Position numbers and translations under genes: made by a program
Part shown: positions 1 to 48,013 of the stretch, in pieces
Layout: every line of letters starts with the position of its first letter
How positions within the stretch are numbered: the first letter of the stretch is position 1
From: a virus
Lineage: Duplodnaviria; Caudoviricetes
Length of the DNA: 48,013 nt
Direction: 5' to 3' (one strand)
Virus record (IMG/VR): IMGVR_UViG_3300044477_000015
Span: 1-48,013 of that record
Notes under the pieces: model-generated
What the model was told of the DNA's origin: nothing
Database searches by the model: none
Seen by the model: only the letters and a program-made list of their open reading frames with translations

Positions 1-386
1 TAAATTCGCTTGCTTACATATCCGTCTTTTGGTAACCATTCATCCATGGCCACACTCTTACAATCTCCAGGATACTCATTAAATTTGAAATCAGGATGCC
101 CCTTAATTAAATTAGGGCATTGGCTATACGTTACCTCAGGGTGCAATATTATCGCCTCACCATACGCCTCTTTTACGCGTTTCAGTAAATCGTTTTCCAT
201 TTGGTAGCCTTTGTAACATTTCAGCTTACCGTTTTCATCCGATGTATAACCCTCCCGATATTGCCTTACGAGTTCTTCAACCGGTTGAGATATTTGACTG
301 AGGGAAACATAATTCCTACGTTCTTCGAACCTGCAATTAATTAGCGTTTGTTCGATAATTTTCGCACTAAATTCACCGTTTTTCAT
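1..386 (-). CDS. Partial PD-(D/E)xK-family nuclease (Cas4/exonuclease-like), runs off the window edge
   Basis: Not in the ORF track. Manual translation from ATG 386: MKNGEFSAKII...YVSLSQI...KGYQME...IKGHPDFKFNEYPGDCKS, a nuclease-like D...DxK pattern. ATGA overlap with the upstream gene. Confidence 0.5.
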   Translation of the reverse strand, partial: MKNGEFSAKIIEQTLINCRFEERRNYVSLSQISQPVEELVRQYREGYTSDENGKLKCYKGYQMENDLLKRVKEAYGEAIILHPEVTYSQCPNLIKGHPDFKFNEYPGDCKSVAMDEWLPKDGYVSKRI

Positions 387-925
387 AGCATTAGTATTTG
401 GTTAGTATTTCTTTTACTTATCTCACTCCAATATCTGTAATAACAGGAAACATAAATATCTTTAAGCTTGCTATCTGATAGAGGTTTTTTGTTCAATCTT
501 TTGGCCTTCCGAATACAATTGATAATAGTCCTGTACCCGCATTGATATAAATTTGAAGGCCATTCATACACTTCTATTATTCCGGCCCATTCTGGCACCT
601 GATCATGATCTATCAGTCCGCGTGGGAACGCATAGTAAAATTCGGTCGGGCCAAACCCTTCGACCAGTAGCTCATGTTTTGTTTTAGTACTGTATTGTAC
701 TTGTCTATCTTCAAAACCCTCGTATTTTAGCTTACTTTTCTTAAAATCAGCTTTAAAATCGGACCTACTCAGCTTAATTTCGTATTCAATTGCATAACCC
801 GACTTTGTTACACGCACCAAATCACTTTCAAATGGACTCCACAGGAAAATGTTTGGCACCACAACCAGCGAACTAGTCTCGTACTCTCTTTTGATAGCTA
901 ATTGAATGGAAGCTGCGTTTATCAT
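383..925 (-). CDS. MmcB-like / PD-(D/E)xK endonuclease
   Basis: ESDLVRVTKSGYAIEYEIKLSRSDFKADFKK and FYYAFP...VPEWAGI motifs. Confidence 0.65.
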   Translation of the reverse strand: MINAASIQLAIKREYETSSLVVVPNIFLWSPFESDLVRVTKSGYAIEYEIKLSRSDFKADFKKSKLKYEGFEDRQVQYSTKTKHELLVEGFGPTEFYYAFPRGLIDHDQVPEWAGIIEVYEWPSNLYQCGYRTIINCIRKAKRLNKKPLSDSKLKDIYVSCYYRYWSEISKRNTNQILML

Positions 926-1353
926 CTGATTTGTTTATCTAATTCCTTTATCTGTTTTTTGAATTTGCTGTCACTATCACAAAGGTTATTCACTGTTTTT
1001 ACCGAATGCTTAACAGTTGCATGATCTTTGCCACCTACAAATAACCCTATTCTATAAAGGCTTTCTTTGGTGTACTCCTTACAGAAATAATGAATTATTT
1101 GCCGACATTGAACTACTTCTCTTTTACGTGTAACCTTTTGAATATGTTTGATCTCAATATTAAAGTACTTGCAAACAATTTCGGTTATTTCATCAACAGT
1201 AATAGGGTGAGGCCTGAATAAGTTATTTTCAACCTCTGTTTCACACAAGTATTCAAGCTCATGCGAAAGAACAGCATTTTGCCACAATATTAACGCTACC
1301 TCCCTGGGAGTTGTGAATGTTTTTTTAAAGTCAATTACTATGTTCATGATCAC
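922..1353 (-). CDS. Stand-alone DnaA C-terminal (domain IV) helix-turn-helix protein
   Basis: TRKREVVQCRQIIHY...SLYRIGLFVGGKDHATVKHS matches DnaA domain IV. Confidence 0.85.
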   Translation of the reverse strand: MIMNIVIDFKKTFTTPREVALILWQNAVLSHELEYLCETEVENNLFRPHPITVDEITEIVCKYFNIEIKHIQKVTRKREVVQCRQIIHYFCKEYTKESLYRIGLFVGGKDHATVKHSVKTVNNLCDSDSKFKKQIKELDKQIR

Positions 1354-1558
1354 TTATTTTATTCCATTCACTTTCCATGATGATGTACCCACAATAACAG
1401 GTATGTATATACGTATTCCATGGCACAGTATGCAATACCTCGGCAACTTCATGGCGTCCACATTCGGGACATCTTATGATTTCGTAGTGTTTATTCATAG
1501 CGTTTCTATTAAATAACCAGCTCCACGGCATTTCATACAATCTTCTGTAAATTGACAT
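1331..1558 (-). CDS. Small zinc-ribbon hypothetical protein
   Basis: CPECG and HTCYCG motifs. Confidence 0.5.
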   Translation of the reverse strand: MSIYRRLYEMPWSWLFNRNAMNKHYEIIRCPECGRHEVAEVLHTVPWNTYIHTCYCGYIIMESEWNKISDHEHSN

Positions 1559-1847
1559 ATCTTATATGGCCTTTACCGTGGCAATTGTCACATCTATTAA
1601 TTTCAACAGCCTTCAAATACTTTTCAATTTGTTCTTTTGCTGCATCATACCCCATTTTGTAAAATACGGCTGCATCTGCGGTGTTAACCTTTACTGTTGG
1701 TTCGTATGGGAAATCGGCGGCTGATATTTTATTGGCTTCAATGGTGTAATCACAATCCCGTACAATTTCCTGTACTTTCAGCTCGTCAAGTTCCGGTATA
1801 ATATCTTCGTATGGAAACTTATTTTGATAGTATTCATATTTTTTCAT
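1533..1847 (-). CDS. Hypothetical protein with C-terminal CxxCxGxG
   Basis: ORF in operon; CDNCHGKG. Confidence 0.5.
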   Translation of the reverse strand: MKKYEYYQNKFPYEDIIPELDELKVQEIVRDCDYTIEANKISAADFPYEPTVKVNTADAAVFYKMGYDAAKEQIEKYLKAVEINRCDNCHGKGHIRYVNLQKIV

Positions 1848-1850
1848 GGT

Positions 1851-1961
1851 TTACTCCTCAAATATTTTAGAAACTATATACAAAATTCGCAAAAGTGCGA
1901 CAAAGCAGACGATTAATAATCCTAGTATTATTCCTGCGATAATCAATAAAGTTGATAGCAT
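1851..1961 (-). CDS. Small single-TM protein (36 aa)
   Basis: Manual translation MLSTLLIIAGIILGLLIVCFVALLRILYIVSKIFEE; fills the intergenic gap. Confidence 0.5.
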   Translation of the reverse strand: MLSTLLIIAGIILGLLIVCFVALLRILYIVSKIFEE

Positions 1962-1966
1962 AGCGT

Positions 1967-2347
1967 TTATTTTAAGTTAAAGTATTCATCAACTATTTTA
2001 CGGGCACCTTCGAAACCAATTCCAAACCGTGCCATATACCCGCGTTGTTCGAGCTGGCATAGCATAGCAAATTGTTCTTTTATATGTTCATTGCTCACTA
2101 TTTCGCCATTACGTTTCACAATTGTTACGCCGGGAGCTTTCATTTCGATATAAAGGCCGTGGTATTTACCACGTGGTTCACATATAAATATATCAGGCCA
2201 TGCGCGACCTTTACGCTGTTTTTTAATCTTATTAGCCTGACCAATTGTAAGCCTTATCCCTGATAAATCGGAATTGTAAAGCACTTTCGGATATTGGTAA
2301 TCCAGGTATTTACAAAGTTTGTCCTGTTCGTGTGATTCGATGTTCAT
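1967..2347 (-). CDS. VRR-NUC domain nuclease (Holliday junction resolvase-like)
   Basis: ESHEQ...WPDIFI...GLYIEMKAP...EQ...LEQRGY. Confidence 0.8.
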   Translation of the reverse strand: MNIESHEQDKLCKYLDYQYPKVLYNSDLSGIRLTIGQANKIKKQRKGRAWPDIFICEPRGKYHGLYIEMKAPGVTIVKRNGEIVSNEHIKEQFAMLCQLEQRGYMARFGIGFEGARKIVDEYFNLK

Positions 2348-2350
2348 AAG

Positions 2351-3055
2351 CTATTTCCTTTTAGACTCCCCCTTAAATGGAACAACATACGTCATTTGCT
2401 TTAACCGGTCGTAAATATGCCAGCCGTATTCCTGTCCAATTTGGTCGAGTGTTAAGTTGGTTGAAATCAAAATACTTTTCTTCTTATCATACCGGCTCAT
2501 TATGATTTCCTCAAATGGCTTTATCTCTGTACCGTAATTTTTCACCACTTTGGCCTCATACCCTATGTCATCAATTGCAAGTATTGATGTGTTTCTCATT
2601 CTATTAATCAAATATTCATTTTCAGATGCAAAATGATTAGCCATATCATGAGAAAGAACGTACATCGGTTCGGAAATACCCTTATCCAATGAGGTTATTG
2701 AATAATACTTTTCGATGAACTGAACAATACCTTTCAAAATAATTGTTTTTCCGGTACCAAACGAGCCGGTAAGAAGTAATCCTTTGTTCAGCTTAATATC
2801 AATATCGATTCCAATCAACCAACCAAAAATTACTTTAAGAATTTCATAATCATCTTTCGATAAAATAATCTTTCCTTCAGCCTGATAAAATGCATCTTTC
2901 ATCATTAGCACCAATTCACGGGCTAATTCTTTTAACTTTTCTGGTTCAAACACCCGGCGGCGCCATTCGTATTGCTTAAACTCGCTATAAATATGTTGGT
3001 TCTCCGAGGCCTTCTGGTTTTTGATTTTTTGATACGTTTGGTTTATTCGTTGCAT
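2351..3055 (-). CDS. DnaC/IstB-like AAA+ ATPase (helicase loader)
   Basis: Walker A GSFGTGKT, Walker B AIDDIG, ISTNL, DRL; directly downstream of the initiator. Start chosen at MQRINQ. Confidence 0.85.
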   Translation of the reverse strand: MQRINQTYQKIKNQKASENQHIYSEFKQYEWRRRVFEPEKLKELARELVLMMKDAFYQAEGKIILSKDDYEILKVIFGWLIGIDIDIKLNKGLLLTGSFGTGKTIILKGIVQFIEKYYSITSLDKGISEPMYVLSHDMANHFASENEYLINRMRNTSILAIDDIGYEAKVVKNYGTEIKPFEEIIMSRYDKKKSILISTNLTLDQIGQEYGWHIYDRLKQMTYVVPFKGESKRK

Positions 3056-3749
3056 TTTTCTGTATTTTAAGGAATTTATCAATATAAAGTACTCCGTTTT
3101 TATCCTTATCACGTAATTTTACGGGACTTTGAAAATTTGGTTCCCAAAAAGGATCGGCGCGGGCGTTTAGAATCGCCTGATTTATTTGAATGATTGTGTA
3201 CCCATCTATCCGAATAAGCTTATCAAAACATTCCAATGATTTTGGGCCAACATATTTTTCATCAAAGTATTTTTTACAATCATCATTCAAAGAAATTATT
3301 TCAGGGGGATATTCTTTTATTATTTTCCTTTCCTTTCCTTTCTTTTCTTTTATAGCATTGCGATCGCATTTTTTTTCCATGCGATCGCATTGCGGTTGCA
3401 TTACGTTCGCATCTTTAACCCATCTGTTAAGTGCTGATTCTCTTGCCTTTTTTGATTTAGCATTTCTTTCTTCTAATCTTTTTTGAACAGACATTGAACC
3501 AAAAAAATTGCCGTTTTTAACGAATAAATCGAAGTCATTTATGATACTTTTTACTACTTTTTCATCCACTCGCAATTCAAACGCAATGCATTCGTAATCC
3601 GTTCGCAATGCGTTCGCATTATTATATAGGTCCTCAATTATTGCCCAAAATACACCATATCCAAGCATTCCGTGCTTTCTGATAAGAGGTTTTATCTTAT
3701 CATCAGAACGTGGATTATAATCGTGTGGAAAATAAAATGTTTCTTTCAT
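2985..3749 (-). CDS. Phage replication initiator (DUF4373/Lin1244-like N-terminus)
   Basis: YFPHDYNPRSDDKI...HGMLGYGVFWAIIEDLY; internal repeats; upstream of loader. Confidence 0.8.
   Translation of the reverse strand: MKETFYFPHDYNPRSDDKIKPLIRKHGMLGYGVFWAIIEDLYNNANALRTDYECIAFELRVDEKVVKSIINDFDLFVKNGNFFGSMSVQKRLEERNAKSKKARESALNRWVKDANVMQPQCDRMEKKCDRNAIKEKKGKERKIIKEYPPEIISLNDDCKKYFDEKYVGPKSLECFDKLIRIDGYTIIQINQAILNARADPFWEPNFQSPVKLRDKDKNGVLYIDKFLKIQKNATNKPNVSKNQKPEGLGEPTYL
3359..3619. repeat. Iteron-like 11-bp repeats (consensus TGCGWTCGCAW), putative replication origin
   Basis: Copies at 3359, 3380, 3391, 3402 and five tandem degenerate copies at 3565-3619; pyrimidine-rich tract at 3313-3352. 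Confidence 0.7.
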
Positions 3750-3773
3750 TAAGTTATTTTTATGCCACTAATT

Positions 3774-4490
3774 TCAAATTAGCGACCTATTCCACTTCAT
3801 TTTATAATACTTGCGTAAATCTTCAATTAATTGTTCCTGAGTTTTTATATACCCCATATCAATTGCAAAAGCCATTTGACGTTCAATATTCTCAAGTTCT
3901 TTCAATTGTTGCTGACTTGCTGAATTTCTTATTCCAGCTTCATGTCTCTGAAAAACGCAATAGTTTAGAGCCTTTGCAATACCAATGTAATCAGGGTTTT
4001 TAAATTTAGCTAACGCACGGCTCAAATCTTTATAAAAGTTCCCAGCCTCAATACGATTAATGATAAGCTTATCAGTTATCCAAATTACAGTTTTACCGTA
4101 AAATTCAGGGCTTAATTCAAGCGCTATTAATACCCAAATGTAAGGGTTAACCCATGTTGTTTTTGTATGTCTTGCCCCTGTGGTTCTATATTGACCTATT
4201 GCTTTTAATGTTGTTGCAATACCCTTATTTTTAACCATTTCTATAAACGTAGACATATCTACTGTTATAACATTTTGGTTTTTAAGAATATAAAAAATAC
4301 GTTCTACGTTTTCAATCCTGGAAATCAATTCAGGAATATGCTTAGATGTCCATCCTTTCGATATTCTTATCTTATCAAATATATCTTGTAAATCAGATAA
4401 GTTTAAAAAACCAGTTTTTGTTTCTTGCCTAATTATATTCCCAAATAATTCCCTGTCAGCTTGAGATTTCATTATAACATTTGTTTTCAT
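3774..4490 (-). CDS. KilA-N domain DNA-binding protein
   Basis: IRQETKTGFLNLSDL...TWVNPYIWVLIALELSPEF. Confidence 0.75.
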   Translation of the reverse strand: MKTNVIMKSQADRELFGNIIRQETKTGFLNLSDLQDIFDKIRISKGWTSKHIPELISRIENVERIFYILKNQNVITVDMSTFIEMVKNKGIATTLKAIGQYRTTGARHTKTTWVNPYIWVLIALELSPEFYGKTVIWITDKLIINRIEAGNFYKDLSRALAKFKNPDYIGIAKALNYCVFQRHEAGIRNSASQQQLKELENIERQMAFAIDMGYIKTQEQLIEDLRKYYKMKWNRSLI

Positions 4491-4519
4491 AATTGTATAA
4501 TTAAGTAATATTAGTTATG

Positions 4520-4554
4520 CAAATGTAAAAAAATATTTTATTTGCAGTTACAAA
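4520..4554 (-). promoter_or_regulatory. Putative Bacteroidota sigma-A promoter for the KilA-N gene
   Basis: TACATTTG -7 box (4520-4527); upstream TTTG with a 23-nt spacer, longer than consensus. Confidence 0.45.
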
Positions 4555-4706
4555 TATTCAATTATATACTCTCTGCCTTGGTTATCCTTAACTTTAACCG
4601 CGTACTTATCGCCGCAAATTAACGCACCTTTCTTTTTATCCCGGTCCATTCGTTTACTTTCAATGGCACTGTTTATCGAATCTGCATGTTTAAATATAGC
4701 TTTCAT
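4548..4706 (-). CDS. Small hypothetical protein (52 aa)
   Basis: Manual translation MKAIFKHADS...GREYIIEYL. Confidence 0.45.
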   Translation of the reverse strand: MKAIFKHADSINSAIESKRMDRDKKKGALICGDKYAVKVKDNQGREYIIEYL

Positions 4707-4717
4707 AGTAGTATGTT

Positions 4718-5284
4718 TTATTGTTTGTTTTTTGCTCTTTCCTGGTTCTTAATGATGTTTTCTTTTAGGCCATCAATTACGTCAATATTGTAATGTTTGG
4801 CCATATTAAGGAGGACCGAAAGGCAATCGATAAGTTCAGAGCCAAAATGTTTTTTTGTTTCATTATTTTTAGGGTCTATCGCAAGAAACGCCCACGCCAA
4901 TTCTTCGCTTTCTTCTTCCAACTTCTCCATGAAGTCGTAAAAATCGGTCTCATCATTGATAAGACCGCGATCGCGAACTGCTTTGTAATTTAAATCGATC
5001 AGCATTTCTAATACCGTCATTGGGTCGCCATTGTCTTTTAAAAAATTAGATGGCATTTTGAACTCAGTATTATGCCAAGTTTCCTCCAATCTTTTTGTAA
5101 AATTTTCCCGAGCTTTTGCAACATCTGATTTAATATTTTTATTTTCTTCCATGGCTGTACATTTTAAGCATTTAAAATTATGTTCTATTTCTATGTTCTC
5201 AACCATACCCCAAACCTGCTGAACTAAGTAAAATTGTTTACCACATTCGCAGGTACAAGGGTATGAGAATTGAGCGTATTTCAC
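4718..5284 (-). CDS. MazG-like NTP pyrophosphohydrolase with N-terminal Cys-rich region
   Basis: KLEEESEEL...ELIDCLSVLLNMA...ENIIKNQER. Confidence 0.65.
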   Translation of the reverse strand: MKYAQFSYPCTCECGKQFYLVQQVWGMVENIEIEHNFKCLKCTAMEENKNIKSDVAKARENFTKRLEETWHNTEFKMPSNFLKDNGDPMTVLEMLIDLNYKAVRDRGLINDETDFYDFMEKLEEESEELAWAFLAIDPKNNETKKHFGSELIDCLSVLLNMAKHYNIDVIDGLKENIIKNQERAKNKQ

Positions 5285-7824
5285 GCTTCAACCTTATTTA
5301 TTTCATCATCAAATACGCTGAATAAACTTGGCGAAAGCGCGTTAATTTCAGCCGCTCTCAGGTATTGCAATCCATCTTTATAACTTTCGGGATTTAACTC
5401 AGTAGCTTCGCCCTTACGGCCTAATTTGATAGCCCTATATGGTACCGTCATAAGTCCGCCAAACGGATCGAAAACCAAATCACCAACATTTGAAAACCTG
5501 TTAATAAGCCTATCAACTATATCAAATTGAAGCGGGCAAATGTGCATTTGAAGTTTCTTATTTGACTGACTACCGTTGAGGGTAAGCATCCGGTTTACGT
5601 CATCCCATACAAAGAAAGTGCGGGCCGGTATATTGAGCGTTTGAAAGGTTGCGGGTAATTTGCCAATGCTGTCCAATTCTTTTGCCGTGTTTACGTGGTT
5701 TTCGTAGTCATACACGCGATCTTTCATAAAATCGTTGTAATATTTATTGACTTTATCAATTGGAAGCTGTCTTATCTCATCAGGTGTTAAAAATCGATCT
5801 CCTGAACTATTCCATTTCGCCCTGGCATCGATTTGCCATTGACCACGGGTATACTGTTCTTTTGTTTTTTCAACTGGAATATCAGCGTAGGCTTTTGAAG
5901 TATCTGAGGGTAATTTTCTGAACAGCAAAACATATTCCGGGCAACCTACACCCATTTTAGAACCATCCTTACATTGTTCAGTCCATCCGAGGCGGTAAGT
6001 TTGGTTATTTTCACGTACCACGTCCGTTTCAATGGTTATACGCCCGAAATACCGGAAACCATGTTTCAGAAAATGCATAACCGTAAAATCAGAGAACGGA
6101 TCCAAAGTGGGCATTCCATCTCCCGTGGCATTTCCAAACAAAATACGGTCCTTTACGTGTATTGCAGCAACGCGCCCAGGCTTTAATATCCTGAATAATT
6201 CAGGCGTTAGGAAATCCATCTGTTCAAAAAAATGATCATTATCTGAGGTGTGCCCAAAATCGTTGTAAGTAGGTGTGTATTCGTAATGATTAGAGAAGGG
6301 AATTGAAGTAACAATAAGGTCTTTACTGTTCTCATCCATGGCCATTGTTTCGGGTACTGCGTCCCCATTTATAGCATTGAATAGCTTACCTGATTCTTTG
6401 TAGCTGTCTGAAATAATTGAGCGCTTTAGTTTTTCCATTGTATGTGTATTTGATAATCCGTTTTCTTTAATTATTTTGGTCATTTCGTCAACTAAATAGT
6501 TGTGTTGTTGCCATTTCTTCTCAAGAGCTTTTAATATTTCGCCCTCACTTTCTGCGTAAATAATGTGAATTTCAACCGGTTTTGTTTGCTGAAATCTGTA
6601 CACGCGGTGTATTGCCTGAATAAATGAGTTAAACTCATAACCGATGCCCAAAAATATGGCTTTATAGCAATGATATTGCAGGTTACAACCCTGGCCACTT
6701 ATTTCTGGTTTCGTGGCTATGTACTGAATTTTCCCGTCCGCAAAATCTATTATAGTTTGCTCACGAATATCCATATCCTGTGTGCCATATACTTCTTTAC
6801 AAGCTGGTAATGCTCGTTTTATTGCATGCCTTTCGTTTTCGAGATCGTGCCAAATGATGTAATTGCTTTCGGGATCCGAATTAATTATTTCCATCATTTT
6901 TACAATTCGATGCTCGAGGCTTTCCCTTTTTTCCCTCGCGGCATCTTTAAGGCCAAGAGCAGCCTCCCTAAACATTTTTATTTGTCCATCCTGATCGGAT
7001 CCGGCTGTCTTATGATCAACTTTTACCTTATGATAAACCACTTTCATTTCCGGTAGGTCGTACCCTTCATTGGTATATCCTAAATCAGATGGTTTGGTAA
7101 TAAATAACGCCCATGTGCTCATCCATAACCAGAATTCCTTTTCCTTGTGAGGGTAAATAGTTAGGTTATTTGCCTGAGTAGAATCTCTTTTAAAAAACCT
7201 AGTTAAAGCCTGTCCAGTGTCCATTATTTCCAGATACCCGGCATAATGAATAAGTTCCTTGTACTTGTTTGGTGAAGGGGTTGCGGTGCAAACGAACTTA
7301 TATTTAACACCTTTAAACTTATCTAAAAACGTTTGGTATGTCTTAGAGCCATACGAGCGCAATACAGAGGCTTCATCCAAAGATGTAACGGTAAAGTATT
7401 TAGGGTTTATATTACCATCCCGTACACGTTCATAGTTTGTTATAAGTATGCTGCCTTCAGGTGCGCTTTCGCATTCTACCTGAGTTTTTACATACTGTAA
7501 ATCAATGCCAAGTTTGCGCTTTGCATCTTTAAAAAACTCTTGACGAACTCCCAATGGACATACTATTAAAGCCTTACCACCTTCTACTTTTAAGATTTCA
7601 GAGCAAATAATAAGCTGTTGAATGGTTTTCCCGAGGCCAAAGCTTTCAAAAAGTGCGCGGCGACCTCCACGAATAGCCCACTCAATAGCGTCTTTTTGAT
7701 GAGGTTTTAACGTCGTAAGGTCGTGAAATAGCGTTTGCTCAATTTTAATATCAATACCCGTTTCAGGCGCAATACATACCTTGGAAAGTAGAAACTCGTT
7801 ATAATTTTTTAATTTGTCGTTCAT
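5281..7824 (-). CDS. SNF2-like helicase fused to N4/N6-type DNA methyltransferase
   Basis: FGLGKT, LDEAS, TATP, QAIHRVYR; C-terminal IVTSIPF and DPFGGLMT. Confidence 0.85.
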   Translation of the reverse strand: MNDKLKNYNEFLLSKVCIAPETGIDIKIEQTLFHDLTTLKPHQKDAIEWAIRGGRRALFESFGLGKTIQQLIICSEILKVEGGKALIVCPLGVRQEFFKDAKRKLGIDLQYVKTQVECESAPEGSILITNYERVRDGNINPKYFTVTSLDEASVLRSYGSKTYQTFLDKFKGVKYKFVCTATPSPNKYKELIHYAGYLEIMDTGQALTRFFKRDSTQANNLTIYPHKEKEFWLWMSTWALFITKPSDLGYTNEGYDLPEMKVVYHKVKVDHKTAGSDQDGQIKMFREAALGLKDAAREKRESLEHRIVKMMEIINSDPESNYIIWHDLENERHAIKRALPACKEVYGTQDMDIREQTIIDFADGKIQYIATKPEISGQGCNLQYHCYKAIFLGIGYEFNSFIQAIHRVYRFQQTKPVEIHIIYAESEGEILKALEKKWQQHNYLVDEMTKIIKENGLSNTHTMEKLKRSIISDSYKESGKLFNAINGDAVPETMAMDENSKDLIVTSIPFSNHYEYTPTYNDFGHTSDNDHFFEQMDFLTPELFRILKPGRVAAIHVKDRILFGNATGDGMPTLDPFSDFTVMHFLKHGFRYFGRITIETDVVRENNQTYRLGWTEQCKDGSKMGVGCPEYVLLFRKLPSDTSKAYADIPVEKTKEQYTRGQWQIDARAKWNSSGDRFLTPDEIRQLPIDKVNKYYNDFMKDRVYDYENHVNTAKELDSIGKLPATFQTLNIPARTFFVWDDVNRMLTLNGSQSNKKLQMHICPLQFDIVDRLINRFSNVGDLVFDPFGGLMTVPYRAIKLGRKGEATELNPESYKDGLQYLRAAEINALSPSLFSVFDDEINKVEA

Positions 7825-7857
7825 ATATAATTTTTAGCTGTTTATGTATATAATTTT

Positions 7858-8421
7858 CTACAAAAATTGTAAGTCGTTTACGTCGCCTTTAAATGGCACG
7901 TAATAACCCTGACCGCCTTTGTATGGAATTGGGGTTTTAAGAATGCGTGGGTTTTGGGTTAACCAGGCATAGCGACCATGCTGATAATCTCCGTAACTTA
8001 ATTCAGGTTCTCGTATTCTTTTTTGTCTAAAAACAGCATTTGCAAATGTTTTTTCACTTTCTGTTAAATCTCCTTTTTGATAATAGAAAAACGATAATGG
8101 ATCGCTGTGAATTCGTTTACATTCCGTTACCTCAATTGATCCGATAATTGAACCAATGGGAAAACTAAAAGAGTAGCCTTTATACCCTGTGTTTTCATCT
8201 TCATGCTTATGTAAATATCCAAGGTTCATTAATACTGATTTAAACGGCTCTTGAATACATATTTCAGCCTGTTCCTTTGTCCACTTACTCGCAGCATGTA
8301 TAAGATAAATTCCTTTTTCTACTGTCCACGTTGTAGGCTTCGGACGTGTTTCGATTTTCTTTGCTCCATGAACCAAAAAAGATGCCCATGGCTGCCATAA
8401 GGTTAGTACTTTGTATTCCAT
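7858..8421 (-). CDS. ASCH domain protein
   Basis: LTLWQPWAS...GAKKIETR...LIHA...GRYAW...PIPYKGGQG. Confidence 0.85.
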   Translation of the reverse strand: MEYKVLTLWQPWASFLVHGAKKIETRPKPTTWTVEKGIYLIHAASKWTKEQAEICIQEPFKSVLMNLGYLHKHEDENTGYKGYSFSFPIGSIIGSIEVTECKRIHSDPLSFFYYQKGDLTESEKTFANAVFRQKRIREPELSYGDYQHGRYAWLTQNPRILKTPIPYKGGQGYYVPFKGDVNDLQFL

Positions 8422-8423
8422 AA

Positions 8424-10955
8424 TTATTTTTTAGTTAATAAGTTTGCAAATTCATTCACAAAGTCAATTTTCACCTCGTCTGTATTACCTGTAATTGCAT
8501 CAGCAATATCTCTTTTTGTTTGAATAATGTTGTAAATATGCTGGTCAATGGTATCACGTCCGAGAAAATATATAATAGTTACCGGTTTTGTTTGGCCTAT
8601 TCGGTTAAACCTATCCTCTGCCTGATCACATGCCGAGGCCGTCCATGGCTGCTCAATAAAACAAGCGGTTGAGGCTGCGTGTTGTAATCCATCTACCCCG
8701 GTACCGGCTGCCATAATACTTAAAATAGCGGTCGTACATTTGGGATCTTCTTTGAACTTACGAATCATATTTTGACGTTCTTTCAAATCAATATCCCCGG
8801 TAATAACCGCGCTGTTCTTGTAACGTTTAAGTAGTTCGTAACCAATTTCCTTCAGGTGTACGAATATTCCCAGCTTTTCACCATCTTCAATAACATCATC
8901 AATGTATTCAACTACATCAGCCATTTTACCACGGGCCGAGATGTTTTTAAGAATACCGATTTTTACCATTACCTCACCACGTAGCGCGCTTTGAATTTTT
9001 TCATCCGTGGCATCTTTATACTGCGTTAGGTAATTTATGAGGTCATTTTGAGCGGCTTCATACTCTTTACGGTTAGTAATATCACAAAGTACAACCTGCC
9101 TGCTCTTTGGTGGTAATTCCTTGGCAACTTCCTGTTTACTACGACGGTAAAAGCAGTATTTATTTAGGACGTAGTTGAGTTTCTTGAGATTGGAGGCTTC
9201 GCGTTCGCCACTGCAAAACTCCTGAGTAAACTTTCTATATTCACCAAAATAATTCATTACTCCCATTGTGGTAAGTTGTTGAATTAAATCCTTTGGTTTA
9301 TTAACTACTGGGGTACCTGTTAACAGTAATATCCATTTTTTTGCACGGGCAATACCTTGTGTAAGCTTACTCTGAATAGTACCGCTGTCCTTGATTCTAT
9401 GACTTTCGTCTACTACAATAGAATTAAACAACAGTATTTGTTTTTTAAACTTAATATAATCTAGCCTTAAAGGCAATTTTTTACCAGTTACTTTATCGTA
9501 ATGTACTTCGATTTCTTCTACAAAATACTTTTTCAGGCTTTCGTAATTAACGATAAACACCTTACACATATTAGCCTCATAGTATAACCACCAATTACGC
9601 TTAACTGAATCGTTCAATATCATAGTTATATTTCTACCTGTCCACTTTTGCCACTGGTCCTGCCAGTTATATTTTACTGATGATGGGCAAATAACAAGAC
9701 ATGGATAAACAGGATTTTCGCCGGTACGTTGGTAAAGAATGTCACCACCGACAATAGAGGCTATGGCTTGTAATGTTTTACCACAATTATGAACCACAAT
9801 GCCATTGGCAACAAAGTTTCTATACGGATCATCCATGACAATATCATAAACCTTTTTAAGTCCACAGTAAACAATTTCAGTTATTTCATCCTCCTTTGGA
9901 GTTATGTATAATCCAAAATTTCTATGTCTTTTATGTTCTATGTTATGTTCGCTTACGGTAATCAGTTCCAGATTTTCAATTCTGTTATCCGATTTATTTC
10001 TATTTTTATGATGAACATCCATATTTTTAGGAACAACATAACCCAAATGTTTTTCCATCACGATCAAATGTTCGTATACAAGCCCACCAGACCATGATCT
10101 TGGATGATTTTGATAACCTGATAACCTTACATATCCATCTTTATCTATAAAGCTACCGGTTTTATATCTTCCATTGACACGTTTAGACGAATACATACAC
10201 TTTTTGCAAATACCTAAAAACTTTGAGTACTTATAAGTAATTACACCCTCTGATGAGCCACATTCTTTGCATTTTAAAACACCATTAATTATGATATAAT
10301 CCCCGATCTTTAGTTTATCTGCTCGGATATATCCATTATGAGGTGTTAGTACTTCATGATCAAACGTAAGAGTTAGGCTTTTACCTGATTTTGTAGTTAT
10401 TGTGAGACAACTATGATAACCTTTATCAATAATATTATTCATTTTGTGTAAGCCAAATTCGCCATCTTTTAGGCACCTTACTTTAAATGATTCCTTTATT
10501 GATGATTTTGTATACTTTTCATATAACTTTTCGAGAGTTAATTTCTTAGATGCCCCTTTGATATTAAAGTTTATAATTGCATCGCCTGAAATGCAGCCCA
10601 TGTCGTCGCCTATAATTACCCGCTTATGCAATAAATTATAAGCAACTCCCTCTTTTTGATACTCCCTCATGGTTCCATTTAAAGGAATATCAAAATCTAG
10701 TTTTGGCATTGGAGGTATTGTATAGTCCTCATTAACCACCTTATTTGTAACCGATGAAAACGTGAACCCATAACGATGTGCGAATACTTCCATTTTGCGG
10801 CGTTCGCTTATAAGTACTCTCCAGGTTTTACTATCAGGATTAAAACGATAATGCTTTTCTTGACCTTCTACAAATGTTTTTTTAATAGCCTCAACAATAG
10901 AAGGCCTGTAAGGAAAAATGAGTTCAAAATAATGAGGCGTAGTACGAATTTCCAT
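8424..10955 (-). CDS. SNF2/HARP-like DEAD-box helicase interrupted by an intein
   Basis: DDMG|CGKT Walker A split by intein; VDESH, LTGTP, QAEDRFNRIGQ. Confidence 0.9.
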   Translation of the reverse strand: MEIRTTPHYFELIFPYRPSIVEAIKKTFVEGQEKHYRFNPDSKTWRVLISERRKMEVFAHRYGFTFSSVTNKVVNEDYTIPPMPKLDFDIPLNGTMREYQKEGVAYNLLHKRVIIGDDMGCISGDAIINFNIKGASKKLTLEKLYEKYTKSSIKESFKVRCLKDGEFGLHKMNNIIDKGYHSCLTITTKSGKSLTLTFDHEVLTPHNGYIRADKLKIGDYIIINGVLKCKECGSSEGVITYKYSKFLGICKKCMYSSKRVNGRYKTGSFIDKDGYVRLSGYQNHPRSWSGGLVYEHLIVMEKHLGYVVPKNMDVHHKNRNKSDNRIENLELITVSEHNIEHKRHRNFGLYITPKEDEITEIVYCGLKKVYDIVMDDPYRNFVANGIVVHNCGKTLQAIASIVGGDILYQRTGENPVYPCLVICPSSVKYNWQDQWQKWTGRNITMILNDSVKRNWWLYYEANMCKVFIVNYESLKKYFVEEIEVHYDKVTGKKLPLRLDYIKFKKQILLFNSIVVDESHRIKDSGTIQSKLTQGIARAKKWILLLTGTPVVNKPKDLIQQLTTMGVMNYFGEYRKFTQEFCSGEREASNLKKLNYVLNKYCFYRRSKQEVAKELPPKSRQVVLCDITNRKEYEAAQNDLINYLTQYKDATDEKIQSALRGEVMVKIGILKNISARGKMADVVEYIDDVIEDGEKLGIFVHLKEIGYELLKRYKNSAVITGDIDLKERQNMIRKFKEDPKCTTAILSIMAAGTGVDGLQHAASTACFIEQPWTASACDQAEDRFNRIGQTKPVTIIYFLGRDTIDQHIYNIIQTKRDIADAITGNTDEVKIDFVNEFANLLTKK
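9786..10595 (-). mobile_element. Intein (270 aa) with HNH homing endonuclease
   Basis: Starts CISGD, block B LTFDHEV, ends FVANGIVVHN followed by Cys+1; HNH motif VHHKNRNKSDNRIENL. Confidence 0.9.
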
Positions 10956-11034
10956 AGTTTAAGTAAGTTTTAAAAGTGTCCCGCGCCGGTATGGTGGCCG
11001 GAAATTCGCGGAACTTGATTATCAAAAATATTTG

Positions 11035-11097
11035 TGGATGAAGCCGGATTCGAACCAGCGACCTCTTATGCGCTCTAGCCAACTGAGCTATTCACCC
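11035..11097 (-). tRNA. tRNA-like element lacking the anticodon stem (Met-like remnant CATAA)
   Basis: Acceptor GGGTGAA/TTCATCC, D arm GCTC-AGTTGGCTA-GAGC, T arm GCTGG-TTCGAAT-CCGGC; only CATAAG where a 17-nt anticodon arm belongs. Confidence 0.7.
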
Positions 11098-11163
11098 GTG
11101 TAACTCGCATCCTTCACAGGTAACAAGTTTTATATATGATTTTAGGATTGGAAACTATTTAAG

Positions 11164-11250
11164 AGTAGGTAATGGGATTCGAACCCATGGGAGCAACGGA
11201 TTATAAAATCCGCGCTCTCTTTCAACATTAGTCCACTCTGTCATACCTAC
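11164..11250 (-). tRNA. Aberrant class II (Ser/Leu-like) tRNA-like element
   Basis: Acceptor GTAGGTA/TACCTAC, D arm ACA-GAGTGGACTAA-TGT, T arm ATGGG-TTCGAAT-CCCAT; middle is unpaired TGAAAG plus one long hairpin, no canonical 5-7-5 anticodon arm. Confidence 0.65.
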
Positions 11251-11298
11251 TTAAAATTAACCGGCGGCTTTCACAAGTGACCGGCTAAACAGCCTCAA

Positions 11299-11979
11299 TT
11301 AAAATGATTCTGCGGTTGCAGCACTTTGGGTCATCATAATGACCTTATCTTTTTTACCATTTTTTCTGGTACCTGTAATCTTAACCGTATCAGCGCCTAA
11401 ATCATTTAGGATATTTTCGCCAATTTGAGAAAGTACACCAGCGGCAACATCGCTTGCTTCTTTGTCAATAGCGAACTCATCTTTTTCCTCTGGAAATGGC
11501 AATTCCTGTTGTTTGATAGCATATTTACCGTTAAATAGGTATTCAGATGCTTCAAAACGAATGGCTTCAATGATTTCACCGAGAAGCTCAGCGTGCTTGT
11601 AATCCTGTGAAAGCTCTACCATAGGACTATCCAATTTAAGCAGATTATCACCAATACGACGGGTACCTGAAATTACTACACCTTCGGACTCAGTTGAACC
11701 GCTAATACTTACGGCGCTTACTTCGTAGTTTTCCAAGCAATCATTGTCTACGTCGTTCATATTTTCCAGTAAATCGCGTTCCCGTTGGTCGCAAATGTCA
11801 GCCAAAAACGGTTTAAGGCGTTCGATCTGCGTTTCCATATCAGCATGGTAAAGCTGATCACATTTCATTACTACGTCCCGGAATGTACCGTCATCTACGG
11901 ATTCGGTTAGTTGTACCTGTAGCGTTCTGCCCTTGGCAATTGCTACTTTTTTAATTGTTTTCTTTAAAATAGTTGGCAT
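11299..11979 (-). CDS. Hypothetical acidic phage protein
   Basis: 226-aa ORF in the early operon. Confidence 0.6.
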   Translation of the reverse strand: MPTILKKTIKKVAIAKGRTLQVQLTESVDDGTFRDVVMKCDQLYHADMETQIERLKPFLADICDQRERDLLENMNDVDNDCLENYEVSAVSISGSTESEGVVISGTRRIGDNLLKLDSPMVELSQDYKHAELLGEIIEAIRFEASEYLFNGKYAIKQQELPFPEEKDEFAIDKEASDVAAGVLSQIGENILNDLGADTVKITGTRKNGKKDKVIMMTQSAATAESF

Positions 11980-11982
11980 ACT

Positions 11983-12192
11983 TTACTTTTTATGGTTTGG
12001 TTTACGTCGCCAAAATCTCAGGTTTAACCCTTTGTTTGTTATTTGGCGTATAGCTTTTAGTTCATCGAGCGATTTCTCGAATTCGATTGTTAGGGGTTCG
12101 CCGTACCTGTTGAGTGTCTCAATGTGCACCTTCGTTACGGTCAGGCCCTTTGGCAGTTCTTCAATTCTTTTAATCAGTTTGTCCACGTTCAT
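11983..12192 (-). CDS. Hypothetical protein
   Basis: Tightly packed ORF. Confidence 0.5.
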   Translation of the reverse strand: MNVDKLIKRIEELPKGLTVTKVHIETLNRYGEPLTIEFEKSLDELKAIRQITNKGLNLRFWRRKPNHKK

Positions 12193-12210
12193 TTGGTATT
12201 TGTAAGGCGG

Positions 12211-12531
12211 TTATTTTTTACAAGGTTCAGGGTAAGGCATCCAGGCAATTACGCGTTCATGGAAATCTTTAGTAAGTCCCTGAAATCTTTTTTGTTCTAC
12301 GTTGTAAATCGATTCGCATACACGCGGGAAACTCCCACTGGTTCGAATAGTAACGATAACAGGAATATAATGCATTTTACCTGTTGGGCGTTTTTGCGGA
12401 AGTATCCAACTGTCGTTTACATTCCGATACATTACGACCTGCTTTTGTTTGGAAAGCTTACCTAGCTTGTTCATTGCAAGTATTAGCAGCGCAAGCAGGG
12501 TGCCAATAATACAGATTAAAATTGTGTTCAT
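12211..12531 (-). CDS. Membrane-anchored DUF551-like protein
   Basis: N-terminal TM helix; C-terminal VIAWMPYPEP. Confidence 0.55.
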   Translation of the reverse strand: MNTILICIIGTLLALLILAMNKLGKLSKQKQVVMYRNVNDSWILPQKRPTGKMHYIPVIVTIRTSGSFPRVCESIYNVEQKRFQGLTKDFHERVIAWMPYPEPCKK

Positions 12532-12547
12532 AAATATGGATTTTTGG

Positions 12548-12940
12548 TTAATATCTCGGTGTTAAATTCATTTCAGCCTTTGCCTTACTTATCAGTGTTA
12601 CCATAAAACTAAGCTGATGCGTTGCCGTTCGGTTCAGGCGTTCTATCCAATTTACAAGGTAATTCTCTTTTGCACACATGCTTTTGATAAGGTCTTTTCG
12701 CACGCTGGGAGGCATATTTTTGTAAAGTTGAGAACAAAGAAGCGTGTTTTCGTTCATAGCACAATCTTGATAATATTTAGCATCTGCCAGCATTTTACCT
12801 GAGCGTGAAATATAAACGGAAAGCTCGTTACCACGGGCGGCACACTCGTTAATATCTTCACTACATGTGACGTTTAGAAAAGCATCTATTTGTGAAGCCT
12901 CTATTTCAAGGTCTTCGAGGGTTATTGTTGGTAGGTTCAT
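12548..12940 (-). CDS. Hypothetical helical protein of the recombination module
   Basis: ORF from MNLPT, coupled to the exonuclease stop codon. Confidence 0.55.
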   Translation of the reverse strand: MNLPTITLEDLEIEASQIDAFLNVTCSEDINECAARGNELSVYISRSGKMLADAKYYQDCAMNENTLLCSQLYKNMPPSVRKDLIKSMCAKENYLVNWIERLNRTATHQLSFMVTLISKAKAEMNLTPRY

Positions 12941-13587
12941 CAAAAGTTTTCGTATAAATAAAACCATTGAAAGGCCAGTTCTTTGAGTTCCTGCATACCA
13001 TCGTTAAATATCTTATCGCCGTAGACGATTGGAACTTTAAAAACTTGAAAATTCTTCTTTGAAACGCCAATAATAATATCCTTTTTGGCACCACTTAGAA
13101 GCATATAAAGAGCGCGCGAGCGTGGGTAACTAAAGTGATAACAGGCTTCGACAAACTGTTTCTGCGATGTACAGGCTGTACTTTTTAAATCTCCGCCCCA
13201 CTCCATAGCATTCATAAAGAAATCGTATTTACAGCGCATTCTTAAGGAGAACGTAAAAGAATTGTACTCAAATGTCAGTTGCTCCCTAAAAATACGCTGG
13301 TAAGAACAAAGCGGCTTAATTTGCCCCCAAAACTTATCTTTTGACAAACCTTTTTTCATTTGCTCGGCAATTTTCCAAGTTTCAGGATCAAAAGGTTCAG
13401 GATACCCCTCAATAGTTCGCTTAAAGTAGTTAACCTTGTGAGGCTCTGTAACCGAATAATCAAAGAGGTTACCCATCCGAAACGCGATTTCAGGATCTCC
13501 AAATTGCTTTGTTGGGTTAAAATACTGGTCCAACTCAGTAAGGTCGCTGTTAGAAACTTCAGGCGAGGCAAAGTAAGTGTCAATCAT
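12940..13587 (-). CDS. RecE/exonuclease VIII-like PD-(D/E)xK nuclease
   Basis: VSNSDL, FRMGNLFD, RCKYDF...GDLKST, Y..RALY; near RecT. Confidence 0.75.
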   Translation of the reverse strand: MIDTYFASPEVSNSDLTELDQYFNPTKQFGDPEIAFRMGNLFDYSVTEPHKVNYFKRTIEGYPEPFDPETWKIAEQMKKGLSKDKFWGQIKPLCSYQRIFREQLTFEYNSFTFSLRMRCKYDFFMNAMEWGGDLKSTACTSQKQFVEACYHFSYPRSRALYMLLSGAKKDIIIGVSKKNFQVFKVPIVYGDKIFNDGMQELKELAFQWFYLYENF

Positions 13588-14931
13588 TTACTTTTTATTT
13601 ACCGCCTTATAAACATCTTTGTATTCAAGCGCTACACTCTGTATCTTTTCAGATGTCTTTAGATAGTGCTTTTCGCAGAAAGCCCGCATTTGTTCAAGCT
13701 TCATCTTTGCCAAATCGTCAGGGAGTTTCTTTAACCCCTCTTTTTCAAAGTAGAATGCTACGATTTGTAACCAGCCATTAGCGTTTTTAACAACGATTTC
13801 ACAACCTTCTTTTACATTATCCTGAGTAACGGCACCGGTCTGCATTTCGAAAAGCATATTGGTTTGCGCTACCTGTTGAACGGTTTCGGCCTGTTGTGAG
13901 GCTTCAGCTTTCTTTAACTCAGTTTCGTTTGCAACTTTAGCGGCTTCCTCAGCTTTACGTTTTTCTGATTCAGCTTCAAGTCGTTTACGTTCGGTCTCAG
14001 CTTCATTAGCTATCCGTTGTTTTTCGGCTGCCTCAGCTTCTAACTTTTGTTTTTCGGCGGCGCTTGCGGCATCTGCTTTGCGTTTAGCCTCAGCGGCTTC
14101 TTCGTCCGCTTTGCGTTTAGCTTCCGCAGCTGCTGCGATTTCCACTAATTCAGCTTTCTTACTTGGTAGCTTCTCAATGTGAATATCGCGAATGGCAATC
14201 ATAGTTTCCTTAAGTTCCTCGCAAAACTCATCGAATTTACCAGCTTTTACGTTTGTAAGAATGTTTTGCACTTCGGTTGCGTCAATATACATAACGCTTA
14301 CTTTTGGCTTAAATGCCTCAAAGTGTCCGAAAGGGTAAACCGGTTTATAGTTGATTAGTTTCTCACTTTCGAAGTCAAAGGCTTCTAGTTGTAAGCTTTC
14401 AAAATGAAATATCATTGCATTTTGTTCGGCTTCTACAAAGTCGAGAAAATACTTCTTTAACTGCAATTCGATTTCACTTTTTACGCGGATTCTTTCGGCT
14501 TCAATATTCCTATTGCGTAGCTGTTCGTTGGCTATCCGTTGGTTTTCGGCGGCCTGATCGGCTGCCCACTTATTACGAACAGCCTGAATTTTACCCGGGA
14601 AAGTATCGCCTTTAGGGTCAATTCGAGCCTCTAAGCTGGTAAACATTTTCTTAAAGTCATCGAATAGGCCTGTAATAGGTGTTCGACGGTCTTTAATTAC
14701 TTTCACAGTTTCATTAATACGCGTAAGATAACTGTTTAGCTTTGCGTCAAGTGCTTTACGAGCTTCAAAGTTGGGCTTTCCGGCCTCAGTTGCAAGCAGC
14801 GTATTTACCTCTGTAAGTAAATTGTTACCAACAGTTTCGGCCTTGCTCACACTTTCCTGGTTGGCTGCCAAAGCGGCGGGGGCTGTACTTATAAGCCCTT
14901 TAAATACTTCTACATTTACTCCGGTTTCCAT
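13588..14931 (-). CDS. Coiled-coil hypothetical protein
   Basis: 447 aa, A/E/K-rich repeats (AEAKRKAD twice). Confidence 0.6.
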   Translation of the reverse strand: METGVNVEVFKGLISTAPAALAANQESVSKAETVGNNLLTEVNTLLATEAGKPNFEARKALDAKLNSYLTRINETVKVIKDRRTPITGLFDDFKKMFTSLEARIDPKGDTFPGKIQAVRNKWAADQAAENQRIANEQLRNRNIEAERIRVKSEIELQLKKYFLDFVEAEQNAMIFHFESLQLEAFDFESEKLINYKPVYPFGHFEAFKPKVSVMYIDATEVQNILTNVKAGKFDEFCEELKETMIAIRDIHIEKLPSKKAELVEIAAAAEAKRKADEEAAEAKRKADAASAAEKQKLEAEAAEKQRIANEAETERKRLEAESEKRKAEEAAKVANETELKKAEASQQAETVQQVAQTNMLFEMQTGAVTQDNVKEGCEIVVKNANGWLQIVAFYFEKEGLKKLPDDLAKMKLEQMRAFCEKHYLKTSEKIQSVALEYKDVYKAVNKK

Positions 14932-15881
14932 TAGAACGCCCCTCCATCCTCTTCGAAAGTAACTGTACCTTGTTGTGGAGCCGGCGCGCTGTCAAATGAA
15001 CCGTTTCCGGGTTCGTTGGTAACATCCTGAGCTGTGGTTTCGATAGTCTGTTCCTGAATTCCATAATCAATTACAGCCTCAGGCTCTTCATGAGATTCAA
15101 GCACCGTAAATTGTCCCATTTTAACAGCTGGGTAAGAATCGAAGGCATGGCGAACTATTTTAGCCTCAAAGAAACCGGGGTCGATTTGTCCGTTGTAAGA
15201 AGTGTACAGTTTGTTTGATTTGTCATCTGTATCAGTTCCACGGTTGTTTTTGTTCGAATATTCCCGTAATCTTTCGGTTTCTGAAACATCCATCCAAGTA
15301 CATTCAAACGTACCATCATGGCGCTCTATTCGCATGTAACCACCCAATATACGGGCATTTGGTTTACGAGGGATAAGGCGTTCATGTTCTTTAACAATAT
15401 GCTTACCCTGTGGGTTTAGCCCTACTCTGATAGTGTCACCTTCGTAAACAATTTGAGGATTATCAGCATTTTTAATCTGGCCGGTGCGTTTACGGTAAAG
15501 AATTTCTCCAAGTGGGCTAACCTTAATGTACGCACGTTTTTCCCATGTATCCTGACCATTTTGGCCTTTAACCCTAAAGTTTCGGGTCATAAGATAACAT
15601 AAAGGGCGTGAGGTAGTATCAAGGCTTAACCCGTTTACGGAAATATCAAGAAATGCACCATATAGGCTAAGCTTCGTACATTCCTGTAAAATGGAATTTT
15701 CCTGCAACATTTTTTCATAGTTAAACCGCTCCTTTTGATAAATAGCTTCGCCGTTGGTGCCGTGAATTGTTTTATACAATTCGACAAATTTTTTACTTAC
15801 CCTGCTATCCGAGGCTATCTCAATAGCTTTTAACGATTCCAAGTGTTTGGAAACTGCAATGTTTGCTTTTTCTTCAGACAT
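14931..15881 (-). CDS. recT: RecT-family single-strand annealing recombinase
   Basis: LQECTKLSLYGAFLDISVNGLSL, QIVYEGD, acidic C-terminal tail. Confidence 0.75.
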   Translation of the reverse strand: MSEEKANIAVSKHLESLKAIEIASDSRVSKKFVELYKTIHGTNGEAIYQKERFNYEKMLQENSILQECTKLSLYGAFLDISVNGLSLDTTSRPLCYLMTRNFRVKGQNGQDTWEKRAYIKVSPLGEILYRKRTGQIKNADNPQIVYEGDTIRVGLNPQGKHIVKEHERLIPRKPNARILGGYMRIERHDGTFECTWMDVSETERLREYSNKNNRGTDTDDKSNKLYTSYNGQIDPGFFEAKIVRHAFDSYPAVKMGQFTVLESHEEPEAVIDYGIQEQTIETTAQDVTNEPGNGSFDSAPAPQQGTVTFEEDGGAF

Positions 15882-15885
15882 AAAT

Positions 15886-16155
15886 TCAATTTTTATAGTT
15901 AATAAATACAGTAAGTTTTTTACGAAATGACCCGCGCTTGTAATCTTTTATAACTATCGTGTCCATTGGATGGCAGCAAACGCTATCTAAGTCAAATTCT
16001 CGGCCTTGAGTAATTGTGAGATTAGCAAAACGATGAACTACTTTACCGTTAGTAGCTGGGAATACCTCATAACATATATAAGGTTTTTGAGTAGTATACT
16101 TACCAGCCGAACAACTTACGGCGAGTAGTATCATTAATAAAAGTAAGTATTTCAT
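15886..16155 (-). CDS. Putative lipoprotein
   Basis: MKYLLLLMILLAVS-C lipobox. Confidence 0.6.
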   Translation of the reverse strand: MKYLLLLMILLAVSCSAGKYTTQKPYICYEVFPATNGKVVHRFANLTITQGREFDLDSVCCHPMDTIVIKDYKRGSFRKKLTVFINYKN

Positions 16156-16157
16156 GG

Positions 16158-16307
16158 CTATTTGCTATTTTCTTTGACAATTTCAGGCCTTAGTAGCTTA
16201 TCTTCACCGTATTTATCAACGATTTCCTGTTTGATAAAATACCTTACCTGTACTTTTCTTTTGCCCGGTGCCTTTGGCTTTGGGCCACGCTTTTTAATCT
16301 CTTCCAT
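16158..16307 (-). CDS. Small basic putative DNA-binding protein (49 aa)
   Basis: Manual translation MEEIKKRGPKPKAPGKRKVQVRYFIKQEIVDKYG... Confidence 0.45.
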   Translation of the reverse strand: MEEIKKRGPKPKAPGKRKVQVRYFIKQEIVDKYGEDKLLRPEIVKENSK

Positions 16308-16503
16308 TTACTTGAATTGGGAATTCGACTTTGAAACACTGAACATGGTGACCGTCCTTTTTTTGACAGTCTTTTTGTTCTACAATTTGGTTATAAAACT
16401 TACACCTACCTTGAGGTGTTTTAGCTGTTGTGCTGGTTAATTTTACAAAATTTGTACAAAGCATATACTTGTTTTTAGTTATTTACTAAATATTAATTAG
16501 TTT

Positions 16504-16779
16504 TTATAAATATCCGAGTTTACGCGCTGTAATCTCACCAATATCAATCAAATTACCTGCGTCCTCTGATTCGTCTTCACCATCAAAATAAAATTTACCT
16601 ATTTCTTCGCCTAATTCATCCCATTTTTTGGCTTTGTCAGCTATTTCGCGATCAATCAACTCCCTTTTAATATAGTTTTGATCAATATAATTGGCGATAG
16701 CTTCCATTTGCGCTGAATGCTCCCAAATAGGATCAATTATTTTTTGAATGTCTTTACTGATTATATCAATTGTTTTCAT
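16504..16779 (-). CDS. Hypothetical protein
   Basis: ORF track. Confidence 0.55.
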   Translation of the reverse strand: MKTIDIISKDIQKIIDPIWEHSAQMEAIANYIDQNYIKRELIDREIADKAKKWDELGEEIGKFYFDGEDESEDAGNLIDIGEITARKLGYL

Positions 16780-17024
16780 AATATACCGATTTGAATTAAA
16801 TAGATCATGCTGGCAAAGAAGACCGTAAAGGCGACAATAAATATCACGGTGCCTAATCCTATAAGCTTGATACGATCTTTCGATTTTGAGCTTAATTTGA
16901 ACATAAGTCAGGTAATTGAATTATTCTATTATTGTAGTTAATATCCTGCACGTACTTTGTAGTAAATACTGTGCTTTGAGTGCTTTCGATTATACGCTCA
17001 ATCTTACAAGCGAATATAATCCGA

Positions 17025-17444
17025 TTAACTAATGATGGCTTCTTCGGTTCCATTTAGATGCAAGTTTGTACGTTCAATAGTTTTCTTAGTAGCATCAATA
17101 GTTTTTTGCATTTCTGTTAATGCCTTAGCCATTGGGCTTTGTTTCATTAACTCATCTGAAACAAAGTTAGCATTCATCATTGATACAAATAAAGTGTCGT
17201 TAATTTGTTTTACAGGCTTATGCTTTCGAACTGTTCGAATGGTCCAATCCGTAAGCCTATCTCCGTGCAACGCTTCTAACTTAATTACATGATCGTTTAA
17301 GTCTCCAAGGCTTGAAAAGTACCCACGAAAAACCCGTTTGCCGTTTATCCAACAATATAACTCAAGTTCAGTATTATAAGCCCAAATAATCCAGGAAACT
17401 AATAAGATAGTTCCAATTCCAAGTATTATATATAGTGTTATCAT
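17025..17444 (-). CDS. Hypothetical membrane-anchored protein
   Basis: N-terminal hydrophobic helix. Confidence 0.55.
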   Translation of the reverse strand: MITLYIILGIGTILLVSWIIWAYNTELELYCWINGKRVFRGYFSSLGDLNDHVIKLEALHGDRLTDWTIRTVRKHKPVKQINDTLFVSMMNANFVSDELMKQSPMAKALTEMQKTIDATKKTIERTNLHLNGTEEAIIS

Positions 17445-17557
17445 TTTGTGAGTTTTTTAAGGTTTGACAATACGATTTTGTTGGCTTCCATAGCCTTGTT
17501 TGCGATTTGCAGGCGGCAATAAATTGCGGCGTTGCGTTCGATTGAGTCTTTCATGGC

Positions 17558-17662
17558 TTACGATTTTAAACGTTTAATTACCTTTAAGATTACTACGATA
17601 ACCAGCATTACCAATATTAGGCAAAATGCGGTGTTTGAGAATAATAGTTTAACAATTTCCAT
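17558..17662 (-). CDS. Small single-TM protein (34 aa)
   Basis: MEIVKLLFSNTAFCLILVMLVIVVILKVIKRLKS; leader AAAAATTTAGC shared with the gene starting at 18023. Confidence 0.45.
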   Translation of the reverse strand: MEIVKLLFSNTAFCLILVMLVIVVILKVIKRLKS

Positions 17663-17691
17663 GTGCTAAATTTTTAAATTGTTTGCACCCG

Positions 17692-17721
17692 AAAACCCCG
17701 CTTCTTATTAAGAGAGCGGGG
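17692..17721 (-). terminator. GC-rich hairpin with short U tract (terminator/attenuator)
   Basis: CCCCGCT...AGCGGGG-TTTT after the first early gene. Confidence 0.5.
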
Positions 17722-17747
17722 CGGCCTGCTAAGAACTTAGCAGAAAC

Positions 17748-18023
17748 TTAGCGGGTTATTTCTTTAATATAAAAGTTTATTCTTGCTCCACCATTACCAG
17801 CTACAGTTGTAGTATAAACAGATACTTTTTTGCCTTTAAATGCTGATAAATTACCACGTTTATTTTCTGGAATGTCAACTATTTGTTCTGTAAACCGAGG
17901 ATTAACACCAAAAGGTGCATTTTGAATATCAACAACCATATGCTTGTAACCATTTGAAGTAAAAAGTTTATAAGCATCTTTTTTTTCGATTGTTTGTCCG
18001 AGCACTGTGATTAAGTTTTTCAT
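17748..18023 (-). CDS. First gene of the early operon, hypothetical
   Basis: Directly downstream of the duplicated promoter. Confidence 0.6.
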   Translation of the reverse strand: MKNLITVLGQTIEKKDAYKLFTSNGYKHMVVDIQNAPFGVNPRFTEQIVDIPENKRGNLSAFKGKKVSVYTTTVAGNGGARINFYIKEITR

Positions 18024-18120
18024 ATCGCTAAATTTTTGTTTGTTTGGTTACGTTTACGCATCAAAGGTAAAAATTGTTTCTAATTAAAGTGCATTTTTTT
18101 TGCATTTTATTTGCACTAAA
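18021..18120 (-). promoter_or_regulatory. Early promoter/leader copy 1
   Basis: TACCTTTG -7 box at 18062-18069; 33-bp and 17-bp blocks identical to 42054-42105 in inverted orientation; TGCA operator-like motifs. Confidence 0.75.
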
Positions 18121-18122
18121 AT

Positions 18123-18157
18123 AAAAAAAGGCTTGGAACTCACGTCCGAAGCCTTTT
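18123..18157 (-). terminator. Intrinsic terminator ending the late/lysis operon (possibly bidirectional)
   Basis: AAAAGGCTTCGGAC-GTGA-GTTCCAAGCC-TTTTTTT. Confidence 0.75.
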
Positions 18158-18181
18158 ACATACTTACTACATTACTAACTA

Positions 18182-18538
18182 CTATTCTTGTTTCGATAAC
18201 CAGGTTTTAATTGCGCCCACGATAATCTTAACAGCACCTTCGAAAAGGATCTTTTCGCCTTCATCGTCTAACCCTGGTATGTCCACAAGGCTATCGATTA
18301 AAGCGGCTGCAATTTCTTCTACCCCTTCGATATCTTTTTCCTTAGCGGCCTCAACAAGGGCGTTCAGGTTTAATTTAATTTCATCGGGAACAGTGATTTT
18401 ACTGTCGACAAAGCTGTCAACAACATTGAGTACTACACGAGCGGCGATACCGTCCACAAGTTCAAGAATACCTTTCGCATCAATAGCGTCATCAATAACG
18501 CCTGCGATAAACTTTCTGTTTTCGTCATTTAAAATCAT
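18182..18538 (-). CDS. Hypothetical acidic protein after the lysis genes
   Basis: ORF; own TATATTTG box at 18573-18580. Confidence 0.6.
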   Translation of the reverse strand: MILNDENRKFIAGVIDDAIDAKGILELVDGIAARVVLNVVDSFVDSKITVPDEIKLNLNALVEAAKEKDIEGVEEIAAALIDSLVDIPGLDDEGEKILFEGAVKIIVGAIKTWLSKQE

Positions 18539-18580
18539 AGCTATGAATTTATTGGTTAATGAAAAGTGATTACAAATATA

Positions 18581-18808
18581 TTACTTTTTAGTTAGTTGCG
18601 CAATTCCGGTTATAGTCGTTCCTACGGTTATCATATAGGTACCTGCACTCACTAAACCTACTGGTAAACTAATGGGTATAGATACTATTAGCGTACCAAA
18701 ACCAAGAACACACGCGCCAATAATCTGTACACGTCTCCAAAATGGGTTTACATCCTTAACTCCAGATGCTCTTTCCTTTAATTCTTTAACAAATTCGGTT
18801 GTTTTCAT
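18581..18808 (-). CDS. Putative holin (2 TM)
   Basis: PFWRRVQ followed by two hydrophobic helices; adjacent to the endolysin. Confidence 0.6.
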   Translation of the reverse strand: MKTTEFVKELKERASGVKDVNPFWRRVQIIGACVLGFGTLIVSIPISLPVGLVSAGTYMITVGTTITGIAQLTKK

Positions 18809-19227
18809 ACTTTAAATGTGTTTATGATTTCTGTTGGTTCCTGACTATTGCCAGGTTTATAAGGATTAGCCCGTATTTCGATATGACAATGAGGCGCTTT
18901 TGATAGACCTGTATTTCCCATAATGCCTACAAAGTCACCGGGTTTTAAACGTAGCCCTATACGAATATTTAGTTCAATGCTGTCCAAATGAGCAAGCACC
19001 ATAAATAAGCCATTGTCAAGCTTTATCCATACGCGGTTACCAAAGGTTTCGGAAAAACCAGTTACGGCAACTACACCATCTAATGGAGTGCAAACAAGCG
19101 GTTTAACACTCTTGCTACTTACGTCTATTCCCGGATGAAATTGTTTTTTACCTGGATTGAAAGGGTCAGTTCTCCATCCATAACCACTGCTTATATACCC
19201 ATCTTTTATTGGCTTAACTGCTTCCAT
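18805..19227 (-). CDS. M23-family peptidase endolysin
   Basis: ISSGYGWR.DP, HPGID, AHL, GNTGLS..PHCHIE. Confidence 0.9.
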   Translation of the reverse strand: MEAVKPIKDGYISSGYGWRTDPFNPGKKQFHPGIDVSSKSVKPLVCTPLDGVVAVTGFSETFGNRVWIKLDNGLFMVLAHLDSIELNIRIGLRLKPGDFVGIMGNTGLSKAPHCHIEIRANPYKPGNSQEPTEIINTFKV

Positions 19228-19436
19228 TATTTAAGATTTATAATGATTAAAGACGCGCAAATAGTGAATAAAAATGTGATAATTATTGAAACGGTCCACG
19301 AAGGCCGTCCAAGCAGCTTATCTTTTATTTCTCTAATATCTTCAAGAATTTTGCAAATATGCTGTTCTTGATTATCTATGCGAGTTTCAAGCTTTATAAT
19401 GCGTTCTTTATCGGTCATTTCGTCGGCGTTTTTCAT
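19227..19436 (-). CDS. Coiled-coil plus C-terminal TM protein (XhlA/holin-like)
   Basis: ERIIKLETR coiled coil, C-terminal TM, lysis context. Confidence 0.55.
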   Translation of the reverse strand: MKNADEMTDKERIIKLETRIDNQEQHICKILEDIREIKDKLLGRPSWTVSIIITFLFTICASLIIINLK

Positions 19437-19483
19437 TGCTAATTTAATTATTTATGTGCATGTAAAAGTTATTTGTTAGATAA

Positions 19484-19840
19484 TTATTTAAAGAATCTCC
19501 ATAAATTCAAAAACCACTCGAAGCAATATCCGTACACCAGCCACCATACGCAAAAAAGTACAGGGAATGATAAGAACAGCTCTGAATACGCGTAAGCTGG
19601 CCCAAAGGCAAATAATAAACAGATATTGAGCGTCCAGCACGTATGCCACAAATCCCGAAACATGGCCACGAAAGGCCTGATAAAAAAGTTCTTCGGCTCG
19701 GGACTGGTAACCAATGGATCAATCCACGCTTTGCCTTTGAACCGCGCAAAACACGAACTATTAAACATGCCAGGTACTTTAATTGTGTCAGCTATTGATT
19801 TAAAAAATGCGAATAGTACGATGATAAATATTGTCATCAT
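19484..19840 (-). CDS. Hypothetical membrane protein
   Basis: Hydrophobic segments, FRDLWH motif. Confidence 0.55.
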   Translation of the reverse strand: MMTIFIIVLFAFFKSIADTIKVPGMFNSSCFARFKGKAWIDPLVTSPEPKNFFIRPFVAMFRDLWHTCWTLNICLLFAFGPAYAYSELFLSFPVLFCVWWLVYGYCFEWFLNLWRFFK

Positions 19841-19950
19841 GATGCAGATGTTTTAATTGGATCAGGCGGCGGAACGACCTGATTGTCGTCTTTCTGGCAA
19901 CTTACTAAAAATGTAGCCGCAATTGCGAGAATGATAATTAGCTTTTTCAT
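19837..19950 (-). CDS. Tiny lipoprotein (37 aa)
   Basis: Manual translation MKKLIIILAIAATFLVS-CQKDDNQVVPPPDPIKTSAS; ATGA-coupled to the next gene. Confidence 0.65.
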   Translation of the reverse strand: MKKLIIILAIAATFLVSCQKDDNQVVPPPDPIKTSAS

Positions 19951-19953
19951 AGT

Positions 19954-22482
19954 TTAATCTCCTATATAATTTATATTTAAATTTCCATACACCACAGTCG
20001 CATCAACACTACTTCCGTTATTATGCCTACATCTTAAATCAAGGTCAACAGGTACCGTCGTAACGTTAATTATTCCGGTTCGCCCCATATCTCCTATATC
20101 TCCGCCGATAGTTATTTTTCTTTCCGCATGGCATTGATTTTGTTCAACACCTCCAAGGAAAGGTACAATCGCAACAGTGGTATTGCTTAGGTTTACCGAA
20201 AGAGAAGTTCCCCAACTAACTGAATAACGGCCTATTTTTGTGATCGTTATCTTATCATTAGTTTGATCTGACGTACAGTTTGACGACTCCCCATTTGTTG
20301 CAAAATGGGTCATTTTAGTATAAGACGAACCTGTTGCGATTGTTTGTGCGGTTGACGCGTCTGCAACGTATATTGAGGCGTATGTGCCTTTGTATTTAAT
20401 GTATTCAGTTCCTATTTTTGTAGATAAAGCATCATTGTCCGTTAATTCAAAATACGGATTTCCGTTATTTGCATTAAAAATTAAAATAGTATCACCTGCG
20501 GCGTAGTAAGTTATCGTTCCGTTGTTATCGACACTCATTGAATCTTCATTATTTTCAAAAATTCGCGTAATCCCAAATGGCCTTACCTTCCAAACTTGCG
20601 CCGCCGCAATCTCTCTCTTCATCTGAGATTTGGTTACGAGGTGTGATTCGCCTGTTAACGTCGTGTCGTTTGGATATAAATAGTAAATACCTGTACCATC
20701 TATTCTTAAAGGCGGTACAGGCGTTGGAGAATCTAAGCTCATGGTAATGCCAGATTCGCCATCTATCCAGATATACGCTTCCGTATTTCTACTTTCATTT
20801 GTCGCACTTAAGTATATATACTTACTTGTACTTAATTCGATTGAATCTGATTGACCGCCCAGTTTCACGGTATTCCCATCCATATACACCCCATCTGAGG
20901 CTGTGATGGTTGAGCCTGTTGATGCCGTACTCATACTAGTTCCGTCGTTGAACTTTAATGTGTCAACACGGGCTATTTGGGTTGAGATGGAATCGGCGGT
21001 TAATAAACTGTCTATTTCAACTGTGCTTTTGAATCTGTATGGGTTTTGAACTTCTACGGTTTGCGGGATATTGAGAAGGTTTAAGTGGTATTTAGCAATA
21101 AACATATCGCGTGTACCAGAATTGGAATTAACTAATGAATCTGTAGGAGTGAAAAATATTTTACTTGAAGTGTAATCGCCAATTACTATAGCGTCATTGT
21201 TTTTATCAATAACAGATGTTTCTCCAGTATCATTGCCAGTTCCGCCTACAGATATAAGCCCAACTAAATTGTTGCTTGATGTGTGTATGATTGCGAAAGC
21301 ATCAGCCGTATTAAGAGGTGTGATTGTTTTATTCCTAAATGTTAAAGTTGCGCCATATTGTCCGGCAGCTATAAAATATCCATTTTGAAAGTTAGCGCGG
21401 TAAAGGTAATCATTCTCGGTACTTCCGGCTGTATTAAACCATTGCAATGTCCCGTCGTGTTTGTACTTGGCAAAGAAAATATCATTTTTGCCATTGGTGG
21501 TTTTGTTTACACCGGTTTTCTTCGACAGGGTTCCATTGGGTAAAGAGTCTACTACCAATATGTTGCTGGCAAAATGCCCTCCAACATAAAAATAGCCTTT
21601 GTTATCTACTGAACAGGAATAAAGCTGGTCATTCCCCGTTCCGGCAGCTTTCATTATCCACTTGCTTTCCAGATTGAAATCCAGTTTATAGACGTACATA
21701 TCCAGCGATGCGTTATTGCAAGTATATGTGCCTAAATCAGTGATTAAATCCCCTTTAAAATGTCCGGTTAGATAGTATCCGCTGGCATCTGTATCAAACG
21801 TATATATGCGTGAAACATTAAATGTTGCTTCAAATTTTTTTGCCTTAATTAGAGCACCAGTTGTGTCAAGTTGAGCAAAAAATAGCCCTACTGCTTGAGT
21901 AGTAATAAGTGTAGTATCCTTTACAGATGTTCCTAATTTTAACTCAGATTCAAAAAGTCCTCCAATTATCAAATGGTTATTTTTGTCAATTTTAATTTCT
22001 GTAGGTCTTTGTACAGTGTTGCCTGAGGCGCTTGCAATATTCTTTATCCATATCAAATTTCCGTTTTGTTTGTATTTAGCTAAAAAACCATCAATACTAC
22101 CTGTACTTGTTAACGAAAAATCTTCTGCGGATGCTGTTTGTTGAAAAGTGCCTGTAATATAGATATATTCATCGTCTGGGGTAATGGCAATTCCAAGAGG
22201 AGTATCATCTAAAGGACCTCCAATTTGTCGTGTCCACAGAATAGAACCACTTTTGTCGTATTTTGTAATGAAAATATCGTTAGCTCCTTTTGAGTTTAGA
22301 TTGGAGGGAAGGTCTATTGCTGAATTAAAAACCCCAATGATGTATATATTGTCTTTAGAATCAATGGCAGATTTACCTGCAATATTATTTCCTGTTCCTG
22401 TAAAATTACTTTTCCACAATAAATCCTGTCCACTTGCCACAAGTGAAATCGTTATTGCAATTAAAAATAAAAGTGTTTTCAT
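19954..22482 (-). CDS. Signal-peptide beta-propeller (SBBP-like repeat) protein with fibre-like C-terminus
   Basis: MKTLLFLIAITISLVASG-Q; repeated D.FI.KYD..G...W....G blades; beta-rich C-terminal domain; tail-fibre locus. Confidence 0.7.
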   Translation of the reverse strand: MKTLLFLIAITISLVASGQDLLWKSNFTGTGNNIAGKSAIDSKDNIYIIGVFNSAIDLPSNLNSKGANDIFITKYDKSGSILWTRQIGGPLDDTPLGIAITPDDEYIYITGTFQQTASAEDFSLTSTGSIDGFLAKYKQNGNLIWIKNIASASGNTVQRPTEIKIDKNNHLIIGGLFESELKLGTSVKDTTLITTQAVGLFFAQLDTTGALIKAKKFEATFNVSRIYTFDTDASGYYLTGHFKGDLITDLGTYTCNNASLDMYVYKLDFNLESKWIMKAAGTGNDQLYSCSVDNKGYFYVGGHFASNILVVDSLPNGTLSKKTGVNKTTNGKNDIFFAKYKHDGTLQWFNTAGSTENDYLYRANFQNGYFIAAGQYGATLTFRNKTITPLNTADAFAIIHTSSNNLVGLISVGGTGNDTGETSVIDKNNDAIVIGDYTSSKIFFTPTDSLVNSNSGTRDMFIAKYHLNLLNIPQTVEVQNPYRFKSTVEIDSLLTADSISTQIARVDTLKFNDGTSMSTASTGSTITASDGVYMDGNTVKLGGQSDSIELSTSKYIYLSATNESRNTEAYIWIDGESGITMSLDSPTPVPPLRIDGTGIYYLYPNDTTLTGESHLVTKSQMKREIAAAQVWKVRPFGITRIFENNEDSMSVDNNGTITYYAAGDTILIFNANNGNPYFELTDNDALSTKIGTEYIKYKGTYASIYVADASTAQTIATGSSYTKMTHFATNGESSNCTSDQTNDKITITKIGRYSVSWGTSLSVNLSNTTVAIVPFLGGVEQNQCHAERKITIGGDIGDMGRTGIINVTTVPVDLDLRCRHNNGSSVDATVVYGNLNINYIGD

Positions 22483-22483
22483 A

Positions 22484-23398
22484 TTATAATTGATTAGTGA
22501 TTGAATTTTTAAAGTATTTTAAGAATAGTCGGTATGAATTCCGGTTAATGATGACCCAGTATATTGTTTCTAGATCTATGCCGATTTCAAAAGACTGGGC
22601 AAAATTGATTGAGGCGTTTGTAATATTCTTGCCATAGTCAATGTAAATGGCATTAATGTCTGAAAGAATGTTAAGGTTTTCTCCCAAGTGCTTGTGACCT
22701 AAAGAATCTTTGAGAACAAACCGACTTATAAATATTCCGTCGTCGGAAAATATGTTACCTACCGATATTTTAAGCGTATCATTTGGCGGGATTGGGTAGT
22801 ATCCAAGAAAGTTTTCAGATTGTAAGGTTCTAACATCTGTCCTCAACGGCGCAATCGAATCATGTATATCTTTCCTTGCCTGGCTTTTGCTGATATAACG
22901 CGATGTATCAGAATTAAGCATATAAGAACCGGCGGGTTGATAGGTAGTATTATCGTAGGTAATTGTTGTACCTGATGCTTTTACAAAACCGGTGCCGGAT
23001 AGCTGGGGTTGCTTTGTTGCTATTTGATTGTGAAGTTTAATCGTATCAGTAATTTTAAGATACGTTTGCGCCGCGTGATATTGAGTTTCCAACACATCCA
23101 CCGTATCACCGTAATCAAACTTTGTACTTAATGCCAGTTTTAGCATATTTACCGTATCCCTAAAAGCCCGCAATGTCGTAAGAGAATCAGTAAACGTGTA
23201 AATATTCTGAACTACCAAAGCCTGATTTCGTACTTGTGCCTGACAAATCTGATTAGTAGTTCTGTTTACAAAATAGAATAAATTACCGTTAGTGGCTAAA
23301 GTATCTATTCGCGCAGTTGATTTGCCGTTTTTAAAGATAAACTGGGAATATCCTGAAATGGATATGCTGAGAAATATGAGTATTAAGAGTTTTTTCAT
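22484..23398 (-). CDS. Signal-peptide-bearing tail-fibre-like protein
   Basis: MKKLLILIFLSISISGYS-Q; fibre-like segment KQPQLSGTGFVKASGTTITYDNTTY. Confidence 0.55.
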   Translation of the reverse strand: MKKLLILIFLSISISGYSQFIFKNGKSTARIDTLATNGNLFYFVNRTTNQICQAQVRNQALVVQNIYTFTDSLTTLRAFRDTVNMLKLALSTKFDYGDTVDVLETQYHAAQTYLKITDTIKLHNQIATKQPQLSGTGFVKASGTTITYDNTTYQPAGSYMLNSDTSRYISKSQARKDIHDSIAPLRTDVRTLQSENFLGYYPIPPNDTLKISVGNIFSDDGIFISRFVLKDSLGHKHLGENLNILSDINAIYIDYGKNITNASINFAQSFEIGIDLETIYWVIINRNSYRLFLKYFKNSITNQL

Positions 23399-23427
23399 AC
23401 TTATTTTATTAATGTAAATATACATTT

Positions 23428-23844
23428 TTATGTAAAAAGAATAACAAAATAATCAATAGTACCCGCGTCAATGGATTCAACTGTAAAACGTTCCACGTAC
23501 TTACTAACATTTGATAATCCAAGCTCGTAGCCTTTAGAAAAAACAACAATATAATTCACTGTTGAAAGTGGCGCGCTAACCCCTCCCACTTTAAAAATAA
23601 CTTCGTTGGTACCATTGACTACATTAGCAGTACCCGCCCTTACAATTGACTTACTAAGCATGTATTTTGCAAGATTCTCAAAAGTAATATACCTGTCAGG
23701 ATTTGCATCACCTTCGAGAACCGCGTAAAATTTAAGCAACCCAGGTTCTGTAATTTCCAGTTGTTGCAATATATTAGAAGTTTCTCCGGGCGGATCAAAT
23801 ATAACCGGGTAGTCAACCCCTCCAATTGTTACGTGTGCTGCCAT
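23428..23844 (-). CDS. Putative tail/fibre-associated protein
   Basis: Beta-rich C-terminus; position after the spike gene. Confidence 0.45.
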   Translation of the reverse strand: MAAHVTIGGVDYPVIFDPPGETSNILQQLEITEPGLLKFYAVLEGDANPDRYITFENLAKYMLSKSIVRAGTANVVNGTNEVIFKVGGVSAPLSTVNYIVVFSKGYELGLSNVSKYVERFTVESIDAGTIDYFVILFT

Positions 23845-24338
23845 TATGATGTTTTTATATTGTTAATTTTTGCCTGACTTATGTCAATTGTAGTATCTGT
23901 TTTTAAGTAAGTGCCACCCACACCGGTAATACCTGTTTGAATTTTACTGAGCTCGGTATTTATTTTACTTTTAAAAGACTGTAATTCGTCGTCCAACTTT
24001 TGAAATCGTACTGCATTATCTGCGTTGCCTCCAATTTCACAGGTGCCGTTTTTCTTAATGTGAATAGAATAAACTTCAGTTCCTCCATCGTTTTCAGCGT
24101 ATAATCGTAATTCACCTGGTTGCGCGGTTGCCCGTTCAAAAAGAATACCAAGCAATATACGATTTTCAGCACTTTCAGTACGTGCCCAAATGCCTCGGTA
24201 ACCATCGATAGGATTTGAATCTATCCCAAAAGGTTGCACGCTGCTTACTGTCTGTACATCTTTTGAGCCAAACCCAAGGACCTTAATGATAAGCCTCCCT
24301 TTTACGATCGCAGTACTTATGACTTTCGTTAATCTCAT
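23844..24338 (-). CDS. Baseplate spike (Mu gp45/gpV-like)
   Basis: QPFGIDSNP and PGELRLY motifs. Confidence 0.75.
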   Translation of the reverse strand: MRLTKVISTAIVKGRLIIKVLGFGSKDVQTVSSVQPFGIDSNPIDGYRGIWARTESAENRILLGILFERATAQPGELRLYAENDGGTEVYSIHIKKNGTCEIGGNADNAVRFQKLDDELQSFKSKINTELSKIQTGITGVGGTYLKTDTTIDISQAKINNIKTS

Positions 24339-25372
24339 TCGAATACTATTTTAGGGGCCTCACCCGAATAACACTCAGGTAACACGCATTTTAAACTTGC
24401 TTTTATGCCCTCATTATTTCCCGTATAAGTTACTGATTCTACAAAGAACCGTGTACGACGGGGTAAATAATTAGAGGGACTTTGCACGTCAATTAGGTTA
24501 TTCGGCTGAATAATTTTAACCGTTTTGCCGTCGGTCCATTTATACCGGTCTGTTTCAATAGTTAAGGTAATTCCACGCAATTCAGAACCTCGTACCATTT
24601 TAGCGGCATTGGCAGTATCATCGTTTTCGCCGCTATCTTGTTTCTTTACCGTAGGCCTGTAAGCTTTAACCAAGTCGTTCTTTATTGTTTCTTCGCCCGC
24701 TACATCGGTTCCCGTAGAAGCCTCCTTTTGCGTGCTTATTGCGCTGTGAAAACCTTGGCCGTTTACACTTAATTTAATTGAGGTACTTGGCATGCCTTCA
24801 ATGTAAGTAGCGACCGATTGGCCTTCACGTATTCGTGTAAGAACTACATTACCATGCTCGTTATGAGTAAGAACTACGTTTTTGTTTTTACACAGTTTTA
24901 CAAAGAAATCCTTAATTTTTTCGTCTGGTTCGGCTGCAATGGTATCAATCTTTTTATTTATCTCAGCTTCAACAGACGAATCAACTACAAGCGCAAGCCC
25001 GAAAGGTTTTATAAGTTTTTCAACTATTTCACGAACGCTCATATTGTCAAATTGAAGCGGGTAAACATCCAAGGGAATTTCACAATCTTCAAGAACTCCC
25101 GGCAACGAATAACCGCTAATACCATTCAAACTTATAGTGTTTTCCACGCCGGTACTGGTATTTAAAAGTGTGCCCGTAAGCAGTTTTTGAGCACCAAAAA
25201 GTACCTCGCAGCGATGGAAAGAAAGCGGCATAAATAGCCGTTTTTGATCGGGTGTAATGGTAAGTCCTTCAAAAGAAAATGTCGAGCCCAAACTATTATA
25301 CACAAGGTTTAGCTTGAAATCATTCCAGTACTTAAAGTGTTGACCTTGTATTTTTAGGCTAAGCTCGCTCAT
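24335..25372 (-). CDS. Baseplate hub (Mu gp44/gpP-like)
   Basis: W..F.L...S.FSF, GVLEDC, LIKPFGL, HNEHGNVVLTR. Confidence 0.8.
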   Translation of the reverse strand: MSELSLKIQGQHFKYWNDFKLNLVYNSLGSTFSFEGLTITPDQKRLFMPLSFHRCEVLFGAQKLLTGTLLNTSTGVENTISLNGISGYSLPGVLEDCEIPLDVYPLQFDNMSVREIVEKLIKPFGLALVVDSSVEAEINKKIDTIAAEPDEKIKDFFVKLCKNKNVVLTHNEHGNVVLTRIREGQSVATYIEGMPSTSIKLSVNGQGFHSAISTQKEASTGTDVAGEETIKNDLVKAYRPTVKKQDSGENDDTANAAKMVRGSELRGITLTIETDRYKWTDGKTVKIIQPNNLIDVQSPSNYLPRRTRFFVESVTYTGNNEGIKASLKCVLPECYSGEAPKIVFE

Positions 25373-25379
25373 TTTTCAT

Positions 25380-25607
25380 TTATTCAGCTGGTGAAAAATC
25401 CAAAAAGTATTCTTTACCTTGTTCAAAAGCGTTTGAGGCTTCAGTTTCGTAAGAAATATACATTTGCACATTTCCGCTTGGAGTGTACTTTGCAAATGAT
25501 TTGTTTTCTTCGCTACCAGAAACTACAGCGGAAAATGAAACTACTTTTTGTTCATAAGTTGGTTGATCTTCAATACCAACACACACGAATTTTGCTCTTA
25601 CTTTCAT
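25380..25607 (-). CDS. Hypothetical phage protein
   Basis: VRAKF.C...ENKSFAKYTPSG...GKEYFLDF. Confidence 0.6.
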   Translation of the reverse strand: MKVRAKFVCVGIEDQPTYEQKVVSFSAVVSGSEENKSFAKYTPSGNVQMYISYETEASNAFEQGKEYFLDFSPAE

Positions 25608-25623
25608 AATAATTAATTAAAGG

Positions 25624-26844
25624 TTAAACATAGTAAATTATTTTACGACCCTTTGGAATGCTTAACATTTCGCGAAGTCCGATATTATTTGTACGTATAA
25701 ATTTATTAATATTTTCATCATTAGGATCCAACCCGTAAAAACGATGGGTAAGCAGGATTAAATTGGTGTCATAATCAACTACGTATTCCCGTTCCTGTTT
25801 GGCCTCAAATGCAATGGCGAATAAGTTATTAACAGCGTAATTAACAGCCTCGTTGAGCGCGCTCATATTTGCATAATCAGGGATATACGAGGTATTAGAA
25901 TCCGCTCTATCTGTTTGCATACCATCCAACCTGGTTAACAGCGTACCATATAACGCCGCTATCCGTGCCTGAATTGTAAGTACCATATTACGAGTTTCGT
26001 AATCATCGGTTATATTGGTAGACGAACTGAGAAGGATTCCCCCTATCATTATGCCTGAAATCGTCTCAAATTCAAATTTACTTTCTCTGGTACCGTCAAA
26101 TGAGGTAAACAGCAAGTTTAACGCTTCCTCATAGGTATTAATACGGCTGTTAATTTTCTGTTCAATAGTGGCCGGGTAATTGATGAGCGCGGTTAATGCT
26201 CTGATTACTGCCAGTGGGTCTGCAGTTGCGGCCTCAATTTCTACGAGTGTGTTATTTACCAGCTTCTTAAATTCCAGTAGTTCGCTATCAACTCCAATTA
26301 TCTTACTGAAAATGTTATCCAATCCATTTACCAACGTTTTTTTCTTTGAAGTCTTAACCGTTGCAGCCGGTGAACTGGTGTATAATTGTTCTTGTACGGC
26401 GTTTGCAGCCACAACCGATTGGCTTATTTTGTCCTCAATAATCGGCAAACTTACAGGATAAACGGTTGAAATAGTCTCTATAACATCAACATTGAATTTA
26501 CTGCAATTGAGCTGCGTATTGTCCTGATTAAGTGAGAGCGGTTGACATACAAAGGTTCCGTAAAATGGGTGTTGAACGGTCCATGGTTTTGTATTCCGCG
26601 CGGAAACCTCAAACTTATTACCGTCTGTTATGGCATTTTCGCCGTCAAAATAAAATTCTAAGCCGTGCTTTGCGCCCTTGGGTTTTTGGCGAAGGGCTAG
26701 CGTACCCTCAACATTTACAAACTCAAACAAAGAAGCGTTGTACTCAATTGAACGAGCCGCGTTTTTCCATTTAGGCGTGTACTTCTTACCGTCGCCCGTG
26801 GTTATGGTGAAAATAATGCTTTCTATATTGGTTTGCCAGCTCAT
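25624..26844 (-). CDS. Mu gpN-like DNA circularization/tail protein
   Basis: MSWQ N-terminus, HPFYG, C-terminal LysM-like LLTHRFYG...NNI. Confidence 0.75.
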   Translation of the reverse strand: MSWQTNIESIIFTITTGDGKKYTPKWKNAARSIEYNASLFEFVNVEGTLALRQKPKGAKHGLEFYFDGENAITDGNKFEVSARNTKPWTVQHPFYGTFVCQPLSLNQDNTQLNCSKFNVDVIETISTVYPVSLPIIEDKISQSVVAANAVQEQLYTSSPAATVKTSKKKTLVNGLDNIFSKIIGVDSELLEFKKLVNNTLVEIEAATADPLAVIRALTALINYPATIEQKINSRINTYEEALNLLFTSFDGTRESKFEFETISGIMIGGILLSSSTNITDDYETRNMVLTIQARIAALYGTLLTRLDGMQTDRADSNTSYIPDYANMSALNEAVNYAVNNLFAIAFEAKQEREYVVDYDTNLILLTHRFYGLDPNDENINKFIRTNNIGLREMLSIPKGRKIIYYV

Positions 26845-27575
26845 AAGTATTTATTAAGTCGTTTACGCGCGTTACGAAGGTATAAAGATTCTTGCTTTAA
26901 ATAGCTTTTTTCACCCGCTGGTTTCATAAATGGACGTGCTTTAAGCCGTAGCATTCTGTTATTTTCATAATCAGCTATTGGAGTAGCATTAACTTTTACC
27001 ACGTTATTTGCTCCAAGGTAAATAGAATTGATAAGAAAAACAGTTTGCCCGCTTTTACTATCCCAAATAAGCAGTTTACCCAGCCTATGAGCCATTATTG
27101 CAGCTGCAACAAAGTTACTTTTACGTGAATGTCTTTTAACATTCGCATGATCGCCCCGTATTTTTTCAAACTTGTTATAATACTTAGCACCCTGAACCAT
27201 TCGTTTATTCGAGTTACCACGGGCTTGCTTCATATATACCAGTGGTTTCTTTTTACCACCTCCAAATTCTTGTAATGAAAGATCTTTAGCACTTTCGGCT
27301 CCGTCTCCTTTAGGACTTATTCCAACCTGCGAATACATGGCGTTGACATTCCATCCGTCCGCTTTTTTAACGCCTGATTGAGAACGCAAAAACGATTTAT
27401 TACGACGAACAAACTTGCTTCTAAATTCTTGTTCAAGCGTGTTTTTCTTTACATCAAACGCAGTATCGTTAAGCGTTTGGCGAATCACAATAGGTAAATC
27501 AGAACGGTGCATTTGCCGCAATGTATTCGTATAATCACGAACCTGCTTATTATTTATATCTAAGAAATTAGGCAT
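26841..27575 (-). CDS. Basic tail completion protein (gpZ/HK97 gp10-like)
   Basis: IRQTLNDTAF, ARPFMKPA. Confidence 0.55.
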   Translation of the reverse strand: MPNFLDINNKQVRDYTNTLRQMHRSDLPIVIRQTLNDTAFDVKKNTLEQEFRSKFVRRNKSFLRSQSGVKKADGWNVNAMYSQVGISPKGDGAESAKDLSLQEFGGGKKKPLVYMKQARGNSNKRMVQGAKYYNKFEKIRGDHANVKRHSRKSNFVAAAIMAHRLGKLLIWDSKSGQTVFLINSIYLGANNVVKVNATPIADYENNRMLRLKARPFMKPAGEKSYLKQESLYLRNARKRLNKYL

Positions 27576-28290
27576 AATTGGTAAATACTAAGTTTGAACC
27601 GTTTACAAGGTAAGCATTAGGGCCGCTAACCATAGCCATATCACCGGTATTTGCGTACGTAAGTTGAAGCATAGCCACGGTATTAACCGGTTTTAATGAA
27701 AGTACAAGTTTTCTAAATGTAACCACCAAGGCCGGACTAACCGTTCCTGTAATTATAAATACTCCGAGCGGCGAACTTACATCGTACAACTCATTTACAT
27801 GCGCGCAATTGGCTATAATATCCTGCGATACACCTCCCATTTCTGTATCGTCTCCATGCTGCGTATCATCCGCGTGCTGAAAAGCAGTACCTACAATCAT
27901 ATCAGGATCGGTATTTTCGGTAACTGTTACGTCAAAACCTGCTAATTGTAATTGATATTCGATGTACCGGTAATTTTGACGGTTTAAGAAACTGCCAGGA
28001 TATTGGTATTTTCGTAAAATTAACGCCTTCCGGGTGCTAAGGTTTAAATATTGTGATTGAACCGGTAATCCTAAGCGTCTTTCCCATTCGGTTGCGTCAT
28101 CGGCTGTAAAATTGGCATTATCTGGCAAAATACGGCATAAGGTACCAAAGGCAAAATTATACGCGCGCACCTCCGAGGCGGCAAGGCCTTTAATAAGCTT
28201 TTCAAATACACCACTTGCGGGTACTTTCCAAGCCCTGCCAGTTGGTAACAGCTTTTTGGTAAGTTTTAATATGTCGTTTACCTCAATCAT
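27568..28290 (-). CDS. Baseplate wedge protein (Mu gp48/YmfQ-like)
   Basis: LLPTGRAW, EWERRLGLP, LKPVNT. Confidence 0.85.
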   Translation of the reverse strand: MIEVNDILKLTKKLLPTGRAWKVPASGVFEKLIKGLAASEVRAYNFAFGTLCRILPDNANFTADDATEWERRLGLPVQSQYLNLSTRKALILRKYQYPGSFLNRQNYRYIEYQLQLAGFDVTVTENTDPDMIVGTAFQHADDTQHGDDTEMGGVSQDIIANCAHVNELYDVSSPLGVFIITGTVSPALVVTFRKLVLSLKPVNTVAMLQLTYANTGDMAMVSGPNAYLVNGSNLVFTNYA

Positions 28291-29459
28291 GGTGTAAGCA
28301 AGCTAAGTAAATAAGGGTATTGTCCGTAAGTTGCAGGAATGTCACCAAATGTATATTGAGAATAAGCAACGCCACCAATACTTACGGTTATATTTGAAAA
28401 ATTTGTAGTTTCATCAATAGCCCCGGCAATGGCAGCAATTACCCTACTTATGTAAATAGTATCGCGTTTGTTTTCACCATCAGCCCCGGGAATATATGGC
28501 CTAATATTATAAAAATAATCAGTGAGAGCGGCGGTTATTGCGCTAATGGTTGGGCTTGTTTTATCGCTAAGGCCGTCAATTGTAATGATAACAGGAACGG
28601 GAACAACTGAAAGTGTTTCTACAACCGCCTGAACAGGTCTGCGCCCACGTTCGTTAATATCTTTTGACGTGTCAGGGTCAAGCTCTATAACATCGGCAAC
28701 CTCGGTTAACATACTTGAGGGTGCAACGCCTTTCGGTTGTCCTACCTGGCTACTTTCCGGTGTTGCTTCTACAAATACCTGAACCACATAAATTGCATTG
28801 TTTTTTGCATACGGGTAAACAGTACGCACCCCGGCTGCATCGGCTGACCATATACGGTAATCGGTTGACGCGCCTCCCTGTGGTTCTGATTGGAACGATT
28901 CAACTATAAGACGGCGGTATGTTTCAAGTGTTTCGGCTTGTACGGGCGTAGTGTCAATAGTTGCAACAATGGCAGTACTGTTAACGTTTGCAATAGGTAT
29001 AGTACATTCAATTTCGGAGCTTACGGTTAATACTGAATCTGTGCCACCTTCCAAGGCTCGTACCTGAATTTGTCCGGTGGTACTTGAAAGAATCACGGTC
29101 GTAACTACCTCATAAACTTTGTTGGTAGCTGTATTTTTAAAGGTAGTTCCCTTGGTAATTTGCCCGCCTGTTGTGCCGGTAACATTGCAAGTGTATATAC
29201 CAGCAACCGCACCGTATGGCAATCGATTTAGTTTAACCAGCCCGAAACGTATTAATTCACTTTCTTCGCAAGTATCAACCCAAATATTTTTTTGAAGTTG
29301 AGCGGCCTGTAAGTAGAATAGCTTAAGCTTTGCGGCCTGAACTGTTGCAAGTACTCGAAGAAATACCTTACCGATCCATGTACGGGTAATTCCAAGTTCA
29401 GAGCGTAAATCGTTTTCAATCTGTGATTGAAGCGTTGAAAGTGTTGGTATATCAGCCAT
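28287..29459 (-). CDS. Baseplate J protein (Mu gp47-like)
   Basis: ETLETYRRLI...PQGGASTDYRIW...GVRTVY. Confidence 0.9.
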   Translation of the reverse strand: MADIPTLSTLQSQIENDLRSELGITRTWIGKVFLRVLATVQAAKLKLFYLQAAQLQKNIWVDTCEESELIRFGLVKLNRLPYGAVAGIYTCNVTGTTGGQITKGTTFKNTATNKVYEVVTTVILSSTTGQIQVRALEGGTDSVLTVSSEIECTIPIANVNSTAIVATIDTTPVQAETLETYRRLIVESFQSEPQGGASTDYRIWSADAAGVRTVYPYAKNNAIYVVQVFVEATPESSQVGQPKGVAPSSMLTEVADVIELDPDTSKDINERGRRPVQAVVETLSVVPVPVIITIDGLSDKTSPTISAITAALTDYFYNIRPYIPGADGENKRDTIYISRVIAAIAGAIDETTNFSNITVSIGGVAYSQYTFGDIPATYGQYPYLLSLLTP

Positions 29460-29905
29460 TATATTATCTTTTGTTCAATTAATTCGCTTTTGGTCGCGTC
29501 CCAAATGAGGTCTTTAACCGTTTTATCAATAGTATCAGTAATTCGGAGTTTATCGTTACCTATGAGAGCCACAGTGCTGCCAGTGTCCGAAATATCATTA
29601 AGGTATTGCAGGTCTTTAATGGCAGCTTCTTCGATGTTTGACCGGCCGGCACTGTTAAGTGCATTATTATTTAGCACTCGTTCAACTTCGCTGTTCATTT
29701 GGGAGCCGGTTTCAATGAAAGAATTTCCCCACCAGTCGGCGCGCTCTTCGCCTTCAACCTCGTTACCGGTCGTACTCGCTTCAACATTGCCCCCAAAATG
29801 AGCCAAATACGCCTGATTTGCGAGGCTATCAGTTGTTTCAACGTCCCCGTTTTTAAGACTTAATTCGCCTCCGTTACCGCTTTCGTATATAAGTACATCG
29901 TTCAT
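29459..29905 (-). CDS. Baseplate protein (Mu gp46-like)
   Basis: DWWGNS...IEEAAIKDLQYL. Confidence 0.8.
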   Translation of the reverse strand: MNDVLIYESGNGGELSLKNGDVETTDSLANQAYLAHFGGNVEASTTGNEVEGEERADWWGNSFIETGSQMNSEVERVLNNNALNSAGRSNIEEAAIKDLQYLNDISDTGSTVALIGNDKLRITDTIDKTVKDLIWDATKSELIEQKII

Positions 29906-29906
29906 G

Positions 29907-31673
29907 CTAGTAGGTTGAAGTGGTTAGTGGAATCATGCCCGTATTTTTAGATACATTAACCTGTTGATTTGACTTGTTTTTAAGGATCAGCTCCATTTGG
30001 TTTTTCTGTACCTCTTCGTTACGCTGTATTTGTACGTCGTTAGCGGCCTTAATGGTGTTAACCGGCTTTGCGGCTTCTTTCTTTTCGTCATCGCTTACGG
30101 CATCTTTAATTTTCTCAATACCTGCCAGCGCGTCACCCGCCCACTTTGCGCCCGTAAGCTTACTAATTGCTTTCAGAACCATTACGATGGGAAACAGCAT
30201 GAAGTCAAGTATCATGCGAGCAAATTTCTTGATACCATCCCAGGCACCGGTGAAAAAGCTACCCATGGCGACTTTAACTTTATCCCAATGTTTTACAAGT
30301 AAAAATATACCAGCTCCGAGCGCAAGTATGCCGGCAATTATCCAAGTTATAGGACACGCCCACAACGCAGCGGAAAATAAACCGGTTGCAAACGCAGCAA
30401 TTTTGGAAGCAACGTTAAAAGTAGTTAAAGCCACTGTACTAGCGGCTAAAGCTATTGGGTACGAACCTTGCAACGCGTAGTTAATACCTAATACCACATT
30501 CCATGCAATAGTGGAAATTCGAATTGCCGTCATAATAGCGTAATAAGCACCGTACGCAGCCACAACCGAACCTACAACGGTAAGAATAAGCCCTAAATGT
30601 TCGGTTACAAATCCAAGGACCTTACCAAACATGTTCAAAGAACCTGAGGTTTCATTACCGGAAATTACAAGGTTTTTAAATTTGGCTGTTAGCTGTTCAA
30701 CACGTACCACAAATGATTGGCCGCGTTCATCCGCTTGTTTTTGAGCGTTTCCAACGTCGTAAAGATTGCCGGAAAGCTTTTGAACTACCTCATTTTGATT
30801 TAATAAAGTGCTTAAAAACTTAGCTTTTTCAGGACCAACAAGTTTAAGAATATCGGTATATTTTAGATTAGCCTTTGCCAGGTTATCTAATGCCTTTACA
30901 GCGCCTACCTGCGTAGGATTGAATTCTTTTTTAGTAACTGTCGCAAGTTTTGACAATACAGATGCCATTTGGGTACCTGCTTCACTACCTAATACCCCGG
31001 CTTTTGCGTATCCTTGTAAAATTGCGTTTGTATCTTCGAATGAAACACCCAATGTTTTAGCAGTTGAACCACCATTTACAAGTGATTCAACTAATTGTTT
31101 TGTAGTTGCTGTACCTTTTTGTTCAGAGGTGCTGAGAATATCAACGAACATGCCGGCTTTATCAGCGCCAACACCGAATTGGTTCATGGCCTGAGTTAAT
31201 GACATAGCGGCGGTGGTTAAATCCATTCCAGCGGACTTGGAAAGCAGAATAGTTGCTTTCGTCATAATACCCATAGCCTTTGCATTGTCAAGCAGTTCTG
31301 GCTTTGCACTTCCAATTAACTCGAAGGCTTTTGCAACCTCAGGATAAGCCATTTTAGTAGCATCCCCCACGGCCATTATTTCCTTTTTAAACGGGATGAA
31401 AGCTTTACCAGTCAACCCGGTTATAGCTCGTAAACTTGCAAGGCTTTCGTCAAAGTCTTTAACAGCATTAAAACCGGTCATAATAAGCGCAGCGGCTCCA
31501 ATATTCCCAGCAAGTCCTATAATTTGGTTGCGAATATTGGCAAACGCGGTCTTTACCCCGGTAAAACTTTTGGTTTGAGCAGCTGCAAACTTTGCGTTAG
31601 CTTTCTCCATGGCTGCCATTGGCCCAGAAAACTTATCGACTGCTTTGTATATTGTACTTAAGGTAAAAGCCAT
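29907..31673 (-). CDS. Tape measure protein (588 aa)
   Basis: AVDKFSGP start, TP901-like core (GSEAGT), aromatic/Ala-rich C-terminal repeats. Confidence 0.9.
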   Translation of the reverse strand: MAFTLSTIYKAVDKFSGPMAAMEKANAKFAAAQTKSFTGVKTAFANIRNQIIGLAGNIGAAALIMTGFNAVKDFDESLASLRAITGLTGKAFIPFKKEIMAVGDATKMAYPEVAKAFELIGSAKPELLDNAKAMGIMTKATILLSKSAGMDLTTAAMSLTQAMNQFGVGADKAGMFVDILSTSEQKGTATTKQLVESLVNGGSTAKTLGVSFEDTNAILQGYAKAGVLGSEAGTQMASVLSKLATVTKKEFNPTQVGAVKALDNLAKANLKYTDILKLVGPEKAKFLSTLLNQNEVVQKLSGNLYDVGNAQKQADERGQSFVVRVEQLTAKFKNLVISGNETSGSLNMFGKVLGFVTEHLGLILTVVGSVVAAYGAYYAIMTAIRISTIAWNVVLGINYALQGSYPIALAASTVALTTFNVASKIAAFATGLFSAALWACPITWIIAGILALGAGIFLLVKHWDKVKVAMGSFFTGAWDGIKKFARMILDFMLFPIVMVLKAISKLTGAKWAGDALAGIEKIKDAVSDDEKKEAAKPVNTIKAANDVQIQRNEEVQKNQMELILKNKSNQQVNVSKNTGMIPLTTSTY

Positions 31674-31675
31674 GG

Positions 31676-31852
31676 TTATTTGTTTTTTGCTGCCATTTCA
31701 CGCTCCATATCGCGTGCATCATTATACCAGTAAAAGAGCCCGTACATATCTAATTCATCCGCGTATAAACTCATTATATAAGAAGGTGTCCAGTGATATG
31801 TACGGGCAATTGATTTTACTGCAACATCTATGGTACCTTCGTCTAAAAAAAA
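31676..31852 (-). other. -1 programmed frameshift extension of the tail chaperone (P2 gpE'-like)
   Basis: T8 run before TAG (31845-31852); -1 frame reads LDEGTIDVAVKSIARTYHWTPSYIMSLYADELDMYGLFYWY... to TAA at 31676. Confidence 0.8.
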
Positions 31853-32247
31853 TAGGATGCAATACAGCCAGCCCGCGAATAATCAGATGAATCGAGAGCG
31901 CGAATAATACCGCCAACTTGACCCGTTAAAGCGGCTATCGTTGCAATCATTTTGCCCTGTTGATCTTTCAGGTCTTTTACATAAGCTGTTTTGCTCTGTA
32001 ATTCGCCTGTAGTCATCCTATGGACAAATTTTAATTCATTGACTTCGTTGGGATTTGAAAGCGGCCAAGCTAATTTTAGCGTTAGGGTATTGTCATCATT
32101 AACGATAATAAAACCGTCAACAATAGCGTCTACCATTTGCGCCTCAATAGCTTCGTAACTTTCTTTTCTGTAAGAAGCTGAAAGCTTTTTACTATTAAAC
32201 CAGCGTTCAAACTCCTGCTTTGCTATTTCCTCAGTTACTTTTTCCAT
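31843..32247 (-). CDS. Tail assembly chaperone
   Basis: Between tube and tape measure; ends LDSSDY...YFF at a slippery site. Confidence 0.8.
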   Translation of the reverse strand: MEKVTEEIAKQEFERWFNSKKLSASYRKESYEAIEAQMVDAIVDGFIIVNDDNTLTLKLAWPLSNPNEVNELKFVHRMTTGELQSKTAYVKDLKDQQGKMIATIAALTGQVGGIIRALDSSDYSRAGCIASYFF

Positions 32248-32256
32248 AGTGTTTTA

Positions 32257-32664
32257 TTAAGAAATTTTTACTAATTGACCACCACCGGCAACTTTAATGC
32301 TCATTTGAGCTGTATTGGTATTTCCCTGAATGTCGCCAACAGGTTTACCTTTACCACCCCAAATAGTTCCGTTATAATGGGTAAACGTCCAATCTGCGAG
32401 TACTGGACTGGCTGCGAGTTTGGCCATTTGGTCGAGTTCATTAGAAACTGACATATCCCATCCTACAGGCCCTTCCATACCCCAGCGAACACGGTTAACC
32501 TGATCGATCATTTGACCATTGGCAGTAACCATATTAGCGTCGTCATTAGAACGAAAGCCACCTGGATCGAGTGTAAAATCCTCCGCAGATTTTGGAAACA
32601 AAACACCGCTACCTAAGGTAGGGTGCTTATAAGATATTTCGAGTATATCACCACCTGAAAACAT
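32257..32664 (-). CDS. Tail tube protein
   Basis: 135 aa beta-rich, directly after the sheath. Confidence 0.75.
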   Translation of the reverse strand: MFSGGDILEISYKHPTLGSGVLFPKSAEDFTLDPGGFRSNDDANMVTANGQMIDQVNRVRWGMEGPVGWDMSVSNELDQMAKLAASPVLADWTFTHYNGTIWGGKGKPVGDIQGNTNTAQMSIKVAGGGQLVKIS

Positions 32665-32683
32665 GTTCTTTAATTTTTAAAGG

Positions 32684-34225
32684 TTAAATTACTCCGAAAG
32701 CAAACCCTACCTCAGCATCGGTGCTACTAATACGGGCAATTCCTGTACGTTTGTACCTGAATGAAGTTTCGAGCCTGTCAGGATTAGTTAATGATACTGC
32801 TACCTTAATGCTTTGTTTCATGAAATCAGCATCAGAAATAAGAGCACGTAGCGAAAGATCATCGGCATAAGAACGTACAACCTGTTTCCAGTCTTTCGGC
32901 TTAATCACATTGTCTACGTTAATGCTTTGATCTGAGGGCGCAATGGCTTTATCAACCACGAAAGCCTGTTCAAGTAGATAATAACCGTACTTAACATTAA
33001 AGTCAAGCATAAGATTACGCGCGTACCTGAATTGTGGAGGTATTTCGCCGTCTGGATGGTATGTTGTTACAAAATCCTGAACTACGTATTTGCCTGCGAT
33101 GAGATCAACAGTTGAGCTACCACGCTGAACGAGATAATCACGGTTGTTATAATCGCTCATGTCGCCAATGGTATTGTCCGCTGGAACCGGCATATCAGGA
33201 TAAGACTGTCCGTTTACGTCTAAATGCGGGCTGTTCTGTGCAGTCAGTGCAAAAAGAAATGCCATATTTGCGGCTGCCTCCCATGGTGCTCCTTTAGAAA
33301 GTGGAGCGGGTGCGAGTGCATGAGTAACCTGCGATTTGCGGGCTGATGCGTTTGTAATCGTTACCAAATCATCTTTATCATCTTCAACCGATCCCCAAAT
33401 ACTAATGAATGGCCTCATTACGATAGATGCGAAACGTCCAGTTGGATTAATAGGATCAGGAACGCCGTTGAAAGCTTCAAGAGCATCAAACGCGGCTGTA
33501 CCGTAAGGATTAATTACGATGGTGTTCCAATCGTTGGTAATACTTGCGAGTGCATCAGTTAAAACAACTACACCGGTACCACCTGTAACAGTTGCAGTAT
33601 ACGTAATACCACAAGATTTGCCACCTGTATCGAAAGATACGGATAAATCAGCGGCGTGCGCACCTGCGTATTTGGTTGTAAGTGTAAAAGATGTTACAGG
33701 AGTTCCAACAGTTGCAGCAATTACAGGCGCGCCAATTACGGCATTTATAGTGTCAACTATACGACCAATAATTACAGTGTCGGCCTCACCTTTATTCACT
33801 GCATACCCGTATGTACCACCGTCAAGACCTTTACGACCGTTAATAGTTACATAGTGAGTTGCGCTATCCGTTGCGGTTGTTGCAATTGTTACATCGCAGG
33901 CAGCCACAGCGGCGGTTGCACCACTAGCATCTTCCTGAGGAAAAACAATTGTAGGAATACCGCCCACGCCGTCGCCGGACACTGGCCTGAGTATTCGCAT
34001 CATCTGATAGATAGGAGAACCATATCCGTAAAGATCGCCAGCTTCTTTGGCCGATGTGATCTCACGTTTTTCAACCGGCATAGTTGACTGATTTGCAATA
34101 TTACCGGTTCCAAGTATAAAAATTCGTTGGGGTAAATTTGGTGAACTTATAGCGAAATTGCCTTTTTTGAGCTTGTAGCCCACAACCCGCGAAACTCTTT
34201 CCGCCCCTACTGCTGTGCTTATCAT
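32684..34225 (-). CDS. Contractile tail sheath protein (Mu gpL-like)
   Basis: LPQRI..LG, YGYGSP, VTTYHP, NPDRLE. Confidence 0.85.
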   Translation of the reverse strand: MISTAVGAERVSRVVGYKLKKGNFAISSPNLPQRIFILGTGNIANQSTMPVEKREITSAKEAGDLYGYGSPIYQMMRILRPVSGDGVGGIPTIVFPQEDASGATAAVAACDVTIATTATDSATHYVTINGRKGLDGGTYGYAVNKGEADTVIIGRIVDTINAVIGAPVIAATVGTPVTSFTLTTKYAGAHAADLSVSFDTGGKSCGITYTATVTGGTGVVVLTDALASITNDWNTIVINPYGTAAFDALEAFNGVPDPINPTGRFASIVMRPFISIWGSVEDDKDDLVTITNASARKSQVTHALAPAPLSKGAPWEAAANMAFLFALTAQNSPHLDVNGQSYPDMPVPADNTIGDMSDYNNRDYLVQRGSSTVDLIAGKYVVQDFVTTYHPDGEIPPQFRYARNLMLDFNVKYGYYLLEQAFVVDKAIAPSDQSINVDNVIKPKDWKQVVRSYADDLSLRALISDADFMKQSIKVAVSLTNPDRLETSFRYKRTGIARISSTDAEVGFAFGVI

Positions 34226-34226
34226 A

Positions 34227-34835
34227 CTATTCGTTATTATAAGTTAATTTATAGCCTTTATTTGTTTCTGCAATTCTTATTTGCGTATCATAACCATCTG
34301 CTTCAATTGGAGAAATACCCGTTACAGTTTCATTTACACGTACCATTAATTCAATTCGTGCCATGCGTGTAAACCTCGCGTCCTGTTCATCAGAAACACG
34401 GGCAAAACGAATGGAAGAAACTGAGCGACGCTCAACTATACCATTAGCCAAACTAAACCTGTCATAAATTGGATTTTGCAAAATAGACCAAATTAAACCA
34501 GCCAAACGAGTTACCTTTTTCCCTGATTTTTCATATCCATCCATACTTGCAGTTTGATAAGAATCACCATAAATGTCAATATTTAATCTTGTTTCGTTAG
34601 ACTGACTTACGGCCGTTTGATTGTCTGGCGTACATTGATCAACATTAACGGTTATAATGGTGCCTTCATCTTCGCTAGGAGGGTTGTATCTTTCAATAAA
34701 AAAAGTCCCTGTTAACTCTGGGTTTGTTTGACGTATATTCTGATTGTCGCATTCTTCTTTTAAAATAATAGCAACACGATCTCGAACTGCTTCGAAATTC
34801 TTAGGGCCAATATTAAAATTTAGCTTTGCTGCCAT
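34227..34835 (-). CDS. Putative tail terminator/neck protein
   Basis: Synteny upstream of the sheath. Confidence 0.55.
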   Translation of the reverse strand: MAAKLNFNIGPKNFEAVRDRVAIILKEECDNQNIRQTNPELTGTFFIERYNPPSEDEGTIITVNVDQCTPDNQTAVSQSNETRLNIDIYGDSYQTASMDGYEKSGKKVTRLAGLIWSILQNPIYDRFSLANGIVERRSVSSIRFARVSDEQDARFTRMARIELMVRVNETVTGISPIEADGYDTQIRIAETNKGYKLTYNNE

Positions 34836-35209
34836 TATTGAAAATCTCCAAGTATTAGCGTTATACCTCCAATGTGATTATCCGGTAATGTCTCTTTAAC
34901 TACGTACGACCTATTTACACCGTTAATATCTTTTACAACTACCCTGTGACTAGTAAGAGCAACGCGGTTTTGTGCGCTCCGTGTTACGTATCCCAAAGCC
35001 GTTAAAGACGCTTCAACTATTGTAAGCCGTGTATTTTTAGAGTTAACTGGTAATCCATCGGTATTGATACTGTTATGATGTTCTGTAAATAAGCCAGAGA
35101 CGACCGCTGTTTGTGGCGAAGCTCCCAATGAAGTAAAGGTACATTGTACCGTAAATTCACCGGTTCCAACGATTCTTGCATAGTCCTCTCTGGCAAATTG
35201 CAAACTCAT
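34835..35209 (-). CDS. Putative head closure (gpFII-like) protein
   Basis: Synteny; beta-rich 124 aa. Confidence 0.55.
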   Translation of the reverse strand: MSLQFAREDYARIVGTGEFTVQCTFTSLGASPQTAVVSGLFTEHHNSINTDGLPVNSKNTRLTIVEASLTALGYVTRSAQNRVALTSHRVVVKDINGVNRSYVVKETLPDNHIGGITLILGDFQ

Positions 35210-35212
35210 GGT

Positions 35213-35482
35213 TTAGGCGTTTTCTGTTTTGGTTTCGGCATCCTTTGGAGCTTCTTTTTCAGCTTTTTTACCAGCTTTTTCGGCATCCTTTGGAGCTTCT
35301 TTTTCAGCTTTAGCGGCTTCAGCTTCTTCTTTTTTCGAAGATATGCGTTTCAGCTTACCTTCTTTTTCAAGCTTTAGCGCGTTTCCTTCAGGAAAATGAG
35401 CCTCTGTAACCTTTTGTCCTGGTCCATACACTTTGTTATTGATACCTTGTACCCCTAACACAATGACTTCGAATGTTGCCAT
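35213..35482 (-). CDS. Small K/E/A-rich head-associated protein
   Basis: Internal duplication KAEKEAPKDAE (about 33-bp direct repeat within 35235-35311). Confidence 0.55.
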   Translation of the reverse strand: MATFEVIVLGVQGINNKVYGPGQKVTEAHFPEGNALKLEKEGKLKRISSKKEEAEAAKAEKEAPKDAEKAGKKAEKEAPKDAETKTENA

Positions 35483-35940
35483 TATTCCCAGTATTTACAG
35501 AACAGTTTATCAATCTTGAAAATAAAGCCTTTATTATCTGACTTAACCCGAAACCGCCAATATCTATATTGTTTAGCGGTTGAAGATTCTGTAAGATTTA
35601 TGGCCGTATCTTTGCCGGTAGTCCATGCCTTTGTGGTAATGCTTGTCCAGCTTGCTTGGTCAAGATGATTCTTTGCTTCTATAGTTACGACAGTACGCTT
35701 ATTTGTACCTCCAACAGAATCAAGATGTAAATACATGTCATATTTAAGCGGCCTCATAGCCTCTTTTTTAACCGTATAATACCAAACTGAATCGGTTGCA
35801 CTGGTTGCATTCGCAGTACTGGTAAACTCGAAAAAGGTTTCGTTATAACCCATGGAATAATCCTGCGTTGCAGCTTCTTGGGAATAGCCTTGCGCGAATA
35901 ACGCGCAGGCTAAAATGAGAATACTAAATAGTTTTTTCAT
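35482..35940 (-). CDS. Signal-peptide-bearing beta-sandwich protein in the head operon
   Basis: MKKLFSILILACALFAQGYS-Q; C-terminal YRYWRFRV. Confidence 0.65.
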   Translation of the reverse strand: MKKLFSILILACALFAQGYSQEAATQDYSMGYNETFFEFTSTANATSATDSVWYYTVKKEAMRPLKYDMYLHLDSVGGTNKRTVVTIEAKNHLDQASWTSITTKAWTTGKDTAINLTESSTAKQYRYWRFRVKSDNKGFIFKIDKLFCKYWE

Positions 35941-35944
35941 GGTC

Positions 35945-37045
35945 TTATCCTCCTACTACTTCGGTTCCAGTTACTTTGGCACTATAAATACGATCTACAG
36001 CTACTGGTACAGGCACACCGGCTGACATGATACCGAAATCATGTGTCATTTTGCGAGCATCCAAATAGTTGTAAAGCGCGTAATCTGTAGCTTCCTGAGT
36101 TATGAACTCTGGAAATTCAGCATTACGACGGTCACGTACAATCATTGGTACACCTGCGAACGAGTATACAAGCTGATTGCCGGTGGTTGGTAACATAATC
36201 ATATGATCAGAATCAATATAATCAGTAGCTACACCGCTAGCGTTATCATAAGTTTCAGGATAAGTCCACAGGTTGAAAATATATGAACCGGCTGAAATTT
36301 GACCATGATAGGCAGCGCCCTCACTGTTAACCTGTGGCATATTAAGCTCAAGCAGCTTAATGTTTTTGTTAATCTCATTTTTAATAAATGGATTATTTGT
36401 CAAGTCCGTAAAAGCACGAGACCCCAAAATAACATTAAATACAGCTGCACCCGAACGTCCGGTAGTACGTAAGAATGTTGCACCGGCTTCTAAGTACAAA
36501 CGTGGGTCAACAGACGCGTTTTTAATATACTCACCTGCTGTATATACCTTCATGGAGGCGGCTTTACGCTTAAAGTCGATATTATCACCGGTTACAAGCG
36601 TACAAATACCTGAGGTAAAAATCTGTGCGGCCATTAACTCGTAACGACGTTCAATTTTGTACTTCAAAATATTGGTTTTCTCCAAAGCAGCATCAATAAC
36701 AGAGGCAACGGTGTTAACGCTAACATCAGTTGCATTCATTCCAAACATGAGGTCATATTTGTCCAACTCAGTCATGTCAAAGTATTCTTTGAAAAACGGT
36801 GGTACAAATATCTTTTCAGCACTTTTGGAAAAGCTGTTACGGTTACCTTCGGAGCCGCGCATTACGTCAACGGCAATCTTTTCGGTACCACGCACTACTT
36901 CAATGCTGATTTCTTTAGTATCAGATATTTTTTTAGTAAAAAACGATCTCAAAAAACCCTTAGGCGCAAGCTCGGTCATTTCGTTCCACCTTGCTACGAT
37001 CTGACGTGTAAACACGCCTCTCGCTTCTTGTACAGGAATAGGCAT
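35945..37045 (-). CDS. Major capsid protein (lambda gpE family)
   Basis: FLRSFF, PPFFKE, IERRYELMAAQ...G, IDFKR. Confidence 0.9.
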   Translation of the reverse strand: MPIPVQEARGVFTRQIVARWNEMTELAPKGFLRSFFTKKISDTKEISIEVVRGTEKIAVDVMRGSEGNRNSFSKSAEKIFVPPFFKEYFDMTELDKYDLMFGMNATDVSVNTVASVIDAALEKTNILKYKIERRYELMAAQIFTSGICTLVTGDNIDFKRKAASMKVYTAGEYIKNASVDPRLYLEAGATFLRTTGRSGAAVFNVILGSRAFTDLTNNPFIKNEINKNIKLLELNMPQVNSEGAAYHGQISAGSYIFNLWTYPETYDNASGVATDYIDSDHMIMLPTTGNQLVYSFAGVPMIVRDRRNAEFPEFITQEATDYALYNYLDARKMTHDFGIMSAGVPVPVAVDRIYSAKVTGTEVVGG

Positions 37046-37065
37046 TTTAGTTTATTTTTAGGTGG

Positions 37066-37497
37066 TTAAACATTATCATCGCCGGTTAATTCTGCGGTTT
37101 CAGCAAAATAGATACCTAAAGTATCGGAGGCGAAACGATCGCGAATAGTCTTGTAAGCCACAACCGTTGCCAGCGTGTCAGTACCATCAAGTGTAAGCTT
37201 ATTTTCAGCTACTTTACCACCGATGGCGATATTTACAGTAGCGCTATTACCATTTGTAATGGTTAAGCTTTCAGCGCATACACCAATAAGTTGAATATTG
37301 GCAGTACCGGACTTGTATACTTGGTATGTAGTGCCTACGGCACCAATGGCCATACCAGCAGTTAGAACTAAATCTGAGCCGCTTGCGTTAGCAATGGTAA
37401 CAGCCCTGAAAATCGTATTAGCAAGAAATATCTTGCTTACATCGTACGCGGAAAACAACTGGTTCCGGGTAGATGTTTGTTGAGTAATTTCGCTCAT
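37066..37497 (-). CDS. Head decoration protein (gpD-like)
   Basis: Between protease and capsid; L.AG..IG, IGV.AE, G.V.ENKL. Confidence 0.7.
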   Translation of the reverse strand: MSEITQQTSTRNQLFSAYDVSKIFLANTIFRAVTIANASGSDLVLTAGMAIGAVGTTYQVYKSGTANIQLIGVCAESLTITNGNSATVNIAIGGKVAENKLTLDGTDTLATVVAYKTIRDRFASDTLGIYFAETAELTGDDNV

Positions 37498-38492
37498 TAT
37501 GCTACTTTTTTAGTTTTCGATTCAACTTCTTTTTCAAAAGTTTCCAGCTCTTTTTCTTTAGCTGTTTTTTCTGCGAGGATTTCAGCATCGGTTTTGGGTT
37601 TTTCAACCTTACCATCTGCTTCCAGGTTTGTTTTTCCTACATGAGCCGTAAGTTTTACGGTCATTTCTGCCATTGTTGCGGAGGTGAATTCAGAGCCTTC
37701 TTTTATCGCTTTGATAACGTTTTCTTTATCAATATCAATAAAAGCCATGTAGGCCCCTATTCTTTCACGTTCAGCTTTCACGGCACCGGTTTGAATTTGC
37801 GCTACCAGCTCAGGGTGTTGCGCTAAAATTTCTGCAAGTGTCATTTTTACTTTGGTTTTTTGGTTAATAATACTACTATTTTCAATTGGCTTTGTCTGTT
37901 CGCTGCGTTGCGATTGAGCGCCCTGCGTCGGGTTCTCAAAGTCGGCAAATGCCACAAATTGCGCGTTCATAGCTTCGGCCTGTTTAGGCTCCAGCTTTAT
38001 AATTTTGTCAATGAGTCCGATCTGTTTAGCTTGCTTTGAATCTAACCATACGTTTATGCGTTTTTTAGGATCAAAAAGCTCATCCATGGAATACCCAGTA
38101 ACGTTCTTAAACTCTTCCATATTTAAGCGCATTTCCATCTGCTTACGAAGGTCTTTATTGATACCATCTAAGAATCTTTGATCTTCTTCATTTTCAACAT
38201 AACCGTCGGCCCGGTGCAACAGATATTGGGAAACGTTAAGCCCTTCGCGTTTGTCAGCAAATAACAACATGAAAGCTGCCATACTTGCGGCCATTCCGGT
38301 AACTGACATATTCTTTTTACCCTTACGTTTCTGCATTGCGCCTATAATAGCCCAACCAGCGAACACCGAACCGCCTGGAGAGTTAACCCACATGTCAATA
38401 TCTTCATCATCTGGTATGTCAGTCATAAGATTAACCAGCCTTTCAGCTGAATAATCATATATCGCGTTGTATAAAAGTAATGGTTTAGGCAT
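37497..38492 (-). CDS. ClpP-like prohead protease with C-terminal scaffold
   Basis: VNSPGGSV, GMAASMA (catalytic Ser), LLH, AERERI. Confidence 0.9.
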   Translation of the reverse strand: MPKPLLLYNAIYDYSAERLVNLMTDIPDDEDIDMWVNSPGGSVFAGWAIIGAMQKRKGKKNMSVTGMAASMAAFMLLFADKREGLNVSQYLLHRADGYVENEEDQRFLDGINKDLRKQMEMRLNMEEFKNVTGYSMDELFDPKKRINVWLDSKQAKQIGLIDKIIKLEPKQAEAMNAQFVAFADFENPTQGAQSQRSEQTKPIENSSIINQKTKVKMTLAEILAQHPELVAQIQTGAVKAERERIGAYMAFIDIDKENVIKAIKEGSEFTSATMAEMTVKLTAHVGKTNLEADGKVEKPKTDAEILAEKTAKEKELETFEKEVESKTKKVA

Positions 38493-38796
38493 TTTTCAGA
38501 TATTTAATGAATGAATAATGTTTGCGTTCTTTAAGATAAGGCCGGTACATATCTTTTCGGTAAGCTTCACGTTCAAATGAAATAGCGTGGTAACTGCGTT
38601 TTATAGCCCATTCTACCAAGTACCACACGTAAAAACCTATAATAAATAGCTCCAATTGTTGCGCGGCGTGTATGCGTTCATGGTTTATGTCGTTCCATTT
38701 GGCATCCGTACGAACAATTATAAAAGGCCACAGGGTTATGCCTTTGGCAAATCCGAGGGTTATAATTTTAAGGAGTATGTTGGATTTAATTATCAT
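38485..38796 (-). CDS. Small HExxH metallopeptidase-like protein
   Basis: GITLWPFI...INHERIH..QQLE...ISFEREAY. Confidence 0.65.
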   Translation of the reverse strand: MIIKSNILLKIITLGFAKGITLWPFIIVRTDAKWNDINHERIHAAQQLELFIIGFYVWYLVEWAIKRSYHAISFEREAYRKDMYRPYLKERKHYSFIKYLKNA

Positions 38797-39470
38797 GATT
38801 CAATAGGTTGCGTCACTTGAATTCTTACAAACCCTCTATTATATGATGTGGCTTGATAAGATGCTGTATCAAAAAATCCCGAAGCTCTTCTAAATAAATA
38901 CAGTTCTGTTTGATCTGCGTCTGAATTATGATCTATTTTGTAAGTTCCATCTGTTTCGGTAAATGAAATAGAAGCTCCCAAAAGTGGTATTAATTCAGTA
39001 TTTGCATCATTTCGAATTAGAACATCAATCGATCTAATCCTATCTATATATCTGCCGGGAAATGTCAATATTTTAAGATTGATGGCATTCATGTCCCAGT
39101 CGTTAATTGGCCATATTTCGGTTATTAACCCCGCATCTCTCGCGGTTATCATTTCTGGAGTTAAAAACTTATTTGTTGCCGTTCCGTACTCTGATTCTGG
39201 TACATTTGCTGCAAATTGAGCTAAAATAGCGGAAAATAATGCTTGTATCGTTTGGTATCCGTTAGTTACATTGTCAGGTAAATCGTTAGGAGTAACACTC
39301 CCCATAACTAGCAGTCGTTGGAAAAACTGAACCATATCGCCATAAAGCTCTTCAACAATTGGCGTCCCGATTATAGGGGGTACAGTACTATTGTTCTTGT
39401 TACGAATACGACCGCCTGGATAATTGGTACTTGGCGCGTCCGTATTTGGTATGTCGGCTAGTTTTCTCAT
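38793..39470 (-). CDS. Tail-fibre-like protein (baseplate-proximal N-terminal domain)
   Basis: GTP...YGDMVQFFQRLL...VTPNDLPDN..NGYQ.IQAL resembles Mu-type fibre N-termini. Confidence 0.5.
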   Translation of the reverse strand: MRKLADIPNTDAPSTNYPGGRIRNKNNSTVPPIIGTPIVEELYGDMVQFFQRLLVMGSVTPNDLPDNVTNGYQTIQALFSAILAQFAANVPESEYGTATNKFLTPEMITARDAGLITEIWPINDWDMNAINLKILTFPGRYIDRIRSIDVLIRNDANTELIPLLGASISFTETDGTYKIDHNSDADQTELYLFRRASGFFDTASYQATSYNRGFVRIQVTQPIES

Positions 39471-41119
39471 TGTTCTACTATGTTTTTAATAAGTTGCTCG
39501 TAAAACTGTTTAGGGTTTTTACTTTCTTTTGGTTGAGGGTTAAGGTCTCCAAGTTGCTGTTTAACCAGATCTTTTTCGGCCTTTACTTTCTCAATATTTT
39601 GTTTGAAATCACCACTTCCGAGGGTTTCGCTTTCCTGATCGTAGGTACTGAGAGGTGTAGTATCGTCTCCAAGTTTTAAACGAGATGCCATAACCTCCTT
39701 AACAGGATCGATATGTGGAACGTTCGCACCCAACCAGCGTGCAGAATTGTAGGCACCAATGGCAATTACATTTTTATCATTAACCGCCTTGATGTAACCA
39801 GGCGCGTTAATCTTTCCAGAAAATATAGCCATTTCAAGAAATAGATTATAAAATGGCTGGTAGTATTGTTCGCTAAAATATTGACGATCGAACTTCATGC
39901 TATGTTCCCATTCTTTTATTGCGGCCCGGCTTGCGCTATAATTGCTATTATACATTGAGAGTGCTACCTCGTAAGGTATATTCATTGCCGCGCAAACAAA
40001 CTGTATGTTGGTTGTATAAAAATCCTTAAAGCTACTTTCCTGAGCGGTTGCGTGCATTTTTAACGCGGCTCCAACTGGCATGTTAATTGTGCTTTTTTGG
40101 GTCATCGTAGCTACCTTGGTTGCGGCGGCCTCGTATTCGGCTGCGCTTTTACTTTCAGGTGCTTCGCCCATACCGAGTGCGCTACTTTGAGACATTTTAG
40201 CGAGCAACGGATCTTCGCCCGTTGAATTTGCATTATGTTCAACCGTGTAGGCTATTTTTTGACGTTCCTCAGCACCACCCACAGCGGCCTCTTTATAACG
40301 GTCAAGCTTACGTAGGGTTTCAAGTACTGCACTTACAAGGGGCAACCCGCGAACATTATCAATACGGTAACGATTTCCGTAAACTAAGTAAGCCATTAAC
40401 CGGCCTGACTTTGCGCCCATACGTTCAACCCTATAAAACTTATTACCTACGCCCTGCACGAAATATGCTACATGCTCGTTATTTACTCCAATTTCAACAC
40501 CGTATTCAATACGATTACCACGGGAAACCGCGTCTTTATATAGTTGGTGATCTGTTGGGGGGCTTACAACGTGAGATCCGTCGATTACCTGTTGTGTAAC
40601 ATTGCTTTTTTCAGGGTAATTAATCGTAAGCACGTCACCGCCTACGATAGCATTTTTATAAGCTTCGAAAGACAATTTATTTACAGGATACATGCCAGCG
40701 CTATCCGATTCTGGAAGGGAAACCCACAGGTTAAACCGTGTTTGAACATCTTCTACAAAGTCAGGATCCAAGGTTGTAATACCTTCCTGCCTTAATACGC
40801 GTTTTTCTGGCTCACATTGTACATACAGGCCGTTACCAATTACCCATTTACAATATTTGTTTATAATAGCTTGTGTGATTTCTGATTCTAAAAACGACTG
40901 CCATGAACGAACACGCAAATAATCGTAATAAAGTATATAATCCTTTGCGGCTCCCATTTCGCCGGGAGTCTTTTCGCCGGTATAACTTTCACGTACAATA
41001 GGACTTAAGAAATAAGGATATGAAGTATAACTAGCTTCTATTTGCTTTTTTACAAGACCTTTCAAGTCTGTAACCTGGCTTTGTAGCTCGTTAACCTTTT
41101 TTCTATTAAATATGTCCAT
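39467..41119 (-). CDS. Portal protein (lambda family)
   Basis: VRGLP, PYE, NYSASRAA, HIDPVKEV.A; start chosen at MDIFN. Confidence 0.9.
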   Translation of the reverse strand: MDIFNRKKVNELQSQVTDLKGLVKKQIEASYTSYPYFLSPIVRESYTGEKTPGEMGAAKDYILYYDYLRVRSWQSFLESEITQAIINKYCKWVIGNGLYVQCEPEKRVLRQEGITTLDPDFVEDVQTRFNLWVSLPESDSAGMYPVNKLSFEAYKNAIVGGDVLTINYPEKSNVTQQVIDGSHVVSPPTDHQLYKDAVSRGNRIEYGVEIGVNNEHVAYFVQGVGNKFYRVERMGAKSGRLMAYLVYGNRYRIDNVRGLPLVSAVLETLRKLDRYKEAAVGGAEERQKIAYTVEHNANSTGEDPLLAKMSQSSALGMGEAPESKSAAEYEAAATKVATMTQKSTINMPVGAALKMHATAQESSFKDFYTTNIQFVCAAMNIPYEVALSMYNSNYSASRAAIKEWEHSMKFDRQYFSEQYYQPFYNLFLEMAIFSGKINAPGYIKAVNDKNVIAIGAYNSARWLGANVPHIDPVKEVMASRLKLGDDTTPLSTYDQESETLGSGDFKQNIEKVKAEKDLVKQQLGDLNPQPKESKNPKQFYEQLIKNIVEQ

Positions 41120-41417
41120 TTGATTGTACTGATTGAGCGTCTGCAAGTCGTTTAACCCGTGACCCTGTTATTTGTGAAAGTATTACGTTTGAGATTTTAG
41201 TATATTCCTGAATTGCTTTCGCAATGTCCATGCTGTTACGGTATGTGGTACTTATAACGGTTTGGCCGTCGTTAAGTGAGTAGGAAACGATACCGGACTT
41301 TCCAACCATTAAAATCTGTTGATCGATAAGTGCGGAAATAACGGCCTGTATGCGGTCGTATTTGTTTTTGAGATCGGACGAATCTATTACATATTGATAT
41401 TCTGTGGTAGTCGCCAT
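41106..41417 (-). CDS. gpW-like head-tail joining protein
   Basis: SYSLNDGQT...Y; immediately upstream of the portal. Confidence 0.6.
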   Translation of the reverse strand: MATTTEYQYVIDSSDLKNKYDRIQAVISALIDQQILMVGKSGIVSYSLNDGQTVISTTYRNSMDIAKAIQEYTKISNVILSQITGSRVKRLADAQSVQSNGHI

Positions 41418-41472
41418 TTGTTGGAAATTTTATGTAAATATATAGCAGATGCACACGTATTTACTTAAACAT

Positions 41473-41503
41473 TTTGTAGAATTAAAGGGATTTTATACAT
41501 TTG
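41473..41503 (+). promoter_or_regulatory. Bacteroidota consensus promoter for the XRE gene
   Basis: TTTG-N19-TACATTTG. Confidence 0.75.
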
Positions 41504-41532
41504 TACATCAATATCGGAATAAATTTAACCGC

Positions 41533-41724
41533 ATGGATATTTTCGACAAACTGATTAAAATCAGAAAAGAGCAAGGCAAGTGCCAAAAGGAATTGGCTTA
41601 TCATTGCAAGGTTTCTTTAACTACCATGAGCCGCTACGAAGGTAAGAAGCGTAAAATACCGTACGACATGCTGGTTGAATACGCGGAGTTTTTGAAATTG
41701 GATATACGAATACTGGTAAAATGA
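41533..41724 (+). CDS. XRE-family HTH regulator
   Basis: LIKIRKEQGKCQKELA....VS.TTMSRYE.KKR. Confidence 0.85.
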   Translation: MDIFDKLIKIRKEQGKCQKELAYHCKVSLTTMSRYEGKKRKIPYDMLVEYAEFLKLDIRILVK

Positions 41725-41969
41725 TGAAACCTAAACACGTTGCAATAATTGGAAACAATAAGGCAGAAACGGCTATTTTGGCAGCTATTGAATCTATGCA
41801 TCAATTTGAAAAAATTAACATAATATGTATTGATAGTGATGGAGGTAGCATTCATCCGCGCATAGATGAAATGAATACAACATTTGCAAATCCTGTACGT
41901 TTATTACCTTATTATCCTCCGTTAAGTAGACGCGAAAGAAGAAAATTAGCCCGTAAAAAGAAAAAATAA
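41721..41969 (+). CDS. Hypothetical protein
   Basis: Coupled to the XRE gene; basic tail SRRERRK. Confidence 0.5.
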   Translation: MMKPKHVAIIGNNKAETAILAAIESMHQFEKINIICIDSDGGSIHPRIDEMNTTFANPVRLLPYYPPLSRRERRKLARKKKK

Positions 41970-42017
41970 TACACACTTTAACCCCTTTATTTTCCTACAA
42001 AAGTTAAGTTAATTAAA

Positions 42018-42105
42018 TTTAGTGCAATTAAATTGCACCGTATTTCGAAACTTTTTTTACCTTTGATGCGTAAACGTAACCAAACAGTAAAAATTTAGCG
42101 ATATG
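42018..42105 (+). promoter_or_regulatory. Early promoter/leader copy 2 with palindromic operator
   Basis: GTGCAAT-TAA-ATTGCAC (42022-42038), TACCTTTG (42058-42065). Confidence 0.75.
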
Positions 42106-42438
42106 TCAACAGTTAAACAAATAAAAAAAGCAATCGAAAACGTGATAAACGGTTTTAGTTCGCAATATATCAGTGCTGAAGCTGAAAATGGTGAATCAAT
42201 TAAAATTCGCGTATCTAATCACAAATCGAATCCTTCAAGAATGGGTGACAAAGACATTTCGTTAGTAGTTTTTGTTCCTGAAAAAGAAGTTGAATCTGAT
42301 GAATATAACAATTGGGGTAAGAATAAGAAGAACTTTTACGATATTCCAAATCAATATTTTCTTGACGAAAACGGTTCTTTTGAAGAACAATTTCAAGAAA
42401 TTGAAGATTTACTTAACTGGCACGAAATAGTATTTTAA
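42103..42438 (+). CDS. Hypothetical protein under the early promoter
   Basis: 111-aa acidic ORF, IRVSNH motif. Confidence 0.6.
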   Translation: MSTVKQIKKAIENVINGFSSQYISAEAENGESIKIRVSNHKSNPSRMGDKDISLVVFVPEKEVESDEYNNWGKNKKNFYDIPNQYFLDENGSFEEQFQEIEDLLNWHEIVF

Positions 42439-44477
42439 ACCCCATACATCTGCTTTTTAACGATCTTACAGAAATAAGGCCAGCTAATTTCCTTTACCTT
42501 TAACGACTTGAAAAAGTGTTCGACAAATATATCTCGAACCGCAGGGGTATAAACTGCGCAATCAAAGAAATGGTTTGCAACCGAGCTATTTCGCTTCTTC
42601 CATACATATCCAATTTCGGTACCATCTGCGTTTAATTTCGGCGTTTTTTCCTCACTTTCGAATTGCTTAAAATATCCTTTGTAAGAGTATTTGCCATTGT
42701 CCGGTTGTGGGAAATTCATAAATCCATGAGGCTGCGTAAGATTTCCACCCTCGTTCCATACCAGTTCAACCCTATCAGCTATTATATCTTTGAGCTGGTT
42801 TACCTCCAATAAATACAGATTATCGCGTTCTTGTGATTTCTTATGTGTATCGGTATCAACTCCGTGTTTACGGACTTTCTCGGTATCCCCTTTAACGCCA
42901 ATGGTTACAAGTGGCCTGTTCTGCACGCTCATGTGATCAATAAAAGGATAAACGTATTTTGTGAATGCCCCGGTGTCAATACCAGCTATAAGTATTTCAT
43001 AATTGCGCCCGTTGTCTCCGGTGTAAAGCCTTTGTAATACATCCCTTTGAAACACGTCCCAAATGTTATTAATAGGTTCGTTGTTCCTGCACGTCCAGCG
43101 TTCGCGGTGTGAATTCTTATCGCCACGTTGGAATGTACCGATTGAACCAGCATCAATCGAATAAGTATTACCCGTTTCAGCATGAGCAACCACCTCATAA
43201 TCTAATCGCACGTCGTCATCGGTAAACCCGTTTAAGTCACAGGTACATGTAAGCATTATAATTTTACCATTACCATCAGCCTCGGATAAATTACAAGGAA
43301 CCTCAAATATTTTATAGGGCCGTGTATTAAGAGCAAGCTGGTTAATCTGTGGGGTTTTACCTTTTTCCTCATAGGTTTGGCCAAGGACCAAGTTTAAGAA
43401 TACCTGCAGCTTTTTCTTTAGTACGATATTATCACCCGGAAAAATCTTTAACCATTGGCCCGCGTAATGGGTCCAGTCAAAGAAACCTGGAGGTGCGTAA
43501 ATTCCGCTTATGTGGTAGCTTAACCAGTCAGGCCGCGAAGGCTTGGCGGTTGGCCTCCATGTTCCATTTGCCAGCATTTCCCGTTTATGAGATTCTTTGA
43601 AATAGCCTTTGCATTCCTGACATATATACCCTACTGATTTCTCAATTAAATTACCGTGTTCGTCTTTTTCAAAATGTACCCCTACATGCTCGTTACTGCT
43701 TTCTATCTTTTCGTACCAAATGAATTTTATATACGTACCACACAGCGGACAGGGCATCATATAATAACGCTGGTCACCCTGGTTAAACGCATATTTAATT
43801 ACTGAATTGTGTTCAAGTTCCGGCGTACTGATGAGGTTTATCTTCATCGTATCTTTGTACGAATTGAAACGCATGAATATAAGTTCTAGAATATCACCGG
43901 CGAACTTTTGCGCACGTGCAGCCGCTTCGAGATCATCAAAGAAACCGTATTTATAAGAGTTTTGACGACCTATCTTATCAACTGTTTTGATGGAAAAGAA
44001 TTGAAGCGAACCGCCTGGAAACTCTTTCGCGTCTTTTGTATCTCCACTTCGTTTATTGTTTTTCTTTAACGTGTTTGGGCGTATCAAATGTGCTATACCG
44101 CTGTTCTGTAACATCTGATCGATCTTCTTTGTAACTGCAATGTCTGCCATTTCCTTATCAGCTAATGTCATTACCATAGGGCCGGGATGATTCTTTATCA
44201 GGTATCCAATTCCTGTTTCAACAAAGTTTGTACTTTTCCCTATTTGAGCGCCTCCCATAATTGTTTGTATTCGCATCGGGTGGTAAGGGCTTAAGTTGTT
44301 TACTGGTTCACGCCAAAAAGGGAAACGCTCATACGATTGTTTACCCGGAAACGCCGTTACATCGCTGGTAAGTACACGGTATTTTTCAGCCCACTCGGTA
44401 GGTAGTTCTTTTGATATTTGCGTATCAAAATAGTCTAGGATTTCGTTGATCTGGGATTCCTGGTTAGTCATTATCAA
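42435..44477 (-). CDS. Terminase large subunit (lambda GpA family)
   Basis: GAQIGKS, FDDLE, ISTP, GDQRYY..CP.CG, IDTG, NHFFDC.VY. Confidence 0.95.
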   Translation of the reverse strand: MIMTNQESQINEILDYFDTQISKELPTEWAEKYRVLTSDVTAFPGKQSYERFPFWREPVNNLSPYHPMRIQTIMGGAQIGKSTNFVETGIGYLIKNHPGPMVMTLADKEMADIAVTKKIDQMLQNSGIAHLIRPNTLKKNNKRSGDTKDAKEFPGGSLQFFSIKTVDKIGRQNSYKYGFFDDLEAAARAQKFAGDILELIFMRFNSYKDTMKINLISTPELEHNSVIKYAFNQGDQRYYMMPCPLCGTYIKFIWYEKIESSNEHVGVHFEKDEHGNLIEKSVGYICQECKGYFKESHKREMLANGTWRPTAKPSRPDWLSYHISGIYAPPGFFDWTHYAGQWLKIFPGDNIVLKKKLQVFLNLVLGQTYEEKGKTPQINQLALNTRPYKIFEVPCNLSEADGNGKIIMLTCTCDLNGFTDDDVRLDYEVVAHAETGNTYSIDAGSIGTFQRGDKNSHRERWTCRNNEPINNIWDVFQRDVLQRLYTGDNGRNYEILIAGIDTGAFTKYVYPFIDHMSVQNRPLVTIGVKGDTEKVRKHGVDTDTHKKSQERDNLYLLEVNQLKDIIADRVELVWNEGGNLTQPHGFMNFPQPDNGKYSYKGYFKQFESEEKTPKLNADGTEIGYVWKKRNSSVANHFFDCAVYTPAVRDIFVEHFFKSLKVKEISWPYFCKIVKKQMYGV

Positions 44478-44700
44478 TTATATATTTATGTCCAAGTATT
44501 ACCGTTGCTTTCTTTGTTTTCTTAATGCCATTGTATGACTTTCCTGTATTATCGGCATATTCCTGAATACTTACAGGGCAAAGAAATAAACCAGCGAGTT
44601 CAATTAATTGAACCAAACCTTCATTGCTCCATTTGCCTTTAGAAATTGTTTCACCAAGTTTTTGAAGTGATTTCTGTTCATATTCTGATAGTTGTGACAT
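44464..44700 (-). CDS. Small HTH-like protein at the cassette array boundary
   Basis: SIQEYADNTGKSYNGIKK helix-turn-helix-like segment. Confidence 0.55.
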   Translation of the reverse strand: MSQLSEYEQKSLQKLGETISKGKWSNEGLVQLIELAGLFLCPVSIQEYADNTGKSYNGIKKTKKATVILGHKYIIDND

Positions 44701-44746
44701 AGGTGCAATTTATTGAACTGATTTTATACATATGTTGTGCGTAATG

Positions 44747-45001
44747 CTACTCGTCGCAATCTGACAAGTCTAATTTTTCACCCCATTCCGTGCCAAAGTC
44801 AACCCCGATAGATTTACAAGCTGATAATATACCGTGTTCAATATGGTCGATAGGTTCTAATCCTACTACCTTTTTTCGTTTCCCAATTGGGTATTTTAAT
44901 TCTTTTCTAATACTTTTCATTACATACTTTATGTGCAATGAAAACGATTCCAATTCTTTTGGACTGATAATAAATTGATTGTGTAACGCTGAATAATTCA
45001 T
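44747..45001 (-). CDS. Hypothetical protein (cassette 1)
   Basis: ORF bounded by GTTGTGCGTA/TACGCACAAC. Confidence 0.6.
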   Translation of the reverse strand: MNYSALHNQFIISPKELESFSLHIKYVMKSIRKELKYPIGKRKKVVGLEPIDHIEHGILSACKSIGVDFGTEWGEKLDLSDCDE

Positions 45002-45038
45002 AATATTTAATTTATATTGTTAATAATAAAGCACATAC

Positions 45039-45167
45039 GCACAACACGTGGTATAAAACAAAGCGGCTTTAGTGGTTATCGAAGCTTTGTATCCCGTAGC
45101 AAGTGCTCAATAATTTGATAGTTCATTACTCGCACTCCGCTTCGATTTCATACCACCAACGTTACCA
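45039..45167 (+). repeat. attC-like site 1 (129 bp)
   Basis: GCACAAC-ac-GTGGTATAAAACAAAGCGG...CCGCTTCGATTTCATACCAC-caac-GTTACCA. Confidence 0.8.
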
Positions 45168-45173
45168 GCAATG

Positions 45174-45449
45174 TTAAAAACCGCAATTTGCAGCGAAGTA
45201 CAAATAATAATCTTCATTGCAACTTGACAATTCTATATAGCTTTTTTGCTCCTCTGGAAAAGTATGTATTGCCAAATGACTTTCACCGAGTAACCACAAT
45301 GCTGTATATCCTTGCGGTTCAAAAAAATGTTCAATAAAATTAAGTATTTCAAACCCACTTAATTCAAGTAAATCACTAAAGTTATTTTTTAACTTTGTTG
45401 GGTCAGTTTCTTTTAACCAACCGTTTTTATTCCAAATTTTTGCTTCCAT
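45174..45449 (-). CDS. speD: S-adenosylmethionine decarboxylase-like pyruvoyl enzyme (cassette 2)
   Basis: HFFEPQGYT..WLLGE/SHLAIHTFPE...IELSSC with ESH autocleavage site. Confidence 0.85.
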   Translation of the reverse strand: MEAKIWNKNGWLKETDPTKLKNNFSDLLELSGFEILNFIEHFFEPQGYTALWLLGESHLAIHTFPEEQKSYIELSSCNEDYYLYFAANCGF

Positions 45450-46411
45450 TATTTCAATTTTTCAAAGTGTTTATTTATATTTTTTGGGTTACCTTTATAA
45501 AATACAAGTATATTTTGGTGTTGTTTCCCTATTTTTCTTGCGTTACTCATATACGCGCCTGCTCTCATATGTAAATTACCAATCGGGTTTTGTAATATAA
45601 TTTCGTTATAATAATGCAATCCAGCATCGCACATTATTTGTATTATTTTAGGTACAATCCCTAAATATACACCAGTGTTTTTGTGCCTTACCTCTCCAAT
45701 AACTATACACGCAAATCTATTTTCTTTTAGTTTGTTTACTGTCTTTTTTAATATGCTTTCAATAGTCTTAAAAAAATCTTCATAACTCATATTTGATAAA
45801 TCATTTTCTAAATCAGAGTATATTTCCAAATCAGCATATGGTGGGCAACTGAAAATAAAATCTTTGCTATCATTTTCAATGTGTAAATCAATATTTTCAG
45901 AAGTATCACAAATATAATTGCCTTTTAGTCCGTGCAAATCAATTAAATCCTGATTAAAATCTACCTGTTCTTTTCTTAATTCAATTCCTGTAAATGGTCT
46001 GTTTTTATATGCACTACAAAATCCAAATACAGCATCGCCAGCAAATGGGTCTAATGTTTCAAATCCATCATTTGTGAACCAACTCAATATTATTTCACAC
46101 ATTACTGGGTCTAAAATACTTGTAGTATCTCCTTTTATTGCCATAAATTGCCAATTTTTTGAACCTTCTTCATGCCCACATCTACTCAATGTGTTTTTTC
46201 TTACTTGTGCCTTATCGTTAATTTTAATCATCCACTTTTTTTTCTTTTGTTGCCATTCTTTTGAGGCACTATTTAAAATTGAAAAGGGTGGCACAATAAA
46301 CCAATCTTCTAACTTCATTTTATCAACAATTGGTTCTCCGAAAAGATTTAAAGAAACACTGCTGGTAACACGTGGTATAGTTAATTGGGGGCTTTGTTCG
46401 TTATTCATCAT
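45449..46411 (-). CDS. Amino (N4/N6)-type DNA methyltransferase-like protein (cassette 2)
   Basis: LDPFAG (motif I), GIELR, FSCPPY (motif IV variant), HQNILVFYKG. Confidence 0.8.
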   Translation of the reverse strand: MMNNEQSPQLTIPRVTSSVSLNLFGEPIVDKMKLEDWFIVPPFSILNSASKEWQQKKKKWMIKINDKAQVRKNTLSRCGHEEGSKNWQFMAIKGDTTSILDPVMCEIILSWFTNDGFETLDPFAGDAVFGFCSAYKNRPFTGIELRKEQVDFNQDLIDLHGLKGNYICDTSENIDLHIENDSKDFIFSCPPYADLEIYSDLENDLSNMSYEDFFKTIESILKKTVNKLKENRFACIVIGEVRHKNTGVYLGIVPKIIQIMCDAGLHYYNEIILQNPIGNLHMRAGAYMSNARKIGKQHQNILVFYKGNPKNINKHFEKLK

Positions 46412-46491
46412 TCGTTATATTTATTAAGTTTTTACAAGCGGATAGGTTGCCGGTATCTAATCCCCAATTAACCATACCACCACCGTTATAC
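46363..46491 (+). repeat. attC-like site 2 (129 bp)
   Basis: TGGTAAC-ac-GTGGTATAGTTAATTGGGG...CCCCAATTAACCATACCAC-cacc-GTTATAC. Confidence 0.8.
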
Positions 46492-46497
46492 ACAACC

Positions 46498-47232
46498 CTA
46501 AAGAACGTCTGCGAACAGTCCAGTTTGGATTGTGTTGTTTTGTTTATATATACCTAAAGCACTTTCAAATATTGCCAATCCGATTTCGGGAACTACACAA
46601 TTGTTTAAAAGTTTCTTTTTATTTGGGTGGCTTTTATCGGTTAAGTCAAAGCCTAATTTATGGTGGTTTTGTCCTTCACTTCTTTTGCCTCCTAATCGCT
46701 TAACTGGTCCCATTCTTCCAATCGAACCTTCACTTTTTAATTTTGGTATTGTAAAGTTCGCCCAAAAACAATGCCTTCCTGAGCGTTGCGGTTTAATCAA
46801 AGGTTCGTAATATGGTTCAACATTTTCAACACAATACTTGCCTTTAAAAAAGTGTTGTAAGAATATTATTTCTTGGTACAAACTCATATCAGGGTATCTA
46901 ATCGTACCAGCTCCAACTAAAAAGTAATTACAACCTGAATGAGTTGGGCAAGGAGGTGAAGCCCAAATAAAGTCAAATTCGCTGTAATGGTCAATTAAAT
47001 ACTGGTGTGCATCCCCTACAATTACTTTATCATTCGGAAAAAAATCCTGATATATTTTAGCAATTTTAGGGTCATATTCAACCGCTGTTACTTCAATATT
47101 TCCGCTCCATAATTTTCTATTACCGCCAATACCAGCATATAAGTTAAGAATACGAAAGGGCTGTGTATAACATCGGCTCATACCCAATTGGGGTTTAAGT
47201 GGTTCTGTAAGGTTTGTATCTTCGTTTTTCAT
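46498..47232 (-). CDS. C5 cytosine DNA methyltransferase (cassette 3)
   Basis: NLYAGIGG, ASPPC, VENV, C-terminal NCVVP. Confidence 0.85.
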   Translation of the reverse strand: MKNEDTNLTEPLKPQLGMSRCYTQPFRILNLYAGIGGNRKLWSGNIEVTAVEYDPKIAKIYQDFFPNDKVIVGDAHQYLIDHYSEFDFIWASPPCPTHSGCNYFLVGAGTIRYPDMSLYQEIIFLQHFFKGKYCVENVEPYYEPLIKPQRSGRHCFWANFTIPKLKSEGSIGRMGPVKRLGGKRSEGQNHHKLGFDLTDKSHPNKKKLLNNCVVPEIGLAIFESALGIYKQNNTIQTGLFADVL

Positions 47233-47296
47233 TTGTTGTAATTTGATAATTTAGTTCTCGTAAATCCCCAACTGGGCATAGCCGTCGGCGTTACTT
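47165..47296 (+). repeat. attC-like site 3 (132 bp)
   Basis: GTATAAC-at-CGGCTCATACCCAATTGGGG...CCCCAACTGGGCATAGCCG-tcggc-GTTACTT. Confidence 0.8.
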
Positions 47297-47905
47297 TAAT
47301 AAACTTTCATTCACAATATTTCCCATGTTTTGTCGTATTTCGAAGATGCTGCGCTTTGTGCTTTCATTGCTAATGTCAGTTAGTTTACTGCACGCGCGCG
47401 TTATTATCTCGTTTCCAGCTTGTAATTCGTTGAGAGTATCTCGTATTAACTGCTCTGTTTGCTGGCTGTACATTGCTTTGTACCGATTTATAACCTCACC
47501 GAGTACTTTTTTTACAGCATCAACAGAAACCAGACGGCCCTCAATACGGTCGTTCCTTAACCGGGACTGTCGTATTTCTTCTTGTAGTTTTTCATTTCGT
47601 AAGTTATTCGTTTGTTGGAATTCTAAGTATAATGGATCGTTTACAGCCCGGCTTATGCGTTTACCTTGTTTAGGTGGTTCTTCTACGGACTTTGGTACCT
47701 TGGTAGGTTGCTCTTTTTCGCTTGGTTTTACTTTTACCTTGGCGCTGGTTTCTCGGGAATCAATAAATATTTTGTTGATCGGATCATCTTCGTCTATGTA
47801 ACCTTCCTCAAGAAAAATAAGCTTACCCCGTTTTTTATAAGTGTATACATTGGTTCTGTTTAACCCGTACTTCTCAGCAAATTCAGGCACTTTAAGTAAT
47901 CCCAT
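47291..47905 (-). CDS. Terminase small subunit (Nu1-like)
   Basis: N-terminal HTH (EFAEKYGLNRTNVY...RGKL), coiled coil followed by GRLVSVDAV. Confidence 0.75.
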   Translation of the reverse strand: MGLLKVPEFAEKYGLNRTNVYTYKKRGKLIFLEEGYIDEDDPINKIFIDSRETSAKVKVKPSEKEQPTKVPKSVEEPPKQGKRISRAVNDPLYLEFQQTNNLRNEKLQEEIRQSRLRNDRIEGRLVSVDAVKKVLGEVINRYKAMYSQQTEQLIRDTLNELQAGNEIITRACSKLTDISNESTKRSIFEIRQNMGNIVNESLLK

Positions 47906-47923
47906 TGGTTAGTATTTAGTATA

Positions 47924-47931
47924 CAAATGTA
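47924..47931 (-). promoter_or_regulatory. -7 promoter box upstream of terS
   Basis: TACATTTG 18 nt before the ATG. Confidence 0.5.
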
Positions 47932-48013
47932 CACATTTTATATTTCTGTATACAGGAAAGTACACAAAAGCAAAAATGGTGCGATGATGAATAAAACGGA
48001 GTACGCAACGTAT

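Follow-up and report, generated by a model that had tools for sequence, protein, structure and literature searches.

The window analysed here (the whole stretch of 48,013 nucleotides, from a linear virus record that is about 92% complete) holds three cassettes between terS and terL, with every cassette gene on the minus strand (Table 1). The array is capped by a conserved, putative entry site and a 78-aa gene, orf78, which together span 44464-44736. A preliminary description of this DNA had placed the array between the two terminase genes and had reported no integrase in the window. Both statements hold: the flanking genes are recognised by Pfam GpA domains for terL and, weakly, by PHROG for terS, and a scan of the record with PF00589 and PF00239 returned no recombinase. 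At the far end of the array, the TAA stop of terS overlaps the AAC core of site C. Two ORFs start inside hairpin sites, one in B and one in C. For the cassette 3 methyltransferase, the ATG, GTG or TTG codons ahead of the first motif are codons 1, 16 and 18, all inside hairpin C. Single-protein scans found no viral relatives for terL or for the 84-aa product of cassette 1, and no family was found for the latter. Rfam gave no meaningful match on the window, with nothing near the gathering score, and blastn of the array against GenBank phages returned matches to cargo genes only.

Table 1. Features of the array and its flanks (positions in the window).
Feature	Position	Strand	Remarks
terL (flank)	42435..44477	-	lambda gpA-type terminase large subunit; Pfam GpA_ATPase 1e-44, GpA_nuclease 1e-34
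orf78, 78 aa	44464..44700	-	two N-terminal helices and a predicted Xis/Cox/BldC-like winged helix
Head palindrome, second copy	44598..44613	.	inside orf78, V-Q-L-I-E-L codons
Head palindrome, first copy	44703..44717	-	just upstream of orf78 start; predicted orf78 operator
Putative entry (attI-like) site	44720..44736	-	AAC core, then TATA-rich box; G|TT at 44734 (+ strand)
Cassette 1, 312 bp	44734..45045	-	ends pair 10/10
ORF of cassette 1, 84 aa	44747-45001	-	unknown function
Hairpin site A, 121 nt	45043..45163	-	4x2 internal loop adjoining core; model R1 105.8 bits (training member)
Cassette 2, 1209 bp	45161..46369	-	ends pair 14/15; same cassette in locus L179
S-adenosylmethionine decarboxylase-like gene (cassette 2)	45174-45449	-	Pfam PF02675
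N6/N4-type DNA methyltransferase (cassette 2)	45449-46411	-	Pfam PF01555; ORF begins within hairpin B
Hairpin site B, 121 nt	46367..46487	-	4x2 loop; travels with cassette 2; encodes first codons of cassette 2 ORF
Cassette 3, 687 bp	46485..47171	-	ends pair 14/15
C5-type DNA methyltransferase (cassette 3)	46498-47232	-	PF00145 1e-8
Hairpin site C, 124 nt	47169..47292	-	5x2 loop; model R1 74.4 bits (training member)
terS (flank)	47291..47905	-	weak match to PHROG 57, terminase small subunit (E 1e-4); immediately precedes terL in relatives
GTT of cores	44734, 45161, 46485, 47290		
AAC of cores (last base)	45045, 46369, 47171		

The two ends of each cassette are complementary to one another, as first described, and the six end motifs then quoted all lie where they were said to be. 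Among the 47,278 GTT..AAC pairs that lie 100-2500 nt apart in the window, three reach 14/15, two of them being cassettes 2 and 3. A perfect run of at least 10 is found in six of these pairs, and three of the six are the three, adjacent cassettes. The same pattern is present in other loci, where a unit's own ends reach at least 11/13 in 92 of 172 viral and 39 of 45 host-array intervals, compared to 19 and 5, respectively, for pairing with the neighbouring end. The 80 of 172 viral intervals that fall below 11/13 count against the reading, though sites may have been missed or have decayed. A gene in locus L004 is 73% identical to the cassette 3 methyltransferase, and its ends are different and have co-varied.

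The three imperfect palindromes, reported earlier as 129, 129 and 132 bp, measure 121, 121 and 124 nt from AAC to GTT, to which four flanking bases are added on each side. The bulges, judged by eye, are not alike in A, B and C, and the consensus contains no fixed extrahelical base. The minus strand always folds better, but each hairpin taken alone is modest when compared to shuffles (z -1.1 to -2.4). The strong evidence for the hairpins, as judged from sequence, is comparative and not from single-site folding. Sites A and B yielded a pattern that 24 viral stretches match, and two-sided changes occur in 8 of 18 stem pairs, a count inflated by kinship among the loci. Chance palindromes were ruled out by the pair statistics of the window, by the 24 viral matches and by pairing that is kept despite changes in the arms.

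Position 11 of the stem is a G.T pair on the hairpin strand in 71/90 viral and 36/46 host intervals, and Watson-Crick in 1 each; these counts, like the others taken across loci, are not independent since the loci are related. Phage genes lie on the hairpin strand (61:1, with 30 unclear), whereas host genes are mostly on the opposite one (4:25, with 10 unclear). The G.T pair follows the hairpin strand whichever strand codes, which argues for a role in DNA rather than RNA and lends indirect support to single-strand recombination. An RNA-level role as the main function was ruled out on this asymmetry.

Comparison of loci indicates that the cassettes are mobile. Cassette 2 and its upstream hairpin are found, with 82% identity, in another gene context (L179). 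The two copies agree at 9/40 positions ahead of the upstream AAC, at 54/60 within the hairpin and at 58/60 where the cassette begins; leading up to the downstream AAC they agree at 38/40, and the hairpin that comes next is a different one. In this comparison, the boundaries of the shared cassette are the AAC/GTT triplets at the crossover, where the preliminary description had expected gains and losses to fall. Among 112 pairs of similar viral hairpins, the downstream flank alone is shared in 15 and the upstream flank alone in 1. For host sites, the same comparison gives 1 versus 1 among 47 pairs. The cassette 2 gene pair also occurs without sites in L180 and L183, the L180 form having 84% DNA identity.

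Gene content at this position varies among relatives and is not fixed. In 9 of the 12 loci whose terL is at least 54% identical, terS directly adjoins terL; another 2 contain a site-free stretch of about 290 nt, and the last has an array. In this sole array-bearing relative (L015/L037), the same head and orf78 stand at the same locus, together with five hairpins and other genes. Its cargo, two C5-type methyltransferases and a radical SAM gene, agrees with the earlier suggestion of a plug-in locus for DNA-modification genes. One DNA sequencing run, probably from the source sample, contains no recombination joint, a result that says nothing on activity.

The array-less relatives also lack the head and orf78, which hints that the platform arrived as a block. 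This would suit a frozen relic, built in a recombinase-bearing phage and then moved as a block by non-specific recombination, with shuffling ended. Such a reading is also in line with the absence of joints in the source run and with the rarity of enzymes, as a tyrosine recombinase of any kind is found in just 5 of 50 virus records that bear an array or orf78, one of them resembling the array type. We consider it unlikely: all three cassettes keep open frames and perfect or near-perfect ends, the relative has other cassettes behind the same head, and the copy of cassette 2 elsewhere is 82% identical to ours.

At the head, the AAC site ranks first among 2003 AAC sites when scored by a 31-nt matrix for which other loci had served as the training set (29.0 versus -1.5). 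A 14-nt part of this matrix also picks heads beside host and phage recombinases. This conserved, hairpin-less site, shared with recombinase heads, is probably an attI-type entry site.

The adjacent gene, orf78, has 44 database matches, itself included. No sequence match was found in Pfam, PHROG, NCBIfam or PDB, and tblastn against GenBank phages gave none. The ESM Atlas matched it to unnamed viral clusters, the rows under 0.9 being leads only. Identity by codon position is 0.61/0.73/0.41, a pattern that ruled out a non-coding artefact, with 5 of 88 matches containing a stop. Its structure model has a pLDDT of 94.7. In fold, residues 40-78 match Pukovnik Xis (Z 3.4, rmsd 2.0, 39 residues), RdfS (Z 3.5, rmsd 5.2, 53 residues) and BldC (Z 3.1, rmsd 1.9, 39 residues); SoxR and Par are further fold matches. 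All these matches have Z under 4 (none above 3.5) and are tied with unrelated helical proteins; the best Foldseek E value, 0.007, is to an unnamed protein. The predicted fold is weakly Xis-like. Like the excisionases and directionality factors Pukovnik Xis (4j2n), RdfS (8dgl) and P2 Cox (4lhf), and like BldC, orf78 is a small protein with a predicted C-terminal winged helix, encoded next to a putative recombination site. In contrast to these, orf78 has weak structural scores, no sequence match and an extra pair of N-terminal helices, its candidate sites are palindromic and not direct repeats, and no integrase is beside it. A winged helix of this type also serves many repressors.

The position of orf78 is strongly one-sided. 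Around its homologues, in 88 loci, hairpin matches number 110 upstream and 1 downstream. The gene lies about 35 nt from the crossover, is followed by 49 different protein families among 66 loci, and occupies the slot of a small recombinase in other phages. Three other identities were rejected: orf78 is not a cassette, as its homologues have no conserved AAC at their 3' ends; it is not a recombinase fragment, as its profile matched at just one of 80 recombinase loci, and there well away from the gene for the enzyme; and the head is not a terminase-specific module, since downstream genes include primase, portal, HNH, tape measure and others.

Two copies of a palindrome, 105 bp apart, are the top-scoring motif sites in the window, and the palindrome is absent from recombinase heads. 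At the second copy, synonymous identity is 1.0/0.95/0.97 at Q, I and E, compared to about 0.2-0.75 elsewhere. Counted in the same loci from which the leader pattern was written, this copy is present in 58/63 leaders, with spacings clustering at 92-94 (6), 101-105 (32) and 111-113 (10), and the orf78 ATG lies 0-5 nt after the first palindrome in 48/63.

We tentatively propose that orf78 binds the two palindromes as a directionality or access factor for a borrowed recombinase; its position and the paired motif suggest such a role, and this is the least certain part of our reading. It carries no more weight with us than the alternative that, in the same array, orf78 is an autoregulated transcription factor or a terminal cap tuning read-through into downstream genes, with no role in recombination. 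A palindrome before the start codon and another inside the gene form an autorepressor layout, and BldC, SoxR and Par are among the fold matches. On the other side, a plain regulator needs no such position, and the one-sided placement of orf78, its distance from the crossover, the varied downstream families and the recombinase slot all count against regulation alone.

The site family is present in 66 of 151 sampled Bacteroidota genomes, and one genome contains 37 matches. A XerA-like enzyme was found in 19/62 hairpin-positive and 0/18 hairpin-negative genomes tested (P 0.005); at the strict cut-off, 43 of the 62 hairpin-positive genomes gave no match for the enzyme. The search of hosts for the same repeats next to a tyrosine recombinase was positive, as 15 of 20 XerA-like genes have model matches downstream, in loci cut mainly downstream of the enzyme and from genomes chosen for having hairpins. 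Other Bacteroidota-type phages have their own recombinase of 263-290 aa at the array head, and 76 phage loci with a related enzyme contain 125 hairpin matches upstream and 2 downstream. With the matrix derived from orf78 leaders, 14/20 host and 44/63 phage recombinase heads reach about the 97.5th percentile or higher. Motif regexes for recombinases gave no match in the fetched loci. A host tyrosine recombinase acting in trans, as proposed earlier, is one candidate, beside the enzymes that other phages encode.

The array-linked host enzyme lacks the IntI insertion, with 18 residues where IntI4 has 61. It scores 215.5 against TIGR02249, whose cut-off is 265, and its best match is XerA. One host enzyme scanned contains a HARP domain at E 2e-4, below the Pfam cut-off, and the phage enzyme of L184 has none. 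Enzymes without I2 that resemble XerA, together with start codons inside hairpins B and C, would fit double-strand exchange at the 13-bp cassette ends and TATA boxes, with hairpins serving mainly expression through start codons and RNA structure. We regard this as improbable. The arms change in sequence while pairing is kept, and the G.T asymmetry that tracks the hairpin strand is predicted by neither double-strand recognition nor an RNA role.

The array shares several features with integrons (attC features after PMC5027507 and the I2 helix after PMC7790495, both sources available in part). These include the AAC/GTT core, cassette ends complementary to each other, an unpaired spacer adjoining the core, one strand that folds better, and a putative hairpin-less entry site at one end with a hairpin at the far end. 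On the other hand, the RYYYAAC/GTTRRRY core consensus is matched by 0 of 6 ends. The phage array further differs in its end complementarity of 10-15 bp, a fixed non-Watson-Crick pair at position 11, spacer loops of 4x2 and 5x2, linked recombinases without the IntI insertion, and a head with a small gene for a predicted winged helix. Its genes share the strand of the hairpin and come after their site, which is sometimes translated, unlike host arrays, which keep the classical orientation (25:4). The preliminary description had called these features an established integron signature, which went too far, with cores off consensus, genes reversed relative to host arrays and linked recombinases that lack the IntI insertion. 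On these comparisons, the array is integron-like and not a classical integron. The I2 insertion is held necessary for single-strand recombination in the available part of PMC7790495; the linked enzymes lack it, which counts against single-strand recombination here.

The closest described case is Polaribacter phage P12002L, classed as a CALIN by Qi et al. 2023 (PMC9892861, available in part). It shares with our array the absence of an integrase, a Bacteroidota phage as carrier and methyltransferase cargo. A 24-nt core is common to its attC1 and a short site in L004. Its gp35 cassette has self-pairing ends, R1 matches the genome on the coding strand (E 2.5e-6), and no match to orf78 or to an array-type recombinase was found in it. 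In the part of Qi et al. available, these sites are treated as divergent classical attCs, and no head site, I2-less enzyme or capping gene is described. This classification, the recombination of one of the two P12002L sites with IntI1, the common AAC/GTT core and the array geometry would favour a classical CALIN on which a true IntI acts in trans. We find such a reading very improbable, as the core consensus fails at all six ends and the linked enzyme falls short of IntI in profile score and insertion length. Furthermore, in the same source, attC1, of the hairpin type, gave no verified junction, and the P12002L site that recombined corresponds to the head end of an array. As in attG insertion (Loot et al., bioRxiv 2022.09.11.507474, available in part), the junction between the far end of our array and the terS stop falls precisely on an AAC/GTT triplet; attG insertions are, in that part, single IntI cassettes, and our phage has an entire platform, head module included. 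Our literature search, with partial coverage of subscription papers and bioRxiv supplements, found no description of the system beyond Qi 2023, nor of any array that has an entry site and, behind it, a 78-aa gene at its end.

Taken together, we consider it quite probable that the locus is a three-cassette, Bacteroidota integron-like array between terS and terL that uses a borrowed simple tyrosine recombinase, with orf78 as predicted excisionase-like control of the entry site. A hairpin and its downstream gene would form the unit that is cut and joined at the AAC/GTT core. The substrate would be folded single-stranded DNA of the minus, G.T-rich strand, with circular cassettes as putative intermediates, and new cassettes would enter at 44734 through a recombinase supplied in trans. 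The cassettes would be expressed as part of the terS-terL transcript, hairpins B and C supplying start codons, and the cargo may methylate phage DNA against host restriction. The small capping protein, predicted to bind DNA, would control the entry site.

A broader reading, somewhat doubtful at present, is that Bacteroidota phages harbour a second kind of integron, with folded single-stranded sites and an I2-less recombinase. In a widespread class of it, the recombinase gene would have been replaced by a mobile head module. This module would comprise the entry site and a small excisionase-like protein, which has two operators in phase and recruits or guides an enzyme that the phage borrows. 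If this holds, such phages would have an integron platform under the control of a directionality factor.

The site family is widespread in Bacteroidota genomes, despite the single complete integron that IntegronFinder 2.0 names in Bacteroidetes proper (PMC9024848, available in part). If an I2-less enzyme recombines these hairpins, the accepted account of the origin of single-strand recombination would be incomplete, and with enzyme, head site and hairpins now identified the question is directly testable. The gene pair of cassette 2, found in L180 in a closely similar non-cassette form, bears on the origin of cassettes. The capping gene is a concrete candidate for the control of integrase-less arrays. 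For the phages, the array would offer a route to swap methyltransferases within the packaging operon.

The array between terS and terL is real and mobile. It lies in a tailed phage, with a gpA terminase, a lambda-type portal, a major capsid and baseplate genes recognised by domain annotation. The record is linear and ~92% complete, and the best matches of terL among named phages are in Cellulophaga and Flavobacterium phages, at ~36%. The minus strand carries most of the genes and all of the array genes, in the order terS, three cassettes, orf78 (the 78-aa gene capping the array) and terL. Other features are collected in the table. The fusion protein listed there, encoded outside the array, is a third methyltransferase. 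Contigs from the source run branch within a group of small opposite-strand genes that lies between terL and the portal region, and this branching suggests a second variable spot in the window.

Coordinates of features in the window and in other loci
Record	Coordinates	Strand	Feature
Window	5281-7824	-	847-aa fusion, SNF2-related domain and N6/N4 methyltransferase domain
Window	8424-10955	-	SNF2 helicase split by an intein with HNH endonuclease
Window	41449-42438	+	Three small genes, one an HTH regulator
Window	42023-42105 and 42296		Branch points of source-run contigs
Window	44464..44700	-	orf78
Window	45162-46485	+ strand coordinates	Moving unit of cassette 2
Window	46366-46435 and 47167-47204		Hairpin ends matched by other contigs
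L269 (P12002L)	29170-30075		Published "divergent attC" pair
P12002L	32224 and 38036-40948		Further family sites
L151	127-940		Host enzyme with N-terminal extension
L180	2992-4181		Gene pair without hairpins or paired ends
L183	3055-4285		Gene pair without hairpins or paired ends

The locus itself is variable. Alignment of terL gave 14 loci, two of which, at 23% identity, were set aside; the 12 kept represent about seven lineages. In nine of them terS abuts terL, as it does in two metagenome contigs, and two more have ~290 nt without sites between the genes. The remaining one (L015/L037) has five hairpins, orf78 and cargo unrelated to that of the window, consisting of a radical SAM gene, two C5-type methyltransferases and small ORFs. 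As orf78 is absent from the empty relatives, the platform came in as a block. The far end of the array meets the terS stop codon at an AAC triplet.

The cassette-end motifs quoted in the preliminary description were all found in place when checked against the sequence. Cassettes 2 (an N6/N4-type methyltransferase with an S-adenosylmethionine decarboxylase-like gene) and 3 (a C5-type methyltransferase) are two of the three best among 47,278 GTT..AAC pairs in the window. The hairpins A, B and C, of 121, 121 and 124 nt, take the top three scores of a simple hairpin detector in the window. Single hairpins fold only modestly better than shuffles, the minus strand being the better one. A pattern derived from A and B matches 24 viral stretches, and an alignment of 26 sites, with 98% of cells paired, shows two-sided changes in 8 of 18 stem pairs; the site model R1 was built from this alignment. 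Other contigs of the same sediment run match hairpin ends only, which points to further family members in the sample.

Five loci came up in a scan with the N6/N4 methyltransferase of cassette 2. One of them, L179, has this cassette at 82% identity, plus an extra internal gene, in a different gene neighbourhood. On its upstream side, identity with the window is 9/40 before the AAC and then 54/60 in the hairpin; the cassette start has 58/60 and the stretch leading to the downstream AAC 38/40, beyond which a different hairpin follows. These boundaries indicate that the moving unit is a hairpin plus its downstream gene. The comparison of relatives proposed in the preliminary description gave varying locus content and, for the shared cassette 2, boundaries at the AAC/GTT cores. 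Among 112 pairs of similar viral hairpins, the downstream flank alone is shared in 15 and the upstream flank alone in one. L182 combines similar cassette ends with another hairpin in front of them, and in L181 an upstream hairpin leads into a different cassette start. The methyltransferase and SAM-decarboxylase pair of L180 (84% DNA identity to cassette 2) and L183 has no sites, and is possibly a pre-cassette or decayed form. L004 has the cassette 3 methyltransferase at 73%; the ends there differ but have co-varied, and the hairpin is short. In the window, all ATG/GTG/TTG codons before the first methyltransferase motif of cassette 3 are inside hairpin C.

Cassette ends pair with each other at 11/13 or better in 92 of 172 viral and 39 of 45 host intervals, compared with 19 and 5 for the neighbour's end. 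Of 90 viral intervals, 71 have G.T at position 11, as do 36 of 46 host intervals; a Watson-Crick pair is almost never seen there. The longest frame is on the hairpin strand in phage arrays (61:1, 30 unclear) and mostly on the opposite strand in host arrays (4:25, 10 unclear), so that the G.T asymmetry goes with the site rather than with the coding strand. This would be expected of a folded single DNA strand, not of RNA.

In terms of the enzyme, no integrase had been seen in the window, and we find no recombinase in the record either. R1 has matches in 66 of 151 genomes sampled from Bacteroidota. The repeats were suspected to occur beside a host tyrosine recombinase, and they do, for example in Breznakibacter xylanolyticus (G001), where one array begins downstream of such an enzyme. 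The 37 matches in this genome are spread over many small contigs (L146-L152), a pattern resembling an assembly broken up by a large chromosomal array. The best match of the enzyme is XerA; its score falls short of the integron-integrase cut-off, and at the position of the IntI insertion it has 18 residues, against 61 in IntI4. At E 1e-70, it is present in 19 of 62 hairpin-positive genomes (70 in total) and in 0 of 18 hairpin-negative ones (85 in total) among those searched (P 0.005). R1 matches lie downstream on the opposite strand at 15 of 20 host enzyme loci; these are 20 of the 21 loci matching the enzyme, with mostly downstream DNA covered. At the best 80 of 542 enzyme-related loci in viral contigs, all 135 matches are on the enzyme's strand; for the 76 of these with the ORF located, 125 are upstream and 2 downstream. 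The host enzyme of L151 is extended at its N-terminus by a long segment that matches HARP below the threshold, absent from the phage enzyme L184. Of 50 virus records with an array or orf78, only 5 have a tyrosine recombinase of any type, and in one of them it resembles the array type. The enzyme acting on the array of the window could come from the host or a co-infecting phage.

The gene orf78 has 43 database relatives. Within 5 kb of its 88 loci (90 before two duplicates were dropped), R1 has 110 matches upstream (50 loci, 302 kb) and one downstream (376 kb), not counting three echoes on the reverse strand and a single match further away. Conservation of the head, the attI-like entry site, starts at an AAC ~35 nt ahead of the orf78 start codon; a TATA-rich box comes next, then a palindrome. 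The leader pattern fits 68 of the 88 loci from which it was written, and among 2003 AAC sites the window head, kept out of matrix training, scores highest. The 14 nt that follow the AAC also identify the junction at 14 of 20 host enzymes, where it is 29-112 nt behind the enzyme, and at 44 of 63 phage enzymes, where it precedes the enzyme, so that one type of entry site is common to all three. Phages with their own enzyme have the order array, entry site, recombinase, and in the window orf78 occupies the recombinase slot. An orf78 module and a small recombinase, one head of each type, occur together in two records, that of L184/L189 (and L058) and L211, at a distance of several kb.

The palindrome is specific to orf78 heads (median score 20.7, maximum 12.8 at recombinase heads). 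A second copy lies inside orf78, where synonymous codons are fixed, and spacings between copies cluster ~10 bp apart. Across 66 loci, the genes that follow the head module represent 49 families, indicating that the module is mobile too. In the predicted structure of orf78 (pLDDT 94.7), a pair of helices precedes a winged helix; the latter shows weak alignment to Xis, RdfS, BldC and Cox, as well as to phage proteins annotated as excisionase or HTH. We tentatively prefer to read orf78 as a directionality or access factor; that it is simply an autorepressor has about the same likelihood.

Phage CALINs with methyltransferases are described by Qi et al. 2023. The P12002L attC1 given there is a short hairpin of the present family before a self-pairing cassette, and attC2, in opposite orientation, is at the hairpin-less end of the same cassette; with IntI1, no verified junction was obtained for attC1. 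The published pair can be read as a single hairpin preceding the cassette and, after it, an end that has no hairpin. Beyond Qi et al. 2023, the literature searched gave no account of the array system or of orf78, and no earlier description of the head module. Comparisons used attC features and the IntI-specific insertion I2 from PMC5027507 and PMC7790495, the Bacteroidetes integron survey in PMC9024848, and the recombinase classes of PMC8138268. The preliminary description of an integron-like array stands in that the array works like an integron and moves, but the array fails three defining integron features. The mechanism proposed for it is, as a whole, quite probable.

Follow-up and report, generated by a model that had tools for sequence, protein, structure and literature searches.

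A probable phage form of the Bacteroidota integron-like array, with antisense cassettes docked beside a predicted Xis-like gene

The window, that is the whole stretch of 48,013 nucleotides of the viral record IMGVR_UViG_3300044477_000015, carries three cassettes between a terS-like gene and terL, with all cassette ORFs on the minus strand and the attC-like sites on the plus strand. We consider it probable that this is a three-cassette integron-like array of the Bacteroidota in a phage form, in which the genes are antisense, two of them likely start inside a hairpin, the dock is accompanied by a predicted Xis-like protein, and an Xer-like recombinase acts in trans. With three attC-like sites by our detector and no neighbouring integron integrase, the array also has the layout of a CALIN (two or more such sites). 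Its features are as follows (the slash in G/TT marks the crossover, and offsets are counted from this G).

42435..44477, minus strand: terL, terminase large subunit (Pfam GpA_ATPase and GpA_nuclease), left of the module
44464..44700, minus strand: 78-aa gene; N-terminal helical hairpin and Xis/MerR-like winged helix-turn-helix (HTH), both predicted
44598..44613, no strand: palindrome copy 2, within the 78-aa gene (codons V-Q-L-I-E), 105 bp from copy 1 (inverted repeat I13)
44703..44718, no strand: palindrome copy 1, GTTCAA-N4-TTGAAC type, abutting the ATG of the 78-aa gene
44719..44737, plus strand: attI-like dock (TATA-like box, short spacer, G/TT), with the crossover inferred after G 44734
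44735..45161, plus (top) strand: cassette 1, 427 bp; ends complementary over 10 nt, then over 4 more past a bulge
44747..45001, minus strand: cassette 1 ORF, 84 aa, no assigned function; ATG outside the site, stop at +13
45031..45163, plus strand: attC-like site 1; outer arm 45031-45045 (AAC 45043-45045), inner part 45046-45160, G/TT at 45161
45162..46485, plus strand: cassette 2, 1324 bp, two genes; ends match at 14/15 positions, mismatch at +10
45174..45449, minus strand: S-adenosylmethionine decarboxylase-like (SpeD-like) gene, 91 aa (Pfam AdoMet_dc, 1e-14); stop at +13
45449..46411, minus strand: N6/N4 DNA methyltransferase (Pfam N6_N4_Mtase); likely start 46411 or 46408, inside site 2
46355..46487, plus strand: attC-like site 2; outer arm 46355-46369, inner part 46370-46484, G/TT at 46485 (inverted repeat I4)
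46486..47290, plus strand: cassette 3, 805 bp; ends match at 14/15 positions
46498..47232, minus strand: C5 DNA methyltransferase (Pfam DNA_methylase); likely start 47232, inside site 3; stop at +13
47157..47292, plus strand: attC-like site 3; outer arm 47157-47171, inner part 47172-47289, G/TT at 47290, the distal end of the array
47291..47905, minus strand: terS-like gene (PHROG 57 at 1e-4); the GTTA at the distal junction comes from its TAA stop

A custom detector, which gave no sites in 228 kb of shuffled loci, found exactly three full sites in the window, all of the form TAACA/CAACA...CGTT on the plus strand and none on the minus strand. The initial annotation had correctly placed the G of GTT at 44734, 45161, and 46485 and the minus-strand stops at 44747 (TAG), 45174 (TAA), and 46498 (TAG), and its observation that the cassette ORFs are antisense to the attC polarity holds for 3/3 cassettes in the window. 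A fourth attC at 44734 was considered and rejected, as no stable hairpin forms there (z -0.65/-0.79) and I13 consists of the two palindrome copies; 44734 is the docking end of the array. In cassette 2 the SpeD-like gene is coupled to the stop of the N6/N4 methyltransferase gene, and the ATG of terL at 44471 overlaps the 3' end of the 78-aa gene. Homologues of cassette 3 occur in other arrays (735-814 bp, 69-71% identical), arrays of the same platform sit elsewhere than terS-terL in other phages, and about 460 viral stretches match one narrow site pattern. The window region and nine source scans gave no relevant Rfam match that would place a known RNA family behind the sites, site 2 had no blastn match among the INPHARED phages, and terL as the sole query had none in the viral contigs.

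The cassette unit runs from the left G/TT to the next G/TT, with the site at the start end of the gene, and homologous cassettes in different contigs (L006/L021, L058/L075, L051/L062, and L315/L331) are alignable over the span between the left G and the GTT that follows the site, beyond which the flanks are unrelated. Among loci drawn by patterns from partial scans (17/64 and 4/64 parts) and de-duplicated by exact flanks only, so that the counts are not independent events, oriented viral flanks were antisense in 199 cases and sense in 6 (199/205), whereas bacterial arrays with this site family had 171 sense and 21 antisense flanks (171/192). The phage-specific cassette class that had been proposed thus survives as a phage type of cassette; the sites themselves are not phage-specific, because the same family fills bacterial arrays.

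The folding strand agrees with this polarity. Mismatches in the hairpins are G.T on the gene strand (on the top strand, A.C 727 vs. G.T 55 under unbiased scoring), and the bottom strand was the more stable in 89/90 viral and 89/90 bacterial sites. In a model that allowed a single bulge at most, the first 15 pairs were free of bulges in 275/412 viral sites, and a left-arm C bulge was seen in 14/412 (1/3 in the window). We are fairly confident that it is the gene (bottom) strand that folds, and that the terminal repeat of the excised circle would lengthen the hairpin, so that a simple recombinase would find a paired arm to either side of the unpaired spacer. It could be argued that the polarity has been read the wrong way round, the minus strand being the top strand and each site standing behind an ordinary sense gene. 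In favour of this are the near-palindromic form of the sites, the TAAC with which terS ends on the minus strand, the frequency of stops at +1, and the available text of PMC9892861, which gives a family site of phage P12002L as read along the gene strand. We give this reading almost no credence: it is already refuted by the shared cassettes, which carry the site at the start end of the gene, and in bacteria the genes are sense to sites of this orientation, the G.T skew marks the gene strand as the folding strand, and no site follows the last gene of the array.

Cassettes of this site family are closed by a cassette-specific inverted repeat of 14-15 bp with a fixed A/G mismatch at +10. In 155 viral pairs, the cognate arms matched at +4 to +9 with a frequency of 0.59-0.79, against 0.31-0.43 for non-cognate arms, with 0.04 at +10 and background from +15, and 176 bacterial pairs showed the same pattern. 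The +13 position marks the edge of this repeat. The initial annotation, which also missed the 14-15 bp terminal inverted repeats, had described a fixed 13-nt distance between the stop and the G of GTT and had made its reading depend on the conservation of this distance in other arrays. The distance holds in the window (3/3), but as a general rule it was rejected by the distribution of offsets among the 293 viral sites with a callable gene, in which conservation is partial (+1 in 77, +13 in only 64, +11 in 21, +12 in 16, and +8 in 13). Draws from that distribution would give +13 in 3/3 cassettes with a probability of about 0.01, and any three equal offsets with one of about 0.03. In cassette 2, the stop at +13 is that of the second gene (SpeD-like), not of the methyltransferase. 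Where a stop triplet is present at +13, 64 of 79 sites use that stop. Trimming of genes to the edge of the arm is the likely reason for the clusters of stops at +1 and +11 to +13, with +13 as the commonest phage solution and not a rule.

As had been noted, both methyltransferase ORFs open inside an attC-like site (46411 and 47232), and neither has a usable start outside the hairpin: in the N6/N4 methyltransferase a conserved LFG motif lies upstream of the sole outside ATG, and in the C5 methyltransferase an ATG, GTG, or TTG before motif I is found only inside site 3. The gene of cassette 1 starts outside its site at 45001 and its reading frame does not stay open as far as the site, so that in-site starts number 2/3 in the window. 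An in-site start was assigned to 89 of 236 viral cassette genes, the other 147/236 having no in-site leader. Among genes without an ATG of their own, 33/35 have an ATG in the site, against 56/201 of the other genes (p 4e-14), and an in-site ATG is in the gene frame in 102/236 cases vs. 83/472 for the other frames. The frequency of A at -13 to -10 is 0.65-0.70 for leader ATGs, 0.45-0.71 for ordinary starts, and 0.21-0.45 for control ATGs, an enrichment that fits the expectation for Bacteroidota-type starts (PMC6847099), and the N-termini of homologues also support the leaders. In a survey of C5 methyltransferases with 68 scored loci, 57 have their own Met and no site, 4 their own Met with a site, 2 (the window and L385, both with +13) a leader and a site, and 5 neither, one of the last (L387) having a long N-terminus and no detected site.

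Judging from the sequences, in-site starts appear well supported for genes without their own ATG. Very probably, the A-rich hairpin loop would serve as a start region without a Shine-Dalgarno (SD) sequence, and translation would run through the arm, giving a leader in place of the gene's own Met. The same methylases occur free, with their own Met, and as cassettes, with the Met replaced by a hairpin leader, and the origin of cassettes is therefore directly testable by phylogeny. Annotators should expect spurious common N-termini on unrelated phage proteins.

The terS-like gene and the cassette genes are co-directional, with a TAnnTTTG box at 47924-47931 and no terminator-like site on the minus strand, and a sigma-70 promoter and terminator scan gave results at chance level. 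From this arrangement, it is plausible that the cassettes are read here from the terS transcript. We lean toward read-through from upstream phage promoters as the way in which the cassettes would be read, with the consequence that the newest cassette would be read last, opposite to the order in integrons.

The array terminates in an attI-like dock that lies 16 nt away from the palindrome abutting the 78-aa gene. A dock that ends the array beside an Xis-like gene with a second palindrome copy is new here and had escaped the initial annotation. When 65 loci were picked by the 78-aa protein alone, 59 had a cassette-type junction just upstream; in the 48 homologous loci with room for an array, 38 had antisense arrays upstream and none a sense array (10 had no upstream site by the detector), and downstream sites were found in 0/59, the arrays extending from the dock in one direction only. 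Conversely, the DNA motif of the dock alone retrieved the small gene in 25 of 31 loci, the remaining 6/31 lacking a recognisable homologue. These figures, and the relatives that lack the small gene and the array together and in which terS homologues directly abut terL, largely refute the view that there is no dedicated dock, the cassettes having landed at a secondary, attG-like GTT at the terS stop and the small gene being incidental. We regard this view as very improbable, although the distal junction (G 47290) is the host TAA-C stop here and in L333, with the terS stop at offset +1 and a host-type flank that lacks the A at +10, a stop at +1 also occurs in 7/21 flanks that have no cassette signature, and many array ends have no palindrome.

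The GTTCAA-N4-TTGAAC palindrome is seen in the logo of the 59 homologous junctions and lies 15-16 nt from the crossover in 40/59 of them, with a conserved AAC-N15/16-palindrome spacing. The copy inside the gene has synonymous positions fixed in homologues, which indicates constraint at the DNA level; the two copies are helically phased and are the only good ones in the 48-kb record. No palindrome was present at the four phage and four bacterial recombinase docks checked, so that it is not a leftover of a recombinase platform. The palindrome before the ATG is likely an operator or accessory site. The 78-aa protein has no Pfam or PHROG match, and its homologues form 274 clusters at 50% identity. 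Its model (pLDDT 90) has weak fold matches to RdfS, Xis, and BldC (Z 3.0-3.7) and no Foldseek hit against the PDB at E<=0.001, and we predict from it an Xis-like winged HTH protein. Its gene occupies the slot of the recombinase in other phage arrays, and was found neither in 401 bacterial genomes, in a search run without a positive control, nor in the INPHARED phages. The 3' end of the small gene as a second G/TT junction mobilising the whole module was rejected, TAAC being present in 3/59 homologues.

New cassettes likely enter at the dock at 44734. We expect that the 78-aa protein binds both palindromes; that it would also loop them and thereby gate or direct recombination, beyond mere self-repression, is conceivable at somewhat less than even chances. 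Classical integrons are under host SOS control, and with this precedent a host regulator (e.g., a stress-response repressor) might bind the palindromes and time both the small gene and the shuffling, the small protein being otherwise employed, e.g., in aiding the recombinase without DNA contact. We find this improbable, because the palindrome tracks the small gene, including the constrained inner copy, is confined to two good copies in the record, and is absent near the bacterial recombinase genes checked.

In the window record, which is linear and 92% complete, so that a phage recombinase could lie in the missing part, there was no PF00589 match, and none of five other records with the small gene had a recombinase. 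In other phages a recombinase takes the position that the 78-aa gene has here, and recombinases also adjoin bacterial arrays that carry this site family. Against TIGR02249 these linked recombinases score 158-193 bits (cut-off 265), in two stretches from which profile positions of about 182-237 are missing. An Xer-like recombinase without the IntI insertion is likely to act in trans, and we think that the host's rAID-type platform or a co-infecting phage probably supplies it. Viral and bacterial arrays had no cassette in common among 494 compared, and the case for use of a host enzyme is thus made by the shared site geometry alone.

A different reading takes the dock for a relic, in which the 78-aa protein is only an autorepressor moving along with the site, the platform's own recombinase has been lost, and the array is frozen or altered by homologous recombination between similar hairpins. 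A palindrome over the start of a gene with an auxiliary copy inside it is a usual layout of a repressor, truncated small genes persist beside arrays at several dock-motif loci, no recombinase was found in the six records, and no excised or joined cassette forms were seen in one DNA run, possibly the source of the record (contigs only). Missing or truncated small genes at docks mean that the protein may be dispensable. We nevertheless hold a relic to be unlikely, because the distance between palindrome and crossover is so often fixed at 15-16 nt, the palindrome is absent from the recombinase docks, and first cassettes vary from locus to locus with cognate arms intact (at least 9 of 10 matches in 33/65).

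Besides the phage-form array that we favour, a bolder account may be offered tentatively. Bacteroidota phages would run an enzyme-less capture platform, a module of 100-300 bp composed of the dock, the two helically phased palindromes, and the small Xis-like gene, which borrows the host's rAID-type recombinase. In an integron-like system, this module would be the first factor to serve directionality or recruitment. Cassettes would be made by fixing a 15-bp arm on the start and the stop of a gene; the start codon lost in this way would be supplied by the hairpin loop, and each cassette would record its making. We know of no dedicated accessory protein at an integron docking site, and literature searches gave nothing of the kind. 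The arrays point to a system, widespread among Bacteroidota phages, that swaps genes, anti-restriction methylases among them. The linked recombinases lack the insertion held essential for integrons, for which the longer paired outer arm offers a testable reason.

The closest systems in print are rAID and the CALINs of phages. The rAID clusters of Bacteroidales have an XerD-like recombinase 5' of co-oriented short genes and repeated intergenic motifs "reminiscent of integrons" (Ross et al., bioRxiv 10.1101/471110; PMC12247911). Bacterial arrays of the window's site family share this layout, including one in an uncultured Bacteroidaceae genome (L500). Set beside rAID by layout and GC (the definition also asks for a recombinase >44% identical to BF9343_RS08045), the bacterial arrays L376, L377, L378, and L380 have a 5' XerD-like recombinase, at least two co-oriented genes, repeated motifs, and an array GC of 0.30-0.36 (rAID, at most 41%). 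The phage array departs from that layout in having no cis recombinase and in its cargo of methyltransferases and a SpeD-like gene, and the phage form differs further in its antisense genes and in-site starts. In the available text of the two reports, rAID are immunity-gene arrays, and neither a hairpin nor a terminal repeat, a crossover, or a phage is defined for them; the words "phage" and "cassette" have 0 occurrences in PMC12247911.

CALINs, integrase-less attC clusters with DNA methyltransferases, have been described in virulent phages such as Polaribacter phage P12002L (Qi et al., 2023; PMC9892861), in which our detector finds five family sites and attC1 fits the family by eye. The text of that report available to us treats the P12002L sites as ordinary attC with "divergent directions," and mentions neither an antisense class nor leaders, terminal repeats, or a dock gene. 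On our reading of it, attC1 is a family site taken in the gene-strand direction and "attC2" is the docking end of the array; attC1 is the one of six sites without verified IntI1 recombination (PMC9892861). Predictions that equate gene direction with site direction can misread such sites, apparently so in P12002L. Nothing on reversed cassettes was found in the available text of PMC8876359.

Residues 40-78 of the small protein superpose on the winged HTH of excisionases and related proteins (RdfS 8dgl, mycobacteriophage Pukovnik Xis 4j2n, P2 Cox-type 4lhf, and BldC 6amk), on Xis with Z 3.4, rmsd 1.9, and 39 residues aligned; the scores are weak (top Z among the folds, 3.7). As with excisionases, the small gene adjoins a recombination site. 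It differs from them in an extra N-terminal helical hairpin, in palindromic sites, where Xis-type proteins usually bind direct repeats, and in the lack of a cis integrase.

With canonical integrons, as described in the available text of Nivina 2016 (PMC5027507), Cury 2016 (PMC4889954), and Smyshlyaev 2021 (PMC8138268), the array shares the G/TT crossover, the split-site complementarity, the hairpin with an unpaired spacer and a variable loop, the G.T mispairs and greater stability of the bottom strand, and a dock with a divergent gene beside it. AAC/GTT triplets with core/inverse-core complementarity are present in each cassette. In contrast, the linked recombinases have no IntI insertion, the neighbour of the attI-like dock is not an integrase but a non-catalytic 78-aa gene, predicted to encode a winged HTH, in the intI position, and the extrahelical bases expected near L'' are mostly absent. 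The outer complementarity is 14-15 bp instead of 7, the spacer is asymmetric (2 vs. 4-5 nt), and the genes lie on the bottom strand and not on the top strand read from Pc.

The cassette module lies in a linear virus record of 48 kb (92% complete), whose contractile-tail, capsid, portal, and terminase genes lie almost entirely on the minus strand. The host of this phage is presumably a member of the Bacteroidota, because bacterial matches of the site family are mostly labelled as such. The features needed here are as follows.

47291-47905: terS, right border of the cassette module
44471/44477-42435: terL, left border of the cassette module
44464-44700: 78-aa ORF (the small gene), adjoining the dock motif
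44598-44613: second palindrome, inside the 78-aa gene

A detector for the attC-like hairpin sites (pattern YAAC[AC]...stem...CGTT[AG]) returned three sites on one strand only, with inner lengths of 115, 115, and 118 nt, and none on the window's other strand or in 228 kb of shuffled DNA. There is no hairpin at junction 44734, while the distal junction, 47290, is the stop codon of terS. The minus-strand orientation of the cassette ORFs, the stop 13 nt from the G of GTT in all three cassettes, and the in-site ATGs of the two methyltransferase ORFs, all reported in the initial annotation, were confirmed in this window. The gene of cassette 1 starts outside its own site, and cassette 2 holds two genes. 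In this cassette (45174-46411), an N6/N4 methyltransferase-fold gene is coupled to one resembling AdoMet decarboxylase, whose ESH motif is apparently intact; the pair may, we presume, put an aminopropyl-type group rather than methyl on DNA.

Outside the module, three plus-strand ORFs (41449-42438; an HTH_3-like ORF of 91 aa, then 82 and 111 aa) without cassette sites break the minus-strand head operon after terL; relatives carry other inserts there, and a second contig from one sequencing run departs from the window near 42057-42105. A helicase-like ORF at 8424-10955 contains an HNH endonuclease region, possibly an intein or a fused homing nuclease, and the 1022-aa terL of two comparison loci (L510/L515) likewise suggests an insertion.

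Pattern scans covered at least 150 viral and at least 130 bacterial loci, two of the scans extending to 17/64 and 4/64 parts. Antisense genes prevail beside the 295 distinct viral sites: 199 right flanks were antisense and 6 sense, 79 had no callable ORF, and 11 lay at an edge (left flank: 193, 10, 83, and 9). The 305 bacterial sites were predominantly sense (right flank: 171 sense, 21 antisense, 92 none, 21 edge; left flank: 218, 15, 58, and 14). A comparison of 494 delimited cassettes gave four viral pairs, each from different contigs, whose similarity runs from the left G through the GTT that follows the site and whose flanks are unrelated. These pairs fix the cassette unit and show its movement; no viral-bacterial pair was found in this set. 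A run of ~308-bp cassettes with mutual identity of 76-93% in uncultured Bacteroidaceae (L207/L208) suggests local duplication and divergence. With unbiased scoring, inner-arm mismatches on the top strand are A.C rather than G.T in 395 viral sites (727 vs 55), and the same skew holds in 339 bacterial sites (747 vs 14). Bottom-strand folding of the predicted circle was better in 89/90 viral and 89/90 bacterial sites, as for classical attC (PMC5027507, in part), and in the phages this folding strand is the coding strand.

The initial annotation took the 13-nt offset as fixed, which is wrong as a rule, yet the offset points to a real structural feature. Among 401 viral sites, 293 could be scored, with stops at +1 (77), +13 (64), +11 (21), +12 (16), +8 (13), and more distant positions; 181/293 share the frame of +1 and +13. 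The +13 stop goes with the gene: 64 of the 79 sites possessing such a triplet use it. A cassette-specific inverted repeat closes cassettes of this site family, viral or bacterial. In 155 viral and 176 bacterial neighbour pairs, the cognate arm matches at +4 to +9 in 0.59-0.79 vs 0.31-0.43 for the non-cognate arm; +10 almost never matches (A faces G, which makes a G.T pair in the bottom strand), and matching is at background from +15 on. In bacterial sense cassettes the stop pattern is mirrored at the opposite end (peaks at 1, 11, 14, 15, and 16). Judging from the repeat extent and the stop distribution, the stop therefore abuts the repeat edge, and +13 is one mode among several. Xer-type recombinases bind arms of ~11 bp, and in the folded strand the inverted repeat would provide a paired arm for binding. 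The frame bias could arise if the original end of a cassette is a natural TAA-C and a stop immediately outside the arm is acquired later.

The survey of translation starts took in 236 viral cassette genes whose frame was clear, from the 401 sites. No ATG lies within 120 nt of the crossover in 35 genes, and 33 of these have an in-frame in-site ATG vs 56/201 genes that possess an ATG of their own (p = 4e-14). An in-site ATG can be reached without a stop in the gene frame in 102/236 cases vs 83/472 for other frames. A occupies -13 to -10 in 0.65-0.70 of leader ATGs, which thereby resemble ordinary starts and not control ATGs; Flavobacterium starts are marked by adenines at -14 to -11 (PMC6847099, in part). 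In the window, each ATG/GTG/TTG upstream of motif I of the C5 methyltransferase falls within the site, and most of its homologues (n = 120) start M-K-[IV]-L-N. The N6/N4 methyltransferase has a conserved LFG upstream of its sole outside ATG; its 120 homologues comprise 72 with long leaders, 34 short forms with their own Met, and 14 unscorable. The leader likely takes the place of the native Met at about the repeat edge. Counting against the generality of in-site starts, no in-site leader was found in 147/236 viral cassette genes, and a protein-first C5 methyltransferase survey gave a leader with a site in only 2/68.

What this window adds is the dock, the attI-like array end at 44734, which the initial annotation missed. 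Array ends other than attC often carry the motif found left of 44734. The 78-aa protein alone fetched 74 viral loci, 65 with distinct, readable upstream DNA, and a cassette-type junction precedes the ATG in 59/65. Where at least 1.5 kb was available upstream, antisense sites were found there in 38/48 loci and sense sites in 0/48; downstream of the small gene, sites were found in 0/59. In the dock consensus, AAC is followed by 15-16 nt containing a TA box, then by TTCAA-N4-TTGAAC and the ATG; the AAC-palindrome spacing is 15 or 16 in 40/59 junctions. A search with the DNA motif alone gave 31 distinct loci, overlapping the protein-fetched set; a small-gene homologue, sometimes truncated, follows in 25/31, and 20 of these 25 have upstream sites. 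At the inner palindrome, codon choice among 40 distinct homologues, kinship ignored, is nearly invariant compared with elsewhere in the same genes: CAA 34/34 vs 75/97, ATT 37/37 vs 92/246, GAA 36/37 vs 151/188, and GTT/GTG 34/35 vs 76/155. The distance between palindrome copies clusters at 92-95, 103-105, and 110-113 bp (29 loci, kinship ignored), near whole helical turns. The protein family comprises 274 clusters at 50% identity and has no Pfam family; a search of 401 genomes from the phylum did not find it. A confident structure model gives a helical hairpin plus a winged HTH and weakly matches RdfS, Xis, and BldC. In 25/59 homologues (L287-L360) an ATG overlaps the stop in the last codons, as with terL here, and similarity stops at the stop codon; the module can thus hand translation on to whichever gene follows.

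In L376-L378, a Xer-like recombinase gene points the same way as the bacterial array, which starts 28-92 nt past the stop of that gene; L380 and one Bacteroidaceae genome have the same orientation. These array-linked enzymes are without the IntI insertion and score under the TIGR02249 cut-off. In the viral loci L058, L039, and L030/L061 a recombinase relative (267 and 278 aa in two complete cases) occupies the slot held here by the small gene. No tyrosine recombinase was found in the 92%-complete record with 66 protein queries. Five small-gene records, two of them at least 90% complete, are without a recombinase, and the dock palindrome was not found at the recombinase-type docks; the recombinase is therefore likely supplied in trans. 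In Polaribacter phage Freya_10 the annotated integrase (L497:3844-4962) is related to the phage cassette recombinase, with a cassette-type junction just upstream and a 9-nt cognate repeat inside the preceding gene, so that this cultured phage can serve as a model of the recombinase-type dock; a similar enzyme is present in Cellulophaga phage Ingeline.

The location of the dock platform varies between phages. Ten terL-relative loci were examined of 24 returned, many being duplicates: terS abuts terL in 8/10, one has a gap without site or small gene, and one (L016/L524) also carries this platform, but its four sites are other ones and its cargo differs. In L333 the array follows terL and again ends on the TAA-C of the host gene.

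Cassette genes run in the same direction as terS and terL. A TAnnTTTG box, the Bacteroidota -7 element, lies 19 nt ahead of terS, and no terminator-like site was found on the minus strand; read-through transcription of the cassettes is plausible from this arrangement. On the site top strand TAnnTTTG occurs in 55/401 viral vs 14/347 bacterial sites, which may just reflect the many adenines of the start region or indicate antisense promoters.

The Bacteroidales XerD-like recombinase arrays (rAID) outline the bacterial side of the system (bioRxiv 10.1101/471110; PMC12247911; both in part). CALINs, integrase-less attC clusters, were reported in phages including P12002L (Qi et al., PMC9892861, in part), which carries the same site family with mostly antisense genes. 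Its attC1 was the only one of six sites without verified IntI1 recombination; in our interpretation, attC1 is given in the gene-strand direction with short outer arms, and the sequence of attC2 identifies it as the docking end. The published attC2 stretch is present twice in P12002L (L496; 29175-29240 and 37201-37266), both times bounding an antisense array on the left; this is a third dock type that is gene-less or different. Descriptions of antisense phage cassettes, in-site starts, or a dock accessory gene were not found in the literature covered, which is largely open-access. The array works like an integron cassette array, yet is not a canonical integron, and its addition to the known cassette systems is a dock with a small protein predicted to be Xis-like.
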